Of a stretch of DNA of 64,000 nucleotides, positions 1-64,000 are shown piece by piece (positions within the stretch are counted from its first letter, which is position 1; each line of letters starts with the position of its first letter). The position numbers were made by a program, and so were the translations under genes. The stretch lies in the IMG/VR virus record IMGVR_UViG_3300022594_000001. One strand, given 5' to 3'. The notes beneath the pieces were generated by a model that made no database searches, was not told where the DNA came from, and saw nothing but the letters and a program-made list of their open reading frames with translations. Origin of the DNA: a virus. Taxonomy: Duplodnaviria > Caudoviricetes.

Positions 1-1902
1 CACATGGATGGTAACTGGACACTAGTATCCGGAACTGGTACAGTTACTACTTCTACTGACATTATGTCTATTACCTACGGTTCAGTAATGAAACTTAACC
101 TGTATACATATATCAATCGTAGTAACGGTTTAATATATGATGATGGCGTTAATCTTTTTGATTATGGAACAAACTATCAAGCTGGCGACACACTGAAGAT
201 TCCTGGTAGTTTACTAGGTGGACGTGATGGTGGCTGGATCATGTCAGCTCAGCCTAACGGTACAAACGTTAATGGGGACGTATTATTCTTTAGCATAGCG
301 GCTTATCCAACATTGGGAACCGATATTCCAGCTGGTACATTGTTTAGATACCAAGGTGTAAACCATCTAAATCAAACAGTTGTATCAGTTGTGGACAACG
401 GCGAGGGTGATTGGTTTGTAACTATCACTGGTGGATTATCATCATATGATACTGTAGACTTCTTTGCTGGTAACGACTATCAGTTTACATGGCAAGGTAG
501 CTACATTTCAGAAGGCCAGTGGCTTCCAGCAGAAGCTGTACGTTTATCAGTGAATCAAACAATCACTGCACAGATTACATATAACGTAAGAAGTCCCGAA
601 GGACAACAGGCGTTTGTATGGACTCCTAACTGGTCACATACTTACGGTTCAACAAACTATGATGAATACTTCAATGATGTAGCCTATGATGCGGTTAACG
701 ATCGAGTACTTGTTACTGGTTATTTCCAGCAAAACGGTAGTGATAGCGAACTTTTAGTCATGTCCCTGGACAATGCCAATAGCGGTGCTACTATATGGCA
801 AAAGTTTGTCGGAGATAACAACATCGGTAACTATGGTTATAGTAGCAGTATTGATGTTGACAGTAGTGGCAACGTGTTTACCATTGGTACAAACGACAAC
901 GGCCAAGCAATGATTACCAAACAGAACGGTCTAGATGGTTCAATCACGTGGCAGTCTGTACAAACTGATCACAACAACTGGAACTATGACCCACAAGGCC
1001 GAGTAGACGCAAATGGTGATGTTTATTTTGGCAGAGTATATTACGACAACCGTGTGAATCACTATGTACTTGGCCTTACCAAACTCAACAGCGGCAATGG
1101 TACCTTAGCATGGTCAAGAAGAATCACTAACATTCAAGGCTACTGGATGTTTGATGGTTGGGATACATTCCAACAGGCCATCAGCATTGGTGATGGACAG
1201 ATACAATGGAGTGGATATGTAAGTGACATCAACAACGACTACAATGATGCCATTACTGTTAGCTTGCCACTAGACGGTAGCGGCATTGGTACATACGGAC
1301 GTTGGATTGTAGAAGACGATACCAATACTGCTATACTGTCAGGTAACGATAGCTATCAGATAACTCCACCGGTTCCATACGTGGCAACTGATGCTATTAC
1401 ATTCACACTATCCAGCCCAACTATCAACGTAAGTGATGTCAGTGCCGCTGTTATCACTAGAAATAACATCGAGTTGGGCGGTGGATCGATTGTATTTGCC
1501 GATGGTAGCGATATTACACAAGCTGGTATTAGTAGAGCACTGACAGATAAGGGTGATAACACTACCTACTTGAACTTTGAACACAATGGCAAGTTTATCT
1601 ACTTTAACGGTAATCAAGGCAGTTCAACCGTTCGTGTTCCGCAAAACAGCGACACCAAACTTCCGATAGGATTTACAGTTAGCCTTGTAATAGACAACTT
1701 TGACGGTAGTAGTGTATATGTTAACACAAGTAACGATACCAGTAACGGGTTACATGTCAGTGCTGTGGGATTCAGTCAAACTTATAGCAATAATAACTGG
1801 TGGCGTCTTGGCAATGATGGAAACACTGGTATCTACACGCTAATGAAAGTTGATACCAATCGTTGGGTCCTAAGCGGTCCAAGCATACTAGACGACTATT
1901 AA
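1..1902 (+). CDS. virion structural protein (beta-rich/propeller-like, tail-associated), probably 5'-truncated by the window edge
   Basis: 632-aa ORF from 4, frame open back to base 1 (CAC ATG); G/N/T/S/W-rich beta composition; lies in the structural gene block. Confidence 0.55.
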   Translation, partial: HMDGNWTLVSGTGTVTTSTDIMSITYGSVMKLNLYTYINRSNGLIYDDGVNLFDYGTNYQAGDTLKIPGSLLGGRDGGWIMSAQPNGTNVNGDVLFFSIAAYPTLGTDIPAGTLFRYQGVNHLNQTVVSVVDNGEGDWFVTITGGLSSYDTVDFFAGNDYQFTWQGSYISEGQWLPAEAVRLSVNQTITAQITYNVRSPEGQQAFVWTPNWSHTYGSTNYDEYFNDVAYDAVNDRVLVTGYFQQNGSDSELLVMSLDNANSGATIWQKFVGDNNIGNYGYSSSIDVDSSGNVFTIGTNDNGQAMITKQNGLDGSITWQSVQTDHNNWNYDPQGRVDANGDVYFGRVYYDNRVNHYVLGLTKLNSGNGTLAWSRRITNIQGYWMFDGWDTFQQAISIGDGQIQWSGYVSDINNDYNDAITVSLPLDGSGIGTYGRWIVEDDTNTAILSGNDSYQITPPVPYVATDAITFTLSSPTINVSDVSAAVITRNNIELGGGSIVFADGSDITQAGISRALTDKGDNTTYLNFEHNGKFIYFNGNQGSSTVRVPQNSDTKLPIGFTVSLVIDNFDGSSVYVNTSNDTSNGLHVSAVGFSQTYSNNNWWRLGNDGNTGIYTLMKVDTNRWVLSGPSILDDY

Positions 1903-1911
1903 GGATCCACA

Positions 1912-4146
1912 ATGAGTATTATACAAGGCGTTATAGCAAGTATGGGGGCAAGTGCTCCCCCTCCTCCTCCTCCATACTACGGTTCAATCTTTACACTTGA
2001 ACCCGCGGTGTCAGCATTTAGTGGACAAATAGGTTGGTGGTCTTGGGGCGGATCGATTACGGCGCCATCAGTGGTATCATCTAATCCACCAACACGTGAT
2101 GCTTACACTTATCCAGACGGTGAAGCTGAGTATGTATACACATTTAACGGTACTGACAACTGGATGATTAGTCCACAGTTGACCACTACCGGTGCGTGGC
2201 CCGATGGTAACATTACCGTCGACATGTGGTTTTATCCAACGTCATACGGGATAACATTACTTGCCGAACTAGGTCAAAATACTGGACCAAATGTCGGGTA
2301 CGACTATAACATGCTGGAAATCGACAGTAGCGGATACCTATTAGCAACAGTATTTCCAAGTGGGCATATAACAAGTCCAAACACAGTGACGCTCAACGCT
2401 TGGAATCATGTTTACTTTTTCCACGATGTACAAAATAGCTTACGATTAGAACTCAACGGCAACCTTGATGGTTCCCATGCTGTTAACGGTACAGCATCTA
2501 GCGGCTACACACCCCCAGGTCAACGATACTTTGGTATCGGTGGTGGAGGTAACGGCACCAACATGGGCAATGTATCATACTTCCAAGGCAAGATTGGTAC
2601 TGTATACATTTATGATACTGTAGCACAGTCTTCATACAACGCAACTAAGATTAAACATGCAGTACCTGAGTTGTTGCTAAATCTTGATGCAAGTAATCCA
2701 GCGAGTTATGCGGCACAGTATACAGTAACAGTTAGTGCTGTTACAGACAGCGGAACTAAGATACATATCCCTACAGCATTTAGTGCCAACATTGGTAATC
2801 AAGTTACAGTGGGATATCCGTTCACTACACAATGGGGCGGTTATCACGGTACAGTGACAAACATAAGCACAGGTACTGGCTCTTTTGGGGCAGAGTGGAT
2901 ATTTACAGTTGACACTAACGTAGCCATTGGGTTTGCCGGTGGAGACAATATGACATTTGGAAGTGCATCAACAACTACTTGGTACAACCTAGTATCAGGC
3001 GGACACGATGCTACATTTGATTCAGCACCAGCGTTCTACAGCACTGGTGTTAAGTCCATTGACTTTGCTGGTTACAACTTTGCCACTTTGCCAGCCGACA
3101 TATGGTTTAATCAAGATTTGACCATTGTATCATGGGTCAAGGTCCACAGCTACGCTAACTGGGAACGTATTATAGATTTTGGTAACGGAGCAGGGGTTAA
3201 TACTGTACTGCTAGCCGCAAGCGCCGGTGTCAGCGGAAACCCGGCATTGAGAACCGAAGGCACTCAGTTTACAGCCACTAACTATCAACTACCAGTTAAC
3301 ACGTGGGTACAGGTAGCGGGTAGAGTCAAAGCTGATGGTGGAGGCACTATATTTGTCAATGGCGATCAGATGATGAATTATTCAGGCATGGCTATACCTG
3401 TAAATACAACAAGAAGCAACTGTTACATTGGTAAGAGCAACTGGCCTGATGCCTTACTGAATGGCGAGATGGGTGAGATACAAATCTATCATAGTGCCTT
3501 AAGTGATGCTGTTATTACAGCAAACTATAATAGCACCCGATCTAAATATCTTCCCTCTAGTCTCAGTTTCTCACCAAGTAGCACATCATACCTAGGAGTA
3601 CAGAATACGCAAAGCGATTGGGCGTTAGGTACAACTTGGACTATTGAGTGGTGGAGCAAAGCAACTACCGCATCAGGCCCGGGTACTATCTTTACTGTGA
3701 TGGGTCAAAATTTTGATGGTAACGGCATTGACGTATATTACCAAAACGGAAACTTAATCATCAACAACGGCACAACACTAACTGCCGAACCTACTCCTGG
3801 ATCATGGACACACGTTGCTTTAGTCAGTAACGGAACACAAACAATAGCGTATCTAAACGGTGGCGCACAGTATGTCGGCGGTGCTTGGAATCTCAATAAC
3901 TCTAGTAATGATCTAGTGATTGGAAAACGTGGGCCTGGAAACTTCCAGTACTTTAACGGCAACTTGGCTAACATTAGAATCAGTACTACAGCCAAATACA
4001 CCGATACATTTACGCCATCTAAAACTTATGGTGTTGAATCAGATACTAAGTTGTTCTTAGGCGGTACTACACCTCTAGTTGACGGTACTGGCAATCATCC
4101 TATAGACAATCAAGGCGCAGTGGTTAGTACGGACTTTCCAACTTAA
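1912..4146 (+). CDS. LamG/concanavalin A-like lectin domain virion protein
   Basis: Repeated LamG-like signatures (ITVDMWFYP, WNHV, TIVSWVKV, WTHVALV, YLNG, FNGNLANIRIS); poly-Pro linker near the N-terminus. Confidence 0.75.
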   Translation: MSIIQGVIASMGASAPPPPPPYYGSIFTLEPAVSAFSGQIGWWSWGGSITAPSVVSSNPPTRDAYTYPDGEAEYVYTFNGTDNWMISPQLTTTGAWPDGNITVDMWFYPTSYGITLLAELGQNTGPNVGYDYNMLEIDSSGYLLATVFPSGHITSPNTVTLNAWNHVYFFHDVQNSLRLELNGNLDGSHAVNGTASSGYTPPGQRYFGIGGGGNGTNMGNVSYFQGKIGTVYIYDTVAQSSYNATKIKHAVPELLLNLDASNPASYAAQYTVTVSAVTDSGTKIHIPTAFSANIGNQVTVGYPFTTQWGGYHGTVTNISTGTGSFGAEWIFTVDTNVAIGFAGGDNMTFGSASTTTWYNLVSGGHDATFDSAPAFYSTGVKSIDFAGYNFATLPADIWFNQDLTIVSWVKVHSYANWERIIDFGNGAGVNTVLLAASAGVSGNPALRTEGTQFTATNYQLPVNTWVQVAGRVKADGGGTIFVNGDQMMNYSGMAIPVNTTRSNCYIGKSNWPDALLNGEMGEIQIYHSALSDAVITANYNSTRSKYLPSSLSFSPSSTSYLGVQNTQSDWALGTTWTIEWWSKATTASGPGTIFTVMGQNFDGNGIDVYYQNGNLIINNGTTLTAEPTPGSWTHVALVSNGTQTIAYLNGGAQYVGGAWNLNNSSNDLVIGKRGPGNFQYFNGNLANIRISTTAKYTDTFTPSKTYGVESDTKLFLGGTTPLVDGTGNHPIDNQGAVVSTDFPT

Positions 4147-4163
4147 AACAACAAGGAGCGACA

Positions 4164-4913
4164 ATGCCACAAAATAACTATCAATGGAAAAGAGATAAAG
4201 CAGATCCGCGTGATCATGCTTTTGCTCCAAGACTAACAACATTACCTACAAGTGTAGACTTACGTGCTAACTGTTCAGCTATCGAAGACCAAGGTAACTT
4301 AGGTTCATGTACTGGCAATGCCATTGCTGGTATTGTAGAATATCTATGCCGCAAAGCAAAACGATCTACTGATGTCAGCAGACTCTTTATCTATTATCAA
4401 GAACGTGTATTAGAAGGAACTGTTAACTATGATAACGGTGCTTACATCCGCGATGGTATTAAAGCTGTAAACAAGATTGGTGTGCCTACTGAAACATTAT
4501 GGCCATACACTATTAATAGATTTGCCTATCGCCCTAGTCAAGCTGCATACATTAATGCTGCTACACGCAAGGCAGTTGGTTATCAAAAGTGTGCTAACTT
4601 TGCCGCAGTTAAAGCTGCCTTGGCACAAGGTTATCCCGTTGTAGTCGGGTTCGATGTGTATGAAAGTTTTGAATCAGATGCAGTTGCAGCTACTGGTCAA
4701 ATGCCTTATCCTAACAAAGCAACTGAACAACTACTAGGCGGTCATGCCGTAGCACTAGTCGGTTATAATGACTCTACTGGTAAGTTCATTGCCCGTAACT
4801 CGTGGGGTACAAGCTGGGGCGATCATGGCTACTTCTACATGCCATACCAGGTAATCCAAGACACCTCAATGAGCGATGACTTCTGGATCATTACAAGTAT
4901 TACTAACCCCTAA
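4164..4913 (+). CDS. papain-family (C1A) cysteine peptidase
   Basis: DQGNLGSCTGNA (oxyanion Gln, catalytic Cys), GGHAV (His), RNSWG (Asn); AGGAG RBS. Confidence 0.9.
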   Translation: MPQNNYQWKRDKADPRDHAFAPRLTTLPTSVDLRANCSAIEDQGNLGSCTGNAIAGIVEYLCRKAKRSTDVSRLFIYYQERVLEGTVNYDNGAYIRDGIKAVNKIGVPTETLWPYTINRFAYRPSQAAYINAATRKAVGYQKCANFAAVKAALAQGYPVVVGFDVYESFESDAVAATGQMPYPNKATEQLLGGHAVALVGYNDSTGKFIARNSWGTSWGDHGYFYMPYQVIQDTSMSDDFWIITSITNP

Positions 4914-5496
4914 TACCCTGTTCTTTTAGTTTAACACAAGTATCACACTTTTTGCAAGGTGTGATATTTTTTTCTGTGTAGGTAGGATGTCTACATGACC
5001 AAAACTTATCTCGTAAGCTAGTTGGCAAGCTGTCATATATTTCACGTTTGTTTAGATTGAGCACAGGATAGATTTTCTCCACTGGCGTAAACGCCTGGAG
5101 TATTTTATTAGCACGAACACGGCGTTCTTCCAGTGCATGGTTCCCATCATTGGCCTGCATACCCATTGCCACTTTTACAATGTTGGGATTAGCAAAGCAC
5201 ACATATCCAGCAAAGAAGTTCATAGTGTCTGAATCAAACATGTATTGTTTATTGTAAACAACTGTGCCTATTTCGCTTTCACTGTATTCAAACTCGAACT
5301 TGAGTTCCTTTAGTTCTTTAAGAGCAATATCTACAGCCAGTGCTTCTGCTCGGTGTCTATTTTCAATATTCTTGTTATGAACATGATGTATGTGAATACG
5401 ATAGTCCTTGTATTCAGGATCTGTTAATAGTTTGTAAACCATACCCAGGCTATCTAGGCCGCCTGAGTACATGGCTAGGATTGTTTTTTGTTCCAT
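4903..5496 (-). CDS. divergent QueC-like PP-loop ATPase with C-terminal Zn site
   Basis: N-terminal SGGLDS PP-loop; C-terminal SC...CKKCDTC; canonical QueC YGQRH, VPxRN and YPDC motifs not seen. Confidence 0.7.
   Translation of the reverse strand: MEQKTILAMYSGGLDSLGMVYKLLTDPEYKDYRIHIHHVHNKNIENRHRAEALAVDIALKELKELKFEFEYSESEIGTVVYNKQYMFDSDTMNFFAGYVCFANPNIVKVAMGMQANDGNHALEERRVRANKILQAFTPVEKIYPVLNLNKREIYDSLPTSLRDKFWSCRHPTYTEKNITPCKKCDTCVKLKEQGIRG
4941..4973 (+). terminator. intrinsic terminator after the peptidase gene, lying antisense inside the QueC-like CDS
   Basis: TATCACAC (4941-4948) / GTGTGATA (4959-4966) stem followed by T7. Confidence 0.55.
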
Positions 5497-5933
5497 ATAT
5501 AAAATGTATAAACCTCGTTAATGGGATGTTCTTCTGGTTGTGGTGTTAGTTCGTGTGCTTTTGGAAAGTAACAGGCATATTTTGTGGGCCAATTAGGATT
5601 AAGAAATGCACGAGCTATAAATCTGTTACAGTTTGCCAATACAATGGGCAACAATCGATGGGTAAACTCCATGCCAAATGCCAATGCTCCATCAACTATA
5701 ATTGTGTCCCAATGCGTATCTAAGTTGAACCAGTCTTTGTTCTTAATCTTAGGATCTGCGTATTTGGGCTCTAAATCCCATGCTTCAGTTGCAAGTGGTA
5801 GCAACAGCCGAGTACTGCCTAGTAACAATACACGCCCGGTACAATAGCTTTCAAATACCGAATAATCAGCATCATCGGGTGCTGCTGGCCATTTCAAGCT
5901 AGTCCAGTATTCTTTATCTGCGTATATATCCAT
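5475..5933 (-). CDS. hypothetical protein, possibly a minimal class I SAM-methyltransferase fold
   Basis: VLLLGST (motif I-like), WDLEP, DWF, WDTIIVDGAL (motif IV-like); overlaps the QueC-like start. Confidence 0.4.
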   Translation of the reverse strand: MDIYADKEYWTSLKWPAAPDDADYSVFESYCTGRVLLLGSTRLLLPLATEAWDLEPKYADPKIKNKDWFNLDTHWDTIIVDGALAFGMEFTHRLLPIVLANCNRFIARAFLNPNWPTKYACYFPKAHELTPQPEEHPINEVYTFYIWNKKQS

Positions 5934-5937
5934 GTGA

Positions 5938-5943
5938 TATTTA
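5938..5943 (-). promoter_or_regulatory. late-type promoter box TAAATA, near-leaderless
   Basis: TAAATA on the minus strand 4 nt from the ATG at 5933; same box as T4 late TATAAATA. Confidence 0.5.
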
Positions 5944-5959
5944 TTACTTGCAAACTAGC

Positions 5960-5965
5960 TAAATA
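5960..5965 (+). promoter_or_regulatory. late-type promoter box TAAATA
   Basis: 18 nt upstream of the baseplate gene ATG at 5984; divergent from the 5938 box. Confidence 0.55.
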
Positions 5966-5983
5966 TACTAAAGAGAGCGTATT

Positions 5984-6586
5984 ATGACTATACAAACAAT
6001 TAATTTAGGTAGCTATGCAAACGACGGTACCGGCGACGACTTGCGTACCGCGTTTACTAAAGTAAATGCTAATTTTGCACTATTGCAAGCTGATGTAACC
6101 GGTGCTGTTAATCTAGGCACAGGTGCTGGCATTTTTGCTGATAAAAATTCTACAAACTTAGAATTCAAATCAATAACAAGTATAGACGGCAGCATTGCTG
6201 TAACAGAAAGTTCCGAAACTATTGATCTTGCAGCAACACCTAGCATTGTGTATGACACTAATCCACAATTAGGTGGCGACTTAGATTTACAAGAACATCG
6301 AATTTATAACGGTGATGCACAAACAACTGTTTACGGATTTGACATTCCGATGGTTACTGCATTAGTTCAACTATTAGTAGAATCAAATCAAATCAATTTA
6401 GATTTTAATGGTGGACAAGAAGATATCAGTGGATTTAGTCTTACAACCGGAGATTTTATGAATGGTGATCCGAGAGCTGCTAATAAGGATCCGTCAAACG
6501 CTAATTTAGATTTTAACGGTACAGGAAACATTAACTTTTTAGATTCAGCTTCAACAAAATTAGATATTGATTTTGGCACATTTTAA
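5984..6586 (+). CDS. baseplate wedge / tail-fibre connector-like protein (T4 gp9/gp10-type N-terminus)
   Basis: N-terminal INLGSYANDGTGDDLRTAFTKVNANF motif typical of gp9/gp10-like proteins. Confidence 0.7.
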   Translation: MTIQTINLGSYANDGTGDDLRTAFTKVNANFALLQADVTGAVNLGTGAGIFADKNSTNLEFKSITSIDGSIAVTESSETIDLAATPSIVYDTNPQLGGDLDLQEHRIYNGDAQTTVYGFDIPMVTALVQLLVESNQINLDFNGGQEDISGFSLTTGDFMNGDPRAANKDPSNANLDFNGTGNINFLDSASTKLDIDFGTF

Positions 6587-6598
6587 CAGAGAGTAGTA

Positions 6599-8971
6599 AT
6601 GGCGCTTAATGTTTGGACTCAACGCTCGGGGTACTCGTTTGGTTCGTTTCAAGAACGAACAATGTTCAACGAGCAACTACCTGTAACTAATGATAACGGA
6701 GTTACATATTCTATAATTTCAGGACATCTTCCTAACGGTTTAAGAATTAGCGATAATAATATTATTGGCACACCGTACGAAGTGCCTCGCAATACTACAT
6801 TTACATTTTGTGTAAGAGCATCCCTAAACGGATCTATCTCAGACAGAACATTTACAATAGAAATTATAAATGCAGACGGACCAGAATTTGTGACTTCTGC
6901 TGGGGAATTACCAATAGGTCCGTCTGAGCAATTATTTACATTAGACAGTACATATATCGATTTTCAAATTGAAGTTACAGATTTAAATCTTAGTGCTACT
7001 CAACATTTAAGTTTTTTTATTTCCAAAGATGACGGCGAACTACCTCCGGGACTAGTGCTTACAACAGACGGAAGAATTGTAGGATTTGTTCAACCTGCGT
7101 TAAGTATTAAACCAAGTGACGGGTCAGGAACATATGACGAAAGTATTTACGATGCCGTTGCATACGACTTTGCGTTTAGACCCACAAACGGTTATGATAG
7201 TTATATTTACGATACAGTATTTTTTGATTACAATATTCCCTCAAACCCACCAAAAAAATTAAACCGTAACTACGAATTTAATGTAAGTGTTAGCGATGGA
7301 GATGTTGTTGTAAAAAGAAAATTTGATATATTTGTAGTAGGTGACGATTATTTCCGTGCCGACAATACATACCTATCTGGAGTATTTACTGCTGACGTTA
7401 CATACTTAAGAAAGCCGATATGGCTTACTGCCAGCTACCTAGGAACTTTTAGAGCTAATAACTATATCACGATTCCAATTCAGACGTACGATACTGATAA
7501 TATTATAAACTCCTTAGATTCATTAAATCCAGATCACACAGCAAGTGAATTGCCTCCAGGTATGGCATTTGACGAAGAGACTTCGGAAATTTACGGGTTT
7601 GTTCCTTATCAACCTGCAATTACTAAAACATATAAGTTTACAATTACATCAACTAGATTTAGTGATAAATTAGAAACTGCATCGTCATCTCGCACATTTA
7701 CTATTAATGTAATTGGAGAAATTGACAGTATTATCACATGGAGTACAGGTGCAGATTTAGGAGGAATTAATGCCAACTTTGTATCTACACTGAGCGTTAA
7801 AGCAGTTAGTTCTGTACCAGGTGCAACTGTATTATACTCACTAACTAGCGGATTATTACCTCCAGGATTAAGTTTAGACCTCGACGGAGAAATTGTAGGC
7901 AAAGTTAATCAGTTTAGCGATTCAACACATTTTGGGTTAACAAGATTTTATGATACCGTTAACGGTGATAAAATCATTACAACGTTTGACGGAAACACTA
8001 CTACCATTGATAGAGTATATACCTTTACTGTAGAAGCTAGAGATCAGTACGGCATTAGTGCCATAACTAGAGCATTTACTATTACAGTAGATACACCAAA
8101 TACCATTACTTATAGTAATATTCGTGTAAAACCGTTCCTTAAAAACACCATCGATGCGTGGGCAACTGATAGTAAATCGCAACGAGATAGATTTAAAGAA
8201 TTTATTAACGATACAAATATTTTTACACCAAGCAGTGTTTACCGTACAAACGATGCTAATTTTGGTTTGCAAACAGATTTATCTATGATTATCTACGCAG
8301 GAATAGAAACCACAGTTGCTGCCGCATATGTCGGCGCAATTGGATTAAATCATAAAAGAAAACGTTTCCAATTTGGCTCAATTAAAAAAGCAACTGCATA
8401 CGTACCGGGAACAAAAAATGAAGTATACGAAGTTGTATACTTAGAAATGATTGACCCCTTAGAACCAAAAGGTAAGCGTTTACCAAATGTTATTAAACAT
8501 TTAGGAACCGAAAATGTTAACCTTACAGTTGATAGCAATAACGCTTTTTGGAGTACAGCAATTAACGATATGACTGTTGATAGCCAGTATTCATCAAGAC
8601 CCGATCCTATTGTAACTGTTGACAGTCAGGGTTATTTTGCATCTAATCCTAATCCTAATACATATTTTCCTAGCAGCGTTACTAACTGGCAGGAAAGAAT
8701 TAGTAGCATAGGCGCTACTGAAAGAAATTACCTTCCTCTTTGGATGCGTACTATACAACCAGGATCAAAATCCGAACTAGGATTCCAATTAGCTGTTCCG
8801 CTATGCTATTGCAAGGCCGGAACTGCCGACGACATTATTTTGAACATTAAGCATAGCGGGTTTGATTTTTCATTAATTGACTACACCGTTGACCGATACA
8901 TAATTGATGCAGTCGAAGGTGCTACCGCTGATAAATATCTCGTATTTAGAAACGACAGGATTACAATATGA
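6599..8971 (+). CDS. baseplate/structural protein with repeated Ig-like (putative Ig, LPPGL) domains
   Basis: Repeated GxLPxGL..., GEIxG, YxFTV signatures. Confidence 0.65.
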   Translation: MALNVWTQRSGYSFGSFQERTMFNEQLPVTNDNGVTYSIISGHLPNGLRISDNNIIGTPYEVPRNTTFTFCVRASLNGSISDRTFTIEIINADGPEFVTSAGELPIGPSEQLFTLDSTYIDFQIEVTDLNLSATQHLSFFISKDDGELPPGLVLTTDGRIVGFVQPALSIKPSDGSGTYDESIYDAVAYDFAFRPTNGYDSYIYDTVFFDYNIPSNPPKKLNRNYEFNVSVSDGDVVVKRKFDIFVVGDDYFRADNTYLSGVFTADVTYLRKPIWLTASYLGTFRANNYITIPIQTYDTDNIINSLDSLNPDHTASELPPGMAFDEETSEIYGFVPYQPAITKTYKFTITSTRFSDKLETASSSRTFTINVIGEIDSIITWSTGADLGGINANFVSTLSVKAVSSVPGATVLYSLTSGLLPPGLSLDLDGEIVGKVNQFSDSTHFGLTRFYDTVNGDKIITTFDGNTTTIDRVYTFTVEARDQYGISAITRAFTITVDTPNTITYSNIRVKPFLKNTIDAWATDSKSQRDRFKEFINDTNIFTPSSVYRTNDANFGLQTDLSMIIYAGIETTVAAAYVGAIGLNHKRKRFQFGSIKKATAYVPGTKNEVYEVVYLEMIDPLEPKGKRLPNVIKHLGTENVNLTVDSNNAFWSTAINDMTVDSQYSSRPDPIVTVDSQGYFASNPNPNTYFPSSVTNWQERISSIGATERNYLPLWMRTIQPGSKSELGFQLAVPLCYCKAGTADDIILNIKHSGFDFSLIDYTVDRYIIDAVEGATADKYLVFRNDRITI

Positions 8972-9537
8972 CCAGTAATATAAATTTCTCTGCTATTGAC
9001 GAACAATACCCAATTGCTGGAAAAGACAACGATAGCCAAGGTTTCCGTGATAACTTTGGAATCATTAAAACAGCTCTAGGAGCAGCTAAATCGGAAATTA
9101 CCGAATTACAATCTAATTCCTTATTAACGCAAAATTTAGTAAACGGTGATCCGGTTAATAACGACCTAAATGGCAGTTCAATTAATAACGGTTATTACAA
9201 TAACTTCCACGGTGTATCTTATATTGCAACTGTTAACGGAACTGCGAGTATAAATGTAAGTACAGCTAGTATCTTTGTTTATACCCTTACTGGTAACACC
9301 ACATTTACATTTACAGGTTGGCCTGCAAATACCTACTACTGTAAAGTAAAAGTTCACTTTGTAAGTAGCGATAGTACATCACACACTGCATCGCTATATT
9401 CCGCAGGCGGTGGAACTGTTCGTTTAGATGGACAATTTACTGGTTCAATACCAGGAAATGGAAAGCACCAAATTATAGAAGCATGGTCATACAACGATGG
9501 TGCTACTGTATTTGTTAATTTTTTAGGTAGCTATTAA
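8968..9537 (+). CDS. virion structural protein (hypothetical)
   Basis: ATGA-coupled to the upstream gene; coiled-coil N-terminus, beta-rich C-terminus. Confidence 0.5.
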   Translation: MTSNINFSAIDEQYPIAGKDNDSQGFRDNFGIIKTALGAAKSEITELQSNSLLTQNLVNGDPVNNDLNGSSINNGYYNNFHGVSYIATVNGTASINVSTASIFVYTLTGNTTFTFTGWPANTYYCKVKVHFVSSDSTSHTASLYSAGGGTVRLDGQFTGSIPGNGKHQIIEAWSYNDGATVFVNFLGSY

Positions 9538-9767
9538 TGCACCCGTTAATTAATGATTTGACTTCGCTTAAAGACGGCGAACTAGAAAATAAAATTAGTG
9601 AACTAACTCGTAAGTATTTTTCTACTCATAATTTTGAACTACAGCAGCAAATTTCTATGGTTATCGATACCTATAAAGAAGAATTGAGCAAACGTAGACA
9701 AGCTGAATACGAAAAATTGATGCAATCTCGCAATAAAGATCTTGACAAACTAATTAACGTCAACTAA
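9537..9767 (+). CDS. hypothetical protein
   Basis: 76-aa ORF, TAATG overlap with the upstream gene. Confidence 0.6.
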   Translation: MHPLINDLTSLKDGELENKISELTRKYFSTHNFELQQQISMVIDTYKEELSKRRQAEYEKLMQSRNKDLDKLINVN

Positions 9768-9770
9768 ACT
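9742..9770 (+). promoter_or_regulatory. sigma70-type promoter, predicted leaderless mRNA
   Basis: TTGACA-17bp-TAAACT, 7 nt before the ATG at 9778, no SD. Confidence 0.65.
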
Positions 9771-9777
9771 ATAGGCT

Positions 9778-10272
9778 ATGCGCCTAGATCAATTTAGCAA
9801 TCCCGTCTTTAACGAACAAGATATTTTTGAAGCCTTGTACAAAGGACATAACATCTCTGGCGAAATGTTTGTTGACAAAACTACATCAACTAAATCTCTC
9901 GAAAAAACAGCTGGGTTCAATTTCTGGTTACCGTTAGATAACTATGACTTATCCCTAAGTGACTACGATGCCGCAATGCAAGCTGATTGGAACATGCCCG
10001 ACGGCTATAAAAATATGGATATCGAGGAATGGCTTTATAGTCAAGGCGGTAATAATGTAAGAGTTCGTGAAGAATTAGACGCATTTAAAGAACGAAATAT
10101 GCTAGACTTGCTACGTTGGCTTAAATATTTCGTAGATACTTGCGAAAAAGAAGGAATTGTATGGGGTGTAGGGCGCGGGTCAAGTGTAGCTAGCTATGTA
10201 CTTTACTTGTTAGGCGTTCACAGCATAGATCCTATCAAATATAATTTAGACTGGCAGGAATTCCTGAGATAA
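9778..10272 (+). CDS. stand-alone fragment homologous to the DNA polymerase III alpha subunit (DnaE) palm region
   Basis: RVREEL...GIVWGVGRGSSVASYVLYLLGVHSIDPIKYNLDWQEFLR matches the DnaE GxGRGSxxxSxxxYxLGIxxxDPxxxxLxFxRFL block; stops before the PDxD catalytic motif. Confidence 0.75.
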   Translation: MRLDQFSNPVFNEQDIFEALYKGHNISGEMFVDKTTSTKSLEKTAGFNFWLPLDNYDLSLSDYDAAMQADWNMPDGYKNMDIEEWLYSQGGNNVRVREELDAFKERNMLDLLRWLKYFVDTCEKEGIVWGVGRGSSVASYVLYLLGVHSIDPIKYNLDWQEFLR

Positions 10273-10291
10273 GTACTATTATAATCGAGGA
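10270..10291 (+). promoter_or_regulatory. late-type box TAAGTA plus TATAAT and SD
   Basis: TAAGTA 10270-10275, TATAAT 10280-10285, GAGGAG RBS before the ATG at 10299. Confidence 0.45.
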
Positions 10292-10298
10292 GATTAAT

Positions 10299-10559
10299 AT
10301 GGCAATGAAAGAACAACAAAGACAAGTTTACCGCAGTATGCAGGGTAAAGAAGTAGATATGCATAAACTTGTTATGCAAAACGAAATGACTGTTGCAGTG
10401 GGCAACGTAAAAGTTAATGCTCGCGGAGACGAACTAGGCCCAGGCGGACAAATTATCCGTAAGCGCGAAGAAGTTTTAGCTGCGGCTACTAATGCAGTAC
10501 CTGCACAAAACAGTCAACGCAAAAACATCGACAATATGGACCCAGAAGGTAACGAATGA
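10299..10559 (+). CDS. hypothetical protein
   Basis: 86-aa ORF with a strong GAGGAG RBS. Confidence 0.65.
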   Translation: MAMKEQQRQVYRSMQGKEVDMHKLVMQNEMTVAVGNVKVNARGDELGPGGQIIRKREEVLAAATNAVPAQNSQRKNIDNMDPEGNE

Positions 10560-10954
10560 GAGCACAAGCAAGTAAACTAAGGCCAATTCAATCTCATATC
10601 TTAGTTAGAGATATGAACTTTGCTGATCAACGAACGGCTAGTGGAATATATATCCCTAGCGATGACGGTAAGTCAGAGGGTGTTAAACCTCGTTGGGCTA
10701 GAGTATTTGCAATAGGTCCAGATCAAACCGAAGTTAAAGTCGGTGAATGGATCCTAGTAGAGCATGGTCGCTGGACACGAGGTTTAGAAGTAGAAGAAGA
10801 CGACGGAACTAAGTTTACTATCTGGAGAGTTGATCCAAATGGCATCATGATGTCAGCAGATGAACGCCCAGCTGGTCCGGAGTTTGGACAATTTGTAAGT
10901 CCAGAACACGGTTCCGTTCATAACCCACAAGACTTTATTCAACCTAGACTGTAA
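10556..10954 (+). CDS. groES: GroES-family co-chaperonin (phage gp31-like)
   Basis: LRPIQSHILV...RTASGIYIP...ARVFAIGP...VKVGEWIL. Confidence 0.8.
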   Translation: MRAQASKLRPIQSHILVRDMNFADQRTASGIYIPSDDGKSEGVKPRWARVFAIGPDQTEVKVGEWILVEHGRWTRGLEVEEDDGTKFTIWRVDPNGIMMSADERPAGPEFGQFVSPEHGSVHNPQDFIQPRL

Positions 10955-10978
10955 TTAGTCATTTGAGTATCAGGGCAC

Positions 10979-11007
10979 TTGACATGCCCTGTTCTCTCCT
11001 TTATACT
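10979..11007 (+). promoter_or_regulatory. sigma70-type promoter with flanking inverted repeats
   Basis: TTGACA-17bp-TATACT; CAGGGCA/TGCCCTG repeat around the -35 and TCTCCTTT/AAAGGAGA repeat around the -10. Confidence 0.75.
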
Positions 11008-11026
11008 ACACAAAAGGAGAAATCTT

Positions 11027-11260
11027 ATGAGCACATTTACAGAAGCAGTAGAAGATATTAAAAAAGCAAAAAGCGTTTTAGAAACACAGCCAACCGAAGT
11101 TGCTAAACATCCAGATCCAAAAAAACATCTATATATTAGCCTTGCTAAGAGCTTTATTAGAATTGTAGCAGGTGTTACGCTTGTAGTAGGATTTCCCGTA
11201 TGGTGTGGTGTCGGACTTATCGCTGCCGAAGTACTTGGCATTTTTGAGGAACTAGTATGA
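11027..11260 (+). CDS. small membrane protein (start reassigned to ATG 11027)
   Basis: AAGGAGA RBS 7 nt upstream; hydrophobic C-terminal half. Confidence 0.6.
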   Translation: MSTFTEAVEDIKKAKSVLETQPTEVAKHPDPKKHLYISLAKSFIRIVAGVTLVVGFPVWCGVGLIAAEVLGIFEELV

Positions 11261-12171
11261 GAGAACTTTGGGTAGAAAAATATCGCCCTAAAACAATTGA
11301 TGGTTACGTGTTTAGAGACGACCATCAAAAAAATCAAGTTAAACAATGGATTAAAGAAGGAACTATTCCGCATTTACTCTTTAGTGGCAATGCCGGAATT
11401 GGTAAAACTACCCTCGCTAAAATTCTATTCAATGAATTAGAAATTAACGATTTAGATATTTTAGAAATTAACGCATCACGTACTAACTCCGTTGATGATG
11501 TTCGTGATAAAATTGTTAACTTTGTACAAATGATTCCATTTGGAGATTTTAAAGTAGTGTTGCTAGACGAAGCAGATTACTTGTCGCAAAACGCTCAAGC
11601 AGCACTTCGTGGTGTTATGGAAGAATACCATACTACAGCAAGATTTATTCTAACTTGTAATTATCCAAACAAGATTATTCCAGCATTACACAGTCGATGT
11701 CAAGGATTTCACATTGCTAAGGTTGATCAAAACGAATTTACTGCCCGTGTTGCAGAAATTTTAATTACTGAAGAAGTTGAATTTGGTATCGATACCTTAG
11801 ATACCTTTGTTAAAGCAACATATCCAGACTTGCGTAAATGTATTAATATGGTTCAAATGAATAGTATGGATGGTACCTTGCATACACCAGAAAGAGGTGA
11901 TAGCGGAACTACTGACTATAAACTAGAAATGGTTGAGCTATTCAAGGCTGGAAAAATTAAAGAAGGTCGTAAACTAGTTTGCGCACAAGCTCGCCCAGAG
12001 GAGATGGAAGAAATCTATCGCTGGCTATACGATAACATTGAAATTTTTGGCGAAGAAACAAAGCAAGAAAAAGCTATTTTAATTATTAAAGAAGGTATTC
12101 GAGATCACGGACTAGTAATTGACGGTGAGATTAACCTTGCAGCAACTTTAGTTAAATTATCGTTTTTATGA
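11257..12171 (+). CDS. clamp loader AAA+ subunit (T4 gp44 / RFC small subunit)
   Basis: WVEKYRP, Walker A GNAGIGKT, DEAD, SRC motif. Confidence 0.92.
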   Translation: MRELWVEKYRPKTIDGYVFRDDHQKNQVKQWIKEGTIPHLLFSGNAGIGKTTLAKILFNELEINDLDILEINASRTNSVDDVRDKIVNFVQMIPFGDFKVVLLDEADYLSQNAQAALRGVMEEYHTTARFILTCNYPNKIIPALHSRCQGFHIAKVDQNEFTARVAEILITEEVEFGIDTLDTFVKATYPDLRKCINMVQMNSMDGTLHTPERGDSGTTDYKLEMVELFKAGKIKEGRKLVCAQARPEEMEEIYRWLYDNIEIFGEETKQEKAILIIKEGIRDHGLVIDGEINLAATLVKLSFL

Positions 12172-12620
12172 AACAAAAGTTAAAACAAGCATATATGAAA
12201 ACTGCGGAAACATTCGCAGAACTTAGTCATGCTCGTCGCTTACATGTTGGCGCTATTGTAGTTAAGGATGATAGAATTATCTCTATCGGCTACAACGGTA
12301 TGCCAGCAGGTTGGGACAACAACTGCGAGTTTGAAATCTACGAAGAAAACGGAGACGATGAACCTGAAGTTATCTTAAAAACTAGACCCGAGGTATTACA
12401 TGCAGAAACTAACGCCATTGCGAAACTTGCTAGAAGTAACGAGTCTGGTCTCGATGGGGATCTATTTGTCACTCATGCTCCTTGCTTGGACTGTGCCAAA
12501 CTTATCTACCAATCAGGTATTAAACGAGTATGGTATCGTACTGCTTATAGGGATAATGCCGGGGTGGATTTCCTTAAGGCTTCGCAGGTCAGAGTTGAAC
12601 AATTAGAAAAGGACGCATAA
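12168..12620 (+). CDS. dCMP deaminase
   Basis: HAETNA and PCLDC zinc motifs, GYNG. Confidence 0.9.
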   Translation: MKQKLKQAYMKTAETFAELSHARRLHVGAIVVKDDRIISIGYNGMPAGWDNNCEFEIYEENGDDEPEVILKTRPEVLHAETNAIAKLARSNESGLDGDLFVTHAPCLDCAKLIYQSGIKRVWYRTAYRDNAGVDFLKASQVRVEQLEKDA

Positions 12621-12633
12621 AGCGTCCTTTTTT
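12607..12633. terminator. bidirectional intrinsic terminator between convergent dCMP deaminase and phoH
   Basis: AAAAGGACGC-ATAAA-GCGTCCTTTT, T-tract on + and A-tract (T on -). Confidence 0.75.
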
Positions 12634-12638
12634 GTTAG

Positions 12639-13358
12639 TTAGTTATCACCGTAAATTGCTAGGATCTCCTTGACAGCATCGTGTCGTTCAATGTCTTTAG
12701 CGTCAAACTGTACTATGTCAATGTGACGCATACCTGGCTTGTCTGCTAGCAGATTGCAGAAATTGATCAAACCATTATCGTTTAATCTATCTGCTTGTGC
12801 TAAGTCCCCTGTTACAACCATCTTGCTACCTTCGCCTAGGCGAGTTAATAACATTTTCATTTGGTTTACAGTAGTATTCTGACATTCGTCTGCAATGATG
12901 TACGCATTTTTAAACGTACGGCCTCGCATGTAGGCTAGCGGGCTTATTTCAATCACTCCTTCATCAAGCATTTTGTTGATGTCTTGTTGTTTATAATACT
13001 CAAGGAAGACGTCGAATATAGGGCGTGTCCATGGAGCCATTTTTTCATTAAGCGTACCTGGCAAAAATCCTAGATCCTCATCTACGGAAACGGCGGGTCT
13101 TGTGACTACGATCTTGTCTACAATTCCTTCCTGGAATAACTTAATCCCGTGTTGCACCGCAAGCATTGTTTTACCCGTGCCAGCTGGCCCGATAGCGAAA
13201 ACAATACTCTTGCTTTCATCGTTTAGCTTGCTTAGATATACTTTTTGGTTGGGATTTCGTGCGCTGATTACGACACGTTGCTTCTTCTGCGGAAGATATG
13301 GTTCAAAATCAATTACTTTAACGTCTGATGTGAAGCGTTTTTTCACTCTTTTACTCAT
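12639..13358 (-). CDS. phoH: PhoH-family ATPase
   Basis: GPAGTGKT, TRPAV, LGFLPG, YMRGRTF, DECQN, GDLAQAD. Confidence 0.93.
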   Translation of the reverse strand: MSKRVKKRFTSDVKVIDFEPYLPQKKQRVVISARNPNQKVYLSKLNDESKSIVFAIGPAGTGKTMLAVQHGIKLFQEGIVDKIVVTRPAVSVDEDLGFLPGTLNEKMAPWTRPIFDVFLEYYKQQDINKMLDEGVIEISPLAYMRGRTFKNAYIIADECQNTTVNQMKMLLTRLGEGSKMVVTGDLAQADRLNDNGLINFCNLLADKPGMRHIDIVQFDAKDIERHDAVKEILAIYGDN

Positions 13359-13386
13359 CGTAGTTTTTCTCCTACTCTACATGAAA

Positions 13387-13430
13387 GCAGGACTTGTAGT
13401 GACCGCCTTTGATAACTACAGAGGTCCTAC
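13387..13430 (-). ncRNA. candidate structured 5' leader of phoH
   Basis: GUAGGAC/GUCCUGC and UGUAGU/ACUACA stacked helices beginning ~5 nt after a TAAATA box (13436-13441, -). Confidence 0.4.
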
Positions 13431-13435
13431 ACTAT

Positions 13436-13441
13436 TATTTA
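13436..13441 (-). promoter_or_regulatory. late-type promoter box for phoH
   Basis: TAAATA on the minus strand. Confidence 0.5.
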
Positions 13442-13489
13442 CATAAATGAGTCCAAAAGTAATCTGATATGGTATGATTTTAATCCAGC

Positions 13490-13495
13490 TAAATA
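13490..13495 (+). promoter_or_regulatory. late-type promoter box
   Basis: TAAATA 25 nt upstream of the ATG at 13521. Confidence 0.5.
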
Positions 13496-13520
13496 AGAGT
13501 ACAGAATTCCGGGAATTATC

Positions 13521-14099
13521 ATGCACGATATTTTAGACATTATACGCAACATTGACGACTTATACGAGAACAATACTAACTTGTCCGTACTAAAAGACTT
13601 TGAACGAGTATTAGACGAACTAGACGTTTACGTTTACGAGAACTGGGAAGAAGGCGAATTAGCCTATGGCCCTAAAGTAGACCGTCATTGGATCACTGCT
13701 GGCTTTATGTGGGAAGAAAAGAAAATGCCTAATCCTATTGCTGCAAAGCGATTAATGGAACTAGGTTGCAAGGTTAACTATAAAAAGTCACATCTTGTAG
13801 AAGCTCGTCCTATTCGTCAACAAACAGATTTACGTCCAGGTACAAAGAAAGGCAAACTTGATCATAAGCCTATTTGGATTGTAGAAATTCAAATGCCAAA
13901 GAAAATTGCATTTGACATTTACAAAGGTTACATGGACAAACTTAAAAACGATTACATGGAGAATAATGCTCCATCAAATGGAACTCCACTTCCAGCAGCA
14001 CCGGGCGGAGCAGCACCAGCAGCACCAGGCGGAGCAGCACCAGCAGCACCAGCAGGCGCACCACCAGCAGCAGGAGCGGCACCAGCGCCGGCAGTTTAA
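13521..14099 (+). CDS. hypothetical protein with Pro/Ala-rich tail
   Basis: 192-aa ORF; PAAPGGAA repeats at the C-terminus. Confidence 0.7.
   Translation: MHDILDIIRNIDDLYENNTNLSVLKDFERVLDELDVYVYENWEEGELAYGPKVDRHWITAGFMWEEKKMPNPIAAKRLMELGCKVNYKKSHLVEARPIRQQTDLRPGTKKGKLDHKPIWIVEIQMPKKIAFDIYKGYMDKLKNDYMENNAPSNGTPLPAAPGGAAPAAPGGAAPAAPAGAPPAAGAAPAPAV
13992..14039 (+). repeat. 24-bp coding tandem repeat (2 copies plus a degenerate third)
   Basis: ccagcagcacc(g/a)ggcggagcagca x2 encoding PAAPGGAA. Confidence 0.8.
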
Positions 14100-14100
14100 T

Positions 14101-14835
14101 ATGACAAAGATTAATGAAAGCCTTCGCGCTGATGACCTAAGACACTTTGTTAAAAGTGTTTTTGAAATCGACAGCTACCAAAGTAAAATCGGCGATGATC
14201 AAGATATTGTCACTTTAAGTTTTACAGTCGACGGAGAAGATCCTGCATCAGACTTAGAACATTTTATCGAAATGGGGTTTGATTATGTACTAGATGCCGA
14301 TGTTAGTCCGGGCGAACTAGATGATGGCAAATATCGTGTTTACGTAGAACTAGAGCGCAATCGTCATGTTGGTAAACAAATTAGAGAAATATTAGACGGA
14401 ATTGAAAAATTAACAGGCGAAGATGACATGCGTTTTCGTTGGTTTAAAAGTTTTCGTAGTCAGGCTGCTACATTAGAAAATCTCGATGCAGCAATACCTG
14501 CTAACCCTAAAGACTACAAACTTGCAACTGAACAACACAGTTTAAATAATTTTAGTAATTTTTTTAGCAACAGTTATGCAGATGAATTAAATGTAGTTGG
14601 CGAGTCAATTAGTTTTAAAAGATTAAATGGCGATACTGTTAATTTTAATATTGTTGCAAGTGGACCAAAGAGTTATGTGTATGAAACCTTAACTGGCCCA
14701 ATTATGTTAGAAAGTAAAGATGTAGCAGAGTCTATATTCCTTACAAAATATATTGGAAACTACAACATTACTAAAGTAGGTAACACATTCGTATTTGAAC
14801 GCAGCGGCTGGGCCGTGGCACTTGAAAGGAAATAA
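14101..14835 (+). CDS. hypothetical protein (start reassigned to ATG 14101, MTKINE)
   Basis: Directly follows the 14099 stop; the upstream in-frame extension is an off-frame reading of the Pro/Ala repeat. Confidence 0.65.
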   Translation: MTKINESLRADDLRHFVKSVFEIDSYQSKIGDDQDIVTLSFTVDGEDPASDLEHFIEMGFDYVLDADVSPGELDDGKYRVYVELERNRHVGKQIREILDGIEKLTGEDDMRFRWFKSFRSQAATLENLDAAIPANPKDYKLATEQHSLNNFSNFFSNSYADELNVVGESISFKRLNGDTVNFNIVASGPKSYVYETLTGPIMLESKDVAESIFLTKYIGNYNITKVGNTFVFERSGWAVALERK

Positions 14836-14837
14836 TT

Positions 14838-15470
14838 ATGGCAGACGGATTTAATTTTGATTTTACATTTGAAAAATTTAAAGCATGTGTTGGAAACCCA
14901 CCAAATGCTGAACACTGGTACGAAGCATTGTGCGACGTACTTCCCGACTACGATATTAACACAGTACCACGTGTAGCAGCTTTCTTAGCGCAAACTGCAC
15001 ATGAGTCAGGCGGATACCGTGCAATCAAAGAAAACTTAAATTACAAAGCAGAAAGTCTTTGCCGTGTATGGCCAAGATATTTTCCAGATGCTGCTACTGC
15101 TCAACAATACGCACAGCAACCAGAGCGCATTGCTAACAGAGCATATGCTAATCGTATGGGCAATGGTCCAGAAGAATCTGGAGATGGATGGAAGTTCTGC
15201 GGACGTGGACTTATTCAGTTAACTGGTAAGGACAACTATTCACGTTACGCACAAGCAACTGAACAAACATTAGACGAAGCTAGCGAACATTTAACAACTT
15301 TTGAAGGTTGCGTACAATCAGCGGCTTGGTTCTGGGAAGCTAACAACTTAAACCAATTTGCAGATAGCGGAGACATCCTAACAATGACTAAACGTATTAA
15401 CGGTGGTACATTAGGATTAGAGGATCGTCAGCATCATTATCAAAACGCTATTCGAGTCCTAGGCGGTTAA
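14838..15470 (+). CDS. glycoside hydrolase family 19 endolysin
   Basis: AAFLAQTAHESGG, ENLNY, GRGLIQLTGKDNY, SAAWFW, TKRINGG. Confidence 0.9.
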   Translation: MADGFNFDFTFEKFKACVGNPPNAEHWYEALCDVLPDYDINTVPRVAAFLAQTAHESGGYRAIKENLNYKAESLCRVWPRYFPDAATAQQYAQQPERIANRAYANRMGNGPEESGDGWKFCGRGLIQLTGKDNYSRYAQATEQTLDEASEHLTTFEGCVQSAAWFWEANNLNQFADSGDILTMTKRINGGTLGLEDRQHHYQNAIRVLGG

Positions 15471-15471
15471 C

Positions 15472-15942
15472 ATGCATCAGATTAGCTGGATGTTGAGCTT
15501 AATTCCAGATGCAGTATTAAACTGGGTTTATTGGGCAATTATTGCCGTAGGTCTTACAGGTGTATTTGCCGGCTGGTTTGGTAAATTCATCCCGTTTTAC
15601 GGAAAATATGTACAATTTTTAAAACCAATAGGTATTGTATTGCTAGTGCTAGGTGTTTGGTTACGAGGCGGATACGATACCGAAATGGCTTGGCGAGCTA
15701 AGGTCGAAGAGGCAGAAGCTAAAGTTGCCAAGGCTGAAGAAGCTAGCAAGGATGCCAATACTAAATTAGCAGACGAGCGTAGCAAAAAATCTAAAGTTCG
15801 TACAGAATACATTACAACAGTTAAAGAGCGAATTGTTAAAGACACACAGATAATTGACTCGGAGTGTAAAGTTGCACCTGAAGCAATTAAAGATTTAAAT
15901 GACGCTGCTATAAACCCTGCTAAAAAGGAGATTACAAAATGA
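15472..15942 (+). CDS. inner-membrane spanin (Rz-like)
   Basis: N-terminal TM segments followed by a long coiled coil and a single C-terminal Cys; follows the endolysin. Confidence 0.65.
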   Translation: MHQISWMLSLIPDAVLNWVYWAIIAVGLTGVFAGWFGKFIPFYGKYVQFLKPIGIVLLVLGVWLRGGYDTEMAWRAKVEEAEAKVAKAEEASKDANTKLADERSKKSKVRTEYITTVKERIVKDTQIIDSECKVAPEAIKDLNDAAINPAKKEITK

Positions 15943-16202
15943 ATCGACTTTTAGCAATTATGTTAATAGCAGTACTAGGGGGCTGCACTAGTGTCCCTGT
16001 AACAATGAAATTTCCCGATGTTCCGGCAGACATGCTAGAAGCTTGTCCTGATTTAAAACCTGTACCAGATACTACTAAATTGAGCGAAGTATTACCTGTT
16101 GTTGCAGACAATTATAAGCAATATTATGATTGTAAAGATAACACAGATAGCTGGATAGAATGGTACAAAACCCAAAAGAAGATATTCGACAGCGTGAAAT
16201 AA
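15939..16202 (+). CDS. outer-membrane lipoprotein spanin (Rz1-like)
   Basis: Signal peptide with lipobox VLGGC, Pro-rich mature region, overlaps the i-spanin stop. Confidence 0.7.
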   Translation: MNRLLAIMLIAVLGGCTSVPVTMKFPDVPADMLEACPDLKPVPDTTKLSEVLPVVADNYKQYYDCKDNTDSWIEWYKTQKKIFDSVK

Positions 16203-16205
16203 ATA
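16200..16205 (+). promoter_or_regulatory. late-type promoter box
   Basis: TAAATA upstream of the ATG at 16236. Confidence 0.5.
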
Positions 16206-16235
16206 CGTATATAACAGCCAAAAAGGAGCGAACTA

Positions 16236-16799
16236 ATGGCACTTATAGATTCAGTTTTAAATTTAATTAACAAACAACCAAAAGATCCGGATGCACTAAA
16301 GCCTCCAGTTGGATCGCGTAGTGAGCGTGAAGCTAAACTAAAAGACAAAGCAGGTATGGTTATTTCCATATTTGCATTGTTACTAGCAGTTAACGCATGG
16401 TACGGTGGCAAATTATCTAGCATAGTATTAAACAATACACTAGGTGCTAACAACACGTGGGCGCAATATCAAGCTAAAGCAGGACGAGGCGTTAGCTACG
16501 AGATTGCATCTAAAACAACCAACGATCCAAAACTAAAAGCAGAATTCCTGGCGGAAAAAGAACGCATGGATGCTGAGAAAAAAGAGATTGCTGAGCGAGC
16601 AAAAGCAATGGAACACGAGCGTGAGATTGCTAAAAAATCTAGTCCATGGATTGGTTATGCTTCAACAGCATATCAGTTAGCTATTGTTGTTCTATCAGCA
16701 AGTATTCTTGCAGTTAGCATGGCAATGTTCTGGGGTAGTTTTGTAGTGGCAGGTCTAGGACTAGTATTAAGCCTTAACGGCTTATTCCTTTGGTTCTAA
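16236..16799 (+). CDS. membrane protein, DUF4337-like
   Basis: TM-coiled coil-TM-TM layout, WAQYQAK motif. Confidence 0.55.
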   Translation: MALIDSVLNLINKQPKDPDALKPPVGSRSEREAKLKDKAGMVISIFALLLAVNAWYGGKLSSIVLNNTLGANNTWAQYQAKAGRGVSYEIASKTTNDPKLKAEFLAEKERMDAEKKEIAERAKAMEHEREIAKKSSPWIGYASTAYQLAIVVLSASILAVSMAMFWGSFVVAGLGLVLSLNGLFLWF

Positions 16800-16825
16800 A
16801 GTAAGACAAACAGGAGCGAAATAAA

Positions 16826-17482
16826 ATGGCAGAAGAAAAAGATAGCGGCGGAGCCGAATGGATGCAAAAACTATGGCGTCCAGCAATGGGTTGGATGTAC
16901 ATGCTAATCTGTTTATTAGATATGGCAGTGTTTCCAGTCTTATGGTCATTGCTACAAGCAATGATGCACATGCCAATTACACAATGGAATCCACTAACAC
17001 TGCAAGGTGCCGGTTTATTCCACATTGCAATGGGTGCGGTATTAGGTATTAGTGCGTTTGGTCGTACACAAGAAAAACTAGCAGGAACAGCAGCTAATCC
17101 AACAGCAACAAGTCAAATAGTTACTAACAATCAAAACATGACTGGTAACGTAGCTGGTGGTTTTGGTAGCAACCAAGGCGGCGGAATGGGCGGGGGCTTT
17201 GGTGGTTCAACAGGCGGATTTGGAGGAGCAAGTAATGGCGGATTCGGTTCATCATCAGGCGGGGCTTCAGCATTTGGCGCACCTGCAGCAGGAGGCTTCG
17301 GCTCAACCAGCGGTGGTTTTGGGGCAACAACATCTCCAGCACCAGCAGCGGGTGGCTTTGGCGGAGGCGGGTTTGGAGGCGCACCTGCAACACCTTCGTT
17401 CGGAGGAGCAGCAACAGCAGCACCAGCAGTGACAGCAAGCGGTAAGAAAATAGTTCCTACCGATCCTGATCCTGTACTATAA
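16826..17482 (+). CDS. holin-like membrane protein (GTA 3TM-holin-like) with Gly/Phe-rich disordered tail
   Basis: WRPAMGWMY and FHIAMGAVLGISAFGRTQEK motifs, two to three hydrophobic segments; located in the lysis cassette. Confidence 0.6.
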   Translation: MAEEKDSGGAEWMQKLWRPAMGWMYMLICLLDMAVFPVLWSLLQAMMHMPITQWNPLTLQGAGLFHIAMGAVLGISAFGRTQEKLAGTAANPTATSQIVTNNQNMTGNVAGGFGSNQGGGMGGGFGGSTGGFGGASNGGFGSSSGGASAFGAPAAGGFGSTSGGFGATTSPAPAAGGFGGGGFGGAPATPSFGGAATAAPAVTASGKKIVPTDPDPVL

Positions 17483-17492
17483 GGAAAACAAA

Positions 17493-17672
17493 ATGAAAAA
17501 ATTATTAGCATTATTAATTGTAGGCATCTTTGCTAGCACAGCATACGCCGGTGGTGAATCAAAAAAGGTTTGCGAAACTAATCCAAAAACAAAAAAGGAA
17601 GTTTGCAAAACTATTAAAGTTCATAAGAAAGTAGAAGGCGACAAAGTACCAGACGCAGCTAAAAAGAAATAA
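17493..17672 (+). CDS. 59-aa exported basic peptide (not in the ORF track)
   Basis: AAGGA RBS; MKKLLALLIVGIFASTAYA signal peptide, then a Lys-rich region with two Cys; TAA at 17670-17672. Confidence 0.7.
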   Translation: MKKLLALLIVGIFASTAYAGGESKKVCETNPKTKKEVCKTIKVHKKVEGDKVPDAAKKK

Positions 17673-17682
17673 TTTTTAGCAC

Positions 17683-17711
17683 TTGACAGGTCCAATTAAA
17701 TAGTGTACTAT
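17683..17711 (+). promoter_or_regulatory. sigma70-type promoter for the dnaJ-def-clpA operon, with nested TAAATA and a 10-bp inverted repeat
   Basis: TTGACA-17bp-TACTAT; TAAATA 17697-17702; ACAGGTCCAA (17686-95) / TTGGACCTGT (17722-31). Confidence 0.65.
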
Positions 17712-17735
17712 ACATTATTATTTGGACCTGTTCTT

Positions 17736-18593
17736 ATGACTGATTATTACAATATACTCGGTGTTAGCCCAAACGCTAGCCCAGACGAAATTAAAAAAGC
17801 CTACAGAAAATTGGCTAATCAGCATCACCCCGATAAAGGCGGCGATCAAGCCAAGTTTAAAGATATTAGCGTTGCATACGATACCTTAAGCGATGCTAAC
17901 AAAAAAGCCGAATACGATCAAATGCGTATGGGCGGTGGTCGTCAACATCATTTTAATAGCGGCAATTTCCAAGACTTTGCAGATATTTTTGGCGGAGGGT
18001 TTGATCCCTTTGGATCAAGACCTGGCCCGTTCGGAGATATGTTTGGGAGAAGAATGCCTAAAAACAGAGATTTAAATATCCAGTGTCAGATTACTTTGCT
18101 CGATGCTTATCAAGGTAAGCAACTCGAAGCAAATTATACATTGCCAAGCGGTCGCCCACAGACTGTAATTATAAATGTTCCACCAGGTGTAAGTCATGGC
18201 GAAACAATTCGATATAACGGGTTAGGCGATGACTCTGTTACAGGATTACCACGTGGTAATTTAAACGTTACAGTAATTGTAATGCCCGATCCATTGTTTA
18301 CACGCAACGGTGACGACTTATACACTACAATCTTTATTAGCCCAATTGAAGCAATGATTGGTTGTCGTAAAAAAGTTAAATTTATTAATGGCTCTGAGAA
18401 GGAAATTGACATCAGACCCGGTATTGAAACTGGTGTAGAGTTTGCAAGTCCAGGACACGGCTTTGATAATCCTCATACTGGCGGCAAAGGTAGATTTATT
18501 ACTGTTATTAGTATAAGAACACCGAGCATTGTTGACCCGATTATTGTTCAAAAACTAAAAGACATTCAAGATGAAATTAGTAGTAAATCCTGA
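17736..18593 (+). CDS. dnaJ: DnaJ-class co-chaperone without zinc finger (CbpA/DnaJ type II); start reassigned to 17736
   Basis: MTDYYNILGV, HPD motif, G/F-rich linker, C-terminal GDLY domain. Confidence 0.88.
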   Translation: MTDYYNILGVSPNASPDEIKKAYRKLANQHHPDKGGDQAKFKDISVAYDTLSDANKKAEYDQMRMGGGRQHHFNSGNFQDFADIFGGGFDPFGSRPGPFGDMFGRRMPKNRDLNIQCQITLLDAYQGKQLEANYTLPSGRPQTVIINVPPGVSHGETIRYNGLGDDSVTGLPRGNLNVTVIVMPDPLFTRNGDDLYTTIFISPIEAMIGCRKKVKFINGSEKEIDIRPGIETGVEFASPGHGFDNPHTGGKGRFITVISIRTPSIVDPIIVQKLKDIQDEISSKS

Positions 18594-19080
18594 TCCAATA
18601 CTAAAACAGACAGCAGTCGAATGGGACTTTGCTGTAGATACTAACTCTGAAGAAGTAGAAGCTGAAATGGTTTCTATTATGAAAACATTACACGGGCGTG
18701 GCTTAGCTGGCAATCAGGTTGGGCTTTTAAAGCGAGTATTCACAATACACCTCGATAACCATCCAGAATTAAAAGAACCATTTGCAATGTTTAACCCAAA
18801 AGTTATTTCAGTAAATGGCGCTCACGAAGAAATGTTTGAAGAAGGATGTTTAAGTTTTCCAAATCTTTGGTTACAAGTTAAACGTCCAATGAGCATTACT
18901 TCAGAATACTTTGACAAAACTGGAAAATTGTGTATAATAGAACTAACTGGAATAGATGCCAGGTGCTTTTTACATGAGCTAGACCATTTAAATGGAACAG
19001 TTTTTACAGAAAAAGTTAGCCAAATGAAGCTATTACTAGCTCGCAAAAAACAAAGGAAAAATAATGGTAGAACCAAGTGA
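18571..19080 (+). CDS. def: peptide deformylase
   Basis: GLAGNQVG, EGCLS, HELDH. Confidence 0.93.
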   Translation: MKLVVNPDPILKQTAVEWDFAVDTNSEEVEAEMVSIMKTLHGRGLAGNQVGLLKRVFTIHLDNHPELKEPFAMFNPKVISVNGAHEEMFEEGCLSFPNLWLQVKRPMSITSEYFDKTGKLCIIELTGIDARCFLHELDHLNGTVFTEKVSQMKLLLARKKQRKNNGRTK

Positions 19081-21346
19081 TAATTTACAAGCAGTATTCG
19101 AAAGTGCTATTGAAACTGCTAAAAAACTACACCACGAGTACTTAACAATAGAGCATTTGCTATTTGCTATGTTAGGGGAAGACTCGATGGCCGCTGCTAT
19201 ACGTGGCTACGGTTCTAATCCGTCTGATCTCAGACAAGCTCTTGCAGACTACTTACAAAATAAATGCGAAGAAATTACAGTTCCAGACGTTGTAGTTAAA
19301 CCAAAAAAGACAAAAGCAATTGAACGTATTCTTAATCGTGCATTTACACAAGTTTTATTCAACGGTCGTCAAAAGATTGAACCGACAGATGTGTTTCTTG
19401 CTATGATGACAGAGAAACGCAGCTGGGCATTTTACTTTATTAGCCAAGCAAATATTGAAAAAGATAAGTTTGCTGACTATCTTAACCACAATGTCGAAGC
19501 CGAAGAAGGCGGAGAAGAAGAAAACCCACGTGGCGATAAAGCCCTTGCGCAATTTACAACTAACCTTAACGAAGCAGTTAAGAAAAACAAAATCGACCCT
19601 GTTATCGGTCGTGTGGACGAGCTAGAAAACATTGCGTTATCAATGGGCCGTCGTAGCAAGAACAACGTAATCCTTGTTGGTGATCCTGGTGTGGGAAAGA
19701 CGGCAATAGCCGAAGGTCTTGCCTACAACATAGTTAAGGGCGCAGTTCCAGATTTCCTCAAGGATTATACTGTATTCAACTTGGACATCAGTGCAATGTT
19801 GGCCGGTAGTAAATACCGCGGTGACTTTGAAGAACGATTCAAAGCAGTACTTAAAGGTTTAAGTAAAAAAGGTAAGACTGTGCTGTTCATCGACGAGGCC
19901 CACATGATCTCTGGCGCAGGATCTGCTAGCAACTCAGCTAACGATCTCGCTAATATGATGAAACCTGCTCTAAGCAAAGGCAACATTAAAGTTGTGGCCA
20001 GTACTACCTGGGAAGAATATCGTAAGCATTTTGAAAAGGATCGTGCATTGATGCGTCGTTTCCAACGCATTACAGTCGACGAGCCAACTACTGAAGTTAC
20101 TTTACAGATTCTTAAAGGTATTAAGAAATATTATGAGCAACATCATAATGTTAAAATCAAAGACGATGCACTAAACGCTGCTATCAAGCTGTCAGTTAAG
20201 TATCAGGCCGATAAGAAACTTCCAGATAAGGCTATTGACTTAATCGATCTAGCTTGCTCACGTTTTAATTTGAAACTATCGGATGATCGCGTTGTAGGCG
20301 AAAACGAAATTCAATTCGAACTTAGTAAGATTGTTAACATTCCAGAAGAACAAGTTGCCGAAACAGAAAGTCAAAATCTTGCAACATTACAAGATAAGCT
20401 GTCAGCAGATGTGTTTGGACAGGATCTTGCTGTACAAGAAGTTGTTGACAAGATTATGGTTGCACAGGCTGGATTGAAACCTGAGAACAAGCCAATTGGT
20501 TCGTTTGTGTTCATGGGTCCAACTGGTTGTGGTAAGACTGAAACTGCTAAAGCATTGGCTAAGAATTTGGGTGTTAAATTGCTACGTTTTGATATGTCAG
20601 AGTATCAAGAGAAACATAGTATTTCTAAGCTAATTGGTAGCCCTCCGGGATACGTTGGCTTTGAAGAGAACGCTGGTTTGTTGATTACACAGGTTCAAGA
20701 GAATCCAAATGCTGTTTTGCTGTTTGATGAAGTTGAAAAGTCACATCCGGATGTATCAACTGTATTGTTGCAGATGATGGATAATGGTTTTATTACAGGA
20801 TCAAATGGTAAACGTGCTGACTGTCGTCAACTTATCTTGATTTTAACTACTAATGCTGGTGCGCAGGCAGCAGAAAAGAATCAAATCGGATTCGGACAAC
20901 AGGAAAAAGAATATAGCGACAAAGAGCTTAACAAATTCTTTACACCGGAGTTCCGTAATCGCTTAGACGGTATTATTACCTTTAACAAGCTAGGCAAGGA
21001 AACAATGACTAAAGTTGTTAATAAATTCCTTGATGAAGTACGTGAGCAAGTTAAAGAGAAAGGTATTAAGATTAAAGCAGATAAAGATGCTATTACATGG
21101 CTTATCAATAAAGGCTTTGATCCTAAGATGGGTGCTCGTCCATTACATCGTGTTATCGACAAGGAAATTAAACGTGATCTTGCTAAGATGATGTTGTTCG
21201 GTGATTTGAAGAGTGGTGGATGGTTAACTATTACTGTCGATAACGACAAGCTAGTGTTGGTTGCGAAACCTAAAACACCAAAAGTACCATTGTTATCAAT
21301 CGAAGGGTTAAATGATACTCTACAAGACAACCAATCGATTATTTAA
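19064..21346 (+). CDS. clpA: ClpA-type Hsp100 AAA+ unfoldase
   Basis: Clp N-domain, two Walker A motifs (GDPGVGKT, GPTGCGKT), IGSPPGYVG, no ClpB middle domain, IGF ClpP-docking loop (NQIGFG). Confidence 0.85.
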   Translation: MVEPSDNLQAVFESAIETAKKLHHEYLTIEHLLFAMLGEDSMAAAIRGYGSNPSDLRQALADYLQNKCEEITVPDVVVKPKKTKAIERILNRAFTQVLFNGRQKIEPTDVFLAMMTEKRSWAFYFISQANIEKDKFADYLNHNVEAEEGGEEENPRGDKALAQFTTNLNEAVKKNKIDPVIGRVDELENIALSMGRRSKNNVILVGDPGVGKTAIAEGLAYNIVKGAVPDFLKDYTVFNLDISAMLAGSKYRGDFEERFKAVLKGLSKKGKTVLFIDEAHMISGAGSASNSANDLANMMKPALSKGNIKVVASTTWEEYRKHFEKDRALMRRFQRITVDEPTTEVTLQILKGIKKYYEQHHNVKIKDDALNAAIKLSVKYQADKKLPDKAIDLIDLACSRFNLKLSDDRVVGENEIQFELSKIVNIPEEQVAETESQNLATLQDKLSADVFGQDLAVQEVVDKIMVAQAGLKPENKPIGSFVFMGPTGCGKTETAKALAKNLGVKLLRFDMSEYQEKHSISKLIGSPPGYVGFEENAGLLITQVQENPNAVLLFDEVEKSHPDVSTVLLQMMDNGFITGSNGKRADCRQLILILTTNAGAQAAEKNQIGFGQQEKEYSDKELNKFFTPEFRNRLDGIITFNKLGKETMTKVVNKFLDEVREQVKEKGIKIKADKDAITWLINKGFDPKMGARPLHRVIDKEIKRDLAKMMLFGDLKSGGWLTITVDNDKLVLVAKPKTPKVPLLSIEGLNDTLQDNQSII

Positions 21347-21947
21347 AGGACAGTATCAGTATAAGATAGTTCTAACTGTCCCTGGATCTAGTTTATTTAG
21401 ATCCGGGGACATGGACGCCACTCTTAGACAATTGCAAAAGATTGACCTAAATAAAACTTCCGATTTATTGTTCTATAGGGCAAACATCAAATCAAAAGAT
21501 GATTTAGATTATACGTTTAAGCTGCAATCCACTATTAAAAAATTAGAAAGCAAACTGTGGCTTAGAGTTGAGAGTCCGTGGGTTAGTGTGTATACTAACG
21601 AAAAATCGGTGGTAAAATCTCTTACTAAACTAGACGAAAGTCGTGTAAAATACGTGTGCGCACCTCCGGAAGGTGGTACGCTAGTTAGTGGTACAGTTAT
21701 TTTACCAAAGATTAATTTTGAGTATAAAGTAACATTAGGCAAAACTAATCACGAAAATAGTGCATTTATTGAATGGGCTGAACAAAATAGCAAAGTCAAA
21801 CTGACAAAAAGCTGCATAAATCATCTAACAAAAGACTCGAGTTGGGGTGGTTCTTATTTTTATATCACCGGAGATAAGAATTTACTAGTGGCTAAAATGC
21901 ATTTAGGCGGGTCTATTGGCAAGATAGAACGAGTAGTTAAAGCGTAG
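21312..21947 (+). CDS. hypothetical protein
   Basis: 211-aa ORF overlapping the clpA end. Confidence 0.65.
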   Translation: MILYKTTNRLFKGQYQYKIVLTVPGSSLFRSGDMDATLRQLQKIDLNKTSDLLFYRANIKSKDDLDYTFKLQSTIKKLESKLWLRVESPWVSVYTNEKSVVKSLTKLDESRVKYVCAPPEGGTLVSGTVILPKINFEYKVTLGKTNHENSAFIEWAEQNSKVKLTKSCINHLTKDSSWGGSYFYITGDKNLLVAKMHLGGSIGKIERVVKA

Positions 21948-21957
21948 CTGTTTACGA

Positions 21958-21963
21958 TAAATA
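21958..21963 (+). promoter_or_regulatory. late-type promoter box
   Basis: TAAATA upstream of the ATG at 21991. Confidence 0.55.
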
Positions 21964-21990
21964 TAAGATAACTCAAAAACGGATTAAACT

Positions 21991-22365
21991 ATGCGAATTA
22001 AAGATCTATTAGAAGGAACACAATTTAAACAAGACGACTGGGTCTCTGTTAATGACGATAAGTCACGTGAACCAAACTTTGACATTGCTGAAGATTTAGC
22101 GTTCTTCATGAATAATGATGACGATACATATCGCCGCCATACATATCCAGGAATTGTTAAGTGCATTAAACATCAAGAGCTAAAGAAAAAACTTAGCCCT
22201 GCAATCTTTGAAAAAGCAGTTAGAGAAAGCTACAAAAATTATATTAAAAAGTTTCCAATTCGTGAATTACCAACTGAAATAGATGATAAAATTTGCAAGG
22301 AAACTTGTGATAAACTTCACGAAGAAATTTCTCAACATATCAGCGATGGAAAGTACAAGGACTAA
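21991..22365 (+). CDS. hypothetical protein with capsid-targeting-like N-terminus (MRIKDLLE)
   Basis: 124-aa ORF after a late box. Confidence 0.65.
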   Translation: MRIKDLLEGTQFKQDDWVSVNDDKSREPNFDIAEDLAFFMNNDDDTYRRHTYPGIVKCIKHQELKKKLSPAIFEKAVRESYKNYIKKFPIRELPTEIDDKICKETCDKLHEEISQHISDGKYKD

Positions 22366-22367
22366 TT

Positions 22368-23522
22368 GTGTTAATAAGGGAACTATTCCTTACTGAGAGC
22401 GCAACTAAGCAGCCTGCTAAAAAGCTAGGGCGTACATTCAACCACCTAGAGGATCTTGTATTCTTCCACGGAAGTCAAGGTACACTAGAAGCATTACAAC
22501 ATTTAAAAGAATTTGCTACTCCAGAAGGTTCTACTTCTATTCGCATGAAATGGGATGGCAGTCCTCAAGTATACTGGGGCCGTGAACGTGCTAATGGTCC
22601 GTTGATATTCACAAGTCATAACGGTTGGCTGAGAGGAGTGAAAACTTCTAGTGCTAAACAGTTATACGAATTCATTGTTAATCAAAGCGGAAATACTAAG
22701 ACTGTCGAGGAACTAGAATCACGAAAAGCATTTGCTAAAGAGTTCGCTAGTTTATATCCAGTGTTTGATGCAGCTACGCCTAAAGACTTTGTAGGCTTTG
22801 TCTACGGAGACATTCTGTTTGCACAACCACAAAGCATTAACGAATCTGGAAACTATTCGTTTAGTCCTAATCCAAATACACAAACAACTTATCACGTTAA
22901 GCCTACAAGCAAGCTAGGACAGCGTATAAGCGCAGCAACGTCTATGGTAGTGGGTCATGCCTACTTTCCGCAGTTTGGCATGTTAGACGAAGCGCAAGAG
23001 CCCATTAAAGACTTCAGTAAGTTCAACAGAACAAGTAAACTAATTGTACAAGAACCAATTTACAATCAAGGTAGTATTAAAGTTAGCACACCTGAGTTGT
23101 TAGAAACTGAGCAATATGTTAAAACAAGAGCTAACAAGATTGATAAGTTTCTAGAAAGTACTTCTGGGCTGAGCGATCTTAAAGATATTATCTACAAGTT
23201 TGTTAATCAAACTGCAAAAGCAAAACAACTAGAATCAATTAGTACTCATAAGTTTTTTAATTGGTTGGCATCTAGTAAAGTTAGCCCAACTAAACAACAA
23301 AAAATTCATGCACTAAATGAACAGCATAATGCGTTAGACGATATTTTTACATTAGTCAAACGTATTCAAAATACGAAAGATAATATCATTGAGCAAATTG
23401 AAGAGCAACATTCTGCCGATATATGGGACACGCACGGTGAGGGTCGTGTACGCTATGCAGATAGCAATAAACAATTTGGACACATTAAATTAGTACCTAG
23501 AAAGCGTTGGACTCCTAAATGA
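22368..23522 (+). CDS. conserved T4-like phage protein with ligase-like KWDG motif (DUF6267-like)
   Basis: NHLED, RMKWDGSP, VYGDILF, late GEG; adjacent to the cytidylyltransferase-like gene. Confidence 0.55.
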   Translation: MLIRELFLTESATKQPAKKLGRTFNHLEDLVFFHGSQGTLEALQHLKEFATPEGSTSIRMKWDGSPQVYWGRERANGPLIFTSHNGWLRGVKTSSAKQLYEFIVNQSGNTKTVEELESRKAFAKEFASLYPVFDAATPKDFVGFVYGDILFAQPQSINESGNYSFSPNPNTQTTYHVKPTSKLGQRISAATSMVVGHAYFPQFGMLDEAQEPIKDFSKFNRTSKLIVQEPIYNQGSIKVSTPELLETEQYVKTRANKIDKFLESTSGLSDLKDIIYKFVNQTAKAKQLESISTHKFFNWLASSKVSPTKQQKIHALNEQHNALDDIFTLVKRIQNTKDNIIEQIEEQHSADIWDTHGEGRVRYADSNKQFGHIKLVPRKRWTPK

Positions 23523-24088
23523 AAATAAGCGATTTACTTAAAGAAACTACTGTAGGTATTTGCTTTGGCAGATTTAATCCTCCACATAGAGGACACGCTG
23601 CTGCTTGGAAAAACGCAAGCGAGTGTGATCATTGGGTTGTTGGTACTAACGAAAATACCCGAGATAGAAAAAATCCGTTACCATATGATGTAAAAGTAAA
23701 ATGCATGGAAACTGTATATCCTAAAATTGAAGGGCACATAGTTCCAGAGCAGAGCGTGTTTACTCTGGCAACTACTGTTTATAAAACATATGGCGAAAAT
23801 GTAGATTTAAAAGTATACACAGATGAAGATTGGCTTACAGAAAGTTTAATCAAGTATAACGGCAAAGAGTCCAAACACGGATACTATAAATTTAATAGTA
23901 TTTCACAAGCGCCTACTCCTAGACTAAGCAGTGCTACAAGTTTACGTACAGCAGTATTAGAAGACAATCGACAACAGTTTAGTGTTGCTGCTGGTATCTC
24001 CGACGATACCCCTATTAAAATAGAAGGTAAAACCGTCAAATTCTTCGATTTAGTTGCTAATTATTTGAAAGCATATCCCGTTAAGTAA
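23519..24088 (+). CDS. cytidylyltransferase-like (HxGH) nucleotidyltransferase
   Basis: FGRFNPPHRGH, NPL, RLSSATSLR. Confidence 0.8.
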   Translation: MKISDLLKETTVGICFGRFNPPHRGHAAAWKNASECDHWVVGTNENTRDRKNPLPYDVKVKCMETVYPKIEGHIVPEQSVFTLATTVYKTYGENVDLKVYTDEDWLTESLIKYNGKESKHGYYKFNSISQAPTPRLSSATSLRTAVLEDNRQQFSVAAGISDDTPIKIEGKTVKFFDLVANYLKAYPVK

Positions 24089-24090
24089 AA

Positions 24091-24096
24091 TAAATA
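24091..24096 (+). promoter_or_regulatory. late-type promoter box, near-leaderless
   Basis: TAAATA 4 nt before the ATG at 24101. Confidence 0.5.
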
Positions 24097-24100
24097 CTTA

Positions 24101-24394
24101 ATGAGGCAATATAGAATTACGACTGAGCATTTAAATCAAACATCTGATGATGATTGTTATCTTGCACCCGAAGATCCTATACACGAATTAAAAGCAATTA
24201 CACAATTAGCAGGGCTTGGCGCTGATGCTAGATTGCACGAATTACGTGCAAATCAGGGCAGCAATATAAGTGTAACTGGAGATAGCAAAGGCGACCTTAT
24301 GCGTAAGCATAATATTAAATCAGGAACACCAGAATGGTTCCAGTTATGGTTTAGTTTACCTTACATGACTGGAGAACCTCCTGTAGGAAAATAA
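24101..24394 (+). CDS. hypothetical protein
   Basis: 97-aa ORF, C-terminal GTPEWFQLWF. Confidence 0.65.
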   Translation: MRQYRITTEHLNQTSDDDCYLAPEDPIHELKAITQLAGLGADARLHELRANQGSNISVTGDSKGDLMRKHNIKSGTPEWFQLWFSLPYMTGEPPVGK

Positions 24395-24395
24395 A

Positions 24396-24776
24396 ATGAA
24401 AGTAAGAGATATTATAGCTGAGACAAAAGTTAGTGGACTTAAACAACATCACGAACGTGTCGGAAAAGGCGTAAGTCGTTCTCGTGACGTAGGTGGATAC
24501 GATCGTGTATACCACTTAAACCGTATTGGAATGGCAATGGCAATGGCGGACGGTACTGATACAAAAGCAGTTGATAGCCCTTCAGAAACTTGGTTTGAAA
24601 AATATAACACATATCATCCTATGACTAAAGAGGAAGATAACATGATTAAGGCTGCTCATAAAACAGTACCAACCGACGGTAAGGTTATTAGTTCGTTTGG
24701 CAAGAGTATGGAACCAACTGATACCAATATAAAGAGTCCAATTGCAAAGCCTAAAAAGAACAAATACGGTGTTTAA
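24396..24776 (+). CDS. hypothetical protein, N-terminus MKVRDIIAE
   Basis: 126-aa ORF. Confidence 0.65.
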   Translation: MKVRDIIAETKVSGLKQHHERVGKGVSRSRDVGGYDRVYHLNRIGMAMAMADGTDTKAVDSPSETWFEKYNTYHPMTKEEDNMIKAAHKTVPTDGKVISSFGKSMEPTDTNIKSPIAKPKKNKYGV

Positions 24777-24778
24777 TT

Positions 24779-25039
24779 ATGAGAATCAGAGATATCATTG
24801 AAAGTGCAACAGGCGGTGCTACAAATACTGCTAGCGTAGGAACTTTAGTAAGCCCACAAGTTGCTCTAGGTAAAAAGAACATTGGTAAAAAGAGTTACAC
24901 AGGAAGTCCTGGAAAATCAGGGACAAAGGCGCCTAAAGTACCTAAAGTTGTACAGCCTAAAAAATCAGACGGAACCGCAGTAAATGGACTCGATATTAAG
25001 GGTGCTAACTTATTCGGCGGCGGTGCTGTAAAACGATAA
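24779..25039 (+). CDS. hypothetical basic protein, N-terminus MRIRDIIE
   Basis: 86-aa Lys/Gly-rich ORF. Confidence 0.65.
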   Translation: MRIRDIIESATGGATNTASVGTLVSPQVALGKKNIGKKSYTGSPGKSGTKAPKVPKVVQPKKSDGTAVNGLDIKGANLFGGGAVKR

Positions 25040-25042
25040 ATA
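25037..25042 (+). promoter_or_regulatory. late-type promoter box
   Basis: TAAATA overlapping the upstream stop, before the GGAG RBS and ATG at 25067. Confidence 0.55.
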
Positions 25043-25066
25043 CTAACAGAATACGGAGTTATTACT

Positions 25067-26467
25067 ATGCCAAAACAACTTAATGAATTTGCGTCAGAAC
25101 AACCTGAACTAGGTAATGCTGCTGGCGCTGAACCAGCAAATGCAACACCAGACGGAGGTCATGACCACGAAGGTGCAATGGCAAAGGCTGATTTATACAA
25201 ACTAGCTAACTATAGCATGAAGCTATTCAAGCAAATTGACGATCAACAGCAATTAGAAGCTTGGGTACAAGCAAAGATTACTAAAGCTGCTGACTATATT
25301 GCAAGTGTATATCACTATTTAGAATACGAAATGAAGTTTAGCGAATATGGTTCTAAACTAGAAAACAGTGATGTCTACAATGAAAGCGAAAAGCTAGAAC
25401 TAAAGAATAAACTACAAGAAGCTCGTGAGATGCTTAAGACTCTTAAACTTCAACAAGCTGATAGACTTGATGAAGGCAAAAAGTCTAAGAAAGCAGATAA
25501 AGATTATGACGGCGATGGTAAAGTTGAATCTGGCAAGGATGAGTACTTAGGAAGTAAAATTGCTGCTGCTAAGAAAGCAGGCAAGATGGAAGAAAGCATG
25601 GGCGGCGGATACGAAGCATGTGAACACTGCGGTGGCACAGGACATGTAGAAACTCCATCTAAATCATGGAGCCCAGAAGCTAAAGCTAAAGCTGCTGCTT
25701 ACAATAAAAAGGCAAAAGCATACCACGCTGCTAGCAAACGCATCGATGCAAATAATAACGGCATTCCAGATGCTGAGGAAGGTTTAGATAAAAAAGAACC
25801 TGCTTCTAAAAAAAAGCCCGTAGCTAAGAAAGAAGAAGAATCTACAGAAGAAAGTCAAGGTTCTTCTAAGCACAGCTTTGGACAAGGCGTTTACGAAAAC
25901 GAAGAAGTAAAAGGTGCTAAAAAGCCTAAGCAGCACAATAAAGAAATCAAGAATCGCGATGACGATTTAGACGAAGGCAAGGACGAAGGCAAGCCAGGTA
26001 AGAACTTTGCTAAGATTGCAAAGAAGGCTGCTAAAGAATACGGTTCTAAAGAAGCAGGCGAGCGTGTAGCAGGTGCCGTTAAAGCTAAGTTAGCTAAACA
26101 AGGTAAACTTGAAGAAGGTGTAATAGGCGACGTTGGACAAGCTGTTAGCAATTTTGCAGGCGATATGTTTAACACAGATGCTAGCTTAGAGCGTCGTAGT
26201 CCACAACTTCAAGCATTGATTGCAATGCGTAAAAAGTTTCCAGATGGATCACCAGAAGCAAAACAATTAGATGCACGTATTCAAGCACAAAAAGATCGTG
26301 TTGCAACAGACGGCGGTGAAGTTGCAGGTCAAGGCGGAATGCCAAAACCAGTAGTTGATCCAGCAACATTTAAACAACAAAATCCTAACTTCAAATACGA
26401 AGAAAGCATTAACGAGTCTGCAGAACTAGCTCGTATGAAAGAATTTTTAACACGTTTGAACGGATAA
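25067..26467 (+). CDS. charged modular protein, probable internal head protein
   Basis: K/E-rich modules separated by LDE/LEE/INE; DxDxDG-type loops; one CxxCxGxG. Confidence 0.55.
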   Translation: MPKQLNEFASEQPELGNAAGAEPANATPDGGHDHEGAMAKADLYKLANYSMKLFKQIDDQQQLEAWVQAKITKAADYIASVYHYLEYEMKFSEYGSKLENSDVYNESEKLELKNKLQEAREMLKTLKLQQADRLDEGKKSKKADKDYDGDGKVESGKDEYLGSKIAAAKKAGKMEESMGGGYEACEHCGGTGHVETPSKSWSPEAKAKAAAYNKKAKAYHAASKRIDANNNGIPDAEEGLDKKEPASKKKPVAKKEEESTEESQGSSKHSFGQGVYENEEVKGAKKPKQHNKEIKNRDDDLDEGKDEGKPGKNFAKIAKKAAKEYGSKEAGERVAGAVKAKLAKQGKLEEGVIGDVGQAVSNFAGDMFNTDASLERRSPQLQALIAMRKKFPDGSPEAKQLDARIQAQKDRVATDGGEVAGQGGMPKPVVDPATFKQQNPNFKYEESINESAELARMKEFLTRLNG

Positions 26468-26471
26468 TAAT

Positions 26472-27722
26472 ATGGACATGAAGCGCATACTACAGGCGAT
26501 GGACGGTGTTGCTGCAAAGCCTGTAGAAGGCGGCAACGACATGTCTAAATTTTTATCTATTATAGATAAAAATAATGTTGAAGTATTAAACGAAGGTGCT
26601 AACCCACATAAAGTTTCATTGCCAGTTCAAATGGCAATGAATCATTATCAGGAACCAGTAGCTAAAGTTGCACCTACTACAAAGAAACCATCTTTATTAA
26701 AACAATACTTTGCAGAAGCAGAAAAACAACAAGAGCAAGAGCTTGCCGTTGAACAAGAGAAACTTAAAATGTATTCTCAAAAAATTGCTAAAAGAGTATT
26801 GGAAGCAAGACTTGCACCTGATCAAATTGCAAAACTACAAAAATTCAAACAACAAAATGCAAAACCTTTAGAGCCACAAAAGCCAGAAGGTGAGCCATTA
26901 AGCGCAGAAAAACAAGCAGAGATTGAGCAATGGGGTAATGATTTAAAATCATACTTTGATACCAGAACTACTGTTGGCAAAAGAACACACCAAGCTCCGA
27001 TAAAGCATGTTCAACAATCTGCACCTGCTCCTGAACCAGAAGAACGAAGTGTTGATGTTGACTCGTTATCATTACCAGAACTACAAAATTTATTACAAAA
27101 AGTAAATTATTTAATTCGTGTAATGGAAGAAGTTGAAAAGTTATCTGTTCGTGCAGAAAAATTTCCAGGCGGGTTAACTCCTGGTCTTGCAGCAGATCTC
27201 GATATTAATGTACCTACTCCGACTAACGCAGAAGAATATGACGCTGCTATTGAAATTTGGAGTAAAAAATTAGAAAAATTAAAACAATTTATTGCTTTGA
27301 AAAAAGCTACTTGGGCTAAAAAGAAAACTCCTGTTTATGAAAACCAAGAGCAACAAGCTACTAGAGACCCGCGTGTTATTCAACAAGAAATCAAAGCGGC
27401 AGAAAAAGAAGCGGCAAAAATTGATTACACTCTTGCAAAAGTAAGAGAAGTTACTAAAGAAATTAAGTATGATGATACTGCTGGTAGCATTATACTTAGA
27501 ATTCGCAAATTAGCAGAAACTGTTCCAAATATTGACAGCAGAGATTTAAAGTATGCTGAGGAAGCAGTATTTGAAGCTATTCGAGCATTAGAATCATCAG
27601 TTTACGGATTAGAAGAAGCGTTCACAGATGCTGCACGTAACGCTAAGTATAGCGTAGACGAACTCGAAAGCGAACTTAGCGATATGCAATGGAATAAAAA
27701 ATTTGGAACTCCTGAGGTATAA
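26472..27722 (+). CDS. helical charged protein, probable internal head protein
   Basis: 416 aa, coiled-coil rich, LNE/LEA sites. Confidence 0.55.
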   Translation: MDMKRILQAMDGVAAKPVEGGNDMSKFLSIIDKNNVEVLNEGANPHKVSLPVQMAMNHYQEPVAKVAPTTKKPSLLKQYFAEAEKQQEQELAVEQEKLKMYSQKIAKRVLEARLAPDQIAKLQKFKQQNAKPLEPQKPEGEPLSAEKQAEIEQWGNDLKSYFDTRTTVGKRTHQAPIKHVQQSAPAPEPEERSVDVDSLSLPELQNLLQKVNYLIRVMEEVEKLSVRAEKFPGGLTPGLAADLDINVPTPTNAEEYDAAIEIWSKKLEKLKQFIALKKATWAKKKTPVYENQEQQATRDPRVIQQEIKAAEKEAAKIDYTLAKVREVTKEIKYDDTAGSIILRIRKLAETVPNIDSRDLKYAEEAVFEAIRALESSVYGLEEAFTDAARNAKYSVDELESELSDMQWNKKFGTPEV

Positions 27723-27725
27723 TAA

Positions 27726-29549
27726 ATGGATATAAGATCATTAATTACAAAAATGGATTCTATTGAGCAAGGACTCAATGAAGCATTTAACATTAACACA
27801 GTGCAACAACAAGTTGGACAAATTGCCGATGCCGGACAGCGTCATGCACAATTAGCTACAATGGCTCAACAAAATGGACTTCCTGGTTTATATGATCCAG
27901 TGGATGGATCTTATGTTGGTTCAAACGGCAGCACTTCAAGCACTGCACCACACGAAGTTGATAATTTATTAGCATCAAAGGGACTAGTTCCAAAGAACGC
28001 TCATTCATCAACATTCCTAGGTAAAATGTTTGGTACAAGCGGCGATGCATATGATCAAGGACTACGTAGTCAAAGTGATAAAGTTGTTGCTGATCAAACT
28101 TCAGCAGAATTTAAAGCTACTAAGTTTAAAGAATTACAAGACATTATGAAGCAGTTATCTGCTCTTAAGAAAGTTGATTCTACACCAGCAACGACTAAAC
28201 CTGCAACACCTGCAACACCAGCAACAACTACACCAGCAACACCTGCAGCCGGACAAGCTGCAACTCCTGCTAAAGAAAGTAAAGAGTTTTCTTTTGCAGA
28301 TGATTTAATTGAAAGTTTTGGTTACACTGCTACTCCACTTAACGAAGAAGCAGCAACATTAGGACAACAAGCGGCAGTAGGTGCAGCAACATATGGCGGT
28401 GCCAAAGCAGCAGGTAAGATTTTAGGAAAAGCAATTCCGGGTGTTGGTTTAGCATTTGGTGCAGCAGATGCATATAATCGTGCTAAACAAGGCGACTGGG
28501 TAGGCGCTGGACTAGCAGGAGTTAGTGCTGGTTTAAGTTTAATTCCAGGGTTTGGTTGGATTCCAGCCGCTGCTATTGACATGTTTAACTTAGGTCGAGA
28601 TTTACGTGGTCCGACAGCTAGTGCCCAAGGTGCTATGCAGCATCCAGTTGAAAATGGTGCTATTGCACAATTACAAAAAATTATTGGTACAGAAGCAGAC
28701 GGTATATTTGGTCCTAAATCACAAGCTGCATTAAAAGTATGGCAGCAAAAGAAAGGACTTGTATCAGACGGCATTCCTGGTCCTAAAACTATGGCAGCAG
28801 CCGGTATTAAATTACAAGAAGCCTTCCAACCAAGAATTAAAACAACAGCCGAACTAATTAAAGAAACTGCTGATCGTTTAGAAGAAATTAATAACCCGCA
28901 ACCGTTATTGTTTTTAGATGACGTAGGTACAATGTTTGCATTAGCTCCAGATAATCAAGTTTACGAACTAGATGAAGGTACACTAAGCAATGTATGGGAT
29001 GCTATAAAAACTGGCTGGAATGGAAGTAAAGTTGCAACAGGCAAGTTAACCAAAGCTGGTGCTCCACAAATGGTTGGACAAGATAGCAAAGCGTTCCAAA
29101 AAGCACTTGCAGCACGTCCAGGATTAGAGCGCGGTGCATATAATACTTCTAAATTTGTTAAAAACAATCCAGTTAAAACCGCAGCAGCGTTAGGTGCTGC
29201 TGGGTTAGCAGGTGGATATGCTATGGGTAATAACAGTGGTCAAGGTGCTACACCGACTACTGGAGGCGGTGGTGGCGGTGGTGGCGACAAACCTGTTACC
29301 AAACCAGAAGAAAAACAACAAGTTTGCAGTCCAGAACAATTTGCGTTGATTGATAAAGCACGTAAAGTAATGGGCGAACTATCTGATGTTGCTGATAGCG
29401 ATCCAGCATTAGCACAAGTTCTTCAAACATATCAAGGACAAATTGATGCGTTGAATTGTGGAACTGCTCCAGCAGCAGGACAAGGTGCTACACCAGCAGC
29501 AGGCGGTACACCATTAACTAATTTCCAAAGTCAGATTGGCAAACAGTAA
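27726..29549 (+). CDS. modular protein with peptidoglycan-binding domain and Gly-rich hydrophobic segments (possible ejection protein)
   Basis: LQKIIG..ADGIFGPKSQAALKVWQQKKGLVSDGIPGPKT (PG_binding_1-like); GAGLAGVSAGLSLIPGFG hydrophobic segment. Confidence 0.6.
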   Translation: MDIRSLITKMDSIEQGLNEAFNINTVQQQVGQIADAGQRHAQLATMAQQNGLPGLYDPVDGSYVGSNGSTSSTAPHEVDNLLASKGLVPKNAHSSTFLGKMFGTSGDAYDQGLRSQSDKVVADQTSAEFKATKFKELQDIMKQLSALKKVDSTPATTKPATPATPATTTPATPAAGQAATPAKESKEFSFADDLIESFGYTATPLNEEAATLGQQAAVGAATYGGAKAAGKILGKAIPGVGLAFGAADAYNRAKQGDWVGAGLAGVSAGLSLIPGFGWIPAAAIDMFNLGRDLRGPTASAQGAMQHPVENGAIAQLQKIIGTEADGIFGPKSQAALKVWQQKKGLVSDGIPGPKTMAAAGIKLQEAFQPRIKTTAELIKETADRLEEINNPQPLLFLDDVGTMFALAPDNQVYELDEGTLSNVWDAIKTGWNGSKVATGKLTKAGAPQMVGQDSKAFQKALAARPGLERGAYNTSKFVKNNPVKTAAALGAAGLAGGYAMGNNSGQGATPTTGGGGGGGGDKPVTKPEEKQQVCSPEQFALIDKARKVMGELSDVADSDPALAQVLQTYQGQIDALNCGTAPAAGQGATPAAGGTPLTNFQSQIGKQ

Positions 29550-29567
29550 TACTGTACTAACCCAGAG

Positions 29568-29597
29568 AATGGCAGATTAATTCTGCCATTTTTCTTT
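29568..29597 (+). terminator. intrinsic terminator ending the late cargo operon
   Basis: AATGGCAGA-TTAAT-TCTGCCATT followed by TTTCTTT. Confidence 0.75.
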
Positions 29598-29603
29598 TAA
29601 AAG

Positions 29604-29632
29604 TTGACCTATAAACATAAGTAATATACAAT
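29604..29632 (+). promoter_or_regulatory. sigma70-type promoter with nested TAAGTA
   Basis: TTGACC-17bp-TACAAT; TAAGTA 29618-29623; AAGGAG RBS downstream. Confidence 0.7.
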
Positions 29633-29655
29633 TAAGGCTTATTAAGGAGAAACAC

Positions 29656-29913
29656 ATGGGCGGTCGTTCATATGGGCAAGAAGAGAGGGCAAAATTAGAA
29701 CGTTTGATTAGCGAAGGTTCTACAGTACTACGAGAAATCGAAGACTTGCAAGAAGGCTTAAAAGAAACTGTTAAAGCAGTTGCAGAAGAATTGCAAGTTA
29801 AACCAGCAGTTATTAATAAGGCTATTAAGATTGCACACAAAGGCAATTGGTCAGAACATAACGAAGACTGGGAAGAAATCGAAGCTATTTTAGATATTAC
29901 TAAACGTATCTAA
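29656..29913 (+). CDS. T4 DsbA-like dsDNA-binding protein
   Basis: 85 aa, helical; size and pattern (LISEGS...LK..V.EEL.VKP..INK.I...HK) resemble DsbA; strong RBS. Confidence 0.55.
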   Translation: MGGRSYGQEERAKLERLISEGSTVLREIEDLQEGLKETVKAVAEELQVKPAVINKAIKIAHKGNWSEHNEDWEEIEAILDITKRI

Positions 29914-29959
29914 TAAGTATTAAATTATAAAAGGTAGGCGAGGCCTTTAAGCCGCACTG

Positions 29960-29988
29960 TAGGTATTTGTCAGCCTAAAAATGACAAA
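29960..29988 (+). ncRNA. H-type RNA pseudoknot immediately 5' of the DNA polymerase Shine-Dalgarno
   Basis: S1 UAGGU(29960-64)/GCCUA(29973-77), L1=A, S2 UUUGUCA(29966-72)/UGACAAA(29982-88), L3=AAAA, then AGGAGA. Confidence 0.55.
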
Positions 29989-30003
29989 AGGAGAAAATAA
30001 TAC

Positions 30004-32670
30004 ATGTCTTATGTAGACGCATACTTTGATCGCGACAACGACATCATTAAAGTTGTTGAACGCAGTAAAAAAGGTGAACGAGAATTTAAAGATATTCCCG
30101 TTAAACATACCTTTTATTACAAAGACTCAAGAGGAAAACATTTATCAATCTATGGTGATCCCCTTTCACGAGTCATTTGTAAAAATACAAAAGATTTTAG
30201 AAAAGAGTTAGCAATTAACTCAGGCAAACAAATCTTTGAGGGAGATATCAACCCAATCTTTGTTTGTTTATCAGAACACTATATTAATATCGATGCTCCA
30301 AAACTAAACGTAGCGTTTTTTGATATTGAGGTGGACTTTGATCCAGAACGTGGCTATGCAAGTCCAGATGATGCATTTATGCCTATTACTGCGATCGCTG
30401 TTCACCTACAATGGTTAGACACTATGATTTGTTTAGCAATTCCTCCAAAGACATTAACTATGGAAGAAGCTAAGAAGCAAGTCGAAGAATTCCCTAATAC
30501 ATATTTGTTTGATAACGAAGCAGATATGCTAGATATGTTCTTAGATCTAATTCAAGACGCAGATGTGTTAAGTGGATGGAACTCAGAAGGCTTTGATATT
30601 CCATATACCGTTAACCGTGTTACTAAAACATTAAGCAAAGAAGATACAAGACGTTTTTGTTTGTTTAATCAGTTTCCACGTAGACGTGAATACGAAAAGT
30701 TCGGGCGTGATGCAGTAACATTTGATTTAGTCGGTCGTGTACACTTAGATAGTTTAGAATTATATCGCAAATATACGTATGAAGAACGTCATAGCTATCG
30801 ACTAGATGCTATTGCAGAGTATGAACTAGGCGAACGTAAAACACAGTACGAAGGTACATTGGATCAACTATACAACAATGACTTTAAAACATTCATTGAA
30901 TATAACAGACAAGACTGTGCGCTTCTTGATCGTTTAGATAAGAAGCTTAAATTCTTAGACTTAGCTAACACACTAGCACACGAAAACACTGTATTACTAC
31001 AAACTACAATGGGTGCTGTGGCTGTTACTGAACAAGCTATTATTAACGAAGCACATCGTAGAGGTTTCCAAGTACCTAATCGTCCTAAAATGGACGAACG
31101 TGAAAATAACCAAGCTGCCGGTGCGTATGTTGCATATCCTAAAGAGGGTTTGCAAGATTGGGTTGGATCATTGGATATTAACTCACTATATCCTAGTGCA
31201 ATTAGAGCACTTAATATGGGTCCCGAAACCATTGTTGGACAATTGCGTCAAACTAAAACAGATGCATATATCGAAAACCAAATGGCAAAAGGCAAATCAT
31301 TTGCTGCTGCATGGGAAGGTAAGTTTGGTACAGATGAGTATGAAGCTGTAATGGCTCAGGAAATTGGTACTGATATTACTATTGACTGGGAAAATGGTGA
31401 AAGCGATGTAGTTAGTGCTGCTGAAGTATATAGATTAATCTTCGAAAGTAATCAACCATGGATGATTAGTGCTAACGGTACTATCTTTACATGGGAAAAA
31501 GAAGGTATTATCCCAGGTCTACTAAAACGTTGGTATGCAGAACGTAAAGAGATGCAAGCCAAACTAAAGGAGGCTATTAATGCTAGTAACAAAATTGAAG
31601 AAGAATATTGGGACAAGAGACAGTTGGTTAAAAAGATTAACCTTAATTCGCTCTATGGTGCCATTCTTAATCCTGGCTGTCGCTTTTTCGATAAACGTAT
31701 CGGCCAATCTACTACCCTTACTGGACGTCAGATTGCAAAGCACATGGCTGGAAAAGTCAATGAAATCATTGCAGGAGAATATAACCACGTCGGTAAGGCA
31801 ATTATCTATGGAGACACCGACTCATGTTATTTCTCTGCTTATAAAACGCTAAAGAAAGAAATCGATGCTGGGCATATTCCATGGACTAAAGAAAGTGTAG
31901 TGCAGTTATATGATCAAATCGGTGAAGAGGTTAATGCCACATTCCCACAATTCATGCTCGATTATTTCCATTGTCCAAAGCGTATGGGTGAAGTTATTAA
32001 AGCAGGGCGAGAAGTTGTTGGATCTAAAGCATTGTTTATTACTAAAAAGCGTTATGCCGTACTTGTTTATGACAAAGAAGGTAAGCGTAAAGATAAAGAT
32101 GGTAAACCCGGCGACATCAAAGCTATGGGGTTGGACTTAAAACGCTCAGATACTCCTGAATTTATTCAAGACTTCCTAAGCGATGTATTAGAAATGGTAC
32201 TAACTGGTGCTACTGAAAAAGAAGTATTAGACTTTATTACTGAATTTAGAATTAAATTTAAGGCTCGCCCTGGTTGGGAAAAGGGTTCACCAAAACGTGC
32301 CAATAACATTACTATGTATCAAGGTAAAGAAAAAGATAATGGCAAGACTAACATGCCAGGTCATGTACGTGCAAGTATTAATTGGAACACATTAAAGCGC
32401 ATGTTTGATGACAAATACTCAATGAATATTACCGACGGTGCTAAAGTTATTGTATGTAAACTCAAAGCCAACCCATTAGAGTACGCAAGTGTCGCATATC
32501 CAGTCGACGAATTGAGGTTACCCCAGTGGTTTAAAGATTTACCTTTTAATCATGCAGAAATGGAAGCTACTATTATCGATAAGAAGCTAGAAAACCTTAT
32601 TGGTGTATTGAAGTGGCGTATTGCTGACACTGAAGAAAAGAATACATTTAACAGTTTATTCGAGTTCTAA
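30004..32670 (+). CDS. polB: family B DNA polymerase (T4 gp43-like)
   Basis: Exo FDIE, DINSLYPS, KINLNSLYG, YGDTDS. Confidence 0.95.
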   Translation: MSYVDAYFDRDNDIIKVVERSKKGEREFKDIPVKHTFYYKDSRGKHLSIYGDPLSRVICKNTKDFRKELAINSGKQIFEGDINPIFVCLSEHYINIDAPKLNVAFFDIEVDFDPERGYASPDDAFMPITAIAVHLQWLDTMICLAIPPKTLTMEEAKKQVEEFPNTYLFDNEADMLDMFLDLIQDADVLSGWNSEGFDIPYTVNRVTKTLSKEDTRRFCLFNQFPRRREYEKFGRDAVTFDLVGRVHLDSLELYRKYTYEERHSYRLDAIAEYELGERKTQYEGTLDQLYNNDFKTFIEYNRQDCALLDRLDKKLKFLDLANTLAHENTVLLQTTMGAVAVTEQAIINEAHRRGFQVPNRPKMDERENNQAAGAYVAYPKEGLQDWVGSLDINSLYPSAIRALNMGPETIVGQLRQTKTDAYIENQMAKGKSFAAAWEGKFGTDEYEAVMAQEIGTDITIDWENGESDVVSAAEVYRLIFESNQPWMISANGTIFTWEKEGIIPGLLKRWYAERKEMQAKLKEAINASNKIEEEYWDKRQLVKKINLNSLYGAILNPGCRFFDKRIGQSTTLTGRQIAKHMAGKVNEIIAGEYNHVGKAIIYGDTDSCYFSAYKTLKKEIDAGHIPWTKESVVQLYDQIGEEVNATFPQFMLDYFHCPKRMGEVIKAGREVVGSKALFITKKRYAVLVYDKEGKRKDKDGKPGDIKAMGLDLKRSDTPEFIQDFLSDVLEMVLTGATEKEVLDFITEFRIKFKARPGWEKGSPKRANNITMYQGKEKDNGKTNMPGHVRASINWNTLKRMFDDKYSMNITDGAKVIVCKLKANPLEYASVAYPVDELRLPQWFKDLPFNHAEMEATIIDKKLENLIGVLKWRIADTEEKNTFNSLFEF

Positions 32671-32671
32671 T

Positions 32672-33454
32672 ATGAAAATAATTATAGTAGGGTACGGATT
32701 TGTTGGTAAAGCAGTATTCAACGCCCTTAAAACAAAGTACAATGTTGTTATTGTTGATCCGCAGTATACAACAAATGAAATTAAACATCATCCAGATGCT
32801 GATGGTATTATCGTCTGTGTCCCTACACCTAGTTTAGACAACGGTGGATGTGATAGTAGTGCTGTTGCAAATGTGTTAGATCAAGTATTGAATGACAATA
32901 CTCCTATTCTAATTAAAAGCACAGTAACCCCAGTAGTTACTGAAGCGTTAAACGAGATATATTCAAATTTAACCATTACATACAGTCCAGAATTTTTACG
33001 TGCTAAGACTGCCAACCAAGACTTCCTTGATCAGACACACGTAGTTTTTGGCGGTGTAGATCCAGATGGCTTTTGGCAAGATGTGTTTACACCAGTATTA
33101 ACTAACTGCAAACTATACTTTCACTGTAGTCCAACCGAAGCAGCATTGATAAAGTATTCACGAAACGCCTTTTTGGCAACTAAAGTGTCATTCTTTAATC
33201 AATTGTTTGACTTATGCAATGCGTCAGGTGCAGACTTTGATGTAGTTAGACAGTTAGTAGCACAAGATACTCGCATTGGTGCTGGACATAGCCTAGTACC
33301 AGGGCTAGATGGAGAAAGGGGATTCGGTGGTGCGTGTTTCCCTAAGGATACAGCAGCACTTTTACACTATGCAAATAGCAAAGGCATTAATTTAAGCGTT
33401 ATAGATTCGGCTGTTAATTACAATAAAACGGTAAGAAATTCTATTGACATTTAA
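32672..33454 (+). CDS. UDP-glucose/GDP-mannose dehydrogenase family, lacking the C-terminal domain (start reassigned to 32672)
   Basis: GYGFVG, CVPTP, KSTV, SPEFL, KYSRNAFLATKVSF, GFGGACFPKD; 260 aa. Confidence 0.85.
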   Translation: MKIIIVGYGFVGKAVFNALKTKYNVVIVDPQYTTNEIKHHPDADGIIVCVPTPSLDNGGCDSSAVANVLDQVLNDNTPILIKSTVTPVVTEALNEIYSNLTITYSPEFLRAKTANQDFLDQTHVVFGGVDPDGFWQDVFTPVLTNCKLYFHCSPTEAALIKYSRNAFLATKVSFFNQLFDLCNASGADFDVVRQLVAQDTRIGAGHSLVPGLDGERGFGGACFPKDTAALLHYANSKGINLSVIDSAVNYNKTVRNSIDI

Positions 33455-33472
33455 CTAAGATCTAAATAAAAT
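33444..33472 (+). promoter_or_regulatory. sigma70-type promoter with overlapping TAAATA
   Basis: TTGACA-17bp-TAAAAT; TAAATA 33463-33468. Confidence 0.65.
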
Positions 33473-33491
33473 CAACTATACGGAGAAAATC

Positions 33492-34223
33492 ATGAAAGAC
33501 ATTTTACAAGACATCGTAACACATACACATTCACTAGGAATTATTCCTTTGGTGAAGATTACAAGCACAACAGAAAACACAGACATTGAAGCAATGGCCG
33601 AAGATCGTTCTGTTATTGTTAACGCAACAACTAAAACACCAATTAGTAACTTTGAAGGTGTATTTGGTATGCCTAACTTAAACAAATTAGCTATCCACCT
33701 TGCTTGCCCAGAATACAAAGAAAAGGCAAAAATTACTGTGTCAACTGGACAGCGTAACGGAGAAGAAGTTCCAACAGGACTACACTTCGAAAACGAAACA
33801 GGCGACTTTCAAAACGACTATCGTTTTATGAATACAGAAGTTGTCAATGAAAAATTAAAGACTGTTAAATTCAAAGGTGCTACATGGAACATTGAATTTG
33901 AACCAAGCGCAGCAGCTATTCAACGTTTAAAGTTTCAAGCAAACGCAAATAGTGAAGAAACAGTATTCCAAGTTAGTACAGATAACGATAACTTAATTTT
34001 TAACTTTGGTGATGCAAGTACACACGCAGGTAGCTTTATTTTCGAAGCAAATGTTTCAGGTAAATTAAAACAAACTTGGGCATGGCCAGTTACACAAGTT
34101 ATGAGCATTTTATCATTAACTGGCGATAAGACTGTTCGTATTGCAGATGTAGGCGTAATGCAAATTACAGTTGACAGCGGAATGGCTGAATACAACTACT
34201 TTTTACCAGCACAAACAAAGTAA
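33492..34223 (+). CDS. DNA sliding clamp (gp45-like)
   Basis: 243 aa alternating beta/alpha pattern, FGMPNLNKL, position next to the polymerase; clamp loader present in the window. Confidence 0.6.
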   Translation: MKDILQDIVTHTHSLGIIPLVKITSTTENTDIEAMAEDRSVIVNATTKTPISNFEGVFGMPNLNKLAIHLACPEYKEKAKITVSTGQRNGEEVPTGLHFENETGDFQNDYRFMNTEVVNEKLKTVKFKGATWNIEFEPSAAAIQRLKFQANANSEETVFQVSTDNDNLIFNFGDASTHAGSFIFEANVSGKLKQTWAWPVTQVMSILSLTGDKTVRIADVGVMQITVDSGMAEYNYFLPAQTK

Positions 34224-34426
34224 TGGAAACTCACAAAAGAACAGTTGTAAGAATGATCACCTATCGCCTAACAGCGTGGGTGTTCACTATCCTATGGACT
34301 TATTTGTTTACAGGTGACTTAGGAAGTGCTACTGGATTTGCTACAGTACTACATATTCTTTTGAGTATTGACTACTACATACACGAAAGAATCTGGCTAA
34401 AGATTAAATGGGGCAAAATTGAATAA
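34223..34426 (+). CDS. small membrane protein, DUF2061-like
   Basis: ETHKRTVVRMITYR...YYIHERIWLKIKWG. Confidence 0.7.
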   Translation: METHKRTVVRMITYRLTAWVFTILWTYLFTGDLGSATGFATVLHILLSIDYYIHERIWLKIKWGKIE

Positions 34427-36203
34427 GAATTTAACAGCAACACAAAACGACTACGCAGTATTTTTGCCCGCAACATCTGGATTTTATGCTACCTTTATTG
34501 GTAGACAGCACTATGGTAACTATGTAGATCCTGCACGTATACCAGCGCCATGGGCAAGTGGTATGGACGGGCTTAATTATCTAGAACCAGATAAGGGCGA
34601 GTTTTACTATAGATGGTGTTTGTATTCAGCAGGACATGCTAATTTAGATCTCACTAAACCGGATCAATGCGAAGATATGTTCCGCAAACGAGACCGTTCA
34701 ACATCTTGGGTGTTAGGCGACTCGGGCGGATTCCAGATCGGTAAAGGTGTATGGGAAGGTGAATGGAGAGATCCAACTGGTCCAGAAGTACAGGCTAAAA
34801 TGGCAGAATGTATTGCCAAAGGCATAGAGCTTGTACCCGTTATTGACGCAACCGGTAACCACGCTCTTGATAAGAAAGGCAATCCTAAGTACACTAAAGT
34901 CGATCACGTTAAGCAATATCAAGCAAAACTTGATGCGGCACATAAGAAGCGTACACAGGTGTTAACCTGGATGGACACACTTATGGACTATGGTATGGTC
35001 CTTGATATTCCAGCGTGGGTTGAACGTAGTCCAGCAGGACGTGCAGCAACTGGCATTACTAGCTATGACGAAGCTGTAGACGCAACTAGATACAATAACT
35101 CATACTGGATACAACACCGAACAGGTGCTTGTAAGTTTTTAAACGTTTTACAAGGCGAGAATCACGCACAAGCAGAAGACTGGTATCAAAAGATGAAAGA
35201 CTTTTGCGATCCTAACATCTATGGAGATAAAGCCTTTAACGGCTGGGCCATGGGTGGACAGAATATGTGCGATGTACACTTAGTACTAAAAAGATTAGTT
35301 GCATTACGATTTGACGGACTACTTGAAAAGGGTCAACATGATTGGATGCACTTCTTGGGCACCTCTAAATTAGAGTGGGCTGTTTTATTAACTGATATTC
35401 AACGAGCTGTAAGGAAATACCACAATGAAAACTTTACCATATCTTTTGACTGCGCCTCACCGTTTTTGGCAACAGCAAACGGACAAATCTACATCCAAAC
35501 AGAACTCACCGACAGACAAAAGTGGGTCTACAGAATGGTGCCGTCTGCTGATGACAAAAAGTACGCTCAAGACACAAGACTCTTCAAAGACGCAGTAATT
35601 CAAGATAAAATTTTTAGTAACTTTGATCCAAGTCCGTTAATTGATCAAGTTCGGATTAATGAAATTTGTATTTACGGTGCCGGCACACCTAAACCAGGTG
35701 TTACAAATCCAGACCCAACAAATTTAAATGATTGGTTAATTCCTCCAGACTTAAACAAGTTAGGTAAAGTTAGCAATCGCACAAGTTGGGATTCATTTAG
35801 CTATGCTATACAAATGGGTCATAATGTATGGAGTCATATCAATGCTGTGCAAACAGCTAACCAAGCATACGACAGCAACATTATGCCAGCAATGATGGAT
35901 ACAGTATACGCACATAGAAAGAAAGATTTCTTTTACGACTTGCGTTATTTTAAAGATATGGTTGAAGCTATCTTTGCAGCAACTACTAGAGACGAAGCAA
36001 ACAGACTAGTCGATCTTTATAAAAATTATTTTGATACTATTATTGGTACTAGAGGCAATACTGGTAACAAAATGACTAATGCAAGTAGTCAGTTTAGTGT
36101 ATTATTTGACATCGACGAGGACCCTGCTTCAGACGAACATGGTGATGAATTTACTGACGAAGAAATTCATAAACTTGACGACTTAGAGGATAGTGTAAAA
36201 TGA
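34419..36203 (+). CDS. dpdA: DNA 7-deazaguanine transglycosylase (DpdA/TGT family)
   Basis: GDSGGFQIG, MVLDIP, WAMGG, HFLGTS, SFDCASP TGT-barrel motifs; folE and queE nearby. Confidence 0.8.
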   Translation: MNKNLTATQNDYAVFLPATSGFYATFIGRQHYGNYVDPARIPAPWASGMDGLNYLEPDKGEFYYRWCLYSAGHANLDLTKPDQCEDMFRKRDRSTSWVLGDSGGFQIGKGVWEGEWRDPTGPEVQAKMAECIAKGIELVPVIDATGNHALDKKGNPKYTKVDHVKQYQAKLDAAHKKRTQVLTWMDTLMDYGMVLDIPAWVERSPAGRAATGITSYDEAVDATRYNNSYWIQHRTGACKFLNVLQGENHAQAEDWYQKMKDFCDPNIYGDKAFNGWAMGGQNMCDVHLVLKRLVALRFDGLLEKGQHDWMHFLGTSKLEWAVLLTDIQRAVRKYHNENFTISFDCASPFLATANGQIYIQTELTDRQKWVYRMVPSADDKKYAQDTRLFKDAVIQDKIFSNFDPSPLIDQVRINEICIYGAGTPKPGVTNPDPTNLNDWLIPPDLNKLGKVSNRTSWDSFSYAIQMGHNVWSHINAVQTANQAYDSNIMPAMMDTVYAHRKKDFFYDLRYFKDMVEAIFAATTRDEANRLVDLYKNYFDTIIGTRGNTGNKMTNASSQFSVLFDIDEDPASDEHGDEFTDEEIHKLDDLEDSVK

Positions 36204-37420
36204 AAAGACGCATCGGAGTCATCGGTGTAGGCAGTGCAGGTATTGTTACACTATGCAAACTGCTAGCATCATTAAGTAATGAATGGGATGTTGTTTCAAT
36301 ATATAATCCAAATATTCCTATTTTAGGAATAGGTGAAAGTACTAATCCTAGTTTTATTCGACTATTAGAACTAGGAACTAGATTTTCTCTCTTAGCAGAT
36401 ACTGATAAACTTGATAGCACTTTAAAATTTGGTACACAGTTTATTAATTGGAGAGATGAGCCGTGGCTTAATCCGTTATTAAGCGGTGGAGTTGCTGTTC
36501 ATTTTAATAACTTTAAATTAAAAGAATTTGCTTTTTCCAGATTTCCAACATTGTGGCCAGAAAAATTTAAAGTTATAGAAGGAAATGTTGATAAAGTTAC
36601 TAACACTAACGATAACGTTACCTTAGAAATCAATGGCAAGGAAGAAGTATTTGATTGGGTTATTGACTGCGGTGGATTTCCTAGCGACGAAGATGAGTAC
36701 ATTAAAAGCACATGTACTATTATGAATCGCTGTTTAGTCTACAGCTTTTTGGAATTTGACCCAATACAATACACTGAGCACATTGCAACACCTAACGGTT
36801 GGATGTTTGGCATTCCACTACAATCAAGAAAAACTTACGGATACTTGTTTAACGATGTAATTACGCCTGTTGAAGAAGCTCAGAAAGATATGGCTAGCAT
36901 ATTAAAAATAGGTGTTGATCAATTAACTACCTCTAACGAGTATCGAGAATATGCATTTAACTCATACTATACATCAAAATTTGTTAACAAACGAGTAATG
37001 AAGAATGGTAATAGAGCATTGTTTTTTGAACCTATTAGTGCAACATCAATTAATCAATACATTGCCACTTGTGATTTAATAATTCAAGTGCTGCTAAATG
37101 GCATGAATGAACCAGAAGCAAATGCGCAGTTTATTCACGAATCACAAATTACTGAAGATATTCTTAATTTTTACTATCACGGTGGTACTACATTTGATAC
37201 ACCATTTTGGCGAGCTGCAAAAGAAAACTCTATCAAACAATTAGACAATAATTTTAGATTTAATTACGTGCTCGATCTTAATCAAAGAGCAATGTCATAC
37301 GGATTGCCATACAACGGACAGGCACATTTATTTTCAAACTATTCACTAGTTGTTATGGATGAGGCATTTGGATATAATTATTTCAAAGGTGCTCCTCGTC
37401 CGTTTAGCCATCCTACTTGA
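36200..37420 (+). CDS. flavin-dependent halogenase (tryptophan halogenase family)
   Basis: GVGSAG, GIGEST, TLKFGTQFINW (catalytic Lys position), DCGGF, GWMFGIP (WxWxIP variant), FFEPISATSI; ATGA overlap with dpdA. Confidence 0.8.
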   Translation: MKRRIGVIGVGSAGIVTLCKLLASLSNEWDVVSIYNPNIPILGIGESTNPSFIRLLELGTRFSLLADTDKLDSTLKFGTQFINWRDEPWLNPLLSGGVAVHFNNFKLKEFAFSRFPTLWPEKFKVIEGNVDKVTNTNDNVTLEINGKEEVFDWVIDCGGFPSDEDEYIKSTCTIMNRCLVYSFLEFDPIQYTEHIATPNGWMFGIPLQSRKTYGYLFNDVITPVEEAQKDMASILKIGVDQLTTSNEYREYAFNSYYTSKFVNKRVMKNGNRALFFEPISATSINQYIATCDLIIQVLLNGMNEPEANAQFIHESQITEDILNFYYHGGTTFDTPFWRAAKENSIKQLDNNFRFNYVLDLNQRAMSYGLPYNGQAHLFSNYSLVVMDEAFGYNYFKGAPRPFSHPT

Positions 37421-37445
37421 TTTTACATTACATTTATCGTATAAT
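37417..37445 (+). promoter_or_regulatory. sigma70-type promoter, predicted leaderless
   Basis: TTGATT-17bp-TATAAT, 6 nt before the ATG at 37452. Confidence 0.65.
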
Positions 37446-37451
37446 ACACAC

Positions 37452-37712
37452 ATGACAATGCCAGACGAAAGATTCCGAGCAGTTCTGTACGCAGAAGAAT
37501 TTCTACGTGCAATAGCTGATCCAAACATTACTAAGCGTATTCCAAAAGAAATACGCCAACGTGCTCGCGGAATCCTTCGTCACTATCCTAGTACGTGGGA
37601 TATGCAACAGGCTGCAGAAGCAAGCCCGCATGTGTTTGCCGAACGGATGGAAGATGTAACTAGACTTTTTAAACAATACGAACAATCAAAGGCAAATAAG
37701 AATGAAGCGTGA
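37452..37712 (+). CDS. hypothetical protein (start reassigned to 37452)
   Basis: MTMPDERFRAV...LRHYP; directly after a promoter. Confidence 0.65.
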   Translation: MTMPDERFRAVLYAEEFLRAIADPNITKRIPKEIRQRARGILRHYPSTWDMQQAAEASPHVFAERMEDVTRLFKQYEQSKANKNEA

Positions 37713-38217
37713 ACACAAAGGTGCATTTGATCCAGAAGGTGTGCGATTCTTTACAGGTAAAGAAGTAGAGCATACTCCTGCATATGGAATGGATACATTA
37801 TTTGTAATCGGTATCCAACCTACTACAGAAATAACCCCCAGACTACAAAATATAGGCACACATATCTTCTTTGGTGCTGATCATAGCTTTGATCCGAAAA
37901 CACGAGAAGATTGGAAAGAGTGGGAGGCTATGATCGAACACTATTTAAAAATGGGTATACTGTGTAGCCTTGACATTCCATTAAGTGCTGTTGAAGAATT
38001 CAACGAAGGCCCGTTAAATGAATACGATAATTTCATTCCACAAATTAGAGTTCCAATTCCTTATATTAAATTATGGAATTATAATACAATGCTTAAAATA
38101 GATGATAAAGATTTTAAAGCAACTAATCCCGGTGTGTGGACACATAGTCTACATGATTTAAAAGATCGTTCTAAGTTTACTCCTTGGGACAAATATAATA
38201 GCGACAAAACAGTATGA
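37702..38217 (+). CDS. hypothetical protein coupled to the QueD-like gene
   Basis: 171 aa; ATGA overlap with 38214. Confidence 0.7.
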   Translation: MKREHKGAFDPEGVRFFTGKEVEHTPAYGMDTLFVIGIQPTTEITPRLQNIGTHIFFGADHSFDPKTREDWKEWEAMIEHYLKMGILCSLDIPLSAVEEFNEGPLNEYDNFIPQIRVPIPYIKLWNYNTMLKIDDKDFKATNPGVWTHSLHDLKDRSKFTPWDKYNSDKTV

Positions 38218-38630
38218 TTATCAAGCAAGACATTCGCCCTTTAAAAATGATCTGGGTTAATTTCCAGAAAGAAGGCATTCACAAATATCCAGCGGCACTT
38301 ACAGATCCCGCATTAGCTACAGGAGATGAATACGATGTATCGTTTTTGGGTTATCCTCACCGTCATATTTTCCATTTCAGGGTGTGGATCAGTGTGCAGC
38401 ACAACGACAGGGACATCGAGTTCATCCAATTCAAACGTTGGCTCACTTCGTTGTATCAATCAAGTGCCGACAATAACAGTAGTCAAGATTCCGTTTTAAA
38501 TCTTGACTATAAGAGTTGTGAAATGATATCAGACGATTTGTATGATGTCATTAGCAAGAAGTATCCAAATCGCGAAGTTTGGATTGAGGTTTCCGAAGAT
38601 TCGGAAAATGGTTCATTTATCAAATATTAA
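38214..38630 (+). CDS. dpdL: QueD-like T-fold enzyme with LxxxHRHxF motif (probable DpdL, CDG decarboxylase)
   Basis: FLGYPHRHIF instead of QueD CxxxHGH; SCE and EVSEDSENG; DpdL signature recalled from the literature, not searched. Confidence 0.6.
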   Translation: MIIKQDIRPLKMIWVNFQKEGIHKYPAALTDPALATGDEYDVSFLGYPHRHIFHFRVWISVQHNDRDIEFIQFKRWLTSLYQSSADNNSSQDSVLNLDYKSCEMISDDLYDVISKKYPNREVWIEVSEDSENGSFIKY

Positions 38631-38644
38631 AATAAGAGGCTACT

Positions 38645-38911
38645 ATGGCTAAAAATTATAACGACATCGTTTATTCTGAAACTAAAAACGGTAAGGATTC
38701 CGCTGACATCTTTGATGTACTAGAAGGATATCTAGATTACTGTCGTTTTGAACTCCTTGAGTTCGACCCATCACATTACAGTGTAAGGGGTAATCATCAT
38801 CCACAATATCGTGGTTACATAAACAGTAAGAGACCACGCAAGCCATATTTAGGAAACAAGCCTAGATATAACAACAATAACAGACGCCATGAGCAGAATT
38901 TTTCTAATTGA
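38645..38911 (+). CDS. hypothetical protein
   Basis: 88-aa ORF with GAGG RBS. Confidence 0.55.
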   Translation: MAKNYNDIVYSETKNGKDSADIFDVLEGYLDYCRFELLEFDPSHYSVRGNHHPQYRGYINSKRPRKPYLGNKPRYNNNNRRHEQNFSN

Positions 38912-39959
38912 TTTAGAAGCCGTTGAAACAAGGTACACGGGTCAGTGGAAGACCCATGTACCTGAACTCTTACGAAAGGCAGGACACAATGTTCAAATTA
39001 TCTCTGGGCCTACGGATATTCCTTCAGCCACTACTCCTGGTGCTTTTCTTAATTTTGGTGGCACCAATATATACAAGTCTAGCCAAGTTGAGCAAATGGG
39101 CCGTTTATTTTGTAGCGGATCCGTTTATCCCGGCGACCACTTTATTTTTACTGACGCTTGGCATCCGGGCATTATAAACCTAAAGTACATGAGTGAGCTA
39201 CTAGGTATTCCAGTAGTTACACATGGCTTATGGCATGCTGGTAGTTATGATCCTCAAGACTTCCTTGGACGCTTAGTCGGAGATAAGCCTTGGGTCAGAC
39301 ATGCAGAACAAAGTTTCTATCATGCGTTCGATCATAACTACTTTGCTACACAATTCCACATTGAAATGTTTGGTAAGAATCTGTTAGGCAAAGCAGGATA
39401 TGTTCCAGAAGCTAATGTAACAGGTAAAGTTGTTCGCACAGGTTGGCCTATGGAATATATGCAAGATACCTTGCTAGAATATAAGGGTATGGAAAAACGT
39501 AACCTTATTTTATTCCCACATCGAATTGCTCCAGAAAAACAAGTTGATATTTTTAGAGACTTGAAAGAACGCTTACCACAATACGAGTTTGTAGTATGCC
39601 AGGATCAACAGCTAACAAAAAATGAATATCATAATTTGTTAGGCGAATCAAAATTAGTGTTTAGTGCAAACTTACAAGAAACATTAGGTATTAGTTGGTA
39701 CGAAGGAGCAGTAGTAGATGCTATTCCTATGGTACCGGATCGCCTAAGCTATAGCGAAATGGCAATGGATGAATTCAAGTATCCAAGCAACTGGACCGAA
39801 AGCTATAACCATTATGTAGCAAATAGGAACGAAGTCTGCGATCGTATCGTAGAGTACATGGATAATTACACTAAGTATATTCCACTTGTACACAAACAAA
39901 TGGAGGTGCTACGTGACAACTTCTTCAGCGCAAGAAACATTCTCAATAACATTAACTGA
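38889..39959 (+). CDS. GT-B fold glycosyltransferase (GT4-like)
   Basis: FPHRIAPEKQ, ETLGISWYE (E-x7-E), VPDRLSYSE. Confidence 0.75.
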   Translation: MSRIFLIDLEAVETRYTGQWKTHVPELLRKAGHNVQIISGPTDIPSATTPGAFLNFGGTNIYKSSQVEQMGRLFCSGSVYPGDHFIFTDAWHPGIINLKYMSELLGIPVVTHGLWHAGSYDPQDFLGRLVGDKPWVRHAEQSFYHAFDHNYFATQFHIEMFGKNLLGKAGYVPEANVTGKVVRTGWPMEYMQDTLLEYKGMEKRNLILFPHRIAPEKQVDIFRDLKERLPQYEFVVCQDQQLTKNEYHNLLGESKLVFSANLQETLGISWYEGAVVDAIPMVPDRLSYSEMAMDEFKYPSNWTESYNHYVANRNEVCDRIVEYMDNYTKYIPLVHKQMEVLRDNFFSARNILNNIN

Positions 39960-40296
39960 CGAACAATTAGCAGAATTATCGAACAGTACTATAACATTAA
40001 ACGGGTCAAACTGTTATGGTACTCTTACATATCCTTGTTATACATCATCAGTAAGTTCTGTTAGTTATACTACTTCAACAACAGGTTCGACATTTTGTAT
40101 ACCAAACATTAACATCAGCAATGTTGATGTTTGGGGTAGTACTGAATGGGTCAATTCATTTCCTGCTTGGGGAAGGATCGAAGATATGTGTAAAGAGTAC
40201 CCCGGACTTAAACTTGCCTTTGAAAAATTTAAGAATACTTATAATTTAGTAAAAGACGATTTTGATTTGCCTCCGGAAAAAAGGATCAAACCATAA
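39886..40296 (+). CDS. hypothetical protein, Ser/Thr-rich N-terminus (true start likely slightly downstream)
   Basis: ORF track; overlaps the GT 3' end. Confidence 0.5.
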   Translation: MYTNKWRCYVTTSSAQETFSITLTDEQLAELSNSTITLNGSNCYGTLTYPCYTSSVSSVSYTTSTTGSTFCIPNINISNVDVWGSTEWVNSFPAWGRIEDMCKEYPGLKLAFEKFKNTYNLVKDDFDLPPEKRIKP

Positions 40297-40694
40297 TGGC
40301 TGTTATAAACTTGCCCAATAATACTAATAATACCATACCAGCCGGTGCATACTTAACTTCTGGCGGAACAAGCTACTCAACTGCATGGACTCAGCCAAGT
40401 CAAAATTTTGTAAGTAACCATGGACAGCCAATTATGACTATTCCTAACGAAGGGCAAAAAGTTGTTTTGGAAGAAAAAGCTACGCTCGAAGTTAAAGGCA
40501 ATGTTGTAATAAACGGTCAAGATTTAGAAGAACGGTTAAAGACAATCGAGCAAGTATTGCAAATTCCTACAAGAGATGTTATAATGGAAAATAAGCATCC
40601 AAAACTTGCAAAATTGTACAAACAATATATGCATGAATTGGAAAAATATCGAACATGGGAACGTATTAAAGGAGAAGATAATGGAACTACATGA
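40296..40694 (+). CDS. hypothetical protein
   Basis: 132-aa ORF, TAATG coupling. Confidence 0.6.
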   Translation: MAVINLPNNTNNTIPAGAYLTSGGTSYSTAWTQPSQNFVSNHGQPIMTIPNEGQKVVLEEKATLEVKGNVVINGQDLEERLKTIEQVLQIPTRDVIMENKHPKLAKLYKQYMHELEKYRTWERIKGEDNGTT

Positions 40695-40911
40695 ATCAGT
40701 TAGAGATAGCTACAAAGAAATGGTTATCAAAGAATCCGAAGGCTTTCGCCTAACACTGAAGAAGCACGAAGTATTAAGTCCTAAAGGCTTGTTTAGTATC
40801 GATATGCTTCAAGAAAGTTTGAAAGACGGTGAGGTTGTTAGCTCGCAAGAATATAACTTCTTTATGACTAAAGAAGAATGTCAAGCACTAGCATATGGCC
40901 TAACTGCATGA
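40681..40911 (+). CDS. hypothetical protein (start reassigned to 40681)
   Basis: GGAG RBS upstream of MELHES. Confidence 0.55.
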   Translation: MELHESVRDSYKEMVIKESEGFRLTLKKHEVLSPKGLFSIDMLQESLKDGEVVSSQEYNFFMTKEECQALAYGLTA

Positions 40912-41435
40912 AGAAAGTCTATTATTCTTGGCAACAAGTACAAGGTGCCTGTTTAGATATTGCTAGACAATTACGCAAAGATAAATGGGCACCTGACTAT
41001 ATCGTTGGCATTACCAGAGGAGGAGCAGTTCCTGCCATACTGTTAAGTCAATATTTAGATGTACCAATGCGCCCACTACAAGTAAGTTTACGAGATGGTG
41101 GAGAATGTGTTAGCGATTGCGGAATGGCTGAAGATGCGTTTGGACATCTCATTTACGATCCAATGTGCTCCGGCGACGGCAAGAAAAAGATCCTAGTCGT
41201 CGATGATATTAACGATCAAGGATCAACTATTGCTTGGATTAAACAAGACTGGCAAGCAAGTTGTCATCCAAACGACGAACGTTGGCTTAACGAAATATGG
41301 GGACGAAATGTCCGCTTTGCTACACTTACCGACAATATTGCTAGCAAAGAAACTGTTGACTACTCAGTGTGGGAAGTTAACAAGGCAGAAGAAGATTGTT
41401 GGTTAGTTTATCCTTGGGAGGATTTTTGGAAATGA
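40908..41435 (+). CDS. purine phosphoribosyltransferase (Gpt/Xpt-like, type I PRTase)
   Basis: GITRGG, ILVVDDINDQGST PRPP-binding loop, WLVYPWE. Confidence 0.85.
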   Translation: MKKVYYSWQQVQGACLDIARQLRKDKWAPDYIVGITRGGAVPAILLSQYLDVPMRPLQVSLRDGGECVSDCGMAEDAFGHLIYDPMCSGDGKKKILVVDDINDQGSTIAWIKQDWQASCHPNDERWLNEIWGRNVRFATLTDNIASKETVDYSVWEVNKAEEDCWLVYPWEDFWK

Positions 41436-41626
41436 TTAACGCACTATTTAAACTAATTTTAGGCATTACACTAATTGTATTTGTAATTGTTGTAGGACCA
41501 TTAGCAGGCATCTGGTCTCTTAATACACTATTCCCAGTATTGCATATTCCATACACATGGGAAACTTGGTTGGCATTTTTGTTACTCTTTGGTAGTGCAA
41601 CTGGATTGAGATTCGGGAAGAAATAA
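41432..41626 (+). CDS. small membrane protein
   Basis: Two hydrophobic segments. Confidence 0.55.
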   Translation: MINALFKLILGITLIVFVIVVGPLAGIWSLNTLFPVLHIPYTWETWLAFLLLFGSATGLRFGKK

Positions 41627-41808
41627 TGCCAGAACTAACTGTAGCAGAACTCGAAGCAAAGATTAAAAAAGCTAAACAAGATTCCGAATCTCTCAGAGCA
41701 ACAGGGGAAAGTAGTCGAAAGATGGAAGTGCTTTCCGAGTATATTGAAATGCTAGAAGAAGACTTGTACAATGCACGTAAACAAGAAAATTCACAAGAAA
41801 AAAGATAA
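41626..41808 (+). CDS. small coiled-coil protein
   Basis: 60-aa ORF. Confidence 0.5.
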   Translation: MPELTVAELEAKIKKAKQDSESLRATGESSRKMEVLSEYIEMLEEDLYNARKQENSQEKR

Positions 41809-42031
41809 AAGAATAAAAATAATGTCTGATGGATTTACTCATATGGTGCAAGTGCCTTGGCATAGTCAATCAGGTAAATGGTGGAACGAAGCATGTGCTG
41901 ACGTTATAGAAGTATTTGGATTACCAGGTGATCGTTTTACAAGTTATGCCAAAATGGAATCTATGGAGTTTTATTTTAAATCAAACAGGGATGCAGAATT
42001 ATGCAAGATACTTCTAAGCGACAAGATTTAG
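41771..42031 (+). CDS. hypothetical protein
   Basis: ORF track; start uncertain. Confidence 0.5.
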   Translation: MHVNKKIHKKKDKRIKIMSDGFTHMVQVPWHSQSGKWWNEACADVIEVFGLPGDRFTSYAKMESMEFYFKSNRDAELCKILLSDKI

Positions 42032-42228
42032 ATTTTTACTTAGTTTTAGTGTTAGGGTTTTTAGGAATGGTGTTTGCCATTTACTGGAACTATACACACC
42101 CACATGTAACAGTTAGATATGATTGCTCGATTGCAGAGATTAGTCCAGACTATCCAGTTCAAGTTAAGGAAGGATGTCGCAAACTTCGAGCAAAATATTT
42201 TGAAGAAAATTTGCAAAAACCTAAATAA
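42001..42228 (+). CDS. small membrane-anchored protein
   Basis: One TM segment, two Cys in the C-terminal part. Confidence 0.5.
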   Translation: MQDTSKRQDLDFYLVLVLGFLGMVFAIYWNYTHPHVTVRYDCSIAEISPDYPVQVKEGCRKLRAKYFEENLQKPK

Positions 42229-42239
42229 AAGTATAAAAT
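42211..42239 (+). promoter_or_regulatory. sigma70-type promoter with nested TAAATA upstream of folE
   Basis: TTGCAA-17bp-TAAAAT; TAAATA 42222-42227; AGGAG RBS. Confidence 0.55.
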
Positions 42240-42258
42240 TAAAGCATTAGGAGATATA

Positions 42259-42954
42259 ATGTCAGAAAAAAACTTATCACAAGTAATACGCGAACAAATG
42301 AAACGACAAGGCAAACGTTTCTGGGCTGGCGACAATATTAGCGATTATGTCGATGAAGAACAAAAAGAAGTATTAATCGAAGAAGCTACTGTAGCTTTTG
42401 AAAAGGTACTAGATACACTTTTGATTGATAGAGAAACAGATCCAAATTCGCACGGTACTGCAAAGCGCCTAGCTAAAATGTATTTTAATGAAATTATGTC
42501 AGGGCGTTATGATCCTGCACCAGACGCAACAGCGTTTCCAAATGATAGTGAGGATAGATATGAAGGCATGTTGGTTGTTCGTAGTGAGTTGCGTAGTATG
42601 TGTAGTCATCATCACCAACCCGTTACTGGCGTTGCTTATATTGGCATTATTGCCGCTCAAAAACTTATTGGCTTATCTAAGTACACCCGAATCGCACAGT
42701 GGTGTGCTAGAAGAGGTACACTCCAGGAGGAACTTTGTAATGATATTGCTAGGGAAATCGCAAAAGCAACAGAAGCTAGAGACATAGGTGTTTATGTACA
42801 AGCTGTACACGGGTGCTGTGAGAATCGCGGAATTATGGCTAAAAGTAGTTTAACACAAACTACTGTACTTAAAGGTGCGTTTAAAGAAGATGCAGGTACA
42901 AAGAAAGAATTCTTTGACAACATTAAAATGCAACAGGAGTACGCCTCAAAATGA
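42259..42954 (+). CDS. folE: GTP cyclohydrolase I
   Basis: SMCSHH, GLSKYTRI, QEEL, HGCCENRG. Confidence 0.92.
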   Translation: MSEKNLSQVIREQMKRQGKRFWAGDNISDYVDEEQKEVLIEEATVAFEKVLDTLLIDRETDPNSHGTAKRLAKMYFNEIMSGRYDPAPDATAFPNDSEDRYEGMLVVRSELRSMCSHHHQPVTGVAYIGIIAAQKLIGLSKYTRIAQWCARRGTLQEELCNDIAREIAKATEARDIGVYVQAVHGCCENRGIMAKSSLTQTTVLKGAFKEDAGTKKEFFDNIKMQQEYASK

Positions 42955-43172
42955 CAACAGCTAAAGACTTAACAGATCAATTAATTAATCGTGCTAAAAA
43001 CTTACAAGAATTTATAGTTGAACGCGAGTTCAACGAAATTCCACTTAATGGTGTGGTTAAGTTTGATGTACAACATAGTAAAGGACACCCAGCTCGAATC
43101 TTTGTTCATGCCCTTACACAACAAGAAGCTGAAGAAATGGTTAACGAGTGGTTTGAAGAAGCAAATGACTAA
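42951..43172 (+). CDS. hypothetical protein
   Basis: 73-aa ORF, ATGA coupling. Confidence 0.55.
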   Translation: MTTAKDLTDQLINRAKNLQEFIVEREFNEIPLNGVVKFDVQHSKGHPARIFVHALTQQEAEEMVNEWFEEAND

Positions 43173-43563
43173 TCCACAAGTTCCAGCCGAAGGTATCCTA
43201 ATTAGAAAGGATTATGGCGATGCCAAAAGTTACACTGTACCGTGTGAATGCTGTGGCTCCAATTGCGAGCACAATGTCTGGGTCGAAGCAGACGAAACAG
43301 GAGTCACAGTCACAACATACACCCAACAAAAAACAAAATGGTGGGAACTTAACAGATGGCAAGTCATTTGGCGATTGCTTACAACAGGCTATGTCGAATA
43401 TGAAGCGTCCATTATAATGTCCAAACAACAAGCTCTTAACTACTCAGCCGTGTTACAATCATCTGTTAACGATATAGAGCAGTTTGAAAAAGATCGTAAA
43501 TGGAAACAAGATTTAGTTAATAAAATTGCTACTAGATTAGCCAATGAAGGTGATTGTGAATGA
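43165..43563 (+). CDS. hypothetical protein with CECC..C.H motif (start reassigned to 43165)
   Basis: Possible Zn ribbon VPCECCGSNCEH. Confidence 0.55.
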   Translation: MTNPQVPAEGILIRKDYGDAKSYTVPCECCGSNCEHNVWVEADETGVTVTTYTQQKTKWWELNRWQVIWRLLTTGYVEYEASIIMSKQQALNYSAVLQSSVNDIEQFEKDRKWKQDLVNKIATRLANEGDCE

Positions 43564-44411
43564 GTAAAATTAAAATTGCAGAACTATTTTATAGTGTACA
43601 AGGTGAAGGACGTTACATGGGTGTACCGTCTGTTTTCTTACGTACATTTGGATGTAACTTTAAATGTGCCGGCTTCGGTATGCCTCGAGGCGAACTAAGC
43701 ATAGAAGCAGAGGACATTGCACAAGTTGCACACTTATACAACAAATATGAAGAACTTCCTTTGGTTACTACGGGGTGTGACAGTTATGCTAGTTGGCATC
43801 CTAGTTTTAAAGAACTTAGTCCAATGCTCACTTCAGACGCAATCGCCGATAGAATCTCGGAAATTATTCCGTTCGGCGAATGGAAAGATGAACACTTGGT
43901 AATCACAGGCGGTGAGCCATTGCTAGGTTGGCAACGTGCTTATCCAGACTTGCTAGATCATCCTAAGATGAAAGGCTTGAAAGAAATTACCTTTGAAACA
44001 AACGGTACTCAAAAACTTACACAAGACTTTAAAAATTATTTAGGTGTATGGAAAGGTCTTCCAAGACAAAAACGTGAAATTACATTTAGTGTAAGTGCCA
44101 AGTTGCCGTGCAGTGGCGAAAAGTGGGAAGAAGCTATTCAACCAGACATTGTATGCGAATACGAAGAAGTTGGAACTGCATACTTAAAATTTGTTATTTC
44201 TACAGAACAAGATTTTGAGGATGCTCAACGTGCAGTTGCTGAGTATCGTAAAGCAGGATTTACAGGACACGTTTATCTAATGCCGGTTGGTGGTGTTGAA
44301 AGTGTTTATGCATTAAACAATAAAGCAGTAGCTATTATGGCAATGAAAGCAGGTTTACGGTATAGTGATAGATTGCAAGTGCCATTATTTAAAAATGAAT
44401 GGGGAACCTAA
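43560..44411 (+). CDS. queE: 7-carboxy-7-deazaguanine synthase (radical SAM)
   Basis: ELFYSVQGEG, FLRTFGC, ITGGEP, FETNGT, VSAKL, RLQV; split Cys motif CX3CX36C. Confidence 0.85.
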   Translation: MSKIKIAELFYSVQGEGRYMGVPSVFLRTFGCNFKCAGFGMPRGELSIEAEDIAQVAHLYNKYEELPLVTTGCDSYASWHPSFKELSPMLTSDAIADRISEIIPFGEWKDEHLVITGGEPLLGWQRAYPDLLDHPKMKGLKEITFETNGTQKLTQDFKNYLGVWKGLPRQKREITFSVSAKLPCSGEKWEEAIQPDIVCEYEEVGTAYLKFVISTEQDFEDAQRAVAEYRKAGFTGHVYLMPVGGVESVYALNNKAVAIMAMKAGLRYSDRLQVPLFKNEWGT

Positions 44412-44605
44412 TGTTACATATTAGAAAAGAAGGCGGAACTGTACGCAATGGATTTAATTTTTATCCATTGACCGATAAAGGTAGTTTTGGATTTTTATTT
44501 AGATATGGTCCTAAAGATCCGATATTTAATCTAGGTCAAAAAGTATTTTGGTTTCGATACAGCAAGCAAACTAAAAAATGGATTATAGGAAAGCACAATG
44601 ATTAA
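44411..44605 (+). CDS. hypothetical protein
   Basis: Short ORF coupled to the queE stop. Confidence 0.45.
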   Translation: MLHIRKEGGTVRNGFNFYPLTDKGSFGFLFRYGPKDPIFNLGQKVFWFRYSKQTKKWIIGKHND

Positions 44606-45053
44606 GAATTTTTTTAGAAAAATTACAGGACTAGATGCATTAGATAAAGCTAAAGAGCAAGCACTAGAAGAAGCCCGTGCCGCTGTTAAGTTAGCTGCAC
44701 ACGCACAAGCAGAATTAGAAGCTGCTAAGGCAGCAGAGGAGGCAGCAAAACTGGGCCCAAAAGAACGTGCAACTGCCCAAGGGATGCCTTATGTAGCTGT
44801 TTTAGATACGCACGTAAATAAAGACAACATTCGCAATGGATTCTTTGAGCTAGACTGGAATGATCAATTTATTGTAGAACTTAAAACTGCTGGATATGGA
44901 TTTGACGGTGATCCAGACGAAGAGATTGTGGATCGTTGGTTTAGAGATCTAGCGGCAAACATGCTAGCAGAAGCAGGCGAAGATCCATCTAGACATACTG
45001 CTGGATTTATTAACGTTAACAGAATTAATCCTAATCGTTCAGAGATTTCTTAA
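44598..45053 (+). CDS. hypothetical protein
   Basis: 151 aa, FFELDWN..F motif. Confidence 0.65.
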   Translation: MIKNFFRKITGLDALDKAKEQALEEARAAVKLAAHAQAELEAAKAAEEAAKLGPKERATAQGMPYVAVLDTHVNKDNIRNGFFELDWNDQFIVELKTAGYGFDGDPDEEIVDRWFRDLAANMLAEAGEDPSRHTAGFINVNRINPNRSEIS

Positions 45054-45634
45054 TGCACACTGTATTAGAAAATAACGAATACATCGACCAGTACAACTGG
45101 TCGTCTTTAATTACGCAAGAAGATAATATGCAATTAATGACTATTGCTAAAAGTATCATTGATGCAGGCGATTATTTTACTAATAGTCCTAAGTTTCAAA
45201 CTAGACAAAATTTATTTGCAAGACCAGAACCAGTCTTTTTAAAGATGCGTCAAAGTTTTATATACTCTTGTTTTATGTTTTTAGAAAAAGAAGTTCGTAT
45301 TAAAAACATTATGAGTTGGGTTTTTATGACTAACAACAAGACTACGGAAAATAGAGATGATTTTTGGCATAACCATCATATTAGCGATAATGACGGTACT
45401 ACGGATACACTTAGTGGAATTTGGTACGTGCATATTCCCAAAGTTCAAAATCAAGATATTACCGGAACCGAATATTCAATGGCAGGGCCTCCCAACTTTA
45501 ACGACACATTCTTTTTAAAACCAAAAGAGTTGACTTGGAACGTATATCCTAGTAAACTGTGGCATAGACCCGGAATCACAGATTCAGACGATTACCGGTT
45601 TGTTTTTGCAGCAGACATGGAATACTATAAATGA
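45053..45634 (+). CDS. 2OG-Fe(II) oxygenase-like protein
   Basis: WHNH...SGIWYVHIP...YPSKLWHRP...R jelly-roll facial-triad pattern. Confidence 0.6.
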   Translation: MHTVLENNEYIDQYNWSSLITQEDNMQLMTIAKSIIDAGDYFTNSPKFQTRQNLFARPEPVFLKMRQSFIYSCFMFLEKEVRIKNIMSWVFMTNNKTTENRDDFWHNHHISDNDGTTDTLSGIWYVHIPKVQNQDITGTEYSMAGPPNFNDTFFLKPKELTWNVYPSKLWHRPGITDSDDYRFVFAADMEYYK

Positions 45635-46650
45635 CATATATTTTGGTTGATACAGCCAACACATTCTTTCGTGCTAGACACGTAGTTCAAGGTAATGCCG
45701 ACATTAAGCTCGGCATGGCATTCCATATTACATTTAATTCAATTAAAAAAGCGTGGCAAGACTTTGATGGGAAACATGTTGTGTTTGCATTAGAAGGTCG
45801 TTCGTGGCGTAAAGACTTTTACAAGCCTTACAAAGCACAACGAGCAGAAGCCCGTGCAGCAGCAACAGAACGCGAACAAGAAGAAGATACATTATTTTGG
45901 GAAGCCTTTGATGAATTTAAAAAGTTCATTACAGAAAAGACTAATGTAACAGTCTTACATCACCCACAACTTGAAGCAGACGATTTAATTGCTGGATTTG
46001 TACAAGCCCATCCAAATGAGAAACATGTTATCATTAGCAGCGATGGAGACTTTGCACAGTTAATTGCACCAAATGTTCAACAGTACAACGGAATTGCTGA
46101 AGTAACAACAACTCACGAAGGGTACTTTGATGCAAAAGGCAAAAGAATTAAAGATAAAAAAACAGGCGAAGATAAGCCAGCACCTAATCCAACATGGCTC
46201 TTGTTTGAAAAATGTATGCGTGGTGATACCAGTGATAATGTCTTCTCGGCGTATCCAGGTGTGCGTACTAAAGGCAGTAAAAACAAAGTGGGTCTTACTG
46301 AAGCGTTTGAAGATCGTAACAGCAAAGGATTTTCGTGGAACAATCTCATGTTGCAGAGATGGGTTGACCACAATGGTGTAGAACATCGTGTTCTAGACGA
46401 CTATCAACGCAATGTAACATTGTGCGATTTATCAGCGCAGCCGGCAGATATACGTGCATTAATTAACGAAACAATTGACACAAACGCAGTACCAAAAGAT
46501 ATTACTCAAGTAGGTATTCGTATGTTAAAATTCTGCAATACATGGGACATGAAGAAGATTGCAGACAACATACAATCGTATGCTGAACCGTTCCAAGCAA
46601 AGTACCCAGAGTCATCTGTTACTTTACGTAAACTTAACCAGGAGTATTAA
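45631..46650 (+). CDS. rnh: T4 RNase H / 5'-3' flap exonuclease
   Basis: ILVDTAN, WRKDFYKPYK, LEADDLI, SSDGDFAQL, GDTSDNV. Confidence 0.88.
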   Translation: MTYILVDTANTFFRARHVVQGNADIKLGMAFHITFNSIKKAWQDFDGKHVVFALEGRSWRKDFYKPYKAQRAEARAAATEREQEEDTLFWEAFDEFKKFITEKTNVTVLHHPQLEADDLIAGFVQAHPNEKHVIISSDGDFAQLIAPNVQQYNGIAEVTTTHEGYFDAKGKRIKDKKTGEDKPAPNPTWLLFEKCMRGDTSDNVFSAYPGVRTKGSKNKVGLTEAFEDRNSKGFSWNNLMLQRWVDHNGVEHRVLDDYQRNVTLCDLSAQPADIRALINETIDTNAVPKDITQVGIRMLKFCNTWDMKKIADNIQSYAEPFQAKYPESSVTLRKLNQEY

Positions 46651-46651
46651 A

Positions 46652-46846
46652 ATGAGTGCAATTACAGAAAAACTATCTAAAGCAAATGAAAGCTTCACTA
46701 TTAATCGTTATGATAACGGTTTTATGATTGAAGTCGGTGGTCGTGATGATAATGACGATTGGAAAAACGCTAAAGTTATTGTTGGTACTGAAGACGAACT
46801 AATCGAACTAATTAAAGAAACCCTTTCGTTACCATTGGCGGACTAA
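46652..46846 (+). CDS. hypothetical protein (start reassigned to 46652)
   Basis: AGGAG RBS, MSAITEK. Confidence 0.6.
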   Translation: MSAITEKLSKANESFTINRYDNGFMIEVGGRDDNDDWKNAKVIVGTEDELIELIKETLSLPLAD

Positions 46847-46848
46847 TT

Positions 46849-46995
46849 ATGCGTTGCAACGCTTGCGGTGAAGATACCGTTAAGAAAATCAATTGTGATT
46901 GGAGACAAGGACGGTGTCCACATCGTCCTGTTACTGATTATCATTTAAGATTTTATAATTTGTTACAATTCATCAAAGGACTATTTAAGAAATGA
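46849..46995 (+). CDS. 48-aa Cys-rich peptide (not in the ORF track)
   Basis: MRCNACGEDTVKKINCDWRQGRCPHR...; fills the gap exactly and its TGA overlaps the next ATG. Confidence 0.55.
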   Translation: MRCNACGEDTVKKINCDWRQGRCPHRPVTDYHLRFYNLLQFIKGLFKK

Positions 46996-47471
46996 CAGAG
47001 ATACACGCAAAGCCCATCGTTGATGGAAAGTTTTGGATCGTAGAAGAAGACGGCGTTAAGATTGCTACTCTTCATAAAAAAGAAAACAACAAATTTGTCT
47101 TAAGCAGCACTAATGGCGAAGTAATGTTTAACAAAAAAGATGATTTAACTAAGACATTCGGTAAAGGATTCTTTGTGTCTAATGATAAAATCATTGTTAC
47201 ACAAGCAGAACCAAATGAATGCCACGGATATCCTACTAGTTGTAAACCATATAATGCAATGTATGACGTACAGAGAAAGCTACCATTGTTTACAAAGAGT
47301 AATGCTAGCAAAAGTCTATACTGTGCAGGTTACTACACTATTAAATTTGACAAAGGTTGGGTAAGATCGTTCTGTCCTAAAGCAATTACTGTTGAACGTT
47401 ATCCATTTAAAGGTCCGTTTAAAAGTGAACTAGAAATGAAGAGTGTACTAGCAAATGCAAAATCCGATTAA
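46992..47471 (+). CDS. hypothetical protein
   Basis: 159-aa ORF. Confidence 0.65.
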   Translation: MTEIHAKPIVDGKFWIVEEDGVKIATLHKKENNKFVLSSTNGEVMFNKKDDLTKTFGKGFFVSNDKIIVTQAEPNECHGYPTSCKPYNAMYDVQRKLPLFTKSNASKSLYCAGYYTIKFDKGWVRSFCPKAITVERYPFKGPFKSELEMKSVLANAKSD

Positions 47472-47700
47472 TTTAACTCCTATAACTCAATTTATACAGT
47501 CAGTACGTAGTGCAGAACTAACACAGGCTAAAGAAGTTAAGTTATCACTACAGCAAGCAAGGTTACTAAGCCTTGCTTTAGCTGAAATACAAGATAAGCT
47601 AGTACAAGACTATGAGACTATGTTTAACGATCTTAAAAAGAGCATAGACTCAGGAGTGGTTACAGTAACAATGGACGGCGGCGGGTTCGACGACAAGTAA
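47455..47700 (+). CDS. hypothetical protein
   Basis: 81-aa ORF ending MDGGGF. Confidence 0.6.
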   Translation: MQNPINLTPITQFIQSVRSAELTQAKEVKLSLQQARLLSLALAEIQDKLVQDYETMFNDLKKSIDSGVVTVTMDGGGFDDK

Positions 47701-47707
47701 AAAGAGA

Positions 47708-47740
47708 TAAATATATGCGTATATAATCGAGGATACGCAT
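47708..47740 (+). promoter_or_regulatory. late box plus RBS-containing hairpin
   Basis: TAAATA 47708-13; ATGCGTAT (47715-22) / ATACGCAT (47733-40) stem with GAGG at the loop junction; ATG at 47742. Confidence 0.55.
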
Positions 47741-47741
47741 T

Positions 47742-48026
47742 ATGAGTCGCCCAAAGCCAGAAGTATTGTTAGAATACGTAAACAAAAAAACATACAAAGC
47801 AGAACAAGTTCTTGAAGCAGAAGCCATCTGGGCTGTCTTTTACAAAGGCGCACCTTTTAATTTAAAGAGCTTTAATAGTCTTACTAGCTATCCTGGTCCT
47901 AAATACAAGAAAGTATCATTTAGCAATCCCGGACATGCACACAACCTAGCTAAAAAACTTAATTTAACCTTTGGATGCACTGACTTCCAAGTGGTTAAAT
48001 TAACTAGCGGCACCGTAGTAGTATGA
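47742..48026 (+). CDS. hypothetical protein
   Basis: 94-aa ORF, MSRPKP. Confidence 0.65.
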   Translation: MSRPKPEVLLEYVNKKTYKAEQVLEAEAIWAVFYKGAPFNLKSFNSLTSYPGPKYKKVSFSNPGHAHNLAKKLNLTFGCTDFQVVKLTSGTVVV

Positions 48027-48421
48027 TATCACGTGATGCCTTAACAAAGATATTCCTTCAACAATGGGGTAAAAGCACCGATGATGCTAATGTTAAGATG
48101 TATTCACGTACTTGGTGGCAAACAAACCGTACAAACAAGCAAGATGCGTTCCGATTAACCGACAAAGGTTACGAATTTTTGGTTCGAGAATTGGATTTAC
48201 AGGAGTATGAAATCCCATTTACCGAGCCAATTGAGCTTAGTCCGCAGACAATTATCTTCTTAGAACGCTATGTTGACTGCCCTTATTTCCTTACAAATCA
48301 AAGCATTACAGTATTTTCTGAGAAAAAAAGCTTCGAATTGTACCTATTTTCCGACGATATCCGTAAATTTGGGCTAGTTAAAGCCATGAATGAACGACAA
48401 AAAGATCTAAATAATTCCTAA
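48023..48421 (+). CDS. hypothetical protein
   Basis: 132-aa ORF. Confidence 0.65.
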   Translation: MISRDALTKIFLQQWGKSTDDANVKMYSRTWWQTNRTNKQDAFRLTDKGYEFLVRELDLQEYEIPFTEPIELSPQTIIFLERYVDCPYFLTNQSITVFSEKKSFELYLFSDDIRKFGLVKAMNERQKDLNNS

Positions 48422-48427
48422 AAACGG

Positions 48428-48456
48428 TTGACGCACTAGTTGTTTTGCCTTATAAT
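48428..48456 (+). promoter_or_regulatory. strong sigma70-type promoter for the MoxR gene
   Basis: TTGACG-17bp-TATAAT; the -10 sits in the loop of a TGTTTTGCCT/AGGC(TAC)AAAACA repeat. Confidence 0.75.
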
Positions 48457-48500
48457 AGAGGCTACAAAACAGTTTTTCAACAACCTTTTAAGGAACTAAA

Positions 48501-49592
48501 ATGGCAGAAATTAACAGCCGCACCGTTGGCCCTAAAGATGCAAAAAAGTCTTTGCGTAAAGCGTTTAAAAATCAGCGTCCTATCTTTATTTGGGGTCCTC
48601 CAGGTATTGGTAAGTCAGACATTATTAAGCAACTTGGCGGCGAGCTAGAAGCTCATGTAATCGACGTGCGCCTTTCACTGTGGGAACCTACTGACATTAA
48701 AGGTATTCCTTACTTTGACAGCAACGACGGTACTATGCGTTGGGCACCTCCAGGCGAATTGCCAAGCAAAGAGTTTGCTGCTAACCACAAACAAATCATC
48801 TTGTTCTTGGATGAAATGAACTCAGCTGCACCATCAGTACAAGCTGCTGCATATCAATTGGTGTTGAACCGCAAAGTTGGCACATATGAGTTGCCAGCAA
48901 ACGTTGTAATTGTTGCAGCTGGTAACCGTGAGTCTGACAAAGGTGTTACATACCGTATGCCTGCTCCGTTGGCTAACCGTTTCGTTCACTTGGAAATGGC
49001 TGTTGATTGGGACGACTGGTTTGACTGGGCTACTGACAACCGCACACACAAAGACGTTGTTGGTTTCTTGACTTTCTCTAAGAAAGACTTGTACGACTTT
49101 GATCCAAAGTCTAGCTCACGTGCATTTGCTACACCACGTAGCTGGTCATTTGTTAGCGAATTGTTGCATGATGACGATACCGATCACGACACTTTGATGA
49201 ATTTGGTTACTGGTTCAGTTGGTGAGGGCTTGGCTTCTAAGTTTATGGCACACCGTAAACATGCTAGCAAGTTGCCTAACCCACGTGACATCTTGTCAGG
49301 CAAAGTTAACAAGCTGGATACTAAAGAGATTTCAGCACAGTATTCACTAGTTGTTAGCTTGTGCTACGAGTTGAAAGACTCATGCGATAAGAAAGCTAAA
49401 GACTGGAACGATCAAGTTAACTGCTTCTTCGAGTTCATGATGAAGAACTTTGAAACAGAATTGGTTATCATGGGTACTAAGTTGGCATTGTCTAGCTACA
49501 AGTTGCCGCTGGATCCAGATGAAATCAAGTGCTTTGATGATTTCCATGCTAAGTTCGGTAAGTATATTTCGGCAGCTACCGATAAAAACTAA
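48501..49592 (+). CDS. MoxR-family AAA+ ATPase
   Basis: WGPPGIGKS, LFLDEMN, AAGNR, PLANRF, TPRSW. Confidence 0.85.
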   Translation: MAEINSRTVGPKDAKKSLRKAFKNQRPIFIWGPPGIGKSDIIKQLGGELEAHVIDVRLSLWEPTDIKGIPYFDSNDGTMRWAPPGELPSKEFAANHKQIILFLDEMNSAAPSVQAAAYQLVLNRKVGTYELPANVVIVAAGNRESDKGVTYRMPAPLANRFVHLEMAVDWDDWFDWATDNRTHKDVVGFLTFSKKDLYDFDPKSSSRAFATPRSWSFVSELLHDDDTDHDTLMNLVTGSVGEGLASKFMAHRKHASKLPNPRDILSGKVNKLDTKEISAQYSLVVSLCYELKDSCDKKAKDWNDQVNCFFEFMMKNFETELVIMGTKLALSSYKLPLDPDEIKCFDDFHAKFGKYISAATDKN

Positions 49593-49608
49593 TCCAAAAT
49601 CGAACCAT

Positions 49609-49637
49609 TTGACACCACCTTCGGGTGGTGTTATAAT
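49609..49637 (+). promoter_or_regulatory. consensus sigma70 promoter whose spacer is a C(UUCG)G hairpin
   Basis: TTGACA-17bp-TATAAT; ACACCACC-TTCG-GGTGGTGT at 49612-49631. Confidence 0.8.
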
Positions 49638-49667
49638 ATATACTATAGTAAAACTTTAGGAGCAGAC

Positions 49668-50861
49668 ATGGCACACGCCGATCCAATCATTGACAAAATT
49701 ATTGTTGCACGAGTAGGTTTGCTACTGCGTCACCCGTTCTTTGGCAACCTTGCTACACGTATGCAAATCAAAGAAGGTTGGAACAGTTTGACTACTGCGG
49801 CTACTGACGGTCGTACAATTTATTTTAATCGTGAATTCTTTACACCTCTTACTAATAAACAAGTAGAGTTTGTACTTGCTCACGAAATCCTTCATGCTGT
49901 GTTTGATCATATGGGCCGTCGTGAAGGTCGTGATCCAAAAATCTTTAACATTGCATGTGACTACGCAGTTAACGGACAAATTGTTCGTGATAAAATTGGC
50001 GATCACAAACTGCCAGACATTACTATCTACCATGACACTAAGTACTACGGCATGGGTGCAGAAGAAATCTATGACGCAATTTACGAAAAGATGGATGAGC
50101 AACAATTAGCAGCACTTGGTCAAATGCTCGACGAGCATCTTGACGGAGAAGGCGATGCTGACGGAGACGATGACGGTCGTCCAAAGTACACTAAAGAAGA
50201 ACTTAAACAGATTCGCGACGAAATGCGAGAAGCTGTAATGGCTGCTGCACAAGCGGCAGGTGCAGGTAATGTTCCTGCATCAATTGCACGTATGATTAAG
50301 GATTTGACCGAGCCTAAAATGAATTGGCGTCAAATCCTTCGTCAACAAATCCAAAGTACTATCAAGAACGATTTTACATTTATGCGTCCTAACCGTAAAG
50401 GTTGGCACATGAACGCTGTTCTTCCGGGCCAGCAGTTCCAAGAAACTATTGATATCTGCATTAGCATTGACATGTCTGGTTCCATCGGTGACGACCAAGC
50501 AAAAGATTTTCTAACAGAAATCAAAGGTATCATGGACGAGTACAAAGATTTTAAAATTAAACTTTGGACTTTTGATACAAGTGTCTACGGTGAAGCCGAC
50601 TTCGATGGATTCACTATGGAAGACTTTGCCGAATACCACTGCAAAGGCGGTGGCGGTACTGACTTCGATGTTAACTGGGAATACATGAAAGAAAACAATA
50701 TTAACCCTAAAAAGTTTATTATGTTTACTGACGGGTATCCTTTTGGTAGCTGGGGTGACGAACTGTATTGCGATACTGTGTTTATTATTCACGGCAACAA
50801 CACTATTGTTCCTCCATTCGGCGAATACGCATACTACGAAGAAGTTAAAGAAAACGCATAA
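49668..50861 (+). CDS. metallopeptidase-like (HExxH) + vWA domain protein (DUF2201-like), MoxR partner
   Basis: TAATDG, LAHEILH, NIACDYAVN, MIDAS DMSGS, GGGGTDF, FTDGY. Confidence 0.82.
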   Translation: MAHADPIIDKIIVARVGLLLRHPFFGNLATRMQIKEGWNSLTTAATDGRTIYFNREFFTPLTNKQVEFVLAHEILHAVFDHMGRREGRDPKIFNIACDYAVNGQIVRDKIGDHKLPDITIYHDTKYYGMGAEEIYDAIYEKMDEQQLAALGQMLDEHLDGEGDADGDDDGRPKYTKEELKQIRDEMREAVMAAAQAAGAGNVPASIARMIKDLTEPKMNWRQILRQQIQSTIKNDFTFMRPNRKGWHMNAVLPGQQFQETIDICISIDMSGSIGDDQAKDFLTEIKGIMDEYKDFKIKLWTFDTSVYGEADFDGFTMEDFAEYHCKGGGGTDFDVNWEYMKENNINPKKFIMFTDGYPFGSWGDELYCDTVFIIHGNNTIVPPFGEYAYYEEVKENA

Positions 50862-51148
50862 TGGCTCTAAAGAATGGTAAACCAAATCCATTAAATTACT
50901 TTGATTTGAGGAGAGTGGAGTTTCCCGCTCCTCATTTCAAGTATACTAGCTTGGAAAAATACAGTCCAATGCTAGCTAAAAATTTAGATTACTGGATTAA
51001 AACTAATTTAAATCATCGTTATTACATAGGTCAAAGTATTGCGCTTGATAGTACAAACACTATCATTTACAACACTCGGATAGGGTTCGAATCAGAAAAA
51101 GAACTTAGCTTCTTCAAGATTGCCTGTCCGCACTTGCAAATGAGATAA
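50861..51148 (+). CDS. hypothetical protein
   Basis: 95-aa ORF, TAATG coupling. Confidence 0.6.
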   Translation: MALKNGKPNPLNYFDLRRVEFPAPHFKYTSLEKYSPMLAKNLDYWIKTNLNHRYYIGQSIALDSTNTIIYNTRIGFESEKELSFFKIACPHLQMR

Positions 51149-51176
51149 TTATATATGTACTTTACAAGGAGATATC

Positions 51177-51413
51177 ATGACTGAAAACGTACAAGATACT
51201 AGCACTACTACAGACGCAACTGCACCCGAACAAGCAAGTGCAGAACTTAATATTAACGACTTGAACGCAATGAAAGTTATTATTGACATTGCAAGTTCAC
51301 GTGGCGCATTTAAACCAAACGAAATGGCTGTAGTTGGACAGACTTATAACAAACTAACAACATTCTTAGATACTGTGGCTAAGCAGGCAGAAGCGTCTAA
51401 ACAAGGAGCCTAA
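51177..51413 (+). CDS. hypothetical protein
   Basis: AAGGAG RBS, 78 aa. Confidence 0.65.
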   Translation: MTENVQDTSTTTDATAPEQASAELNINDLNAMKVIIDIASSRGAFKPNEMAVVGQTYNKLTTFLDTVAKQAEASKQGA

Positions 51414-51414
51414 T

Positions 51415-52053
51415 ATGGCACAATCACTAAAACACGTAGGTAGAATGAAAGCTTCTAATAAGAAAGTATTAGTAGCATATAGAACACTACCAGGGGACGC
51501 ATATAACGCCCTTGTTATTCCAACAGAAAGTTTAACAGACGATCAACACAATGCTATTATTAATTTAGTAGAAAGCCCAGCAGCTCAAGAAGCATACGAG
51601 TTTGCAGAAGCATTAGATCGTACACAATTCCCAGATGGTAGCAGAATGTTACCTAACTTACACGGAAACGGCAGACTTGTTAAAGTCCCAACAGATCAAG
51701 TTGAAATGTTGCCTGTTCCAGGTACATCAATTTTGTTATCTGAACTAAATCAAATCATTGCTGAACAGCGTGGTATTGCAGTTGACGATTTATCTTTAAA
51801 GCCAAATGGAATGGAACGTGTTAAAGCAGAAGTTACAGAAGTTGCAACTGCTAGAGAACTGCCTAAAGAAACAGCAGATGTAGGTAAGACTACATCAGCT
51901 AGTGTAAACGAATCAGTTGAAACACAAACTACATTTGACAGCCCAGAAGCTGAAGCAAAATACTATCGTAGCCAAGCAGACAAGCTAGCAAAAGAAGCAG
52001 CAGCAATGCGTCGCAAAGCCGAGGAGTTGGTTCCTACCAAAAAGACTAAATGA
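51415..52053 (+). CDS. hypothetical protein
   Basis: 212-aa ORF. Confidence 0.7.
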   Translation: MAQSLKHVGRMKASNKKVLVAYRTLPGDAYNALVIPTESLTDDQHNAIINLVESPAAQEAYEFAEALDRTQFPDGSRMLPNLHGNGRLVKVPTDQVEMLPVPGTSILLSELNQIIAEQRGIAVDDLSLKPNGMERVKAEVTEVATARELPKETADVGKTTSASVNESVETQTTFDSPEAEAKYYRSQADKLAKEAAAMRRKAEELVPTKKTK

Positions 52054-52370
52054 CATCAACTGGGAAAACCCTTCCCAAAGAAGTCATTGAGTGTTGGCCA
52101 GAAGTGTTCGGAGAGGTAAAACTAAATGTAATGCCTCTCAAGTACCTACACGCTGTTGAAATCACTTTCAAAGATGGTAAAGTTTGGGAAATAAAAGTAA
52201 CAACAAAAACAAAAAATAGCGACTGGGATACATTTGAAAAATCACTATCAGAACTATGTAAAGCATATGAAGCAAGAATTAAAAGCATAGACTTTAAATT
52301 AGATACTGAACGTGTTAAAAAAGATATCAAACGTGGAACTGAACAATTTTTAAAAAAGAAAAAACTCTAA
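52050..52370 (+). CDS. hypothetical protein
   Basis: 106-aa ORF. Confidence 0.6.
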   Translation: MTSTGKTLPKEVIECWPEVFGEVKLNVMPLKYLHAVEITFKDGKVWEIKVTTKTKNSDWDTFEKSLSELCKAYEARIKSIDFKLDTERVKKDIKRGTEQFLKKKKL

Positions 52371-53065
52371 TGAATGTTAAACTAATATCATCAAGTAAAC
52401 CAAGTAGAGAAATGAGTAGTGAAGGTATGTACGATGTGCAAGAGCTTATTGCTTTTTGTGCCCGTGTTAGTAATCCAGCTAATCAGTTTAATACAGAAAC
52501 TAGTGAAAAACTAATTCGTTACTTAATCAAACATCAGCATTGGTCACCGTTGGAAATGGTAAGTGCATGTTTAGAAATTACAACTACTAGAGATATTGCT
52601 CGTCAAATTCTCCGTCACCGTAGTTTTAGTTTCCAAGAATTTAGTCAGCGTTATGCTGATCCAACAGCAGAACTAGATGATGCATTTGTATTACGTGAAG
52701 CACGATTCCAAGATACTAAGAATAGACAAAACAGTGTAGAACTAGATATGTCTGACGAAGCTCAGAAGCAGCTTGCTTACGAATGGGAACGTGCTCAAAA
52801 ACGTGTACTATTTGCAGTTAAGCAAGAATATGTGTGGGCTATTAAAAATGGAATTGCCAAAGAACAAGCCCGAGCAGTGTTGCCAGAGGGTCTTACTGTA
52901 AGTCGTTTGTATATGAACGGAACACTGCGTAGTTGGATTCACTTTATTGAATTACGCAGTTCTAATGGTACACAAAAAGAGCACATGGAGGTTGCCCGTG
53001 CATGTGCTCAAGTTATTGCAGAAATATTTCCTATGGCTGGTGAATTTGTTCAAACTGATTCTTAA
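52370..53065 (+). CDS. thyX: flavin-dependent thymidylate synthase
   Basis: HWSPLE, RQILRHRSFSFQEFSQRY, EQARAVLP, LRSWIHF..LR, QKEH. Confidence 0.93.
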   Translation: MNVKLISSSKPSREMSSEGMYDVQELIAFCARVSNPANQFNTETSEKLIRYLIKHQHWSPLEMVSACLEITTTRDIARQILRHRSFSFQEFSQRYADPTAELDDAFVLREARFQDTKNRQNSVELDMSDEAQKQLAYEWERAQKRVLFAVKQEYVWAIKNGIAKEQARAVLPEGLTVSRLYMNGTLRSWIHFIELRSSNGTQKEHMEVARACAQVIAEIFPMAGEFVQTDS

Positions 53066-53699
53066 GCCAATCAAAGTCATTGATTAAAGATAGTGCCGCT
53101 TTATTAGCGGCATTTTCTTGACCATAGCTACAACCTGCTAAAGCGCCGTTTAAAGCGTTTTCTGCAAAATCACCTGTCGCAGTACTAGTCCAAGTATTTA
53201 AACGCTGTAAGGACTCTGTATCGCTGTTTAAAGCTAGTTTGCAGCATTCACGGAACGCACTACGCCACGTAGTAAAAGGATCTGTATTAAATGCAGTAAT
53301 ATTACTTACTTCTTCCATTGCTTTAAATTTAGTACTAATGTTTAAAGTCATGTCTGTAGTACTAGTATCCATATTAATAGTCAACGTGCGAGGAAGCAAC
53401 TTAACACCACCATATCCGTATTCCAATCCATTAATCGGATTTTGACTGCGCCAAACATGCACTACGTCTAAATCAAAGTTATTAACTTCATGATTAAAAT
53501 TAAAAGTATCTAGTACTGCTGCGTCACCGTCAACTACCCAAAACATTTTTGTAAAACATTTTTTGGCAGCGGCTATGTGCGCTTGATGTATACCCTTAAC
53601 ACCGTCAACCCGTTTAGATAATGGGAACCGAGATTTTAGAATCTCATAATTTGCATCTGCATTAGGCTCGTTATAACTAATAAAAACTATATCGTACAT
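53031..53699 (-). CDS. GT-A-like nucleotide-sugar transferase (paralogue of the next gene)
   Basis: DIVFISYNEP, RVDGVKG, FWVVDGD (DxD), YGYGGVKL, WRSAFRE. Confidence 0.6.
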   Translation of the reverse strand: MYDIVFISYNEPNADANYEILKSRFPLSKRVDGVKGIHQAHIAAAKKCFTKMFWVVDGDAAVLDTFNFNHEVNNFDLDVVHVWRSQNPINGLEYGYGGVKLLPRTLTINMDTSTTDMTLNISTKFKAMEEVSNITAFNTDPFTTWRSAFRECCKLALNSDTESLQRLNTWTSTATGDFAENALNGALAGCSYGQENAANKAALSLINDFDWLKNQFEQIHQP

Positions 53700-54595
53700 T
53701 ATCTTTTACGTATAATTCTAGGGCTGTTACTAAACACTGTTCTAAAAAACTTGCTACCTTCTTCGTCTAGATCAGTTAGCTCTAAAGCACATTCATGTTT
53801 AAGTGTTTCACCCAATCCCATAATTTCATATGGTAACATCTTTTCTGTAACTTTACTATATTTTTCATTCCATTGATTTGTAAGCCATTCAAAATCTCGT
53901 ACATTGGCGTAATCCCAATCAGTACAATTGGTTAAGTAGGCACCTTCTCTAGCACCGTATATACTCCATTGTCCATTTGGTATGTCTGCACCAATGTTAC
54001 ACCAGATAAGTAATCTATGATAATTTTGCCACCATACCTTCTTAAGGTCGTCTACCTTTCCGCCTTGATCCAGCGACATCTTAACGCCTTCGCGGAATCC
54101 AGCTCTCCATGCTTGGAATGGACTTCCAGTAATAATGCTTTCACTATAGTTTTCATTAAACTGATAATACTTGTCATCAAAGCAAAATTCAACTAACCCT
54201 TTTGCATCGTTAGGATCACTGTTTTCATGTGTACGCATGTTGTTTACAAACTTACGTGTCCACATTTTTAATCCACCGTTGCCATACATTAATCCGTTAA
54301 CGTTAACTTTACCGCACCAGCTAAACACATGATCAGGTGTTAATCCTAGTTCATCTATGTCTACTTCTACTTCTAAGAACGCAGGATCAATAATGTTATC
54401 TGCATCTACTGTAACAAAGTATTCTGTTTCACTTAGTGCAGCGCAGGCTTTGTGAGCGGCATCACTACCTTTAACTCCATGTACACGCTTTGCCCATGGT
54501 ACCTTAGTCAGCAAGTCTGCATAATTCTTTTCAGCATTAGGTTCGTCATAACTGAGGAAAATAATGTCTTGTTCTATAACTTTAATCTTGTTCAT
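53699..54595 (-). CDS. GT-A-like nucleotide-sugar transferase
   Basis: IIFLSYDEP, RVHGVKG, FVTVDADN (DxD), YGNGGLK, WRAGFRE. Confidence 0.6.
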   Translation of the reverse strand: MNKIKVIEQDIIFLSYDEPNAEKNYADLLTKVPWAKRVHGVKGSDAAHKACAALSETEYFVTVDADNIIDPAFLEVEVDIDELGLTPDHVFSWCGKVNVNGLMYGNGGLKMWTRKFVNNMRTHENSDPNDAKGLVEFCFDDKYYQFNENYSESIITGSPFQAWRAGFREGVKMSLDQGGKVDDLKKVWWQNYHRLLIWCNIGADIPNGQWSIYGAREGAYLTNCTDWDYANVRDFEWLTNQWNEKYSKVTEKMLPYEIMGLGETLKHECALELTDLDEEGSKFFRTVFSNSPRIIRKR

Positions 54596-55145
54596 ATACT
54601 ACCTTTAATTTGTAATTCTTAAAATTCATTCTAGTTGAGATAGAAATCTTAGTTATATCTTTTTCGATTTCATGTTCAAATAGAACTCCAATATGAAAAT
54701 TACTTATTAAACTATCTGCATCTATTGTTATTGTTCTAATTAAAAAATCATGATCAGATTCTAATGTTATAAAGAGTGATAACTTAGAATTAAAAATTCC
54801 ATTAATAGTTGTTTTATAAGACGGGTCTAATTGAAAATACCAGCTTGAATTTGGTAAATTCCATTCAACAATAAATTCAGCAAACCCATCTTTGATTGTT
54901 ATTAAATCAAGTTCGTTGTTTTCAAAATTAACGCTCTGATCAATATTTGATATAATTGCAAGCTCAGATGTGCCTGCAATGTAATCAATTACAAAATCTT
55001 TAAAGTGCCATCTACCATCTAAAAATTTTTCAATTTCGTCAAAACTAACTACAATTGCATCTTGGTGCAAATCAGATAATTGATTACTAACGGAAACAAT
55101 TCCTTTTGTTTTTTTATCATAATAGACATAATACTTAGTGTCCAT
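54582..55145 (-). CDS. hypothetical protein
   Basis: 187-aa ORF inside the GT operon. Confidence 0.6.
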   Translation of the reverse strand: MDTKYYVYYDKKTKGIVSVSNQLSDLHQDAIVVSFDEIEKFLDGRWHFKDFVIDYIAGTSELAIISNIDQSVNFENNELDLITIKDGFAEFIVEWNLPNSSWYFQLDPSYKTTINGIFNSKLSLFITLESDHDFLIRTITIDADSLISNFHIGVLFEHEIEKDITKISISTRMNFKNYKLKVVYEQD

Positions 55146-55980
55146 ATACTAGCTCCAATTTTTGCAATAGTTTATCAGATAAAAAATCTTTTTCTATGTA
55201 ATGAAATACTCTAGACTGCTTGATGTTACCAACTACTAACTCGCCTTTTGAATTTAAAATAGCAGAAACAGAACGCTGCCACGACGATGATGGAGCTACC
55301 CAGCCTTGCAATGCAGGACGCATATGTATAAATTCTAACGGGCTAGCTGCATCAATCGCATCAATACCAGACAATTGGATAGTAATTGCAACCGCTTTGT
55401 CCATACTTAAAAAATCTTCATATAATTCAGGTGCAAATATTGTATAACATTCTTGCCAGTTATTGCACACAAATTCTAAACATTTATAAAACTCATCTGC
55501 AACTAACGACTTTTTAAAATAATGCAACGCACAATACGAATTAGGTAAATTGTTTACAACAAAAGACTGTCTATATACAGTATCAACAACTGGGTCTAAT
55601 TTATAATTCTTAATCTTAGAGCAATAATTAACATCATAAGTACTACACTGTTCCCACCACGAACTAATGTCTTCTAACATTAGCATGTCGGCATCTAAAA
55701 CAATCGTTTCTTCATACGGTGTTACATGATATAGTTTCCATCTGTTTTCAGCCTTATATCTCGAATCTGTGTTGTCTGTCCACGGGATTGGAATAATTTG
55801 ATCAAATACGTGCTTATAGTTTTCCGGAACTTGATCATTTGTTACTAACGACACTGCATTAGTTATACGTTGACTAATTTTTATGCTCAATGCTAACGCA
55901 TATGCTTGTTTGAGATAATCAACGTCTTTAGTATTCTGAACTAGTATTAAAAATCCTTTAGACACCTGCACCTCCATCAA
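55135..55980 (-). CDS. GT8-like nucleotide-diphospho-sugar transferase
   Basis: YLKQAYALALSI, TPYEETIVLDADML. Confidence 0.65.
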   Translation of the reverse strand: MMEVQVSKGFLILVQNTKDVDYLKQAYALALSIKISQRITNAVSLVTNDQVPENYKHVFDQIIPIPWTDNTDSRYKAENRWKLYHVTPYEETIVLDADMLMLEDISSWWEQCSTYDVNYCSKIKNYKLDPVVDTVYRQSFVVNNLPNSYCALHYFKKSLVADEFYKCLEFVCNNWQECYTIFAPELYEDFLSMDKAVAITIQLSGIDAIDAASPLEFIHMRPALQGWVAPSSSWQRSVSAILNSKGELVVGNIKQSRVFHYIEKDFLSDKLLQKLELVYGH

Positions 55981-56803
55981 TTACACGACTTAGGCTCATT
56001 TTATTCATAACATGAACATCTATTCCAGATGTCTTTGCTGCAATGTATTCACCGAGGTAATTTTGTTTTTCAACAAGGAATTGCATATCAGTATCGTTAA
56101 TGCTAATTAATAGATCCCTGTCTTGCACGTAAGACATAATACCCGGCAAATGTGTTGCAAATTCTCCATTTGTTTTTCCATTCATAATATGTATTGCAAT
56201 ACTAAATGCAAAATCATTTCTAAAAATAGTAGACCCCATACTGTATAACATTCTAAAATATACCCAATTAGACTTTATATAAGTTACTAAATCAAAGAAA
56301 GCTTCGACTATAGGGTCTTTCTGAAATACAAAAACTGTTGCCCAATAAAAAGGAATAGAATAAGGATTTATTCTCTTAAAGTATGTAGTATCACGCCATC
56401 CTGAAATATCAAAACTATCTCGATATATTTGGAATACATCATCACGTTTAAGAGCAATTTTAAGTATGTCTGAGTTAATAATATAATCGCTATCTAATAC
56501 TAATGTCTTATCGTACGGTGTTAACTCATACGCTCTATTTCTAGTAACATTTTTCCACTCAAGTCTTTTAGATGTTAGTGATCCATCATAAAAATCTTTT
56601 TTATTATACTCAGTCAATTCTGTGCTAATAACTTTATCAAAATTATGATCAGGGATAGTGCTAGTTAGCCAATCAGGGCTGTCAGTAACAATGCTAACAG
56701 GAATGTCTAAGAACTTCTTTACGCGACTTGCTGCAAAATTTGCAATTTTTACATAATCCACATTTGAATTATTATGAGCAAAAATTAAAGCACCTGTAGT
56801 CAT
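55958..56803 (-). CDS. GT8-like nucleotide-diphospho-sugar transferase
   Basis: TPYDKTLVLDSDY, FRNDFAFS, VHVMNK. Confidence 0.65.
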   Translation of the reverse strand: MTTGALIFAHNNSNVDYVKIANFAASRVKKFLDIPVSIVTDSPDWLTSTIPDHNFDKVISTELTEYNKKDFYDGSLTSKRLEWKNVTRNRAYELTPYDKTLVLDSDYIINSDILKIALKRDDVFQIYRDSFDISGWRDTTYFKRINPYSIPFYWATVFVFQKDPIVEAFFDLVTYIKSNWVYFRMLYSMGSTIFRNDFAFSIAIHIMNGKTNGEFATHLPGIMSYVQDRDLLISINDTDMQFLVEKQNYLGEYIAAKTSGIDVHVMNKMSLSRVIDGGAGV

Positions 56804-57150
56804 AGCTTAACAATATCCTCAATTTTTCTTTTGGATTTTATTTCTGCAAACTTTGCAGCATACTCATTAATTGCTTGAAAGTAAGTTTCTACAATATTAT
56901 TGTAAAACTCTTGGACGTTATTAATTAAGATTGGAAAATTGTTAGAATCAATAAAAGGAACATCAGTATTATGTCCTAATTCCAAAACAGATTTTGTAAA
57001 TGTAATCAAGTCAGTTGAAACTTTAAAAGTTCCGCCATTTTGATAGTAGACTAATTTTTGATTAAATTCTTCTAGTATTATGCGCCGTTGGTTTGACAAT
57101 GTTGCCATGTAATTAGCAACACCAAATGCTTTTTCTATTCTTTCATCCAT
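56800..57150 (-). CDS. hypothetical protein, first gene of the GT operon
   Basis: 116 aa, GAGG RBS 7 nt upstream. Confidence 0.65.
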   Translation of the reverse strand: MDERIEKAFGVANYMATLSNQRRIILEEFNQKLVYYQNGGTFKVSTDLITFTKSVLELGHNTDVPFIDSNNFPILINNVQEFYNNIVETYFQAINEYAAKFAEIKSKRKIEDIVKL

Positions 57151-57173
57151 AAAGATACCTCAAGTAGTATAAT

Positions 57174-57202
57174 AGTTTATACTAGTTGAGGTATAATGTC
57201 AA
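57174..57202 (-). promoter_or_regulatory. sigma70-type promoter overlapping a 17-bp inverted repeat
   Basis: Minus-strand TTGACA-17bp-TAAACT; arms 57155-57172 and 57177-57194 with one G/G mismatch. Confidence 0.7.
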
Positions 57203-57212
57203 GCGTTATTGG

Positions 57213-58334
57213 TTAACCAATACTTGAAGATGTTGCTGGCGGAACTGATATTGATACGTTTGATGTTGACGGACGACGTATTTGTACAAAGCTAGTAACA
57301 GTGCCTCCTACTGATTCGTCAATTCCCCAACCGCCTGGGCTAGAATCATCACGCCATTGAAGTACAAATTGCAATTGTGATGATGTTGGAGCCGAAGCAA
57401 GGATAACAAACTTGTTTGGATAATATGTTGAACCCGATACGTCTTTTTCAAAAATTTGTACTTGGGTAGATGTTAAATTTGAAAAACCATAGCTAGATCC
57501 AGTGCCGCTGGCAGCAGTTGTCGATCCGTATCCAAAAACAATAGTACCCATAGAACTTAAAATTGTTCTCCAAGTATCGTCTTTGCCGCCTGGTGCAGAA
57601 CTGCCGCCGGTTAATGAAGCACTAAATTGTATTTGAGAACCTGAATTAAAACAGTAACGTGCAGCATTTGCATCAGTAAAATTAACTGTAACTGTTTGTT
57701 GAACTATACCGTTCCAACCCGGTGCTCGAGTTTGTTGAGTAACTAAATTATCTACAGAAACTTCACCGCTTGGAGGTACTGCTAATCGATTAGTTGTAAT
57801 AGTATCAGCTAGTGCATTATAAGCAGAACGATCAGATTCTGTAATTGTAATGCCGCCGAATCGACAAGTCATTGATCCGGATGCCGTTGTTAATGCAAAT
57901 ACTGCTCCGCCTTTACTTGCACTAATAGTAAATTGCGAACTTGTATCAACTGTAAGTACGTAGTAGGTTGTTCCTGCAACAATTCCGCCAAATGTAGTTC
58001 CACTAAATGTAATAGCTAATCCAACTGCTAGTCTAGCAGTGTTAGAAGTTGTTAATCTATTTGTTGCAACATCAGATGCAGTTACGGTAATACTAATTGC
58101 AGGATCAGTTAATAAACTTGATTGATCGCCACCAATTTGATGTTGACGAGCACGTAGTAAGTCTGAACGCAAATTTGCCCATTGTGTCATGGAAATTTTT
58201 GCATTTGCCGATACGGAAGAACTTGCTACGCTTTGCCCGTAACCGTAATCTCCAGAGCCAGATCCTAATACTAATGCAATTTTTCCTTGAATAGTATTAT
58301 AATCCGCTGCTGCAATTTTTGATCCTACTGCCAT
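57213..58334 (-). CDS. virion structural / tail-associated protein
   Basis: G/S/T-rich 373 aa, DYGYGQ N-terminal motif, next to tail fibres. Confidence 0.55.
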   Translation of the reverse strand: MAVGSKIAAADYNTIQGKIALVLGSGSGDYGYGQSVASSSVSANAKISMTQWANLRSDLLRARQHQIGGDQSSLLTDPAISITVTASDVATNRLTTSNTARLAVGLAITFSGTTFGGIVAGTTYYVLTVDTSSQFTISASKGGAVFALTTASGSMTCRFGGITITESDRSAYNALADTITTNRLAVPPSGEVSVDNLVTQQTRAPGWNGIVQQTVTVNFTDANAARYCFNSGSQIQFSASLTGGSSAPGGKDDTWRTILSSMGTIVFGYGSTTAASGTGSSYGFSNLTSTQVQIFEKDVSGSTYYPNKFVILASAPTSSQLQFVLQWRDDSSPGGWGIDESVGGTVTSFVQIRRPSTSNVSISVPPATSSSIG

Positions 58335-58359
58335 AAGTTATCCTTTTATCTACGTAGAT

Positions 58360-58365
58360 TATTTA
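58360..58365 (-). promoter_or_regulatory. late-type promoter box
   Basis: TAAATA on -, upstream of the ATG at 58334. Confidence 0.5.
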
Positions 58366-58368
58366 TTT

Positions 58369-59892
58369 TTAAAGGATCAAGCATTCTACTAATCTGACTT
58401 CAATGTCATTGCTAGTTTCTAAAGCAATTGCAAAAGTATCAGCAGTATTACCCATAGCCGCTTGTGCTGTTCCGTTTGGACCAGCAACTAATCTTTGTCC
58501 TTTAATGACTGATCCAGTAATTTTAACAGGAACACGCCCTTTTAGAGCAATATATGTTCCGCCTTCTAATTCACTGTTCATCATATACGCTGGTTTTTCT
58601 GATACTGGACCAACTGCACGGAATCCAACTGCACACGCAGTTACTTCTTTTTCTCCGCCTACCATTAGTACTGTACCAATTTCGTACTCTGCATCTGCTA
58701 AGTATTTCTCAGCTAAGTCAGCATAGTTGGCGCTTGTTGCTGTACCAACAAAATATGTACCTTTAACTGCACCAGCAGTAATTGTAGTGCCATTGATTAC
58801 TTCATCAATAGCAGTACGAGCAACAATAGTTCCAACACTTGATGCAGAACTTGCTGTTACATAATTTCCTGCTACTGCTAATGAGTCAGCTTGTGTTGCT
58901 GTACCATTAAACGAACTAGCATAAACAGTTGCAAACTTCTTAGAGGCCGAACCAATGTTACTTGGAGTAGCAGATTGTGCATCTGCACCAGGCAATACAT
59001 CATTGCCTACTAGTTGCATTGGAGTTTTTGTTACTGATGATACAGTTGTCTGGAAAACAATAGTATCGTTTAATTGGTTTTGAATTGTAGGCGTAGTGTT
59101 AGAGCTATTAAACACACGTAATTTCGGTGTTGCTCCAACAGTAAAACCAACATCGTCAAATTGTACTAATGTGTTAAAACTTGCAGAACCAGCACGAATA
59201 TAGCTACTTGCATCGTATCCGCCTAATTTGTCAGAATCTGTAGAAGTTCCATAGAATCTGTGACTATCAGTAGTATGCCCTGTTGAATTAGTGTACGCAA
59301 GTGTAATACCTTGATGGATGTCAGTAAACCCAGTAATTGGGTTTGTACCAGTGTCCAATGTAAATGTTGAATCTGGGCTTACTACAAACACTGTTTGATA
59401 TGTGCCTGCGCCTGTACCAACTCTAGCTTCAATAATAGCATGTGTTGTAGATGAACCAGATTCCTTAACACTTCGTGAAATCATTTGTGTTGTGCCAGAT
59501 CCAGCAACACCCTGAGGACCAATCAGAGTAAAATCAGTACCATTCCATGAATACAATTGCTTGTTTGCTGTGTCAAACCAGAAATCACCAACTGTTAACC
59601 CTGTAGGTTGAGTTGTTCCAATTTCAGCACCACCTGTTGTACGGAATTTACTTCCGTCATAAAATTTCAGCTTCGAATTAGTGCTATCGTACCAAATCTG
59701 TCCGCTCAAAGGCTTTGATGGGGGATTTGGATTTGAGAAATTTTCTAGTAAAAATAAGAAGTTCTCGTTTTGAATTTCTCCGTAACCAGCGTAATTTTTA
59801 CCGATTAGCTTAAGGTCAGTAGTTGTATCTACTGTACCGTCAGCAACTGTAGTTACGACTGATCCGTTATATCTATTAATGGTATATGGCAT
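58369..59892 (-). CDS. tail fibre-like protein with C-terminal intramolecular-chaperone/autoproteolytic-like domain
   Basis: GKNYAGYG...LLENF N-terminal module; C-terminal ANYADLAEKY...ALKGRVPVK. Confidence 0.65.
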   Translation of the reverse strand: MPYTINRYNGSVVTTVADGTVDTTTDLKLIGKNYAGYGEIQNENFLFLLENFSNPNPPSKPLSGQIWYDSTNSKLKFYDGSKFRTTGGAEIGTTQPTGLTVGDFWFDTANKQLYSWNGTDFTLIGPQGVAGSGTTQMISRSVKESGSSTTHAIIEARVGTGAGTYQTVFVVSPDSTFTLDTGTNPITGFTDIHQGITLAYTNSTGHTTDSHRFYGTSTDSDKLGGYDASSYIRAGSASFNTLVQFDDVGFTVGATPKLRVFNSSNTTPTIQNQLNDTIVFQTTVSSVTKTPMQLVGNDVLPGADAQSATPSNIGSASKKFATVYASSFNGTATQADSLAVAGNYVTASSASSVGTIVARTAIDEVINGTTITAGAVKGTYFVGTATSANYADLAEKYLADAEYEIGTVLMVGGEKEVTACAVGFRAVGPVSEKPAYMMNSELEGGTYIALKGRVPVKITGSVIKGQRLVAGPNGTAQAAMGNTADTFAIALETSNDIEVRLVECLIL

Positions 59893-59914
59893 TTCTATTA
59901 TTCCTTGGTCCTAG

Positions 59915-59920
59915 TATTTA
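59915..59920 (-). promoter_or_regulatory. late-type promoter box
   Basis: TAAATA on -, upstream of the AAGGA RBS and ATG at 59892. Confidence 0.5.
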
Positions 59921-59948
59921 TGCTGTTTTGGCTAGTACTAGCCGCTCC

Positions 59949-61598
59949 TTAAATATCGATTCCGCTACCCCAAACACCGCTGGATAAGGTAAACTGTTTA
60001 GCAGAAGATAAATCGATACACCAAATTCTACAAATAGCCCCGTCTTGATGCTCTGCAGGTGGATAAATCTTAGTGATAATGTTTAACGCAATTTGTGGAT
60101 TTGTCAAACTTCCCACATTAATAGAAAGCCCTAGCGGTGCTGTTTGTACAGAATATACTAGCGTTTCTAAATTTACGGCATCTGTTCCATCTATTGGAGT
60201 TGCTAAATTTGTAATCTTTTTGTTACTTACACTTACTGATCCGGACCCTTTTGGTACTAAAACTACATCACCGTTTGCAAGGCTCGGGTTCTGATAGTTA
60301 ATTGTGTTATCATTAAAGTATAAGTAATCGACAGTTAAAGAATTTAACTGCCCGATTGAATTTAACCCTAACGCACTAGTAACTGTTGTTCCTAATGCTG
60401 TTTGGCTTAGTACTGAAAATCCGTTAACATGGTACTCTTTGCCTGATGCTAAATTAAAATCTTCTGAGCTTGTCCACGCTGTTGTTGCAGAAAGCCACTC
60501 GATAGTTTTATTTCCATCAATTCCAGCTTGCAAACTAATACCGCCGCCATCTGCTGTTGTATTTGTCGGTGTATCTGTTTTTCCTAATTCAATTAACTTA
60601 TCTTCAATTTGTAAATTTGCAGTATTAATTGTTGTTAAGTTTCCTTCAACAGTTAAACTACCTCTAATTCTCGTATCGCCGTTAACATCTAATGTTGCAG
60701 TCGGTAAATCTGTGTATAATCCAATGAACTGATCTTGAGCAGTCACATGAACTGCTGGCAATAATCCACTAGCGTTTAATAAATTTATTTCAAAATTTTG
60801 ATTTGAAATATTAGAATTAATCTGGGTTATTCCAGTGTTTACGTTTACTTCAATGTTCTGATTAACACCTAATATTAGAGGTGTTGAATTTGCAATAGTA
60901 AGTGTACCAGATGTTCCAGTATTATCAATTGCCGAAACAAAACTTTCTGCACTTCTTAAAGAGCTATCGGCACCAATTAAATAAGATGCCGAAGAAACTG
61001 GAACATTGAATTTAACTCCAGTATAGCTACTTGCATTAAATCCAATTTCAATATTCCCCGAATAACCAGGAATAGGTTCCGACGGTGTAAACGCATCTTT
61101 ACTAAAAATACCCAATAAAGTTCTAGCAACATAAACTAAGACAATAGTACGAGGAATAGTATTAGTATCTAAAACATCAATTGCTTGTAAGCCACTAATG
61201 CCTTGCTGTGCCGTATATACTGGTCCGGCAAGAACGGTATCAACACCGTCATTAAAATATAATTGTTGTCTTAAACTATCGATCCAGATGTCACCTTGTA
61301 CCATTGTTGGCACTGTCGGTGACACAATTGTACCGCCGGATACTTTAAATCCGTTCCCGTCATAAACTTTTAGACGACCTTCACTTGTGTCATACCATAA
61401 TTGTCCAGTAATTCGGTGAGGAGGCTCAGATGTGTTAGCAAAATTCTCTAGCAAATGAACAAAGTTTTCATTAAATAACTCACCATACGAACTAGCATTT
61501 TTACCAACTAAAGTAAGATCCGTTGCTGTTTGATCAATAGTACCGTCAACTATTTCTGTTAAAACAGATCCATCAGTTTTGTTTATAATATAGCTCAT
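59949..61598 (-). CDS. tail fibre / baseplate-associated paralogue
   Basis: Same GKN..SYG...LLENFA...GQLWYD module; beta-rich. Confidence 0.65.
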   Translation of the reverse strand: MSYIINKTDGSVLTEIVDGTIDQTATDLTLVGKNASSYGELFNENFVHLLENFANTSEPPHRITGQLWYDTSEGRLKVYDGNGFKVSGGTIVSPTVPTMVQGDIWIDSLRQQLYFNDGVDTVLAGPVYTAQQGISGLQAIDVLDTNTIPRTIVLVYVARTLLGIFSKDAFTPSEPIPGYSGNIEIGFNASSYTGVKFNVPVSSASYLIGADSSLRSAESFVSAIDNTGTSGTLTIANSTPLILGVNQNIEVNVNTGITQINSNISNQNFEINLLNASGLLPAVHVTAQDQFIGLYTDLPTATLDVNGDTRIRGSLTVEGNLTTINTANLQIEDKLIELGKTDTPTNTTADGGGISLQAGIDGNKTIEWLSATTAWTSSEDFNLASGKEYHVNGFSVLSQTALGTTVTSALGLNSIGQLNSLTVDYLYFNDNTINYQNPSLANGDVVLVPKGSGSVSVSNKKITNLATPIDGTDAVNLETLVYSVQTAPLGLSINVGSLTNPQIALNIITKIYPPAEHQDGAICRIWCIDLSSAKQFTLSSGVWGSGIDI

Positions 61599-63724
61599 AG
61601 ATATACACCAGTATAGATAATATAGTTAATTGTCTGATATGGGTTCATAACAGACAACGGTTGACTTGTAGTACTCGAAATAACGCCTCCGGTGTTTGGA
61701 ACTGCTAAACCAGCACTTGTTGACTGCGGTCCTGGAGGGCTAACTCCGTTTGTATCAGTTGTTAAACCTGGACGACCAATGGCAAAATAATCTGCTTGTC
61801 CTGATGACAATGTATGTTTGTGATCAGGCAAGTTGCTAACTGATAGTGTTCTAGTTTCTGAACCCGAACCAGATCCCAAAGTATCAGCAGTTACATCAGT
61901 AACACGATTAGCACTTCCGCCACCTGCATCAATTAGTACATTAGGATTATTCTTATCAGGTACTGTTGTACCGTTATCCATGTTATCGCGACCTAATGGG
62001 AATCTACCGCGCAAGTCAGGTAAGGCAAACGTATTTTTACCAGTTAATAGTACCGCTGGTCTGTAAGTGTATCCAATGATTGAGAATAAAGATGAATACG
62101 CTCCAATCTGTACCTCGCTACCGTCACACAACAAGTATCCTGTTGGGGCGCTTGAACCTGCATAAGGCATAACTGCACCAATTGGCACTGTTGGAATATT
62201 CGATACTAACGTTTGTTTAGATACTTTTCTTAAACCTACACTAGGTCTATAAATTAGTAGCTCGTCTGTATCATTAGAATCTGTAGCTTCTGTTTTATTT
62301 TGAATAAGGTCTTGACTAATAGTTGTCAAAAACGTAGCAGTACCGTTAGTAGTTTGCCCGTTAAATGCAATAGCGTTACTTGATACATCCCCTGTTAAAC
62401 TAAAAACAGTAGGACTTGCTAACTTAGCGGCAGAACCTGTGATATCACCAGCTAATGCACCAGTAAAGGATCCTGTAAAATTACCAACAAATGTTTGTGC
62501 ATAGATATTTCTAAATGTTCTTGTTGAAGAACCAATGTCATATAATGCATCAGCAGCGTCGCTTCCCGGAAGAATAACACTGCCGCCGACTGGGTTTTCT
62601 TGACTGTCTAAATTATTTAAATTAATCGGACCGTAACTAGAAATATTGCCACCAACTGTTAAGTTTTTAGCAATGCTTACACCACCGTCAGCAATAAGAC
62701 TGCCAACTCCGATATCAGTTGAATCAGTAGTGTTAGAAATTGTTACTACGCCCGAAACTAACGCTGTTCCTAGTACATCTAATGTAGCTTGAGGGTTTGT
62801 GTTGTTTGGGCCAACACCAACTCTGTTTCTTGAATCAACGTGCAGAACTGTATTTGTGCCACTAGATGAATTAAGTTTTAAATCAATACTTGCACCACTA
62901 GTTTTGTTGTACAATACTGTACCAGAAGTATCTGTGCTTAGGTTAAAACTCAAATCACTACCGATTGTAAGTCCACTATTGTTTCTAATATTAAAAGAAT
63001 AACCTGTAGTACTAGATTGATCGCTTCTTAAAAAATTACTAGCCGATATAACAGAGCCGTTTACATTTAATGCATCAGCTGTACTTGCTGCACCCCAAAA
63101 CTTTGTTGGTGCTGTAGAACTTGCTGCATCAGTAGAGCTTAGATTGACACCTTGTCCAATTGTAGAAAAACCAGAAATTGTCTGTTTAGGTGTAAATGAT
63201 TCTTTACTAATAATCAACATTCTGTTGCTATTAGCATACATAGTAACTACACTATGATCAACGTTTGCCGTGTCGGCTAAAATTTCAACTACTGGTCCGG
63301 ATTGTGTACCAGCACTATACTGAGGTCCAATTAGCAGCCAGTTAGATCCGGAGAACATATAAAGCTGTTGGTTGTTTGTATCAACCCATAAGTCGCCTTT
63401 AATACTGCTGGATACATCGGGTGCAGTTGTTGCTTTTTTAACGCTGCCTGCCGCACTCCAGCTAGTACCGTCATAAACTTTTAATAAATTGATACCGGCA
63501 TTATTATCAAACCATAATTGTCCTTGAACTGGGTTTGACGGTGCGGTTGGTGCTGCAAAATTTTCTAATAAATGTAAAAAATTTCCAGCAATTACTGGAC
63601 CATACCCTGCATAATTTTTACCAGGATATTGTAAAGACGTTTGAGAATTAAGCTGTCCGTCGTTGACAGTAATCGGTGGTTTTGCAGGGTTAGAGGTTTC
63701 TGTATATGTAACTTGATAAGTCAT
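61595..63724 (-). CDS. short tail fibre-like protein with phage tail collar domain
   Basis: VPIGAVMPYAG...GYLLCDG...LFSIIGYTY...FALPDLRGRFPLG; C-terminal NPYQTINYII. Confidence 0.8.
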   Translation of the reverse strand: MTYQVTYTETSNPAKPPITVNDGQLNSQTSLQYPGKNYAGYGPVIAGNFLHLLENFAAPTAPSNPVQGQLWFDNNAGINLLKVYDGTSWSAAGSVKKATTAPDVSSSIKGDLWVDTNNQQLYMFSGSNWLLIGPQYSAGTQSGPVVEILADTANVDHSVVTMYANSNRMLIISKESFTPKQTISGFSTIGQGVNLSSTDAASSTAPTKFWGAASTADALNVNGSVISASNFLRSDQSSTTGYSFNIRNNSGLTIGSDLSFNLSTDTSGTVLYNKTSGASIDLKLNSSSGTNTVLHVDSRNRVGVGPNNTNPQATLDVLGTALVSGVVTISNTTDSTDIGVGSLIADGGVSIAKNLTVGGNISSYGPINLNNLDSQENPVGGSVILPGSDAADALYDIGSSTRTFRNIYAQTFVGNFTGSFTGALAGDITGSAAKLASPTVFSLTGDVSSNAIAFNGQTTNGTATFLTTISQDLIQNKTEATDSNDTDELLIYRPSVGLRKVSKQTLVSNIPTVPIGAVMPYAGSSAPTGYLLCDGSEVQIGAYSSLFSIIGYTYRPAVLLTGKNTFALPDLRGRFPLGRDNMDNGTTVPDKNNPNVLIDAGGGSANRVTDVTADTLGSGSGSETRTLSVSNLPDHKHTLSSGQADYFAIGRPGLTTDTNGVSPPGPQSTSAGLAVPNTGGVISSTTSQPLSVMNPYQTINYIIYTGVYL

Positions 63725-63739
63725 TTATTTCGCTCCTGC

Positions 63740-64000
63740 TTAACCTGTTAGACTCTGAATACGAACCGTATAATCAATTTGAATTAAACGGTTTAATGAT
63801 TTTTGTACTGGATGGAAAACAACGTGTGTTAAAAGCATTCCTGTTCCATCCGGATTGTACGATTTAAGCCCTAACTCATCAAACACATATGCGCTTTCAT
63901 TATTAGTTGTAGTATCGTATGCCTGCTGCCCGCCCGGCTCGCCGTAATCTAGCAAACAGGTAATAAACACATCTGTGTAATTTGTTCCAGTTACGTGACG
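63740..64000 (-). CDS. structural protein, 5'-truncated by the window edge
   Basis: Frame open to base 64000 (RHVTGTNYTDVFIT...HPVQKSLNRLIQIDYTVRI). Confidence 0.6.
   Translation of the reverse strand, partial: RHVTGTNYTDVFITCLLDYGEPGGQQAYDTTTNNESAYVFDELGLKSYNPDGTGMLLTHVVFHPVQKSLNRLIQIDYTVRIQSLTG

Follow-up and report, generated by a model that had tools for sequence, protein, structure and literature searches.

The window, that is, the whole 64,000-nt stretch of viral DNA analyzed here, contains a family-B DNA polymerase gene (polB) whose ATG lies at 30004 and, upstream of it, a gene for a small DsbA-like DNA-binding protein whose ORF is closed by tandem stops (TAA TAA, 29911-29916). The leader between these genes holds a promoter-like box, two small RNA modules in tandem (PK1 and PK2) and a Shine-Dalgarno (SD) sequence (Table 1). 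By tblastn, the polB product shows 50% identity to that of Sinorhizobium phage Phosso and 44% identity to the 121Q group, and more than 600 polB relatives were present in IMG/VR among the matches listed. A DNA search against cultured phages found no close relative.

Table 1. Coordinates of the polB leader elements and the flanking genes in the window.
Feature	Position	Strand	Remarks
DsbA-like small DNA-binding protein gene, upstream neighbor	29656..29913	+	Pfam PF11126, phrog_639
ATAAGTA box	29913..29919	+	putative promoter element, 13 nt 5' of module 1; originally noted as TAAGTA, 29914-19
Module 1 (PK1)	29933..29955	+	CM alignment
PK1 S1 5' strand GGU	29933-35		linker AG next
PK1 stem 5' strand GCG(a)G	29938-42		A29941 bulged
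PK1 S1 3' strand GCC	29943-45
PK1 rest of loop UUUAAG	29946-51
PK1 stem 3' strand CCGC	29952-55
Inter-module linker	29956..29961	+	4-8 nt across leaders; sequence variable, without conservation
Module 2 (PK2)	29962..29986	+	conserved core of the pseudoknot originally predicted
PK2 S1 5' strand GGU	29962-64
PK2 linker AUU	29965-67
PK2 stem 5' strand UGUCA	29968-72
PK2 S1 3' strand GCC	29973-75
PK2 rest of loop UAAAAA	29976-81
PK2 stem 3' strand UGACA	29982-86
Window-specific extra pairs, S1: U29960-A29977, A29961-U29976	within 29960..29988	+
Window-specific extra pairs, S2: U29966-A29988, U29967-A29987	within 29960..29988	+
SD sequence AGGAGA	29989..29994	+
Family-B DNA polymerase gene (polB), 888 aa	30004..32670	+	Pfam DNA_pol_B, DNA_pol_B_exo1

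We compared polB leaders of uncultured freshwater phages, about 135 distinct sequences in all. The polB leader is a structured, cis-acting RNA that consists of a pair of independent miniature H-type pseudoknots arranged in tandem. Each module follows the order GGY, a linker of 1-3 nt, the 5' strand of a 4-7 bp stem, GCC, NNAAA and the 3' strand of the stem, so that its conserved helices are a 3-bp S1 and an S2 of about 5 bp; the loops read GCCAUAAA or GCCNNAAA. The core stem of hairpin 2 is 5 bp long, and the loop of this hairpin is 8 nt in 115 of 125 leaders (9 nt in the window). PK1 of the window departs from the type in having a bulge and a loop of 9 nt, and its S1 can be extended to AAAGGU/GCCUUU, a window-specific pairing that the minimum free energy (MFE) fold chooses as a hairpin. 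A divergent clade carries a single element of the module 2 type. On its own a 3-bp S1 is a weak helix, and each module is best explained as S1 (GGY with GCC) stacked on S2, with the A-rich NNAAA loop placed across the S1 groove.

The evidence for these helices is comparative. Folded alone, the window leader reached a nested MFE of -19.9 kcal/mol (z = -1.1), no better than chance. Across the leaders, however, the hairpin stems of both modules were paired in 92.9% of cells, with two-sided changes in 8 of 10 pairs, a level that none of 500 shuffles reached, and RNAalifold independently recovered both hairpins. Covariation was found at all pairs of the PK1 stem and at four of the five pairs of PK2 S2. 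When PK2 was tabulated over 73 distinct sequences, every cell of its eight pairs was paired (rows pre-filtered on three inner S2 pairs).

The pseudoknot helix S1 also covaries. The pair types in PK2 S1 were G-C 72 and A-U 1 at the first pair, G-C 73 at the second and U.G 70 and U-A 3 at the third, while PK1 S1 showed G-C 38, A-U 3 and one break at one pair and U.G 36, C-G 5 and U-A 1 at another. The U.G pair is replaced by U-A or C-G in other leaders, and one break was found in S1 as a whole. Leaders with ACC loops always have GGU as the partner, giving a U-A pair, and the PK1 loops that read GCU (12 contigs, 6 distinct leaders) all face AGU instead of GGU. AGU paired with GCU recurs in the single-element clade. 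The G-C to A-U change arose separately in module 1 (6 distinct leaders) and module 2 (2 contigs). That clade was recovered with a stricter module 2 GCD pattern, a first GCD scan having given only chance matches among the matches listed. Scans for GDC loops, the variant of the middle S1 pair, returned only random matches for module 1 in viral contigs and for module 2 in metagenome contigs, so that the middle G-C is invariant in the sequences searched. No family member emerged when HCC loops in module 1 were sought together with a canonical module 2.

These pairs also give the element a strand. An S1 U.G pair would read A.C on the opposite strand, and the folded strand is therefore the sense RNA. 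We considered whether the leader might instead be a DNA binding site for the upstream DsbA-like protein, with two GCC-ATAAA boxes, and rejected this because covariation in the stems is that of RNA pairs, U.G is strand specific and the motif persists where dsbA is not upstream.

The original prediction had placed a single H-type pseudoknot directly before the polB SD, and its sequence elements are all where it put them: UAGGU (29960-64), A (29965), UUUGUCA (29966-72), GCCUA (29973-77), AAAA (29978-81), UGACAAA (29982-88) and AGGAGA (29989-94), together with the second UAGGC (29935-39), GGC (29937-39), GCC (29943-45) and the TAAGTA box. The check proposed with it, covariation among relatives, showed a real, conserved structured RNA in the polB leader, with covariation in both hairpins and in S1, and the pseudoknot next to the SD is backed by covariation in S1 and S2 alike. 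The helix lengths fared less well. The GGU/GCC core of the proposed 5-bp S1 is kept, but its outer pairs are at chance level, 29960/77 being paired in 53 of 125 leaders and 29961/76 in 52 of 125, where shuffling predicts 51.7 and 50.1. Similarly, the inner 5 bp of the proposed 7-bp S2 were paired in 62 of 62 leaders, with heavy covariation at two of those pairs, whereas one outer pair was unpaired in 50 of the 62. Extensions of both S1 and S2 were also found in one relative (L068); they are specific to a clade, unconserved, and paired at no more than the chance rate. The comparative support is strong, and it is limited to a smaller core. A suggested alternative pairing of UAGGC with GCCUA was not upheld, since 59 of 125 leaders lack GGC there and five pairs are possible in only 13 of 125, and the GGC/GCC hairpin noted between these segments proved to be part of an upstream copy of the pseudoknot module that the prediction had missed.

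The 5 bp/1 A/7 bp geometry on which a likeness to the T4 gene 32 operator had been based is confined to the window's own subclade; the consensus of the family is 3 bp, a 3-nt linker, 5 bp and a 5-nt loop. An operator of that type, in which a phage single-strand-binding protein (SSB) would start binding at the pseudoknot and from there extend across the ribosome-binding site (RBS), draws on the window copy, which can be drawn as 5 bp/1 nt/7 bp, and on the T4 gene 32 pseudoknot as a documented viral autoregulatory pseudoknot (PMC3014915). We regard it as very improbable here: the gene downstream is polB and not an SSB gene, the geometry is unconserved, and the pseudoknot lies 0-3 nt from the RBS without an unstructured A/U-rich tract, against a gap of about 40 nt in T4.

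The element is tied to polB. It was present in 160 of 160 loci retrieved by polB similarity, occurs once in the 64-kb window and gave one significant match in each of four related contigs (210-353 kb). Within 580 kb of related loci, 148 module matches fell in polB leaders and 3, the chance level, elsewhere. Eight relatives with a different upstream gene still carry the motif. It always precedes the first SD of the polB translation unit; in relatives where a small ORF stands before polB, the motif remains 5' of the first SD, and the inserted ORF overlaps the polB start through ATGA or TAATG (by 14 nt in L067). The SD core starts 0-3 nt past the 5-bp stem of hairpin 2 in 119 of 120 distinct leaders, whereas the spacing from SD to start codon is loose, at 5-13 nt. 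Leaders checked by eye showed no segment pairing with the SD, which the MFE fold of the window also leaves unpaired. Since the SD is not self-sequestered, an on/off effect would require a bound factor or steric hindrance.

Searches beyond these phages gave no counterpart. Covariance model R1 had no match in Phosso, Atu_ph07, 121Q, XbC2 or T4, and direct reading of the polB leaders of the first four did not find the motif. The Rfam search proposed with the original prediction (Rfam 15 cmscan of 29500-30400, E values up to 10) returned only noise, at 12-22 bits against gathering scores of 37-51; no family matched, those of preQ1, SAM-II/V, guanidine, fluoride and phage motifs included, leaving the element uncatalogued. 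A literature search likewise found no account of a tandem polB-leader motif.

About 56 of 131 leaders have, within 40 nt 5' of module 1, a box of the form [A/T]ATAA[A/G]TA, some of them without dsbA upstream, and other leaders have TGnTATAAT in place of the ATAAGTA-type box. By its sequence, the ATAAGTA box of the window is a possible promoter element; TAATAARTA occurs 3 times in the window against an expectation of 4.1, which is no enrichment. No promoter-like site turned up in the window immediately 5' of module 1; the nearest is at 29604-29632, before dsbA. One metatranscriptome contig covers 29860-30202 with identical sequence, an assembled contig that shows neither transcript start, strand nor RNA origin.

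The boxes bear on whether the leader might be a constitutive structure without an effector, either protecting the mRNA from decay that depends on the 5' end or serving as a 30S standby or enhancer platform. In many relatives, TGnTATAAT or ATAAATA-type boxes stand about 5-13 nt 5' of module 1, so that the GGY of module 1 would sit near the 5' end of the transcript. The SD stays free, and the T4 gene 32 mRNA, whose leader is pseudoknotted, is unusually stable (PMC3014915). Simple stabilizers, however, need neither invariant loops nor a fixed SD spacing of 0-3 nt, restriction to one gene per genome would be odd for a general stabilizer, and the window itself has no promoter-like site directly upstream. 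We hold this to be a minor possibility, one that we would not expect to prove correct.

The reading that we favor, tentatively and by analogy with T4, is that the element may be a protein-bound translational operator of polB, autoregulated in the manner of gp43. The autogenous control by T4 gp43 cited in the original prediction is a genuine precedent (reviewed in PMC3014915). What we infer is translational control, a protein as effector and the identity of that protein. A protein would bind the folded modules and block loading of the 30S subunit on the adjoining SD. By analogy with gp43 of T4 and RB69, this effector would be free DNA polymerase, binding the leader when not engaged on primer-template DNA, with the making of polymerase thereby following demand. 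In relatives with a small ORF, repression would be passed to polB via the overlapping stop and start codons. The tight spacing to the SD, set against the loose spacing from SD to AUG, speaks for such an operator, as does the fact that the motif tracks polB when the upstream gene differs. Counting against it, some T4-related polymerases are not autoregulated (PMC3014915), the invariant GG/CC and A-rich loop suit a small-ligand pocket equally well, and paired, similar small modules 5' of an SD resemble tandem riboswitch architectures.

This last resemblance raises the possibility that each pseudoknot, at about 25 nt, works as a minimal aptamer whose ligand, for example a nucleotide, a dNTP or a 7-deazapurine intermediate, stabilizes the fold beside the SD and so tunes polB translation. 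The element recalls the tandem small aptamers guanidine-II and tandem preQ1-I, having two like modules with a variable linker ahead of the SD, and its invariant GG, CC and AA, unpaired or in tertiary contacts, lie next to freely covarying stems. Nevertheless, we think a riboswitch unlikely. None of the Rfam riboswitch families matched at E values up to 10, a conserved alternative fold that could act as expression platform is absent, and no sequestration of the SD was seen. A single-module form occurs, there is little room for a ligand pocket because S1 has 3 bp and no junction nucleotides separate the stems, and the gene downstream encodes a polymerase, for which protein-based autoregulation has precedent. 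A further proposal, more doubtful again, is that no tandem aptamers seen so far are smaller than these two ~25-nt pseudoknots, and that they make up a new class of riboswitch responding to a metabolite of the nucleotide pool or of the 7-deazapurine kind; if true, such a class would tie the making of the replicative polymerase in giant phages to the supply of precursors.

To our knowledge, the control that a viral DNA polymerase exerts on its own translation is understood in detail for T4 and RB69 alone, where it uses one hairpin. In the place of that hairpin, uncultured giant phages of freshwater that form a large clade have a structurally different element, an uncatalogued RNA that, by our analysis, probably sets the amount of polymerase. 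Its covariation is unusually clean, even for the 3-bp pseudoknot helix. At about 60 nt, it is a compact RNA for studying how replicative polymerases, or another effector, recognize RNA, and a model for the gating of ribosome loading by a 3+5-bp pseudoknot adjoining an SD. The motif is also a candidate for a new Rfam family and a possible marker of the phage clade.

Among known systems, preQ1-I and guanidine-II are, like the element here, very small RNA modules (~25-35 nt) adjoining an SD. The preQ1-I RNA places an A-rich strand in a helix groove, and guanidine-II (mini-ykkC) consists of two similar modules with a variable linker. They differ from the polB leader, which has no Rfam match and keeps its SD outside every helix, and whose hairpin loop is paired by the 5' flank; in preQ1-I it is the 3' tail that pairs with the loop.

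In the T2 gene 32 pseudoknot the stems are coaxial, with about 5-6 and 7 bp, and loop 1 is a single nucleotide. Like the T4/T2 gene 32 leader, the polB leader has an H-type pseudoknot before a phage replication gene, and the window copy can be drawn with similar stems; the gene 32 leader differs in belonging to an SSB gene, and here the conserved stems are of 3 and 5 bp, in tandem. In gene 32, the AUG comes 67 nt after the pseudoknot, which gives way to an unstructured A/U tract where gp32 binds cooperatively (PMC3014915). Escherichia coli rpsO offers a protein-bound RBS pseudoknot that controls translation of the binder's own mRNA, that of S15 (mentioned in PMC3014915). It is a bacterial ribosomal-protein system of unrelated sequence, and its pseudoknot takes in the RBS region.

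The T4/RB69 gene 43 operator differs from the polB leader in several respects. The gene 43 leader of T4 lacks sequence or model similarity to the element (R1 search, filters off), and its operator has no known pseudoknot (PMC3014915), whereas here there are two modules, each pseudoknotted through its 5' GGY. The loop consensus here is GCCNNAAA, not AAUAACUC. The gene 43 operators have upper-stem and loop sequence in common, the loop containing UAAC in T4 and RB69 and UAAA in RB49 (PMC3014915); the UAAA tetrad is common in the loops here, at a different loop position. In T4 (NC_000866), the hairpin consists of AGCCU, an 8-nt loop and GGGCU, a 5-bp stem, and stands 7 nt before AAGGA, while here only 0-3 nt lie between hairpin and SD. 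There are also likenesses. In T4, an 18-nt hairpin together with the RBS is what gp43 uses to repress its own mRNA (PMC3014915), a -10-like box lies directly upstream of the T4 hairpin as in some relatives here, and both elements occupy the leader of a family-B replicative polymerase gene of a tailed phage, abutting the RBS, where the 16-18 nt hairpin of T4 and RB69 (5-bp stem, 8-nt loop) is matched by hairpin 2.

The family-B DNA polymerase gene (polB) is separated from an upstream DsbA-like ORF by a spacer of 90 nt. Direct reading of the window sequence confirmed, at correct coordinates, every element of the original prediction, a gene-32-type H-pseudoknot next to the polB Shine-Dalgarno (SD) sequence, and the GGC/GCC pair named there was likewise found in the spacer. 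Taken alone, the window leader folded no better than shuffled sequence (z = -1.1) and had no family match in Rfam 15. Directly 3' of polB, Pfam and PHROG matches mark a short UDP-glucose dehydrogenase-like gene (32621-33454), whose longest ORF, from a TTG start at 32621, overlaps the end of polB by ~50 nt.

Coordinates of leader features in the window and in related polB loci (L numbers)
Sequence	Feature	Coordinates	Remark
Window	DsbA-like ORF	29656-29913	upstream of spacer
Window	TAAGTA	29914-19	
Window	module 1	29933-29955	
Window	second UAGGC	29935-39	
Window	UAGGU	29960-64	
Window	module 2	29962-29986	
Window	A	29965	
Window	UUUGUCA	29966-72	
Window	GCCUA	29973-77	
Window	AAAA	29978-81	
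Window	UGACAAA	29982-88	
Window	AGGAGA	29989-94	
Window	family-B DNA polymerase gene	30004-32670	ATG at 30004
L053	Cys-rich small ORF	1782-1934	CxxC-type motifs
L067	Cys-rich small ORF	2892-3014	CxxC-type motifs
L088	Cys-rich small ORF	431-605	CxxC-type motifs
L140	Cys-rich small ORF	465-603	CxxC-type motifs
L396	single-module clade	8701-8799	minus strand; module-2 type, AGU + GCU
L397	single-module clade	3090-3169	minus strand; module-2 type, AGU + GCU

More than 600 close polB relatives were among the IMG/VR matches listed. We fetched 80 loci at 81-92% identity and then 80 more divergent loci, using the L067 polymerase as the query. A covariance model of the leader (R1), made from 63 leaders, matched upstream of polB in 160/160 fetched loci; these loci contain 125 distinct leaders, and subsequent pattern scans added about ten. 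Cultured giant phages (Phosso, Atu_ph07, and the 121Q group) have polymerases just 44-50% identical to that of the window, and the element is absent from the polB leaders of these phages.

Alignment revealed two tandem copies of one module rather than a single pseudoknot. Each module runs GGY, a linker of 1-3 nt, a stem (S2) of 4-7 bp, GCC, NNAAA, and the 3' strand of the stem, and a variable linker of 4-8 nt joins the two. The family form of module 2 is GGU, RUU, a 5-bp stem, and an 8-nt loop (GCCNNAAA); its GGY-to-GCC distance is 8 nt in 115/125 leaders, as is its loop length. Both hairpins covary strongly, with 92.9% of cells paired, two-sided changes at 8/10 pairs, and a pairing level matched by 0/500 shuffles. 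RNAalifold, run independently, returned the same two hairpins with covariation at 8/8 predicted pairs. What endures of the original pseudoknot is therefore a smaller core, which covaries among related polB leaders in both hairpins and in S1, the helix between the 5' GGY and the loop GCC; the larger 5-bp/7-bp drawing is not kept across the family. Of its two outer S2 pairs, one fails to form in 50/62 leaders; pairing at its two outer S1 positions, seen in 52 and 53 of 125 leaders, compares with 50.1 and 51.7 expected from shuffling; and the proposed alternative pairing is missing from most leaders. L068, the nearest relative of the window, groups with it in a subclade in which both helices are longer and the loop has one additional A.

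The GG and CC of S1 are nearly invariant in both modules, which proves nothing alone; we therefore scanned IMG/VR for loop variants, leaving the 5' triplet unfixed. Module-1 loops starting with GCU (12 contigs, 6 distinct leaders) all occur with AGU instead of GGU, which turns the first S1 pair from G-C into A-U, and AGU also accompanies GCU in a distant clade with a single module-2-type element (2 contigs). Loops starting with ACC, present in module 2 of L067 and three other distinct leaders and in module 1 of L158, always occur with GGU, U-A replacing U.G. In module 1, GGU and GGC alternate opposite the loop G to give U.G or C-G, and no C.A combination was seen in the leaders examined. The middle G-C pair showed no variant, the metagenome-wide scan included, and the sole break in S1 is in L014 (UGU with GCC). 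Gap-free alignment counts for the three pairs were GC 38/AU 3/other 1, GC 42, and UG 36/CG 5/UA 1 in module 1, and GC 72/AU 1, GC 73, and UG 70/UA 3 in module 2, where every cell was paired; module-2 rows had been pre-filtered on three inner S2 pairs, which biases the S2 percentage upward. Double changes in S1 thus have at least two origins, one per module type, and each may represent one clade. Read on the opposite strand, the prevalent U.G would become A.C, so the sense RNA is the folded molecule. We conclude from these sequence comparisons that each module forms a mini H-type pseudoknot of 3 + ~5 bp, its two helices directly adjoining and its 5-nt A-rich loop placed across the S1 groove.

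Module 1 of the window (29930-29955) is atypical, with a bulged A (29941) in the stem and a 9-nt loop (GCCUUUAAG). Its S1 can be extended to AAAGGU/GCCUUU (6 bp), an extension that cannot coexist with the stem because only 3 loop nucleotides remain; the module may be a local either/or fold. L001 and L068 have the same loop and S1 extension, but their stem is intact. In a divergent subgroup (L145, L149, L142, L162, L158, and L157, ~566-593 in each), module 2 has no AUUUG linker and resembles a second module 1 (GGU, U, GCCG, GCC, AUAAG, CGGU), which suggests that the two modules arose through duplication.

The element is found only at polB. R1 matches the window once, and a strict single-module scan also gave one match versus 0.31 expected. 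In related loci totalling 580 kb, 148 module matches fell in polB leaders and 3 elsewhere (chance level), and one significant match apiece was seen in four related contigs (210-353 kb; one an estimated 99% complete). The motif remains with polB where the upstream gene is not dsbA. The second-best R1 match in the window (9297-9371, minus strand; 13 bits, E 0.27), GGUAUUUG followed by a short hairpin, lies antisense inside ORF 8968-9537 and is most likely due to chance. In 119/120 leaders the SD core starts 0-3 nt past the module-2 hairpin, SD-to-start spacing being 5-13 nt across leaders, and no conserved SD-pairing segment was seen in them.

Some loci carry a small ORF between the motif and polB, either Cys-rich (40-56 aa; four loci) or of 15-20 aa (L396 and L397), and in these leaders the motif is always ahead of the first SD. 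The 3' end of the small ORF shares ATGA or TAATG with the start of polB (14 nt in L067), as would be expected for translational coupling; the Cys-rich product is possibly a zinc-ribbon mini-protein whose translation accompanies that of the polymerase. In the L396/L397 clade the leader ORF after the module is poorly conserved, its TGA stop overlaps the polB ATG in L396, and a 226-aa gene, a ClpP-like gene, and a dsbA-like gene lie upstream.

Promoter-like boxes ~5-13 nt upstream of module 1 differ among leaders (TGnTATAAT versus ATAAATA type), which looks like promoter-type swapping ahead of one leader. An ATAAATA/ATAAGTA-type box lies ≤40 nt upstream of module 1 in ~56/131 leaders, at a distance of ~10-13 nt in those sampled; the TAAGTA box of the window aligns with the ATAAATA type (copy at 29913-29919), and such boxes are not enriched within the window. 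This box resembles a T4-type late promoter (TATAAATA), which would be unexpected for a polymerase gene. A sigma-70-like site (29604-29632; TTGACC, 17 nt, TACAAT) lies just ahead of the dsbA-like gene. In the window phage, dsbA and polB may be co-transcribed, and the motif would therefore be intercistronic.

With a gene-specific folded unit abutting the first SD in the polB translation unit, loop nucleotides invariant, and the SD not self-sequestered, the leader fits an operator requiring a bound factor. We tentatively favor, by analogy, a protein-operated translational operator, mostly autogenous control by the polymerase. That the unit instead serves as a constitutive stabiliser or standby structure seems unlikely to us. 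Tandem small modules would also suit a small-ligand riboswitch, a reading we regard as improbable. The gene-32-type operator was rejected on gene, distance to the RBS, and flanking tract, and an SSB operator of that type is very doubtful.

A literature search for the motif found nothing; the element represents a structured translational leader of a phage replication gene that is absent from Rfam 15. For the operator that we propose, the direct precedent is T4 gp43, whose autogenous repression works through an 18-nt hairpin and the RBS of its mRNA (PMC3014915). Read directly, the T4 gene 43 leader has a 5-bp stem and an 8-nt loop, the hairpin geometry of the polB-leader element, located behind a -10 box. 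The two share neither sequence nor model similarity, no homology between them was found, and the T4 operator, unlike the polB-leader element, has no known pseudoknot. The polB-leader element is akin to the T4 gene 43 operator in its position and, likely, in its logic.

Follow-up and report, generated by a model that had tools for sequence, protein, structure and literature searches.

Gene content and order of the module

The window, a 64,000-nucleotide stretch of DNA from an uncultured giant phage (IMGVR_UViG_3300022594_000001), encodes on its + strand, as for all genes below, a T4-like family B DNA polymerase (30004-32670; PF00136/PF03104; phrog_262, E 3.5e-198) that is 50% identical to the polymerase of Sinorhizobium phage Phosso. 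The polB stop falls at 32670, and the ATG at 32672, one base further on, opens the gene for a mini UDP-sugar-dehydrogenase homologue of 260 aa (32672-33454). Further along come a small DUF2061 membrane protein (34223-34426; PF09834, E 1.3e-7), confined to part of the lineage and present in a subset of related loci, and a 594-aa DpdA/TGT-like transglycosylase candidate (34419-36203), recognised by its family profile and motifs. The stop codon of the latter is overlapped by the start of a gene for a Trp-halogenase-like flavoenzyme (36200-37420; PF04820, E 3.3e-30; phrog_2928), a rare accessory that only two related loci share.

A tight block, p171-DpdL-p88-GT, follows. Its first gene, p171 (37702-38217), encodes a 171-aa protein with no assigned fold (AF2 model pLDDT 86.5, best structural Z 6.7); it was found in all 56 close loci and has an ATGA overlap with the gene for a 138-aa DpdL-type QueD paralogue (38214-38630). 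The 88-aa ORF p88 (38645-38911), present in 55 of the 56 close loci, overlaps by 23 nt the start of the glycosyltransferase gene (GT, 38889-39959), which is thus located two genes after the DpdL-like gene, as the sequence-only reading had stated. Beyond this block are genes for a phosphoribosyltransferase (40878-41435; PF00156, E 3e-12; 44/56 close loci), for GTP cyclohydrolase I (FolE, 42259-42954; PF01227, E 5.6e-39), which catalyses the first step to 7-deazaguanines, and for a QueE-like radical SAM protein (43560-44411; weak PF04055, E 1.6e-5) with 25-31% identity to the annotated QueE of phages PA5oct, ACP17 and BUDD. A weak 2OG-Fe(II)-oxygenase-like match (45053-45634; PF13759, E 6e-4, below the cut-off) marks a gene that is an accessory in some relatives and lies directly 3' of the GT in one of them (locus L064). 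No QueD was found in the window. The description of these genes as an operon has the overlapping or abutting reading frames as its sole basis; promoter and terminator scans performed no better than on shuffled sequences.

The DpdL product (P0272) contains LGYPHRHIF, an instance of the LxxxHRHxF signature that replaces the CxxxHGH of QueD and has been described as the DpdL motif (Cui, Hutinet et al., NAR 2023, PMC10516641). DpdL is proposed to be a 7-carboxy-7-deazaguanine (CDG) decarboxylase, an assignment that is itself a proposal in the source paper (PMC10516641). Homologues are found in Phosso, PA5oct, ACP17, BUDD and phiST, the window protein being 51% identical to that of ACP17 (E 5e-33) and 37% identical, over half its length, to that of phiST (E 6e-5). 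The 594-aa DpdA-like protein has no Pfam match at E 10, PF01702 included, and no PDB match by sequence or profile. Its family profile aligns with that of the ACP17/BUDD DpdA family (hhalign probability 96.5%, E 9e-10), of which the BUDD member is annotated as a queuine tRNA-ribosyltransferase. GDSGGFQIG and SFDCASP are invariant in the window protein's family, and the motifs DSGGFQ and FDC are shared with the ACP17/BUDD family. The protein is also 31% identical to PA5oct gp316, whose gene is directly upstream of the PA5oct GT.

The glycosyltransferase and the mini dehydrogenase

The GT sequence alone gave no Pfam match even at E 10 and no PDB sequence match. Across the 58 family members, PF00534 was matched by 44 (best E 1.3e-8) and PF13439 by six, and the family profile retrieved PDB 8xsg, a 'putative glycosyltransferase' (E 1.6e-5). 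The AF2 model (pLDDT 95.7, pTM 0.92) displays a full GT-B fold, with two Rossmann-like domains and an inter-domain cleft, and in a structure search it matched GT4 enzymes with Z 24-26 over 300-317 residues. The closest structures are small-molecule retaining GT4 enzymes, namely sucrose-phosphate synthase (Z 25.8, rmsd 3.4, 317 residues), BshA (Z 25.0), MshA, LmbT and tetrahydrobiopterin glucosyltransferase. The donor-site motifs are intact: the EX7E motif is E264-x7-E272, with E272 invariant and E264 at least 90% conserved in 58 sequences, and the Arg/Lys pair for the NDP-sugar is R212 and K217, each at least 90% conserved in the same set. In that alignment the N-terminal acceptor domain holds 18 of the 36 invariant or near-invariant columns. 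The protein is acidic (pI 5.9; family median 5.7). The claim of a GT4-like GT-B enzyme is thereby borne out by the model, by Z values of about 25 to retaining GT4 enzymes and by the conserved donor motifs; judged from sequence and model, the 356-aa protein is a functional-looking, NDP-sugar-dependent GT4-like glycosyltransferase, and its mechanism is predicted to be probably retaining.

The suggested parallel with the T4 α- and β-glucosyltransferases (AGT and BGT) extends to the GT-B fold class and no further. With E values up to 0.1 allowed, the 58 family members matched 22 Pfam families in all, none of them that of a T4 glucosyltransferase, and neither AGT nor BGT is among the top 50 structural matches. 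In BFVD, the match ranked 22 is a cyanophage 'DNA alpha-GT'.

The dehydrogenase consists of an NAD domain (PF03721, E 1.8e-12), in which GYGFVG satisfies GxGxxG, and a central catalytic domain (PF00984, E 1.3e-24) with FGGACFPKD. The GxGxxG motif and the catalytic Lys, Asn, Cys and Asp residues (K161, N165, K171, C222, K225 and D226) are invariant in six aligned phage UGDH-family sequences, five of them short (256-319 aa) and one the full-length SP-15 protein. NCBIfam TIGR03026 is matched over positions 67-298 of the 413-position model at 157.6 bits, short of the 189.8 cut-off. The C-terminal UDP-sugar-binding domain (PF03720) is absent: the protein ends after the central domain and the next gene starts at 33492, which leaves no room for it. 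Pfam, motifs and ORF spacing thus agree with the earlier description of a UGDH homologue directly after the polymerase with an intact catalytic motif and a missing C-terminal domain. The best 120 homologues are all 254-276 aa long and show the identical pair of Pfam domains, so the gene is not broken but encodes a conserved "mini" form.

Linkage of the glycosyltransferase to 7-deazaguanine genes

The co-occurrence of the GT with dpdA and dpdL, which the sequence-only reading had put forward as a check, is found in most viral loci. Of 167 distinct viral GT loci, 164 have DpdL beside the GT, invariably on the same strand, and in 147 the two are no more than 1.5 kb apart; a DpdA-like gene is present in 88 of the 89 loci where GT identity is 45% or more. 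The GT-DpdL link is kept both in phages with a T4-like PolB and in PolA phages, as well as in the cultured phages PA5oct, ACP17, Phosso and BUDD; in ACP17 the GT gene sits between dpdA and dpdL. In bacterial and MAG assemblies, alphaproteobacterial isolates included, all but one of 44 loci have the GT near a DpdA-like gene, and one such bacterial island contains a resolvase and no phage genes among the ORFs scanned. The earlier reading was to be given up if the GT occurred independently of dpdA; with a linkage that is nearly universal in phages of unrelated types and in bacterial islands, this objection fails to refute it. Two observations count against the pathway proposed below: some bacterial islands have GT and DpdA without DpdL, FolE or QueE, and in the distant GT clade the DpdA profiles find no DpdA, only a neighbouring gene without assignment.

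The link is one-sided. Cellulophaga phage phiST, whose FolE, QueD, QueE, DpdL and DpdA3 lead to 2'-deoxy-7-deazaguanosine (dDG) in its DNA (Cui, Hutinet et al., NAR 2023, PMC10516641), has DpdL without the GT, and the GT therefore looks like a downstream decoration. When ACP17 dpdA and dpdL alone were placed in E. coli, no dDG was formed (PMC10516641), and PA5oct DNA is resistant to G-site restriction enzymes. In the literature searched, no paper pairs DpdL with a glycosyltransferase and none describes a sugar-bearing purine in DNA; such a purine is what is predicted by a GT that travels with deazaguanine genes in phages and bacterial islands alike.

The dehydrogenase is less constant and is an optional accessory of the module. 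It is present in 25 of 56 close and 0 of 48 distant GT loci, and in this lineage it always lies inside the polB-to-QueE module. In six loci its start overlaps the GT stop, and in a seventh the gene coupled to the GT in this way encodes a full-length UGDH with all three domains. Homologues also exist where this GT does not: beside a QueE-like gene in Campylobacter phage CP220, overlap-coupled to a glycosyltransferase of another type in Microbacterium phages, and alone in one further locus (L251). Cyanophages encode it too.

Proposed pathway, alternatives and known systems

We regard it as an even call that the GT functions within a QueC-less module for 7-deazaguanine DNA modification and adds a sugar to a deazapurine that ends in DNA. 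The proposal starts from the folds, motifs and gene linkage described above, and from these we infer the chemical steps and their sequence, the sugar donor and the acceptor atom. FolE, a QueD activity for which the window shows no gene, and the QueE-like enzyme would generate 7-carboxy-7-deazaguanine, which the DpdL-type T-fold enzyme would convert, the product proposed in the literature being 7-deazaguanine. The 594-aa DpdA/TGT-like enzyme would then put the modified base into DNA in place of guanine. The GT would add its sugar either to the base in DNA, in the manner of T4 with 5-hydroxymethylcytosine, or to the free base before insertion, and the resulting sugar-bearing purine may shield G-containing sites of the phage DNA from host nucleases. 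The mini dehydrogenase would probably oxidise C6 of the transferred hexose to a uronic acid; the missing UDP-binding domain suggests that its substrate may be the sugar after transfer, or that it may form a complex with a partner protein, instead of working as a free UDP-glucose dehydrogenase. Against this scheme stand the chemistry of 7-deazaguanine, the expected DpdL product, which offers neither a hydroxyl nor a side-chain amine for glycosylation, and the acidity of a GT family whose nearest structures belong to enzymes with small-molecule substrates rather than DNA.

The acidity of the GT would suit an enzyme confined to free small molecules of the pathway, with a deazapurine base or a pterin intermediate as acceptor. 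In that case the sugar would serve as a temporary handle, as a form for storage or export or as a means of controlling the base pool, and the DNA would end with 7-deazaguanine or another unglycosylated base. Such a role is in keeping with the small-molecule GT4 enzymes among the closest structures, with the acceptor of HuiG, the only known GT on a 7-deazaguanine nucleus, which takes the free base, and with a family-wide linkage that is tighter to the base-level DpdL than to any detectable DpdA. We nevertheless consider it unlikely, because some bacterial islands pair the GT with the DNA transglycosylase alone, with no base-synthesis genes, and because phiST makes dDG DNA without such a GT, which is therefore not needed for base supply. 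A target outside DNA modification altogether (a glycan of the host envelope, a protein of the virion or of replication, or even DpdA), with the gene neighbours brought together by a common early or replication expression block, strikes us as very improbable. Some members are auto-annotated by JGI as 'glycosyltransferase involved in cell wall biosynthesis', glycans and lipids are common GT4 acceptors, and T4-like phages inherit the gene order of the replication module as a block. However, the linkage survives both the change from PolB to PolA and transfer to compact bacterial islands without phage genes, the constant neighbours of the GT are DpdL and the DpdA-like gene rather than replication genes, and its acceptor domain is unusually conserved.

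The sequence-only reading as a whole is supported in part, and the idea that the dehydrogenase supplies UDP-glucuronate to the GT is its weaker element: the coupling in seven loci, one with a full-length enzyme, agrees with it, whereas the missing UDP-binding domain, the patchy distribution and the occurrence without the GT do not. A general phage NAD-dependent oxidoreductase that is no sugar supplier for the GT, serving instead in deazapurine side-chain oxidation or in a host nucleotide-sugar function and placed after polB incidentally, is a serious contender that falls somewhat short of even. It would account for the lost domain, for the absence of the gene from 31 of the 56 close GT loci and from all 48 distant ones, and for its presence beside the QueE-like gene of CP220, in cyanophages and Microbacterium phages and by itself in L251. 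It is at odds with the overlap of its start with the GT stop, with the full-length UGDH in the same position, with the recurrence of overlap coupling to another glycosyltransferase type in Microbacterium phages and with its constant place within the polB-to-QueE module.

Returning to a GT that decorates a deazapurine in DNA, we tentatively suggest, at somewhat under an even chance, that the virion DNA of this lineage and of PA5oct, ACP17, Phosso and BUDD carries glycosylated 7-deazaguanine, made via a dedicated GT4-like enzyme that partners a DpdA subfamily. Where the mini dehydrogenase is present, the sugar would become a uronic acid after transfer, which would account for the shedding of the UDP-binding domain. 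If true, it would be the first report of a purine in DNA that bears a sugar.

The T4 α- and β-glucosyltransferases act on 5-hydroxymethylcytosine in DNA. The GT resembles them in its fold class, in its setting as a phage enzyme among DNA-metabolism genes and in the presumed decoration of a modified base against host nucleases; it differs in that the proposed base is a purine, besides the lack of Pfam and top-ranking structural matches noted above. Bacillus phage SP-15 reportedly carries glucose and phosphoglucuronate on dihydroxypentyluracil in its hypermodified DNA. It combines a UGDH-family enzyme with group 1 glycosyltransferases and sets a precedent for phage DNA that bears a uronic acid, but its UGDH is full-length (436 aa), a UTP-glucose-1-phosphate uridylyltransferase lies beside it, and the modified base is a pyrimidine. 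In eukaryotes, QTMAN/GTDC1, which is GT4-like, and QTGAL glycosylate a 7-deazaguanine derivative within nucleic acid. What they modify, in contrast, is tRNA queuosine, at the hydroxyl of its cyclopentenediol, and DUF3524, typical of GTDC1, is matched by 0 of the 58 members of the GT family.

The phiST system shares with the window a QueC-less set, FolE, a QueE-like enzyme, a DpdL with LxxxHRHxF and a distant TGT-like transglycosylase. It has no homologue of the window GT, whereas the window, in which no QueD is seen, has the 594-aa DpdA-like protein together with the GT, p171, p88 and the mini dehydrogenase. HuiG of the huimycin pathway, a GT4-type enzyme, N-glycosylates a free 7-deazapurine base with UDP-GlcNAc (bioRxiv 10.64898/2026.04.15.718813). 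HuiG belongs to actinomycete secondary metabolism, in clusters without dpdA, and we liken it to the GT by description, not by sequence: it is of the GT4 class and takes the 7-deazaguanine nucleus as its acceptor, which shows that such chemistry needs no hydroxyl side chain.

Gene order and source of the window

The window is a plus-strand run of phage genes that includes a T4-like family B polymerase (PolB, 30004-32670), a clamp loader, lysis genes, DnaJ, ClpB-like chaperones and RNase H/FEN. Megablast of a 10-kb region of the window against GenBank phages turned up no close match at the DNA level. The polymerase shares 50% identity with the one in Sinorhizobium phage Phosso (469 kb) and 46% with the one in Atu_ph07, and the window's proteins are found on contigs of up to 345 kb. 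The window comes from an uncultured jumbo phage whose lineage is very abundant in the environment.

The mini dehydrogenase, a 260-aa homologue of the UDP-glucose dehydrogenase (UGDH) family (32672-33454), begins on the plus strand with an ATG at 32672, one base past the polB stop, and contains FGGACFPKD, in agreement with the sequence-only reading, which had placed an enzyme with an intact GGACFPKD directly after the polymerase. It is followed by genes for a 243-aa clamp-like protein, a DUF2061 protein, a 594-aa DpdA-like transglycosylase candidate (34419-36203), a Trp-halogenase-like flavoenzyme, the 171-aa protein p171 (37702-38217), a 138-aa QueD paralogue (38214-38630), the 88-aa ORF p88 (38645-38911) and the 356-aa glycosyltransferase (GT, 38889-39959), which is indeed two genes past the DpdL-like gene, as that reading had it. 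The 138-aa protein carries LGYPHRHIF, an instance of the LxxxHRHxF signature that separates DpdL from QueD (Cui, Hutinet et al., PMC10516641). An ATGA overlap joins p171 to dpdL, and the end of p88 extends 23 nt into GT. Promoter and terminator scans of the window gave nothing above shuffles.

In loci with close GT relatives, p171 is always the first gene of the p171-DpdL-p88-GT block. Its model is fairly confident (pLDDT 86.5); Foldseek returned nothing below E 0.05, a wide structural search reached Z 6.7 at best, three QueE chains scoring 5.5-6.0, and the glycosyl-hydrolase hints from Atlas were at noise level. Elsewhere in the window, 17703-21346 and 48501-50861 hold the genes of the DnaJ and ClpB-like chaperones, and also those of a DUF2201 metallopeptidase/VWA protein and the MoxR-type AAA ATPase with which it is paired. 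At 22368-24088, a DUF6267 protein precedes one of 189 aa that weakly resembles cytidylyltransferases (E 1e-4) and may serve in the synthesis of a nucleotide-activated precursor or in NAD salvage.

A GT-B family linked to 7-deazaguanine genes

By itself the GT sequence has no Pfam, NCBIfam, PADLOC or PDB match; family-level and structural searches succeeded. The family comprises 1129 clusters at 50% identity, with more than 8000 matches among 90% clusters, and of 58 diverse aligned members 44 match PF00534 and 6 match PF13439. The AlphaFold2 model (pLDDT 95.7) is a complete GT-B fold whose best structural matches are the retaining GT4/GT5 enzymes sucrose-phosphate synthase, BshA, MshA, GlgM, glycogen synthase and PglA (Z 22-26 over about 300 residues), which bears out the original GT-B assignment. 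T4 AGT and BGT, with which a comparison had been suggested, are not near neighbours in the Pfam profiles of the 58 members or among the top 50 structural matches. Across the 58-member alignment, R212, K217 and the two glutamates of the EX7E motif (E264, E272) are kept, so the donor site seems intact. The N-terminal acceptor domain holds half of the invariant or near-invariant columns, among them W20, W91, W135, H116, D121, D124 and E140, which line the cleft. Such conservation is unusual for GT4 enzymes and suggests that the family acts on a single conserved acceptor.

The sequence-only reading had proposed co-occurrence of GT with dpdA/dpdL across phages as a check, and these genes do co-occur. 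We collected 235 IMG/VR loci through three alignments spanning different clades of the GT family tree, searched their ORFs with iterated profiles, and counted linkage over the 167 distinct loci that have flanks of 1.5 kb or more on either side. A DpdL-family gene is present in 164 of these 167, always on the same strand and within 1.5 kb of GT in 147; FolE and QueE-like genes occur in most. Among loci with a GT identity of at least 45%, 88 of 89 carry a DpdA-like gene. Cultured phages show the same arrangement, with DpdL-adjoining GT homologues and nearby FolE and QueE in Phosso (50% identity), the PA5oct group (42%), ACP17 (36%) and Xanthomonas phage BUDD (27%). The ACP17 genes run DpdA-like, GT, DpdL, with ends overlapping or abutting.

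Inherited synteny of a single replication module does not account for this linkage, since it spans two types of phage: the close GT clade belongs to T4-like PolB phages and the clade below 35% identity to PolA phages (40/66 loci). The association is also asymmetric. DpdL is found without GT in phiST, whose DNA has been measured to contain dDG (PMC10516641), and in RHph_I1_18, Ahp1 and others, but GT is almost never found without DpdL or DpdA, a pattern that fits a decoration step downstream of the known deazaguanine pathway.

The profile of the 594-aa family aligns with the DpdA family of ACP17 and BUDD (hhalign probability 96.5%, E 9e-10), and the protein shares the transglycosylase motifs DSGGFQ and FDC. 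With the DpdA profiles used, no DpdA was detected in the distant clade, where a family of about 300-330 aa, which we call A9 (for example L092:11044-11937 and L086:8664-9590), abuts GT in 46 of 48 loci. Its members have TGT-like motifs, carry DSGAHS, VKVHGFAMT and SVDSTSW, and may constitute a further DpdA subfamily. We did not accept them as DpdA, given no Pfam or PDB match and E values of only 0.009-0.03 to the DpdA profiles and phiST gp042. The PolA-type phage contig L092 also bears, at 6460-8250, a fusion of a phosphoribosyltransferase to GTP cyclohydrolase I in a single ORF, which an intein with an HNH endonuclease interrupts; DpdL, a 450-aa radical SAM protein and GT follow just downstream.

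A scan of one genome per species placed GT in 44 loci of bacterial assemblies. Several are giant-phage contigs binned into MAGs, and many are from Alphaproteobacteria isolates (Pelagibacterium, Devosia, Methylobacterium, Magnetospirillum, Sulfitobacter and others). A DpdA-like gene shares the locus in 43 of the 44, usually adjacent to GT, the exception being a 4.6-kb contig; DpdL is also adjacent in many, and FolE/QueE are not near in some. On the Pelagibacterium mangrovi chromosome (L263:5036-11812), a compact island of a serine recombinase, two proteins of about 320 aa, a DpdA-like gene and GT sits among ordinary host genes, with a bile-acid symporter gene on one side and an RTX/T1SS cluster on the other. 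The ORFs scanned there include no phage structural genes and no FolE, QueE or DpdL. From this pairing, the minimal conserved unit looks like transglycosylase plus GT.

The two-domain dehydrogenase

The mini dehydrogenase contains GYGFVG in addition to FGGACFPKD and matches only the N-terminal and central UDP-glucose/GDP-mannose dehydrogenase domains in Pfam; its NCBIfam match, covering model positions 67-298 of 413, is below the cut-off. The short form is not accidental, because all 120 best homologues share the two-domain architecture and a length of 254-276 aa. Short forms of unrelated phages show no variation in the NAD motif or in the catalytic Lys, Asn, Cys and Asp. This widespread two-domain UGDH relative, whose active site is intact but which lacks a nucleotide handle, is a puzzle separate from that of GT.

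The gene is optional, being present in 25 of 56 close loci and 0 of 48 distant ones. Where present in the lineage, it always lies within the polB-to-QueE module, either behind polB, ahead of FolE, or at the GT stop, which its start then overlaps. In seven relatives a UGDH-family start overlaps the GT stop by 4 nt: six have mini forms of 258-271 aa directly after GT (L006, L040, L052, L082, L083 and L220), and the seventh has a full-length, three-domain enzyme of 414 aa in the same place (L259:11074-12318). This substitution argues for a shared role in sugar oxidation for GT.

An exclusive link between GT and the mini dehydrogenase is disfavoured by its occurrence elsewhere. In Campylobacter phage CP220 (L252:5931-7765), which has no GT of the window's family and whose DNA is reportedly fully dADG-substituted, the 256-aa mini dehydrogenase CPT_0019 adjoins a QueE-like radical SAM gene and a 2-TM protein. 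In Microbacterium phages the mini form is overlap-coupled to a small GT of a different type. In Honeyfin (L253:3264-4783) this GT has 246 aa and the mini dehydrogenase 260 aa, their neighbours are a ParB-like nuclease-domain protein and an AAA ATPase, and the pair may form a further sugar module, directed at DNA or the cell surface. Mini forms also occur in cyanophages. We considered SP-15, whose DNA carries glucuronate, as a precedent for a truncated UGDH and rejected it, as the SP-15 enzyme is full length.

Acceptor chemistry and comparison with known DNA modifications

The main gap in the glycosylation reading is the acceptor atom, because 7-deazaguanine has no hydroxyl. One route would be N-glycosylation of the 2-amino group of the deazapurine by GT, by analogy with HuiG, which performs this reaction on a free deazapurine (bioRxiv 10.64898/2026.04.15.718813). 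Alternatively, hydroxylation by the accessory flavoenzyme or the 2OG-oxygenase-like protein would precede glycosylation by GT. The GT family has an acidic pI and its structural neighbours act on small molecules, which keeps a free-base acceptor in play. The Trp-halogenase-like flavoenzyme of the window (36200-37420), whose start overlaps the DpdA-like stop, is a rare accessory found in only 2 related loci and could equally be a hydroxylase (weak NCBIfam match to flavin monooxygenase).

Two published observations fit a GT decoration step. PA5oct DNA resists restriction enzymes with G in their sites, and ACP17 dpdA and dpdL alone produced no dDG in E. coli, for which the authors proposed a missing enzyme (PMC10516641). 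A glycosylated deazapurine could explain this failed reconstitution, and could be the feature that END and Dag-type defence nucleases recognize in PA5oct-like phages. The reading can be tested now, as at least four cultured phages carry GT. Because the family is large and environmental giant phages carry it in abundance, the modification would be common ecologically, and the transglycosylase and GT would, if the reading is true, form a new enzyme pair for site-directed DNA labelling.

Our literature search found no paper on the pairing of DpdL with a glycosyltransferase and no relevant paper on deazaguanine DNA with uronic acid (glucuronate); the papers on MIJ3 and on jumbo phages are silent on chemistry. 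To our knowledge, the sugar decorations of phage DNA are all on pyrimidines (hmC and hmU derivatives). The eight known 7-deazaguanine DNA bases are all small and sugar-free (PMC10516641), and a glycosylated deazapurine, if true, would add a new class to the known DNA bases.

Follow-up and report, generated by a model that had tools for sequence, protein, structure and literature searches.

We consider it reasonably likely that the flavin-dependent halogenase (FDH) encoded directly after dpdA in this stretch of phage DNA is an optional accessory halogenase, paired with a 2OG-Fe(II) oxygenase and probably acting on a substrate other than the deazaguanine of the phage DNA. The first-pass annotation had proposed that the phage makes halogenated 7-deazaguanine DNA; the adjacency of FDH and dpdA behind that proposal is real, but the comparative data add nothing further to it and favor an incidental adjacency. 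This caveat, which the annotation itself had raised, is supported by the patchy distribution of the FDH, the variable slot that it occupies, its oxygenase partners and a relative in which it lies far from dpdA.

Genomic Setting and the Deazaguanine Module

The window (the whole stretch of 64,000 nucleotides that was analyzed) lies in the block for replication and nucleotide modification in the genome of an uncultured PA5oct-like jumbo phage (Table 1), and it is syntenic with the Pseudomonas jumbo phage PA5oct in the order polB-...-DpdA-X-DpdL-...-QueE-RNaseH/FEN. The genome size of the phage is roughly 345 kb. The core deazaguanine pathway is of a known kind, in which FolE, QueE and a Cys-type QueD (not found within the window and probably encoded elsewhere in the genome) would produce 7-carboxy-7-deazaguanine (CDG), the DpdL-type QueD paralogue would process it, and the very divergent TGT-fold DpdA would put the deazapurine in place of DNA guanine. 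The assignments of FolE and QueE near the FDH are supported by profile matches, and the PA5oct gene syntenic to the QueE-like gene is annotated as a 7-carboxy-7-deazaguanine synthase.

Table 1. Coordinates of the features discussed, with strand, product length and principal evidence.
Feature	Position (strand)	Length	Evidence and remarks
QueC-like PP-loop protein, divergent	4903..5496 (-)		PF06508 at 4.6e-5 (23.5 bits vs. cut-off 22; C-terminal part only); ~29 kb from the deazaguanine module
Divergent DpdA-like guanine transglycosylase, predicted TGT fold	34419..36203 (+)	594 aa	TTG start
Short flavin-dependent halogenase (FDH)	36200..37420 (+)	406 aa	ATG overlaps the dpdA TGA
Small conserved ORF	37452..37712 (+)	86 aa	TATAAT-like box upstream (read directly)
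g171, conserved protein	37702..38217 (+)		Sits between dpdA and dpdL throughout this clade
DpdL-type QueD paralogue (proposed CDG decarboxylase)	38214..38630 (+)	138 aa	LGYPHRHIF
GT4-like glycosyltransferase	38889..39959 (+)		Conserved in DpdL-type clusters
Phosphoribosyltransferase, purine-type	40878..41435 (+)		PF00156 at 3e-12; weak match to xanthine PRT NF006613
FolE (GTP cyclohydrolase I)	42259..42954 (+)		PF01227 at 5.6e-39; NF006824 at 6.5e-40
QueE-like radical-SAM CDG synthase	43560..44411 (+)		TIGR03365, TIGR03963, TIGR04349 at 1e-14 to 2e-15, all three below trusted cut-offs
2OG-Fe(II) oxygenase-like g193	45053..45634 (+)		PF13759 at 6e-4, below cut-off

The identity given earlier to dpdA is upheld by predicted structure and motif, while Pfam, NCBIfam and PDB sequence searches with the protein returned no match. 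Its AlphaFold (AF2) model (pLDDT 89.9) retrieves with Foldseek a PDB top 50 made up entirely of tRNA-guanine transglycosylases (E about 5e-7, probability 1.0), and these matches and the GDSGGFQ motif are the two grounds for the predicted assignment to a TGT-fold DpdA-like protein. Across 99 homologues, residues D101-S-G-G-F-Q, D196, H311 and D344 vary little or not at all, and PA5oct EST35_0316, at 31% identity, shows the same synteny.

The DpdL-type gene does lie less than 1 kb downstream of the FDH, as had been noted (it starts 794 bp 3' of it), and its LxxxHRHxF motif, taken in the first-pass annotation as the mark of DpdL, matches the published definition (Cui/Hutinet et al., 2023). The protein is 51% identical to ACP17 DpdL and also matches phiST DpdL. 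Of 80 related loci, almost every one has g171 directly upstream of dpdL (tblastn); for g171, Pfam, PHROG and NCBIfam searches gave no match. The small ORF that precedes g171, also without a match in a Pfam search, has counterparts of 84–85 aa called at the matching position in FDH-bearing relatives. Downstream, the GT4-like protein shares 36% identity (E 3e-65) with ACP17 ASD50404, whose gene lies between the dpdA-like gene and dpdL of ACP17, and 42% with PA5oct EST35_0317 at the matching position; its nearest protein atlas clusters carry Glycos_transf_1, which we treat as a lead only.

Evidence for Halogenase Activity

The FDH is most likely a genuine halogenase, in which FADH2 and O2 would give rise to hypohalous acid that Lys76 and Glu277 would steer onto an electron-rich aromatic carbon. 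It matches PF04820 at 3e-30 and phrog_2928 at 1e-66, and its AF2 model (pLDDT 94.2) matches PyrH, RebH, PrnA and Xcc4156 (E about 1e-26, TMq 0.73–0.80). When it is aligned with PyrH, K76 (TLKFGTQFINW) coincides with the catalytic Lys, FFEP with the catalytic-Glu motif and GWMFGIP with WxWxIP. Across 65 family members the residues G9xG11xxG14, K76, W201xF203G204xP206 and E277-P278 do not vary, so the earlier observation that the protein keeps the FAD motif, the catalytic Lys and the FxEP motif holds.

An alternative is that a protein of FDH fold is here no halogenase, being either a flavin monooxygenase or catalytically inert, because WxWxIP, the motif that prevents monooxygenation, here reads WxFGxP. 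Phe takes the place of the second Trp in each of the 65 members, FxEPxxSxG has Ala for its Ser and Ser for its Gly, and there is a weak NCBIfam match, far below its cut-off, to the monooxygenase QhpG. We nevertheless consider this alternative unlikely, as the catalytic Lys and Glu are absent from monooxygenases yet invariant across the FDH family, and every one of the best structural matches is a bona fide halogenase.

Some 80 internal residues of Trp halogenases are missing from the FDH, as is part of their C-terminal substrate module, and therefore it is no standard Trp halogenase. The missing segments suggest an active site in which a large substrate may fit.

The Slot After dpdA and the Proposed Halogenated Deazaguanine DNA

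One substrate that would fit the position of the gene is deazaguanine itself. DpdL would decarboxylate CDG to 7-deazaguanine and the FDH would halogenate C7 (or C8), on the free base ahead of its insertion by DpdA or once it is in DNA, so that the DNA of this clade's FDH-bearing phages would contain chloro-, bromo- or iodo-7-deazaguanine. FDHs are known to act on pyrroles and indoles, and 7-deazaguanine is a chemically plausible substrate. The literature searched contains no report connecting DpdA with a halogenase. The FDH start codon at 36200 does overlap the dpdA TGA (ATGA at 36200–36203, read directly from the sequence), and the arrangement is not confined to this genome, since about 16 other contigs have an FDH of 58–92% identity directly after dpdA. 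In most FDH-bearing loci the two genes overlap, and in loci L017 and L098–L100 about 100 nt separate them; that this junction is kept despite FDH divergence to 58% identity argues for co-expression with dpdA. The invariant catalytic Lys and Glu, the DpdL motif and a site perhaps open to a large substrate are also in line with action on deazaguanine. So is a second FDH lineage (38–41% identity), which sits in the same block beside an oxygenase and before FEN, two genes after QueE; every clade FDH within the sampled flanks falls inside the replication/deazaguanine block, in two different slots.

Set against this are several observations which lead us to regard halogenated deazaguanine DNA as highly improbable. 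The overlap, earlier read as translational coupling, is routine in the window, where of 62 neighboring gene pairs on the plus strand 12 have an exact 4-nt overlap and 28 overlap to some extent. The survey of related phages recommended at the outset, while it recovered the adjacency, placed the FDH in only 3 of 32 distinct lineages (~10%, in a QueE-centered sample). The FDH thus appears as a facultative gene wedged between dpdA and the next gene, and the slot between dpdA and g171 also houses unrelated oxidoreductases: 53 loci have nothing there, 16 have a pair of GFO/IDH/MocA and ADH_N oxidoreductases, 6 have an FDH and 1 has something different. Both the FDH and the oxidoreductase pair are present in 3 loci. 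FDH-bearing loci are dispersed over the DpdA tree (at least 3–4 changes), and on the polB tree the FDH was gained or lost at least 5–6 times. FDH divergence tracks polB divergence (r = 0.89), a sign of old acquisition and repeated later loss, which left the rest of the module unchanged. No column of the DpdA alignment is diagnostic of FDH-bearing loci, and no DpdA residue co-varies with FDH presence.

In relative G006 (331.6 kb, 93% complete), DpdA-g171-DpdL lies at 66–70 kb with no FDH there; its FDH, at about 283.7 kb, is ~215 kb from dpdA, overlaps a PF13759-like ORF, and forms with it an FDH-oxygenase pair followed by an ATP-dependent DNA ligase. Among GenBank phage records, the 28 with a DpdL match and the 37 with a match to this FDH do not overlap at the thresholds used. 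The suggestion that DpdL frees the pyrrole C7 is less secure than it was put: the motif is present, but the decarboxylase activity is a proposal for which heterologous tests failed, and the window contains a QueC-like gene.

Probable Oxygenase Partner and Family Context

Within the clade, the FDH goes together with a 2OG-Fe(II) oxygenase-like gene, here g193, 7.6 kb away; this distance and the weak PF13759 match of g193 count against the pairing. Wherever the slot of g193 can be seen in an FDH-bearing relative, it holds a PF13759-type gene (Oxy5), as it does in 3 of the 29 lineages that lack an FDH. By lineage, three have both genes, none has the FDH alone, three have Oxy5 alone and 26 have neither (Fisher p = 0.004); phylogenetically independent pairs point in the same direction in 3 of 3 cases, which with so few lineages gives a sign test p of 0.25. 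It is likely that g193 is the functional partner of the FDH, and the two would probably work jointly.

The wider family, with proteins of about 400 aa (330 IMG/VR matches), is found widely among T4-like and jumbo phages of aquatic habitats and occurs in some bacteria. Its regular partners are 2OG-Fe(II) oxygenases of small size, and its commonest neighbors are PF13759 oxygenases (24 loci), PF13640 oxygenases (20) and long Trp halogenases (18). Neither FolE, QueD, QueE, DpdA nor DpdL was found within 10 kb of the FDH in ~65 non-clade viral and 39 cellular loci, in tblastn searches with phage queries at E 1e-4 that could miss divergent genes. The FDH is ~45–50% identical to such T4-like phage and bacterial members without deazaguanine genes nearby, and many invariant residues are common to both, so that a common substrate is suggested, which again counts against deazaguanine.

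Alternatively, the FDH and oxygenase could act in another way on nucleic acid or nucleotides, for example through hydroxylation or halogenation of another base or of a nucleotide pool, which would explain their recurrence among replication genes. TET/JBP and AlkB, which modify DNA bases, belong to the 2OG-Fe(II) dioxygenases, and both clade FDH lineages lie in the replication block. The ligase after the G006 pair points the same way, as does cyanophage S-MS29, whose FDH is the nearest relative in GenBank (40% identity) and is flanked by genes for a late-transcription accessory protein and a helicase loader. We regard this as very unlikely, however, as most T4-like members stand in oxygenase/halogenase arrays beside tail-fiber or structural genes, cellular members have no nucleic-acid gene context, and comparative studies in the literature attribute to such arrays a role in modifying peptides or secondary metabolites. 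The acidity of the FDH (pI 5.15) is a weak point in the same direction, DpdA being acidic too.

Comparison With Known Systems

Like the DpdL clusters of ACP17 and phiST, the window has an LxxxHRHxF DpdL paralogue, FolE, QueE and a TGT-fold transglycosylase beside a polymerase gene; a GT4-like gene is found with dpdA and dpdL, which is also the case in ACP17 and PA5oct. It differs in having an FDH, which none of the ACP17/phiST-type clusters has, and in having a QueC-like gene and no Cys-type QueD. Its DpdA has only motifs in common with the DpdA3 of ACP17 and phiST; BLAST found nothing significant, and hhalign gave 86% probability over 89 columns. PA5oct (vB_PaeM_PA5oct), listed among the phages with a system for making and incorporating deazaguanine (Iyer et al., Viruses 2021, PMC7824862), shares, in matching order, polB, a structural protein (phrog_12062), DpdA-like, GT-like, DpdL, QueE and RNaseH/FEN genes at 31–51% identity, but is without FDH and g171 and has its GT-like gene between dpdA and dpdL.

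With PyrH, RebH, PrnA, Thal, Xcc4156, BrvH and VirX1 the FDH has in common the fold, GxGxxG and the catalytic Lys and Glu, whereas identity to characterized FDHs is 17–20%, the window protein is ~100–125 residues shorter, and WxWxIP reads WxFGxP. The cyanophage iodinase VirX1 (PDB 6QGM) matches over the N-terminal 80 residues only (E 3.5e-6). Further likenesses are the halogenase and 2OG-Fe(II) dioxygenase arrays of Syn9-type T4-like cyanophages (Iyer et al., NAR 2010, PMC2938197) and the "tryptophan halogenases" of S-SSM5 and S-MS29, which belong to the same short-FDH family (40–51% identity) with PF13759/PF13640 partners; the Syn9-type arrays are multi-gene and lie beside tail genes, whereas the window has one FDH and one oxygenase in a replication/deazaguanine block.

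Sequence and predicted structure of the halogenase

The protein encoded directly after dpdA matches the Pfam family PF04820 (Trp_halogenase) with 105.8 bits (cut-off 21, E 3e-30) and phrog_2928 of the PHROGs collection at 1e-66, and its AlphaFold model (pLDDT 94.2) retrieves the flavin-dependent halogenases PyrH, RebH, PrnA, Thal and Xcc4156 in a Foldseek search (E ~1e-26, TMq 0.73-0.80), than which this phage flavin-dependent halogenase (FDH) is ~100-125 residues shorter. The FAD motif, the lysine at the catalytic position and the FxEP motif described in the first-pass annotation are all present. The FAD-binding GxGxxG motif at the N-terminus reads G9-V-G11-S-A-G14 and is invariant in 65 homologues, while HMMER alignment to PyrH places K76 (in TLKFGTQFINW) on the catalytic lysine (PyrH KLGIRFENW; PrnA K79) and E277, in the segment FFEPISATS, on the catalytic glutamate (PyrH FVEPLES; PrnA E346). 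The positions invariant in the 65 homologues include G9, G11, G14, K76, W201, F203, G204, P206, E277 and P278. The canonical WxWxIP motif is not kept in the FDH, which reads G-W201-M-F203-G-I-P206 with Phe in place of the second Trp in 65/65 members; this change is a conservative variant with which halogenase function may persist. The possibility that the family keeps the FDH fold and has lost halogenase chemistry is unlikely, as the invariance of the catalytic Lys and Glu throughout the family argues against it.

The start codon of the FDH gene at 36200 does overlap the TGA of dpdA, as had been claimed, and the junction reads ATGA. Because 4-nt overlaps are found in 12 of the 62 pairs of neighbouring plus-strand genes in the window, this junction is weak evidence, and we rejected the overlap as a sign of functional coupling between dpdA and the FDH. 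Downstream of the FDH stop codon, the TATAAT-like box in the short intergenic spacer suggests that dpdA-FDH and the group formed by the 86-aa ORF, g171 (a gene family of this phage clade) and dpdL may be separate transcription units.

Occurrence of the halogenase beside dpdA

Comparison of 80 IMG/VR loci with DpdA identities of 63-80% gives a conserved block of the order polB-...-DpdA-[slot]-g171-DpdL-g88-GT-...-FolE-...-QueE-...-FEN, in which g88 is a further gene family of the clade and the slot between dpdA and g171 holds a small ORF only in 53 loci, an oxidoreductase pair in 16, the FDH in 6 and another gene in 1. The oxidoreductase pair, seen in a clade of ~16-20 relatives, combines a GFO/IDH/MocA-like with an ADH_N/MDR-like protein (e.g., at 11221-13004 in locus L008 and 11798-13692 in L030), and in loci L098-L100 it sits after the FDH. 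The adjacency that the first-pass annotation had singled out is not peculiar to this genome, since a search from the FDH side finds every homologue of 58-92% identity directly after dpdA. In most of these loci the two genes share 4 or 17 nt, and in L017 and L098-L100 a gap of ~100 nt separates them.

The presence of the FDH is patchy in the clade. It occurs in 3/32 distinct lineages of a QueE-centred sample, which is neutral as to the FDH, and the FDH-bearing loci are scattered, requiring at least 3-4 changes on the DpdA tree and at least 5-6 on the polB tree. The DpdA of the FDH-bearing locus L017 differs from those of FDH-less loci at only 41/526 positions, and pairwise FDH identity follows polB identity with r = 0.89. 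An old acquisition of the FDH followed by repeated loss is the simplest history, and the FDH is dispensable for the deazaguanine module, which holds hot spots for optional enzymes (FDH or the oxidoreductase pair).

The first-pass annotation had taken the position of the FDH as a sign that the phage may carry a halogenated 7-deazaguanine in its DNA. Halogenation of the pyrrole ring of 7-deazaguanine by the FDH, as the free base or in DNA and possibly together with a 2OG-Fe(II) oxygenase, is chemically plausible, and if it took place, a minority of abundant aquatic jumbo phages with an FDH after dpdA would make the first natural halogenated DNA base. Such a base would be without precedent in natural DNA. 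Comparison with relatives renders this reading very unlikely: the FDH is patchy and is lost without change to the module, the ATGA type of overlap is common, and DpdA does not co-vary with the FDH. There is no DpdA alignment column diagnostic of FDH-bearing vs. FDH-less loci; the highest-scoring column reaches 0.56 and lies in the low-confidence C-terminal tail, and as far as these columns indicate nothing points to a different substrate of the transglycosylase where the FDH is present. In the literature searched, we found no published link between a halogenase and DpdA or 7-deazaguanine DNA. The adjacency itself has been confirmed, while the step from adjacency to halogenated DNA does not seem warranted.

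Association with 2OG-Fe(II) oxygenases

The clade has a second variable slot, between the gene family g151 and FEN, where the window carries g193, a 2OG-Fe(II) oxygenase-like gene with a weak PF13759-like match (E 6e-4). When loci spanning both slots are counted by distinct QueE sequences, FDH and oxygenase occur together in 3 lineages, FDH without oxygenase in 0, oxygenase without FDH in 3 and neither in 26 (Fisher p = 0.004); phylogenetically independent pairs are concordant in 3/3 cases, too few for significance. A second FDH lineage, of 38-41% identity, adjoins a g193-type gene directly in the three loci L129, L130 and L148 and is an independent acquisition. The clearest case of the link apart from dpdA is that of G006, a 331.6-kb relative (93% complete), which has polB-phrog_12062-DpdA-g171-DpdL at 66-70 kb without an FDH there, and encodes its FDH (45% identity) at ~283.7 kb in 4-nt overlap with a PF13759-like ORF; a DNA ligase gene comes next. 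No FDH is present in five further large contigs of this clade.

The association extends to the FDH family at large, for which a profile scan gave 330 IMG/VR hits and 39 cellular loci, the latter in MAGs of Vulcanimicrobiota, Vampirovibrionales, Polyangiaceae and Burkholderiales. PF13759 2OG-Fe(II) oxygenases are the family's most frequent neighbours (24 loci), ahead of PF13640 oxygenases (20) and long Trp halogenases (18). These neighbour sets are the arrays treated by Iyer et al. (PMC2938197), in which halogenase/dioxygenase combinations are assigned to peptide or secondary-metabolite modification. Outside the jumbo clade, tblastn at 1e-4 detects FolE, QueD, QueE, DpdA or DpdL within 10 kb of the FDH in 0 of ~65 viral and 39 cellular loci. 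Among GenBank phages, the FDH is related at 20-40% identity to the “tryptophan halogenases” found in T4-like cyanophages; cyanophage halogenases were reportedly first noted in 2005. At the thresholds used, no GenBank phage record combines a DpdL hit with an FDH hit, the 28 records with the former being absent from the 37 with the latter.

The best-supported reading is that the FDH is probably an optional accessory halogenase acting with a 2OG-Fe(II) oxygenase, and its place after dpdA would then be a permissive insertion slot that was later inherited. A broader nucleic-acid role of the FDH-oxygenase pair is also conceivable and seems very unlikely. The accessory reading is of practical use as well: the short phage FDH family travels with PF13759 2OG-Fe(II) oxygenases even when the genes lie kilobases apart, which provides a defined two-enzyme system to assay.

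The deazaguanine module of the window

The DNA of the window is that of a phage, with genes for tail-collar, Ig-like and lectin-domain proteins, a clamp-loader-like AAA+ protein, PhoH, DnaJ, a ClpB-like protein, a family-B DNA polymerase, FEN and ThyX, and a protein identical to its DpdA-like protein occurs on contigs as long as 345 kb. The MoxR-like AAA+ ATPase and DUF2201 metallopeptidase/VWA protein form a pair that is conserved in phages.

Features of the window
Feature	Position	Strand	Remark
Papain-like protease	4164-4913		
Divergent QueC-like PP-loop protein	4903-5496	-	PF06508, 4.6e-5, C-terminal part only
152-aa ORF	5475-5933	-	overlaps QueC-like gene
PhoH	12639-13358		
DnaJ	17703-18593		
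ClpB-like disaggregase	19064-21346		
UDP-glucose dehydrogenase-like	32621-33454	+	
phrog_12062 protein	33492-34223	+	
DUF2061 protein	34223-34426	+	
DpdA-like	34419-36203	+	
FDH	36200-37420	+	
TATAAT-like box	37421-37451		within this 31-bp spacer past FDH stop
86-aa ORF	37452-37712	+	
g171	37702-38217	+	no family match
DpdL-type protein, 138 aa	38214-38630	+	LGYPHRHIF
GT4-like glycosyltransferase	38889-39959	+	
Purine-type phosphoribosyltransferase (PRTase)	40878-41435	+	
FolE	42259-42954	+	
QueE	43560-44411	+	
2OG-Fe(II) oxygenase-like g193	45053-45634	+	
FEN	45631-46650	+	
MoxR-like AAA+ ATPase, then DUF2201 metallopeptidase/VWA protein	48501-50861	+	

The DpdL-type protein carries L44-GYP-H-R-H-I-F, that is, LxxxHRHxF, where QueD has CxxxHGH. 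This replacement is the signature of DpdL (Cui, Hutinet et al., PMC10516641), and the first-pass annotation was right to use it as such, as homology to the DpdL of phage ACP17 also indicates (51% identity, E 5e-33; identity to the phiST protein is 37% over half its length). DpdL is a proposed decarboxylase of 7-carboxy-7-deazaguanine (CDG); no dDG formed in E. coli when it was expressed along with DpdA, and “other unknown enzymes” are suspected to be needed for dDG formation (Cui, Hutinet et al., PMC10516641). The g171 gene, which immediately precedes dpdL in nearly every relative and has a weak counterpart in ACP17 (28% identity), and the 86-aa ORF, neither of which has a family match, are candidates for these extra enzymes. 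The position of the 86-aa ORF before g171 is recurrent in relatives.

A Cys-type QueD (CxxxHGH) was not found within the window, and a homologue of this type lies well away from the dpdA module in the contig of a relative; with that homologue at hand, the idea that the LxxxHRHxF protein is the phage's only QueD was rejected as unnecessary. At the locus L291 of a relative (G005:C1:65983-69087), the Cys-type QueD homologue with the motif CSMLHGY lies beside a cupin, a class II aldolase-like ORF and a 394-aa FAD-dependent oxidoreductase. The QueC-like gene of the window, a weak match, and the 152-aa ORF that it overlaps are situated among virion genes on the opposite strand, ~29 kb from the deazaguanine module; with a QueC-like gene present, it is less certain that the pathway ends in a product with a free C7.

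The GT4-like gene is conserved in DpdL-type clusters (also at 5972-7000 in L092 and 9620-10681 in L001). Its product shares 36% identity with that of the gene which separates dpdA from dpdL in ACP17, and 42% with PA5oct EST35_0317, which hints at a possible sugar on the final DNA base. A gene for a UDP-glucose dehydrogenase-like protein lies just upstream. The purine-type phosphoribosyltransferase inside the module is present in many, not all, relatives, and could salvage the released guanine or turn a deazapurine base into a nucleotide.

The DpdA-like family and its relation to known phages

The assignment of dpdA was obtained by fold prediction only, as sequence searches gave none. The DpdA-like protein has no match in Pfam, NCBIfam, PHROGs or PDB sequences (phmmer), its family HMM finds no tRNA-guanine transglycosylase (TGT) in the PDB, and the PF01702 profile does not match it and matches only 1/99 homologues, at E 0.0087. 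The AF2 model, built on 99 diverse homologues, reaches a pLDDT of 89.9 and a pTM of 0.89, and every one of the 50 highest-ranking PDB structures that it retrieves is a TGT (E 5e-7 to 5e-6, prob 1.0, TMt ~0.5). D101 (in GDSGGFQ), D196 and D344 are fully or almost fully conserved, together with His (H311); the proposed correspondence of these Asp residues to TGT D102, D156 and D280 relies on motifs and not on a residue-level structural alignment. The TGT fold of the model and the conserved GDSGGFQ, Asp and His indicate that the dpdA product is, by prediction, a TGT-fold enzyme within a deazaguanine cluster, with FolE, QueE and DpdL encoded within 8 kb in the window and in ~80 relatives.

The family comprises >7,500 clusters at 90% identity (E 1e-3) and 870 representatives at 50% identity, with 209 IMG/VR hits, and it lacks a Pfam model despite a confidently predicted TGT fold; the proteins (alignment A1) would merit a family definition. 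To the DpdA3 proteins of phiST and ACP17, the DpdA-like protein is related at motif or profile level only: hhalign against phiST gp042 (DpdA3, of the CGPG_00065 type) gives 86% probability over only 89 columns, and BLASTP against the 424-aa ACP17 protein is not significant, the two having only the motifs DSGG.Q, H.LG and IS.D in common. This very large, Pfam-invisible TGT-fold family serves as a marker for PA5oct-like jumbo phages, an abundant clade with a DpdL-type deazaguanine module, and the Pseudomonas jumbo phage PA5oct itself has polB, the phrog_12062 protein, DpdA-like, DpdL, QueE and RNaseH/FEN in the same order as the window.
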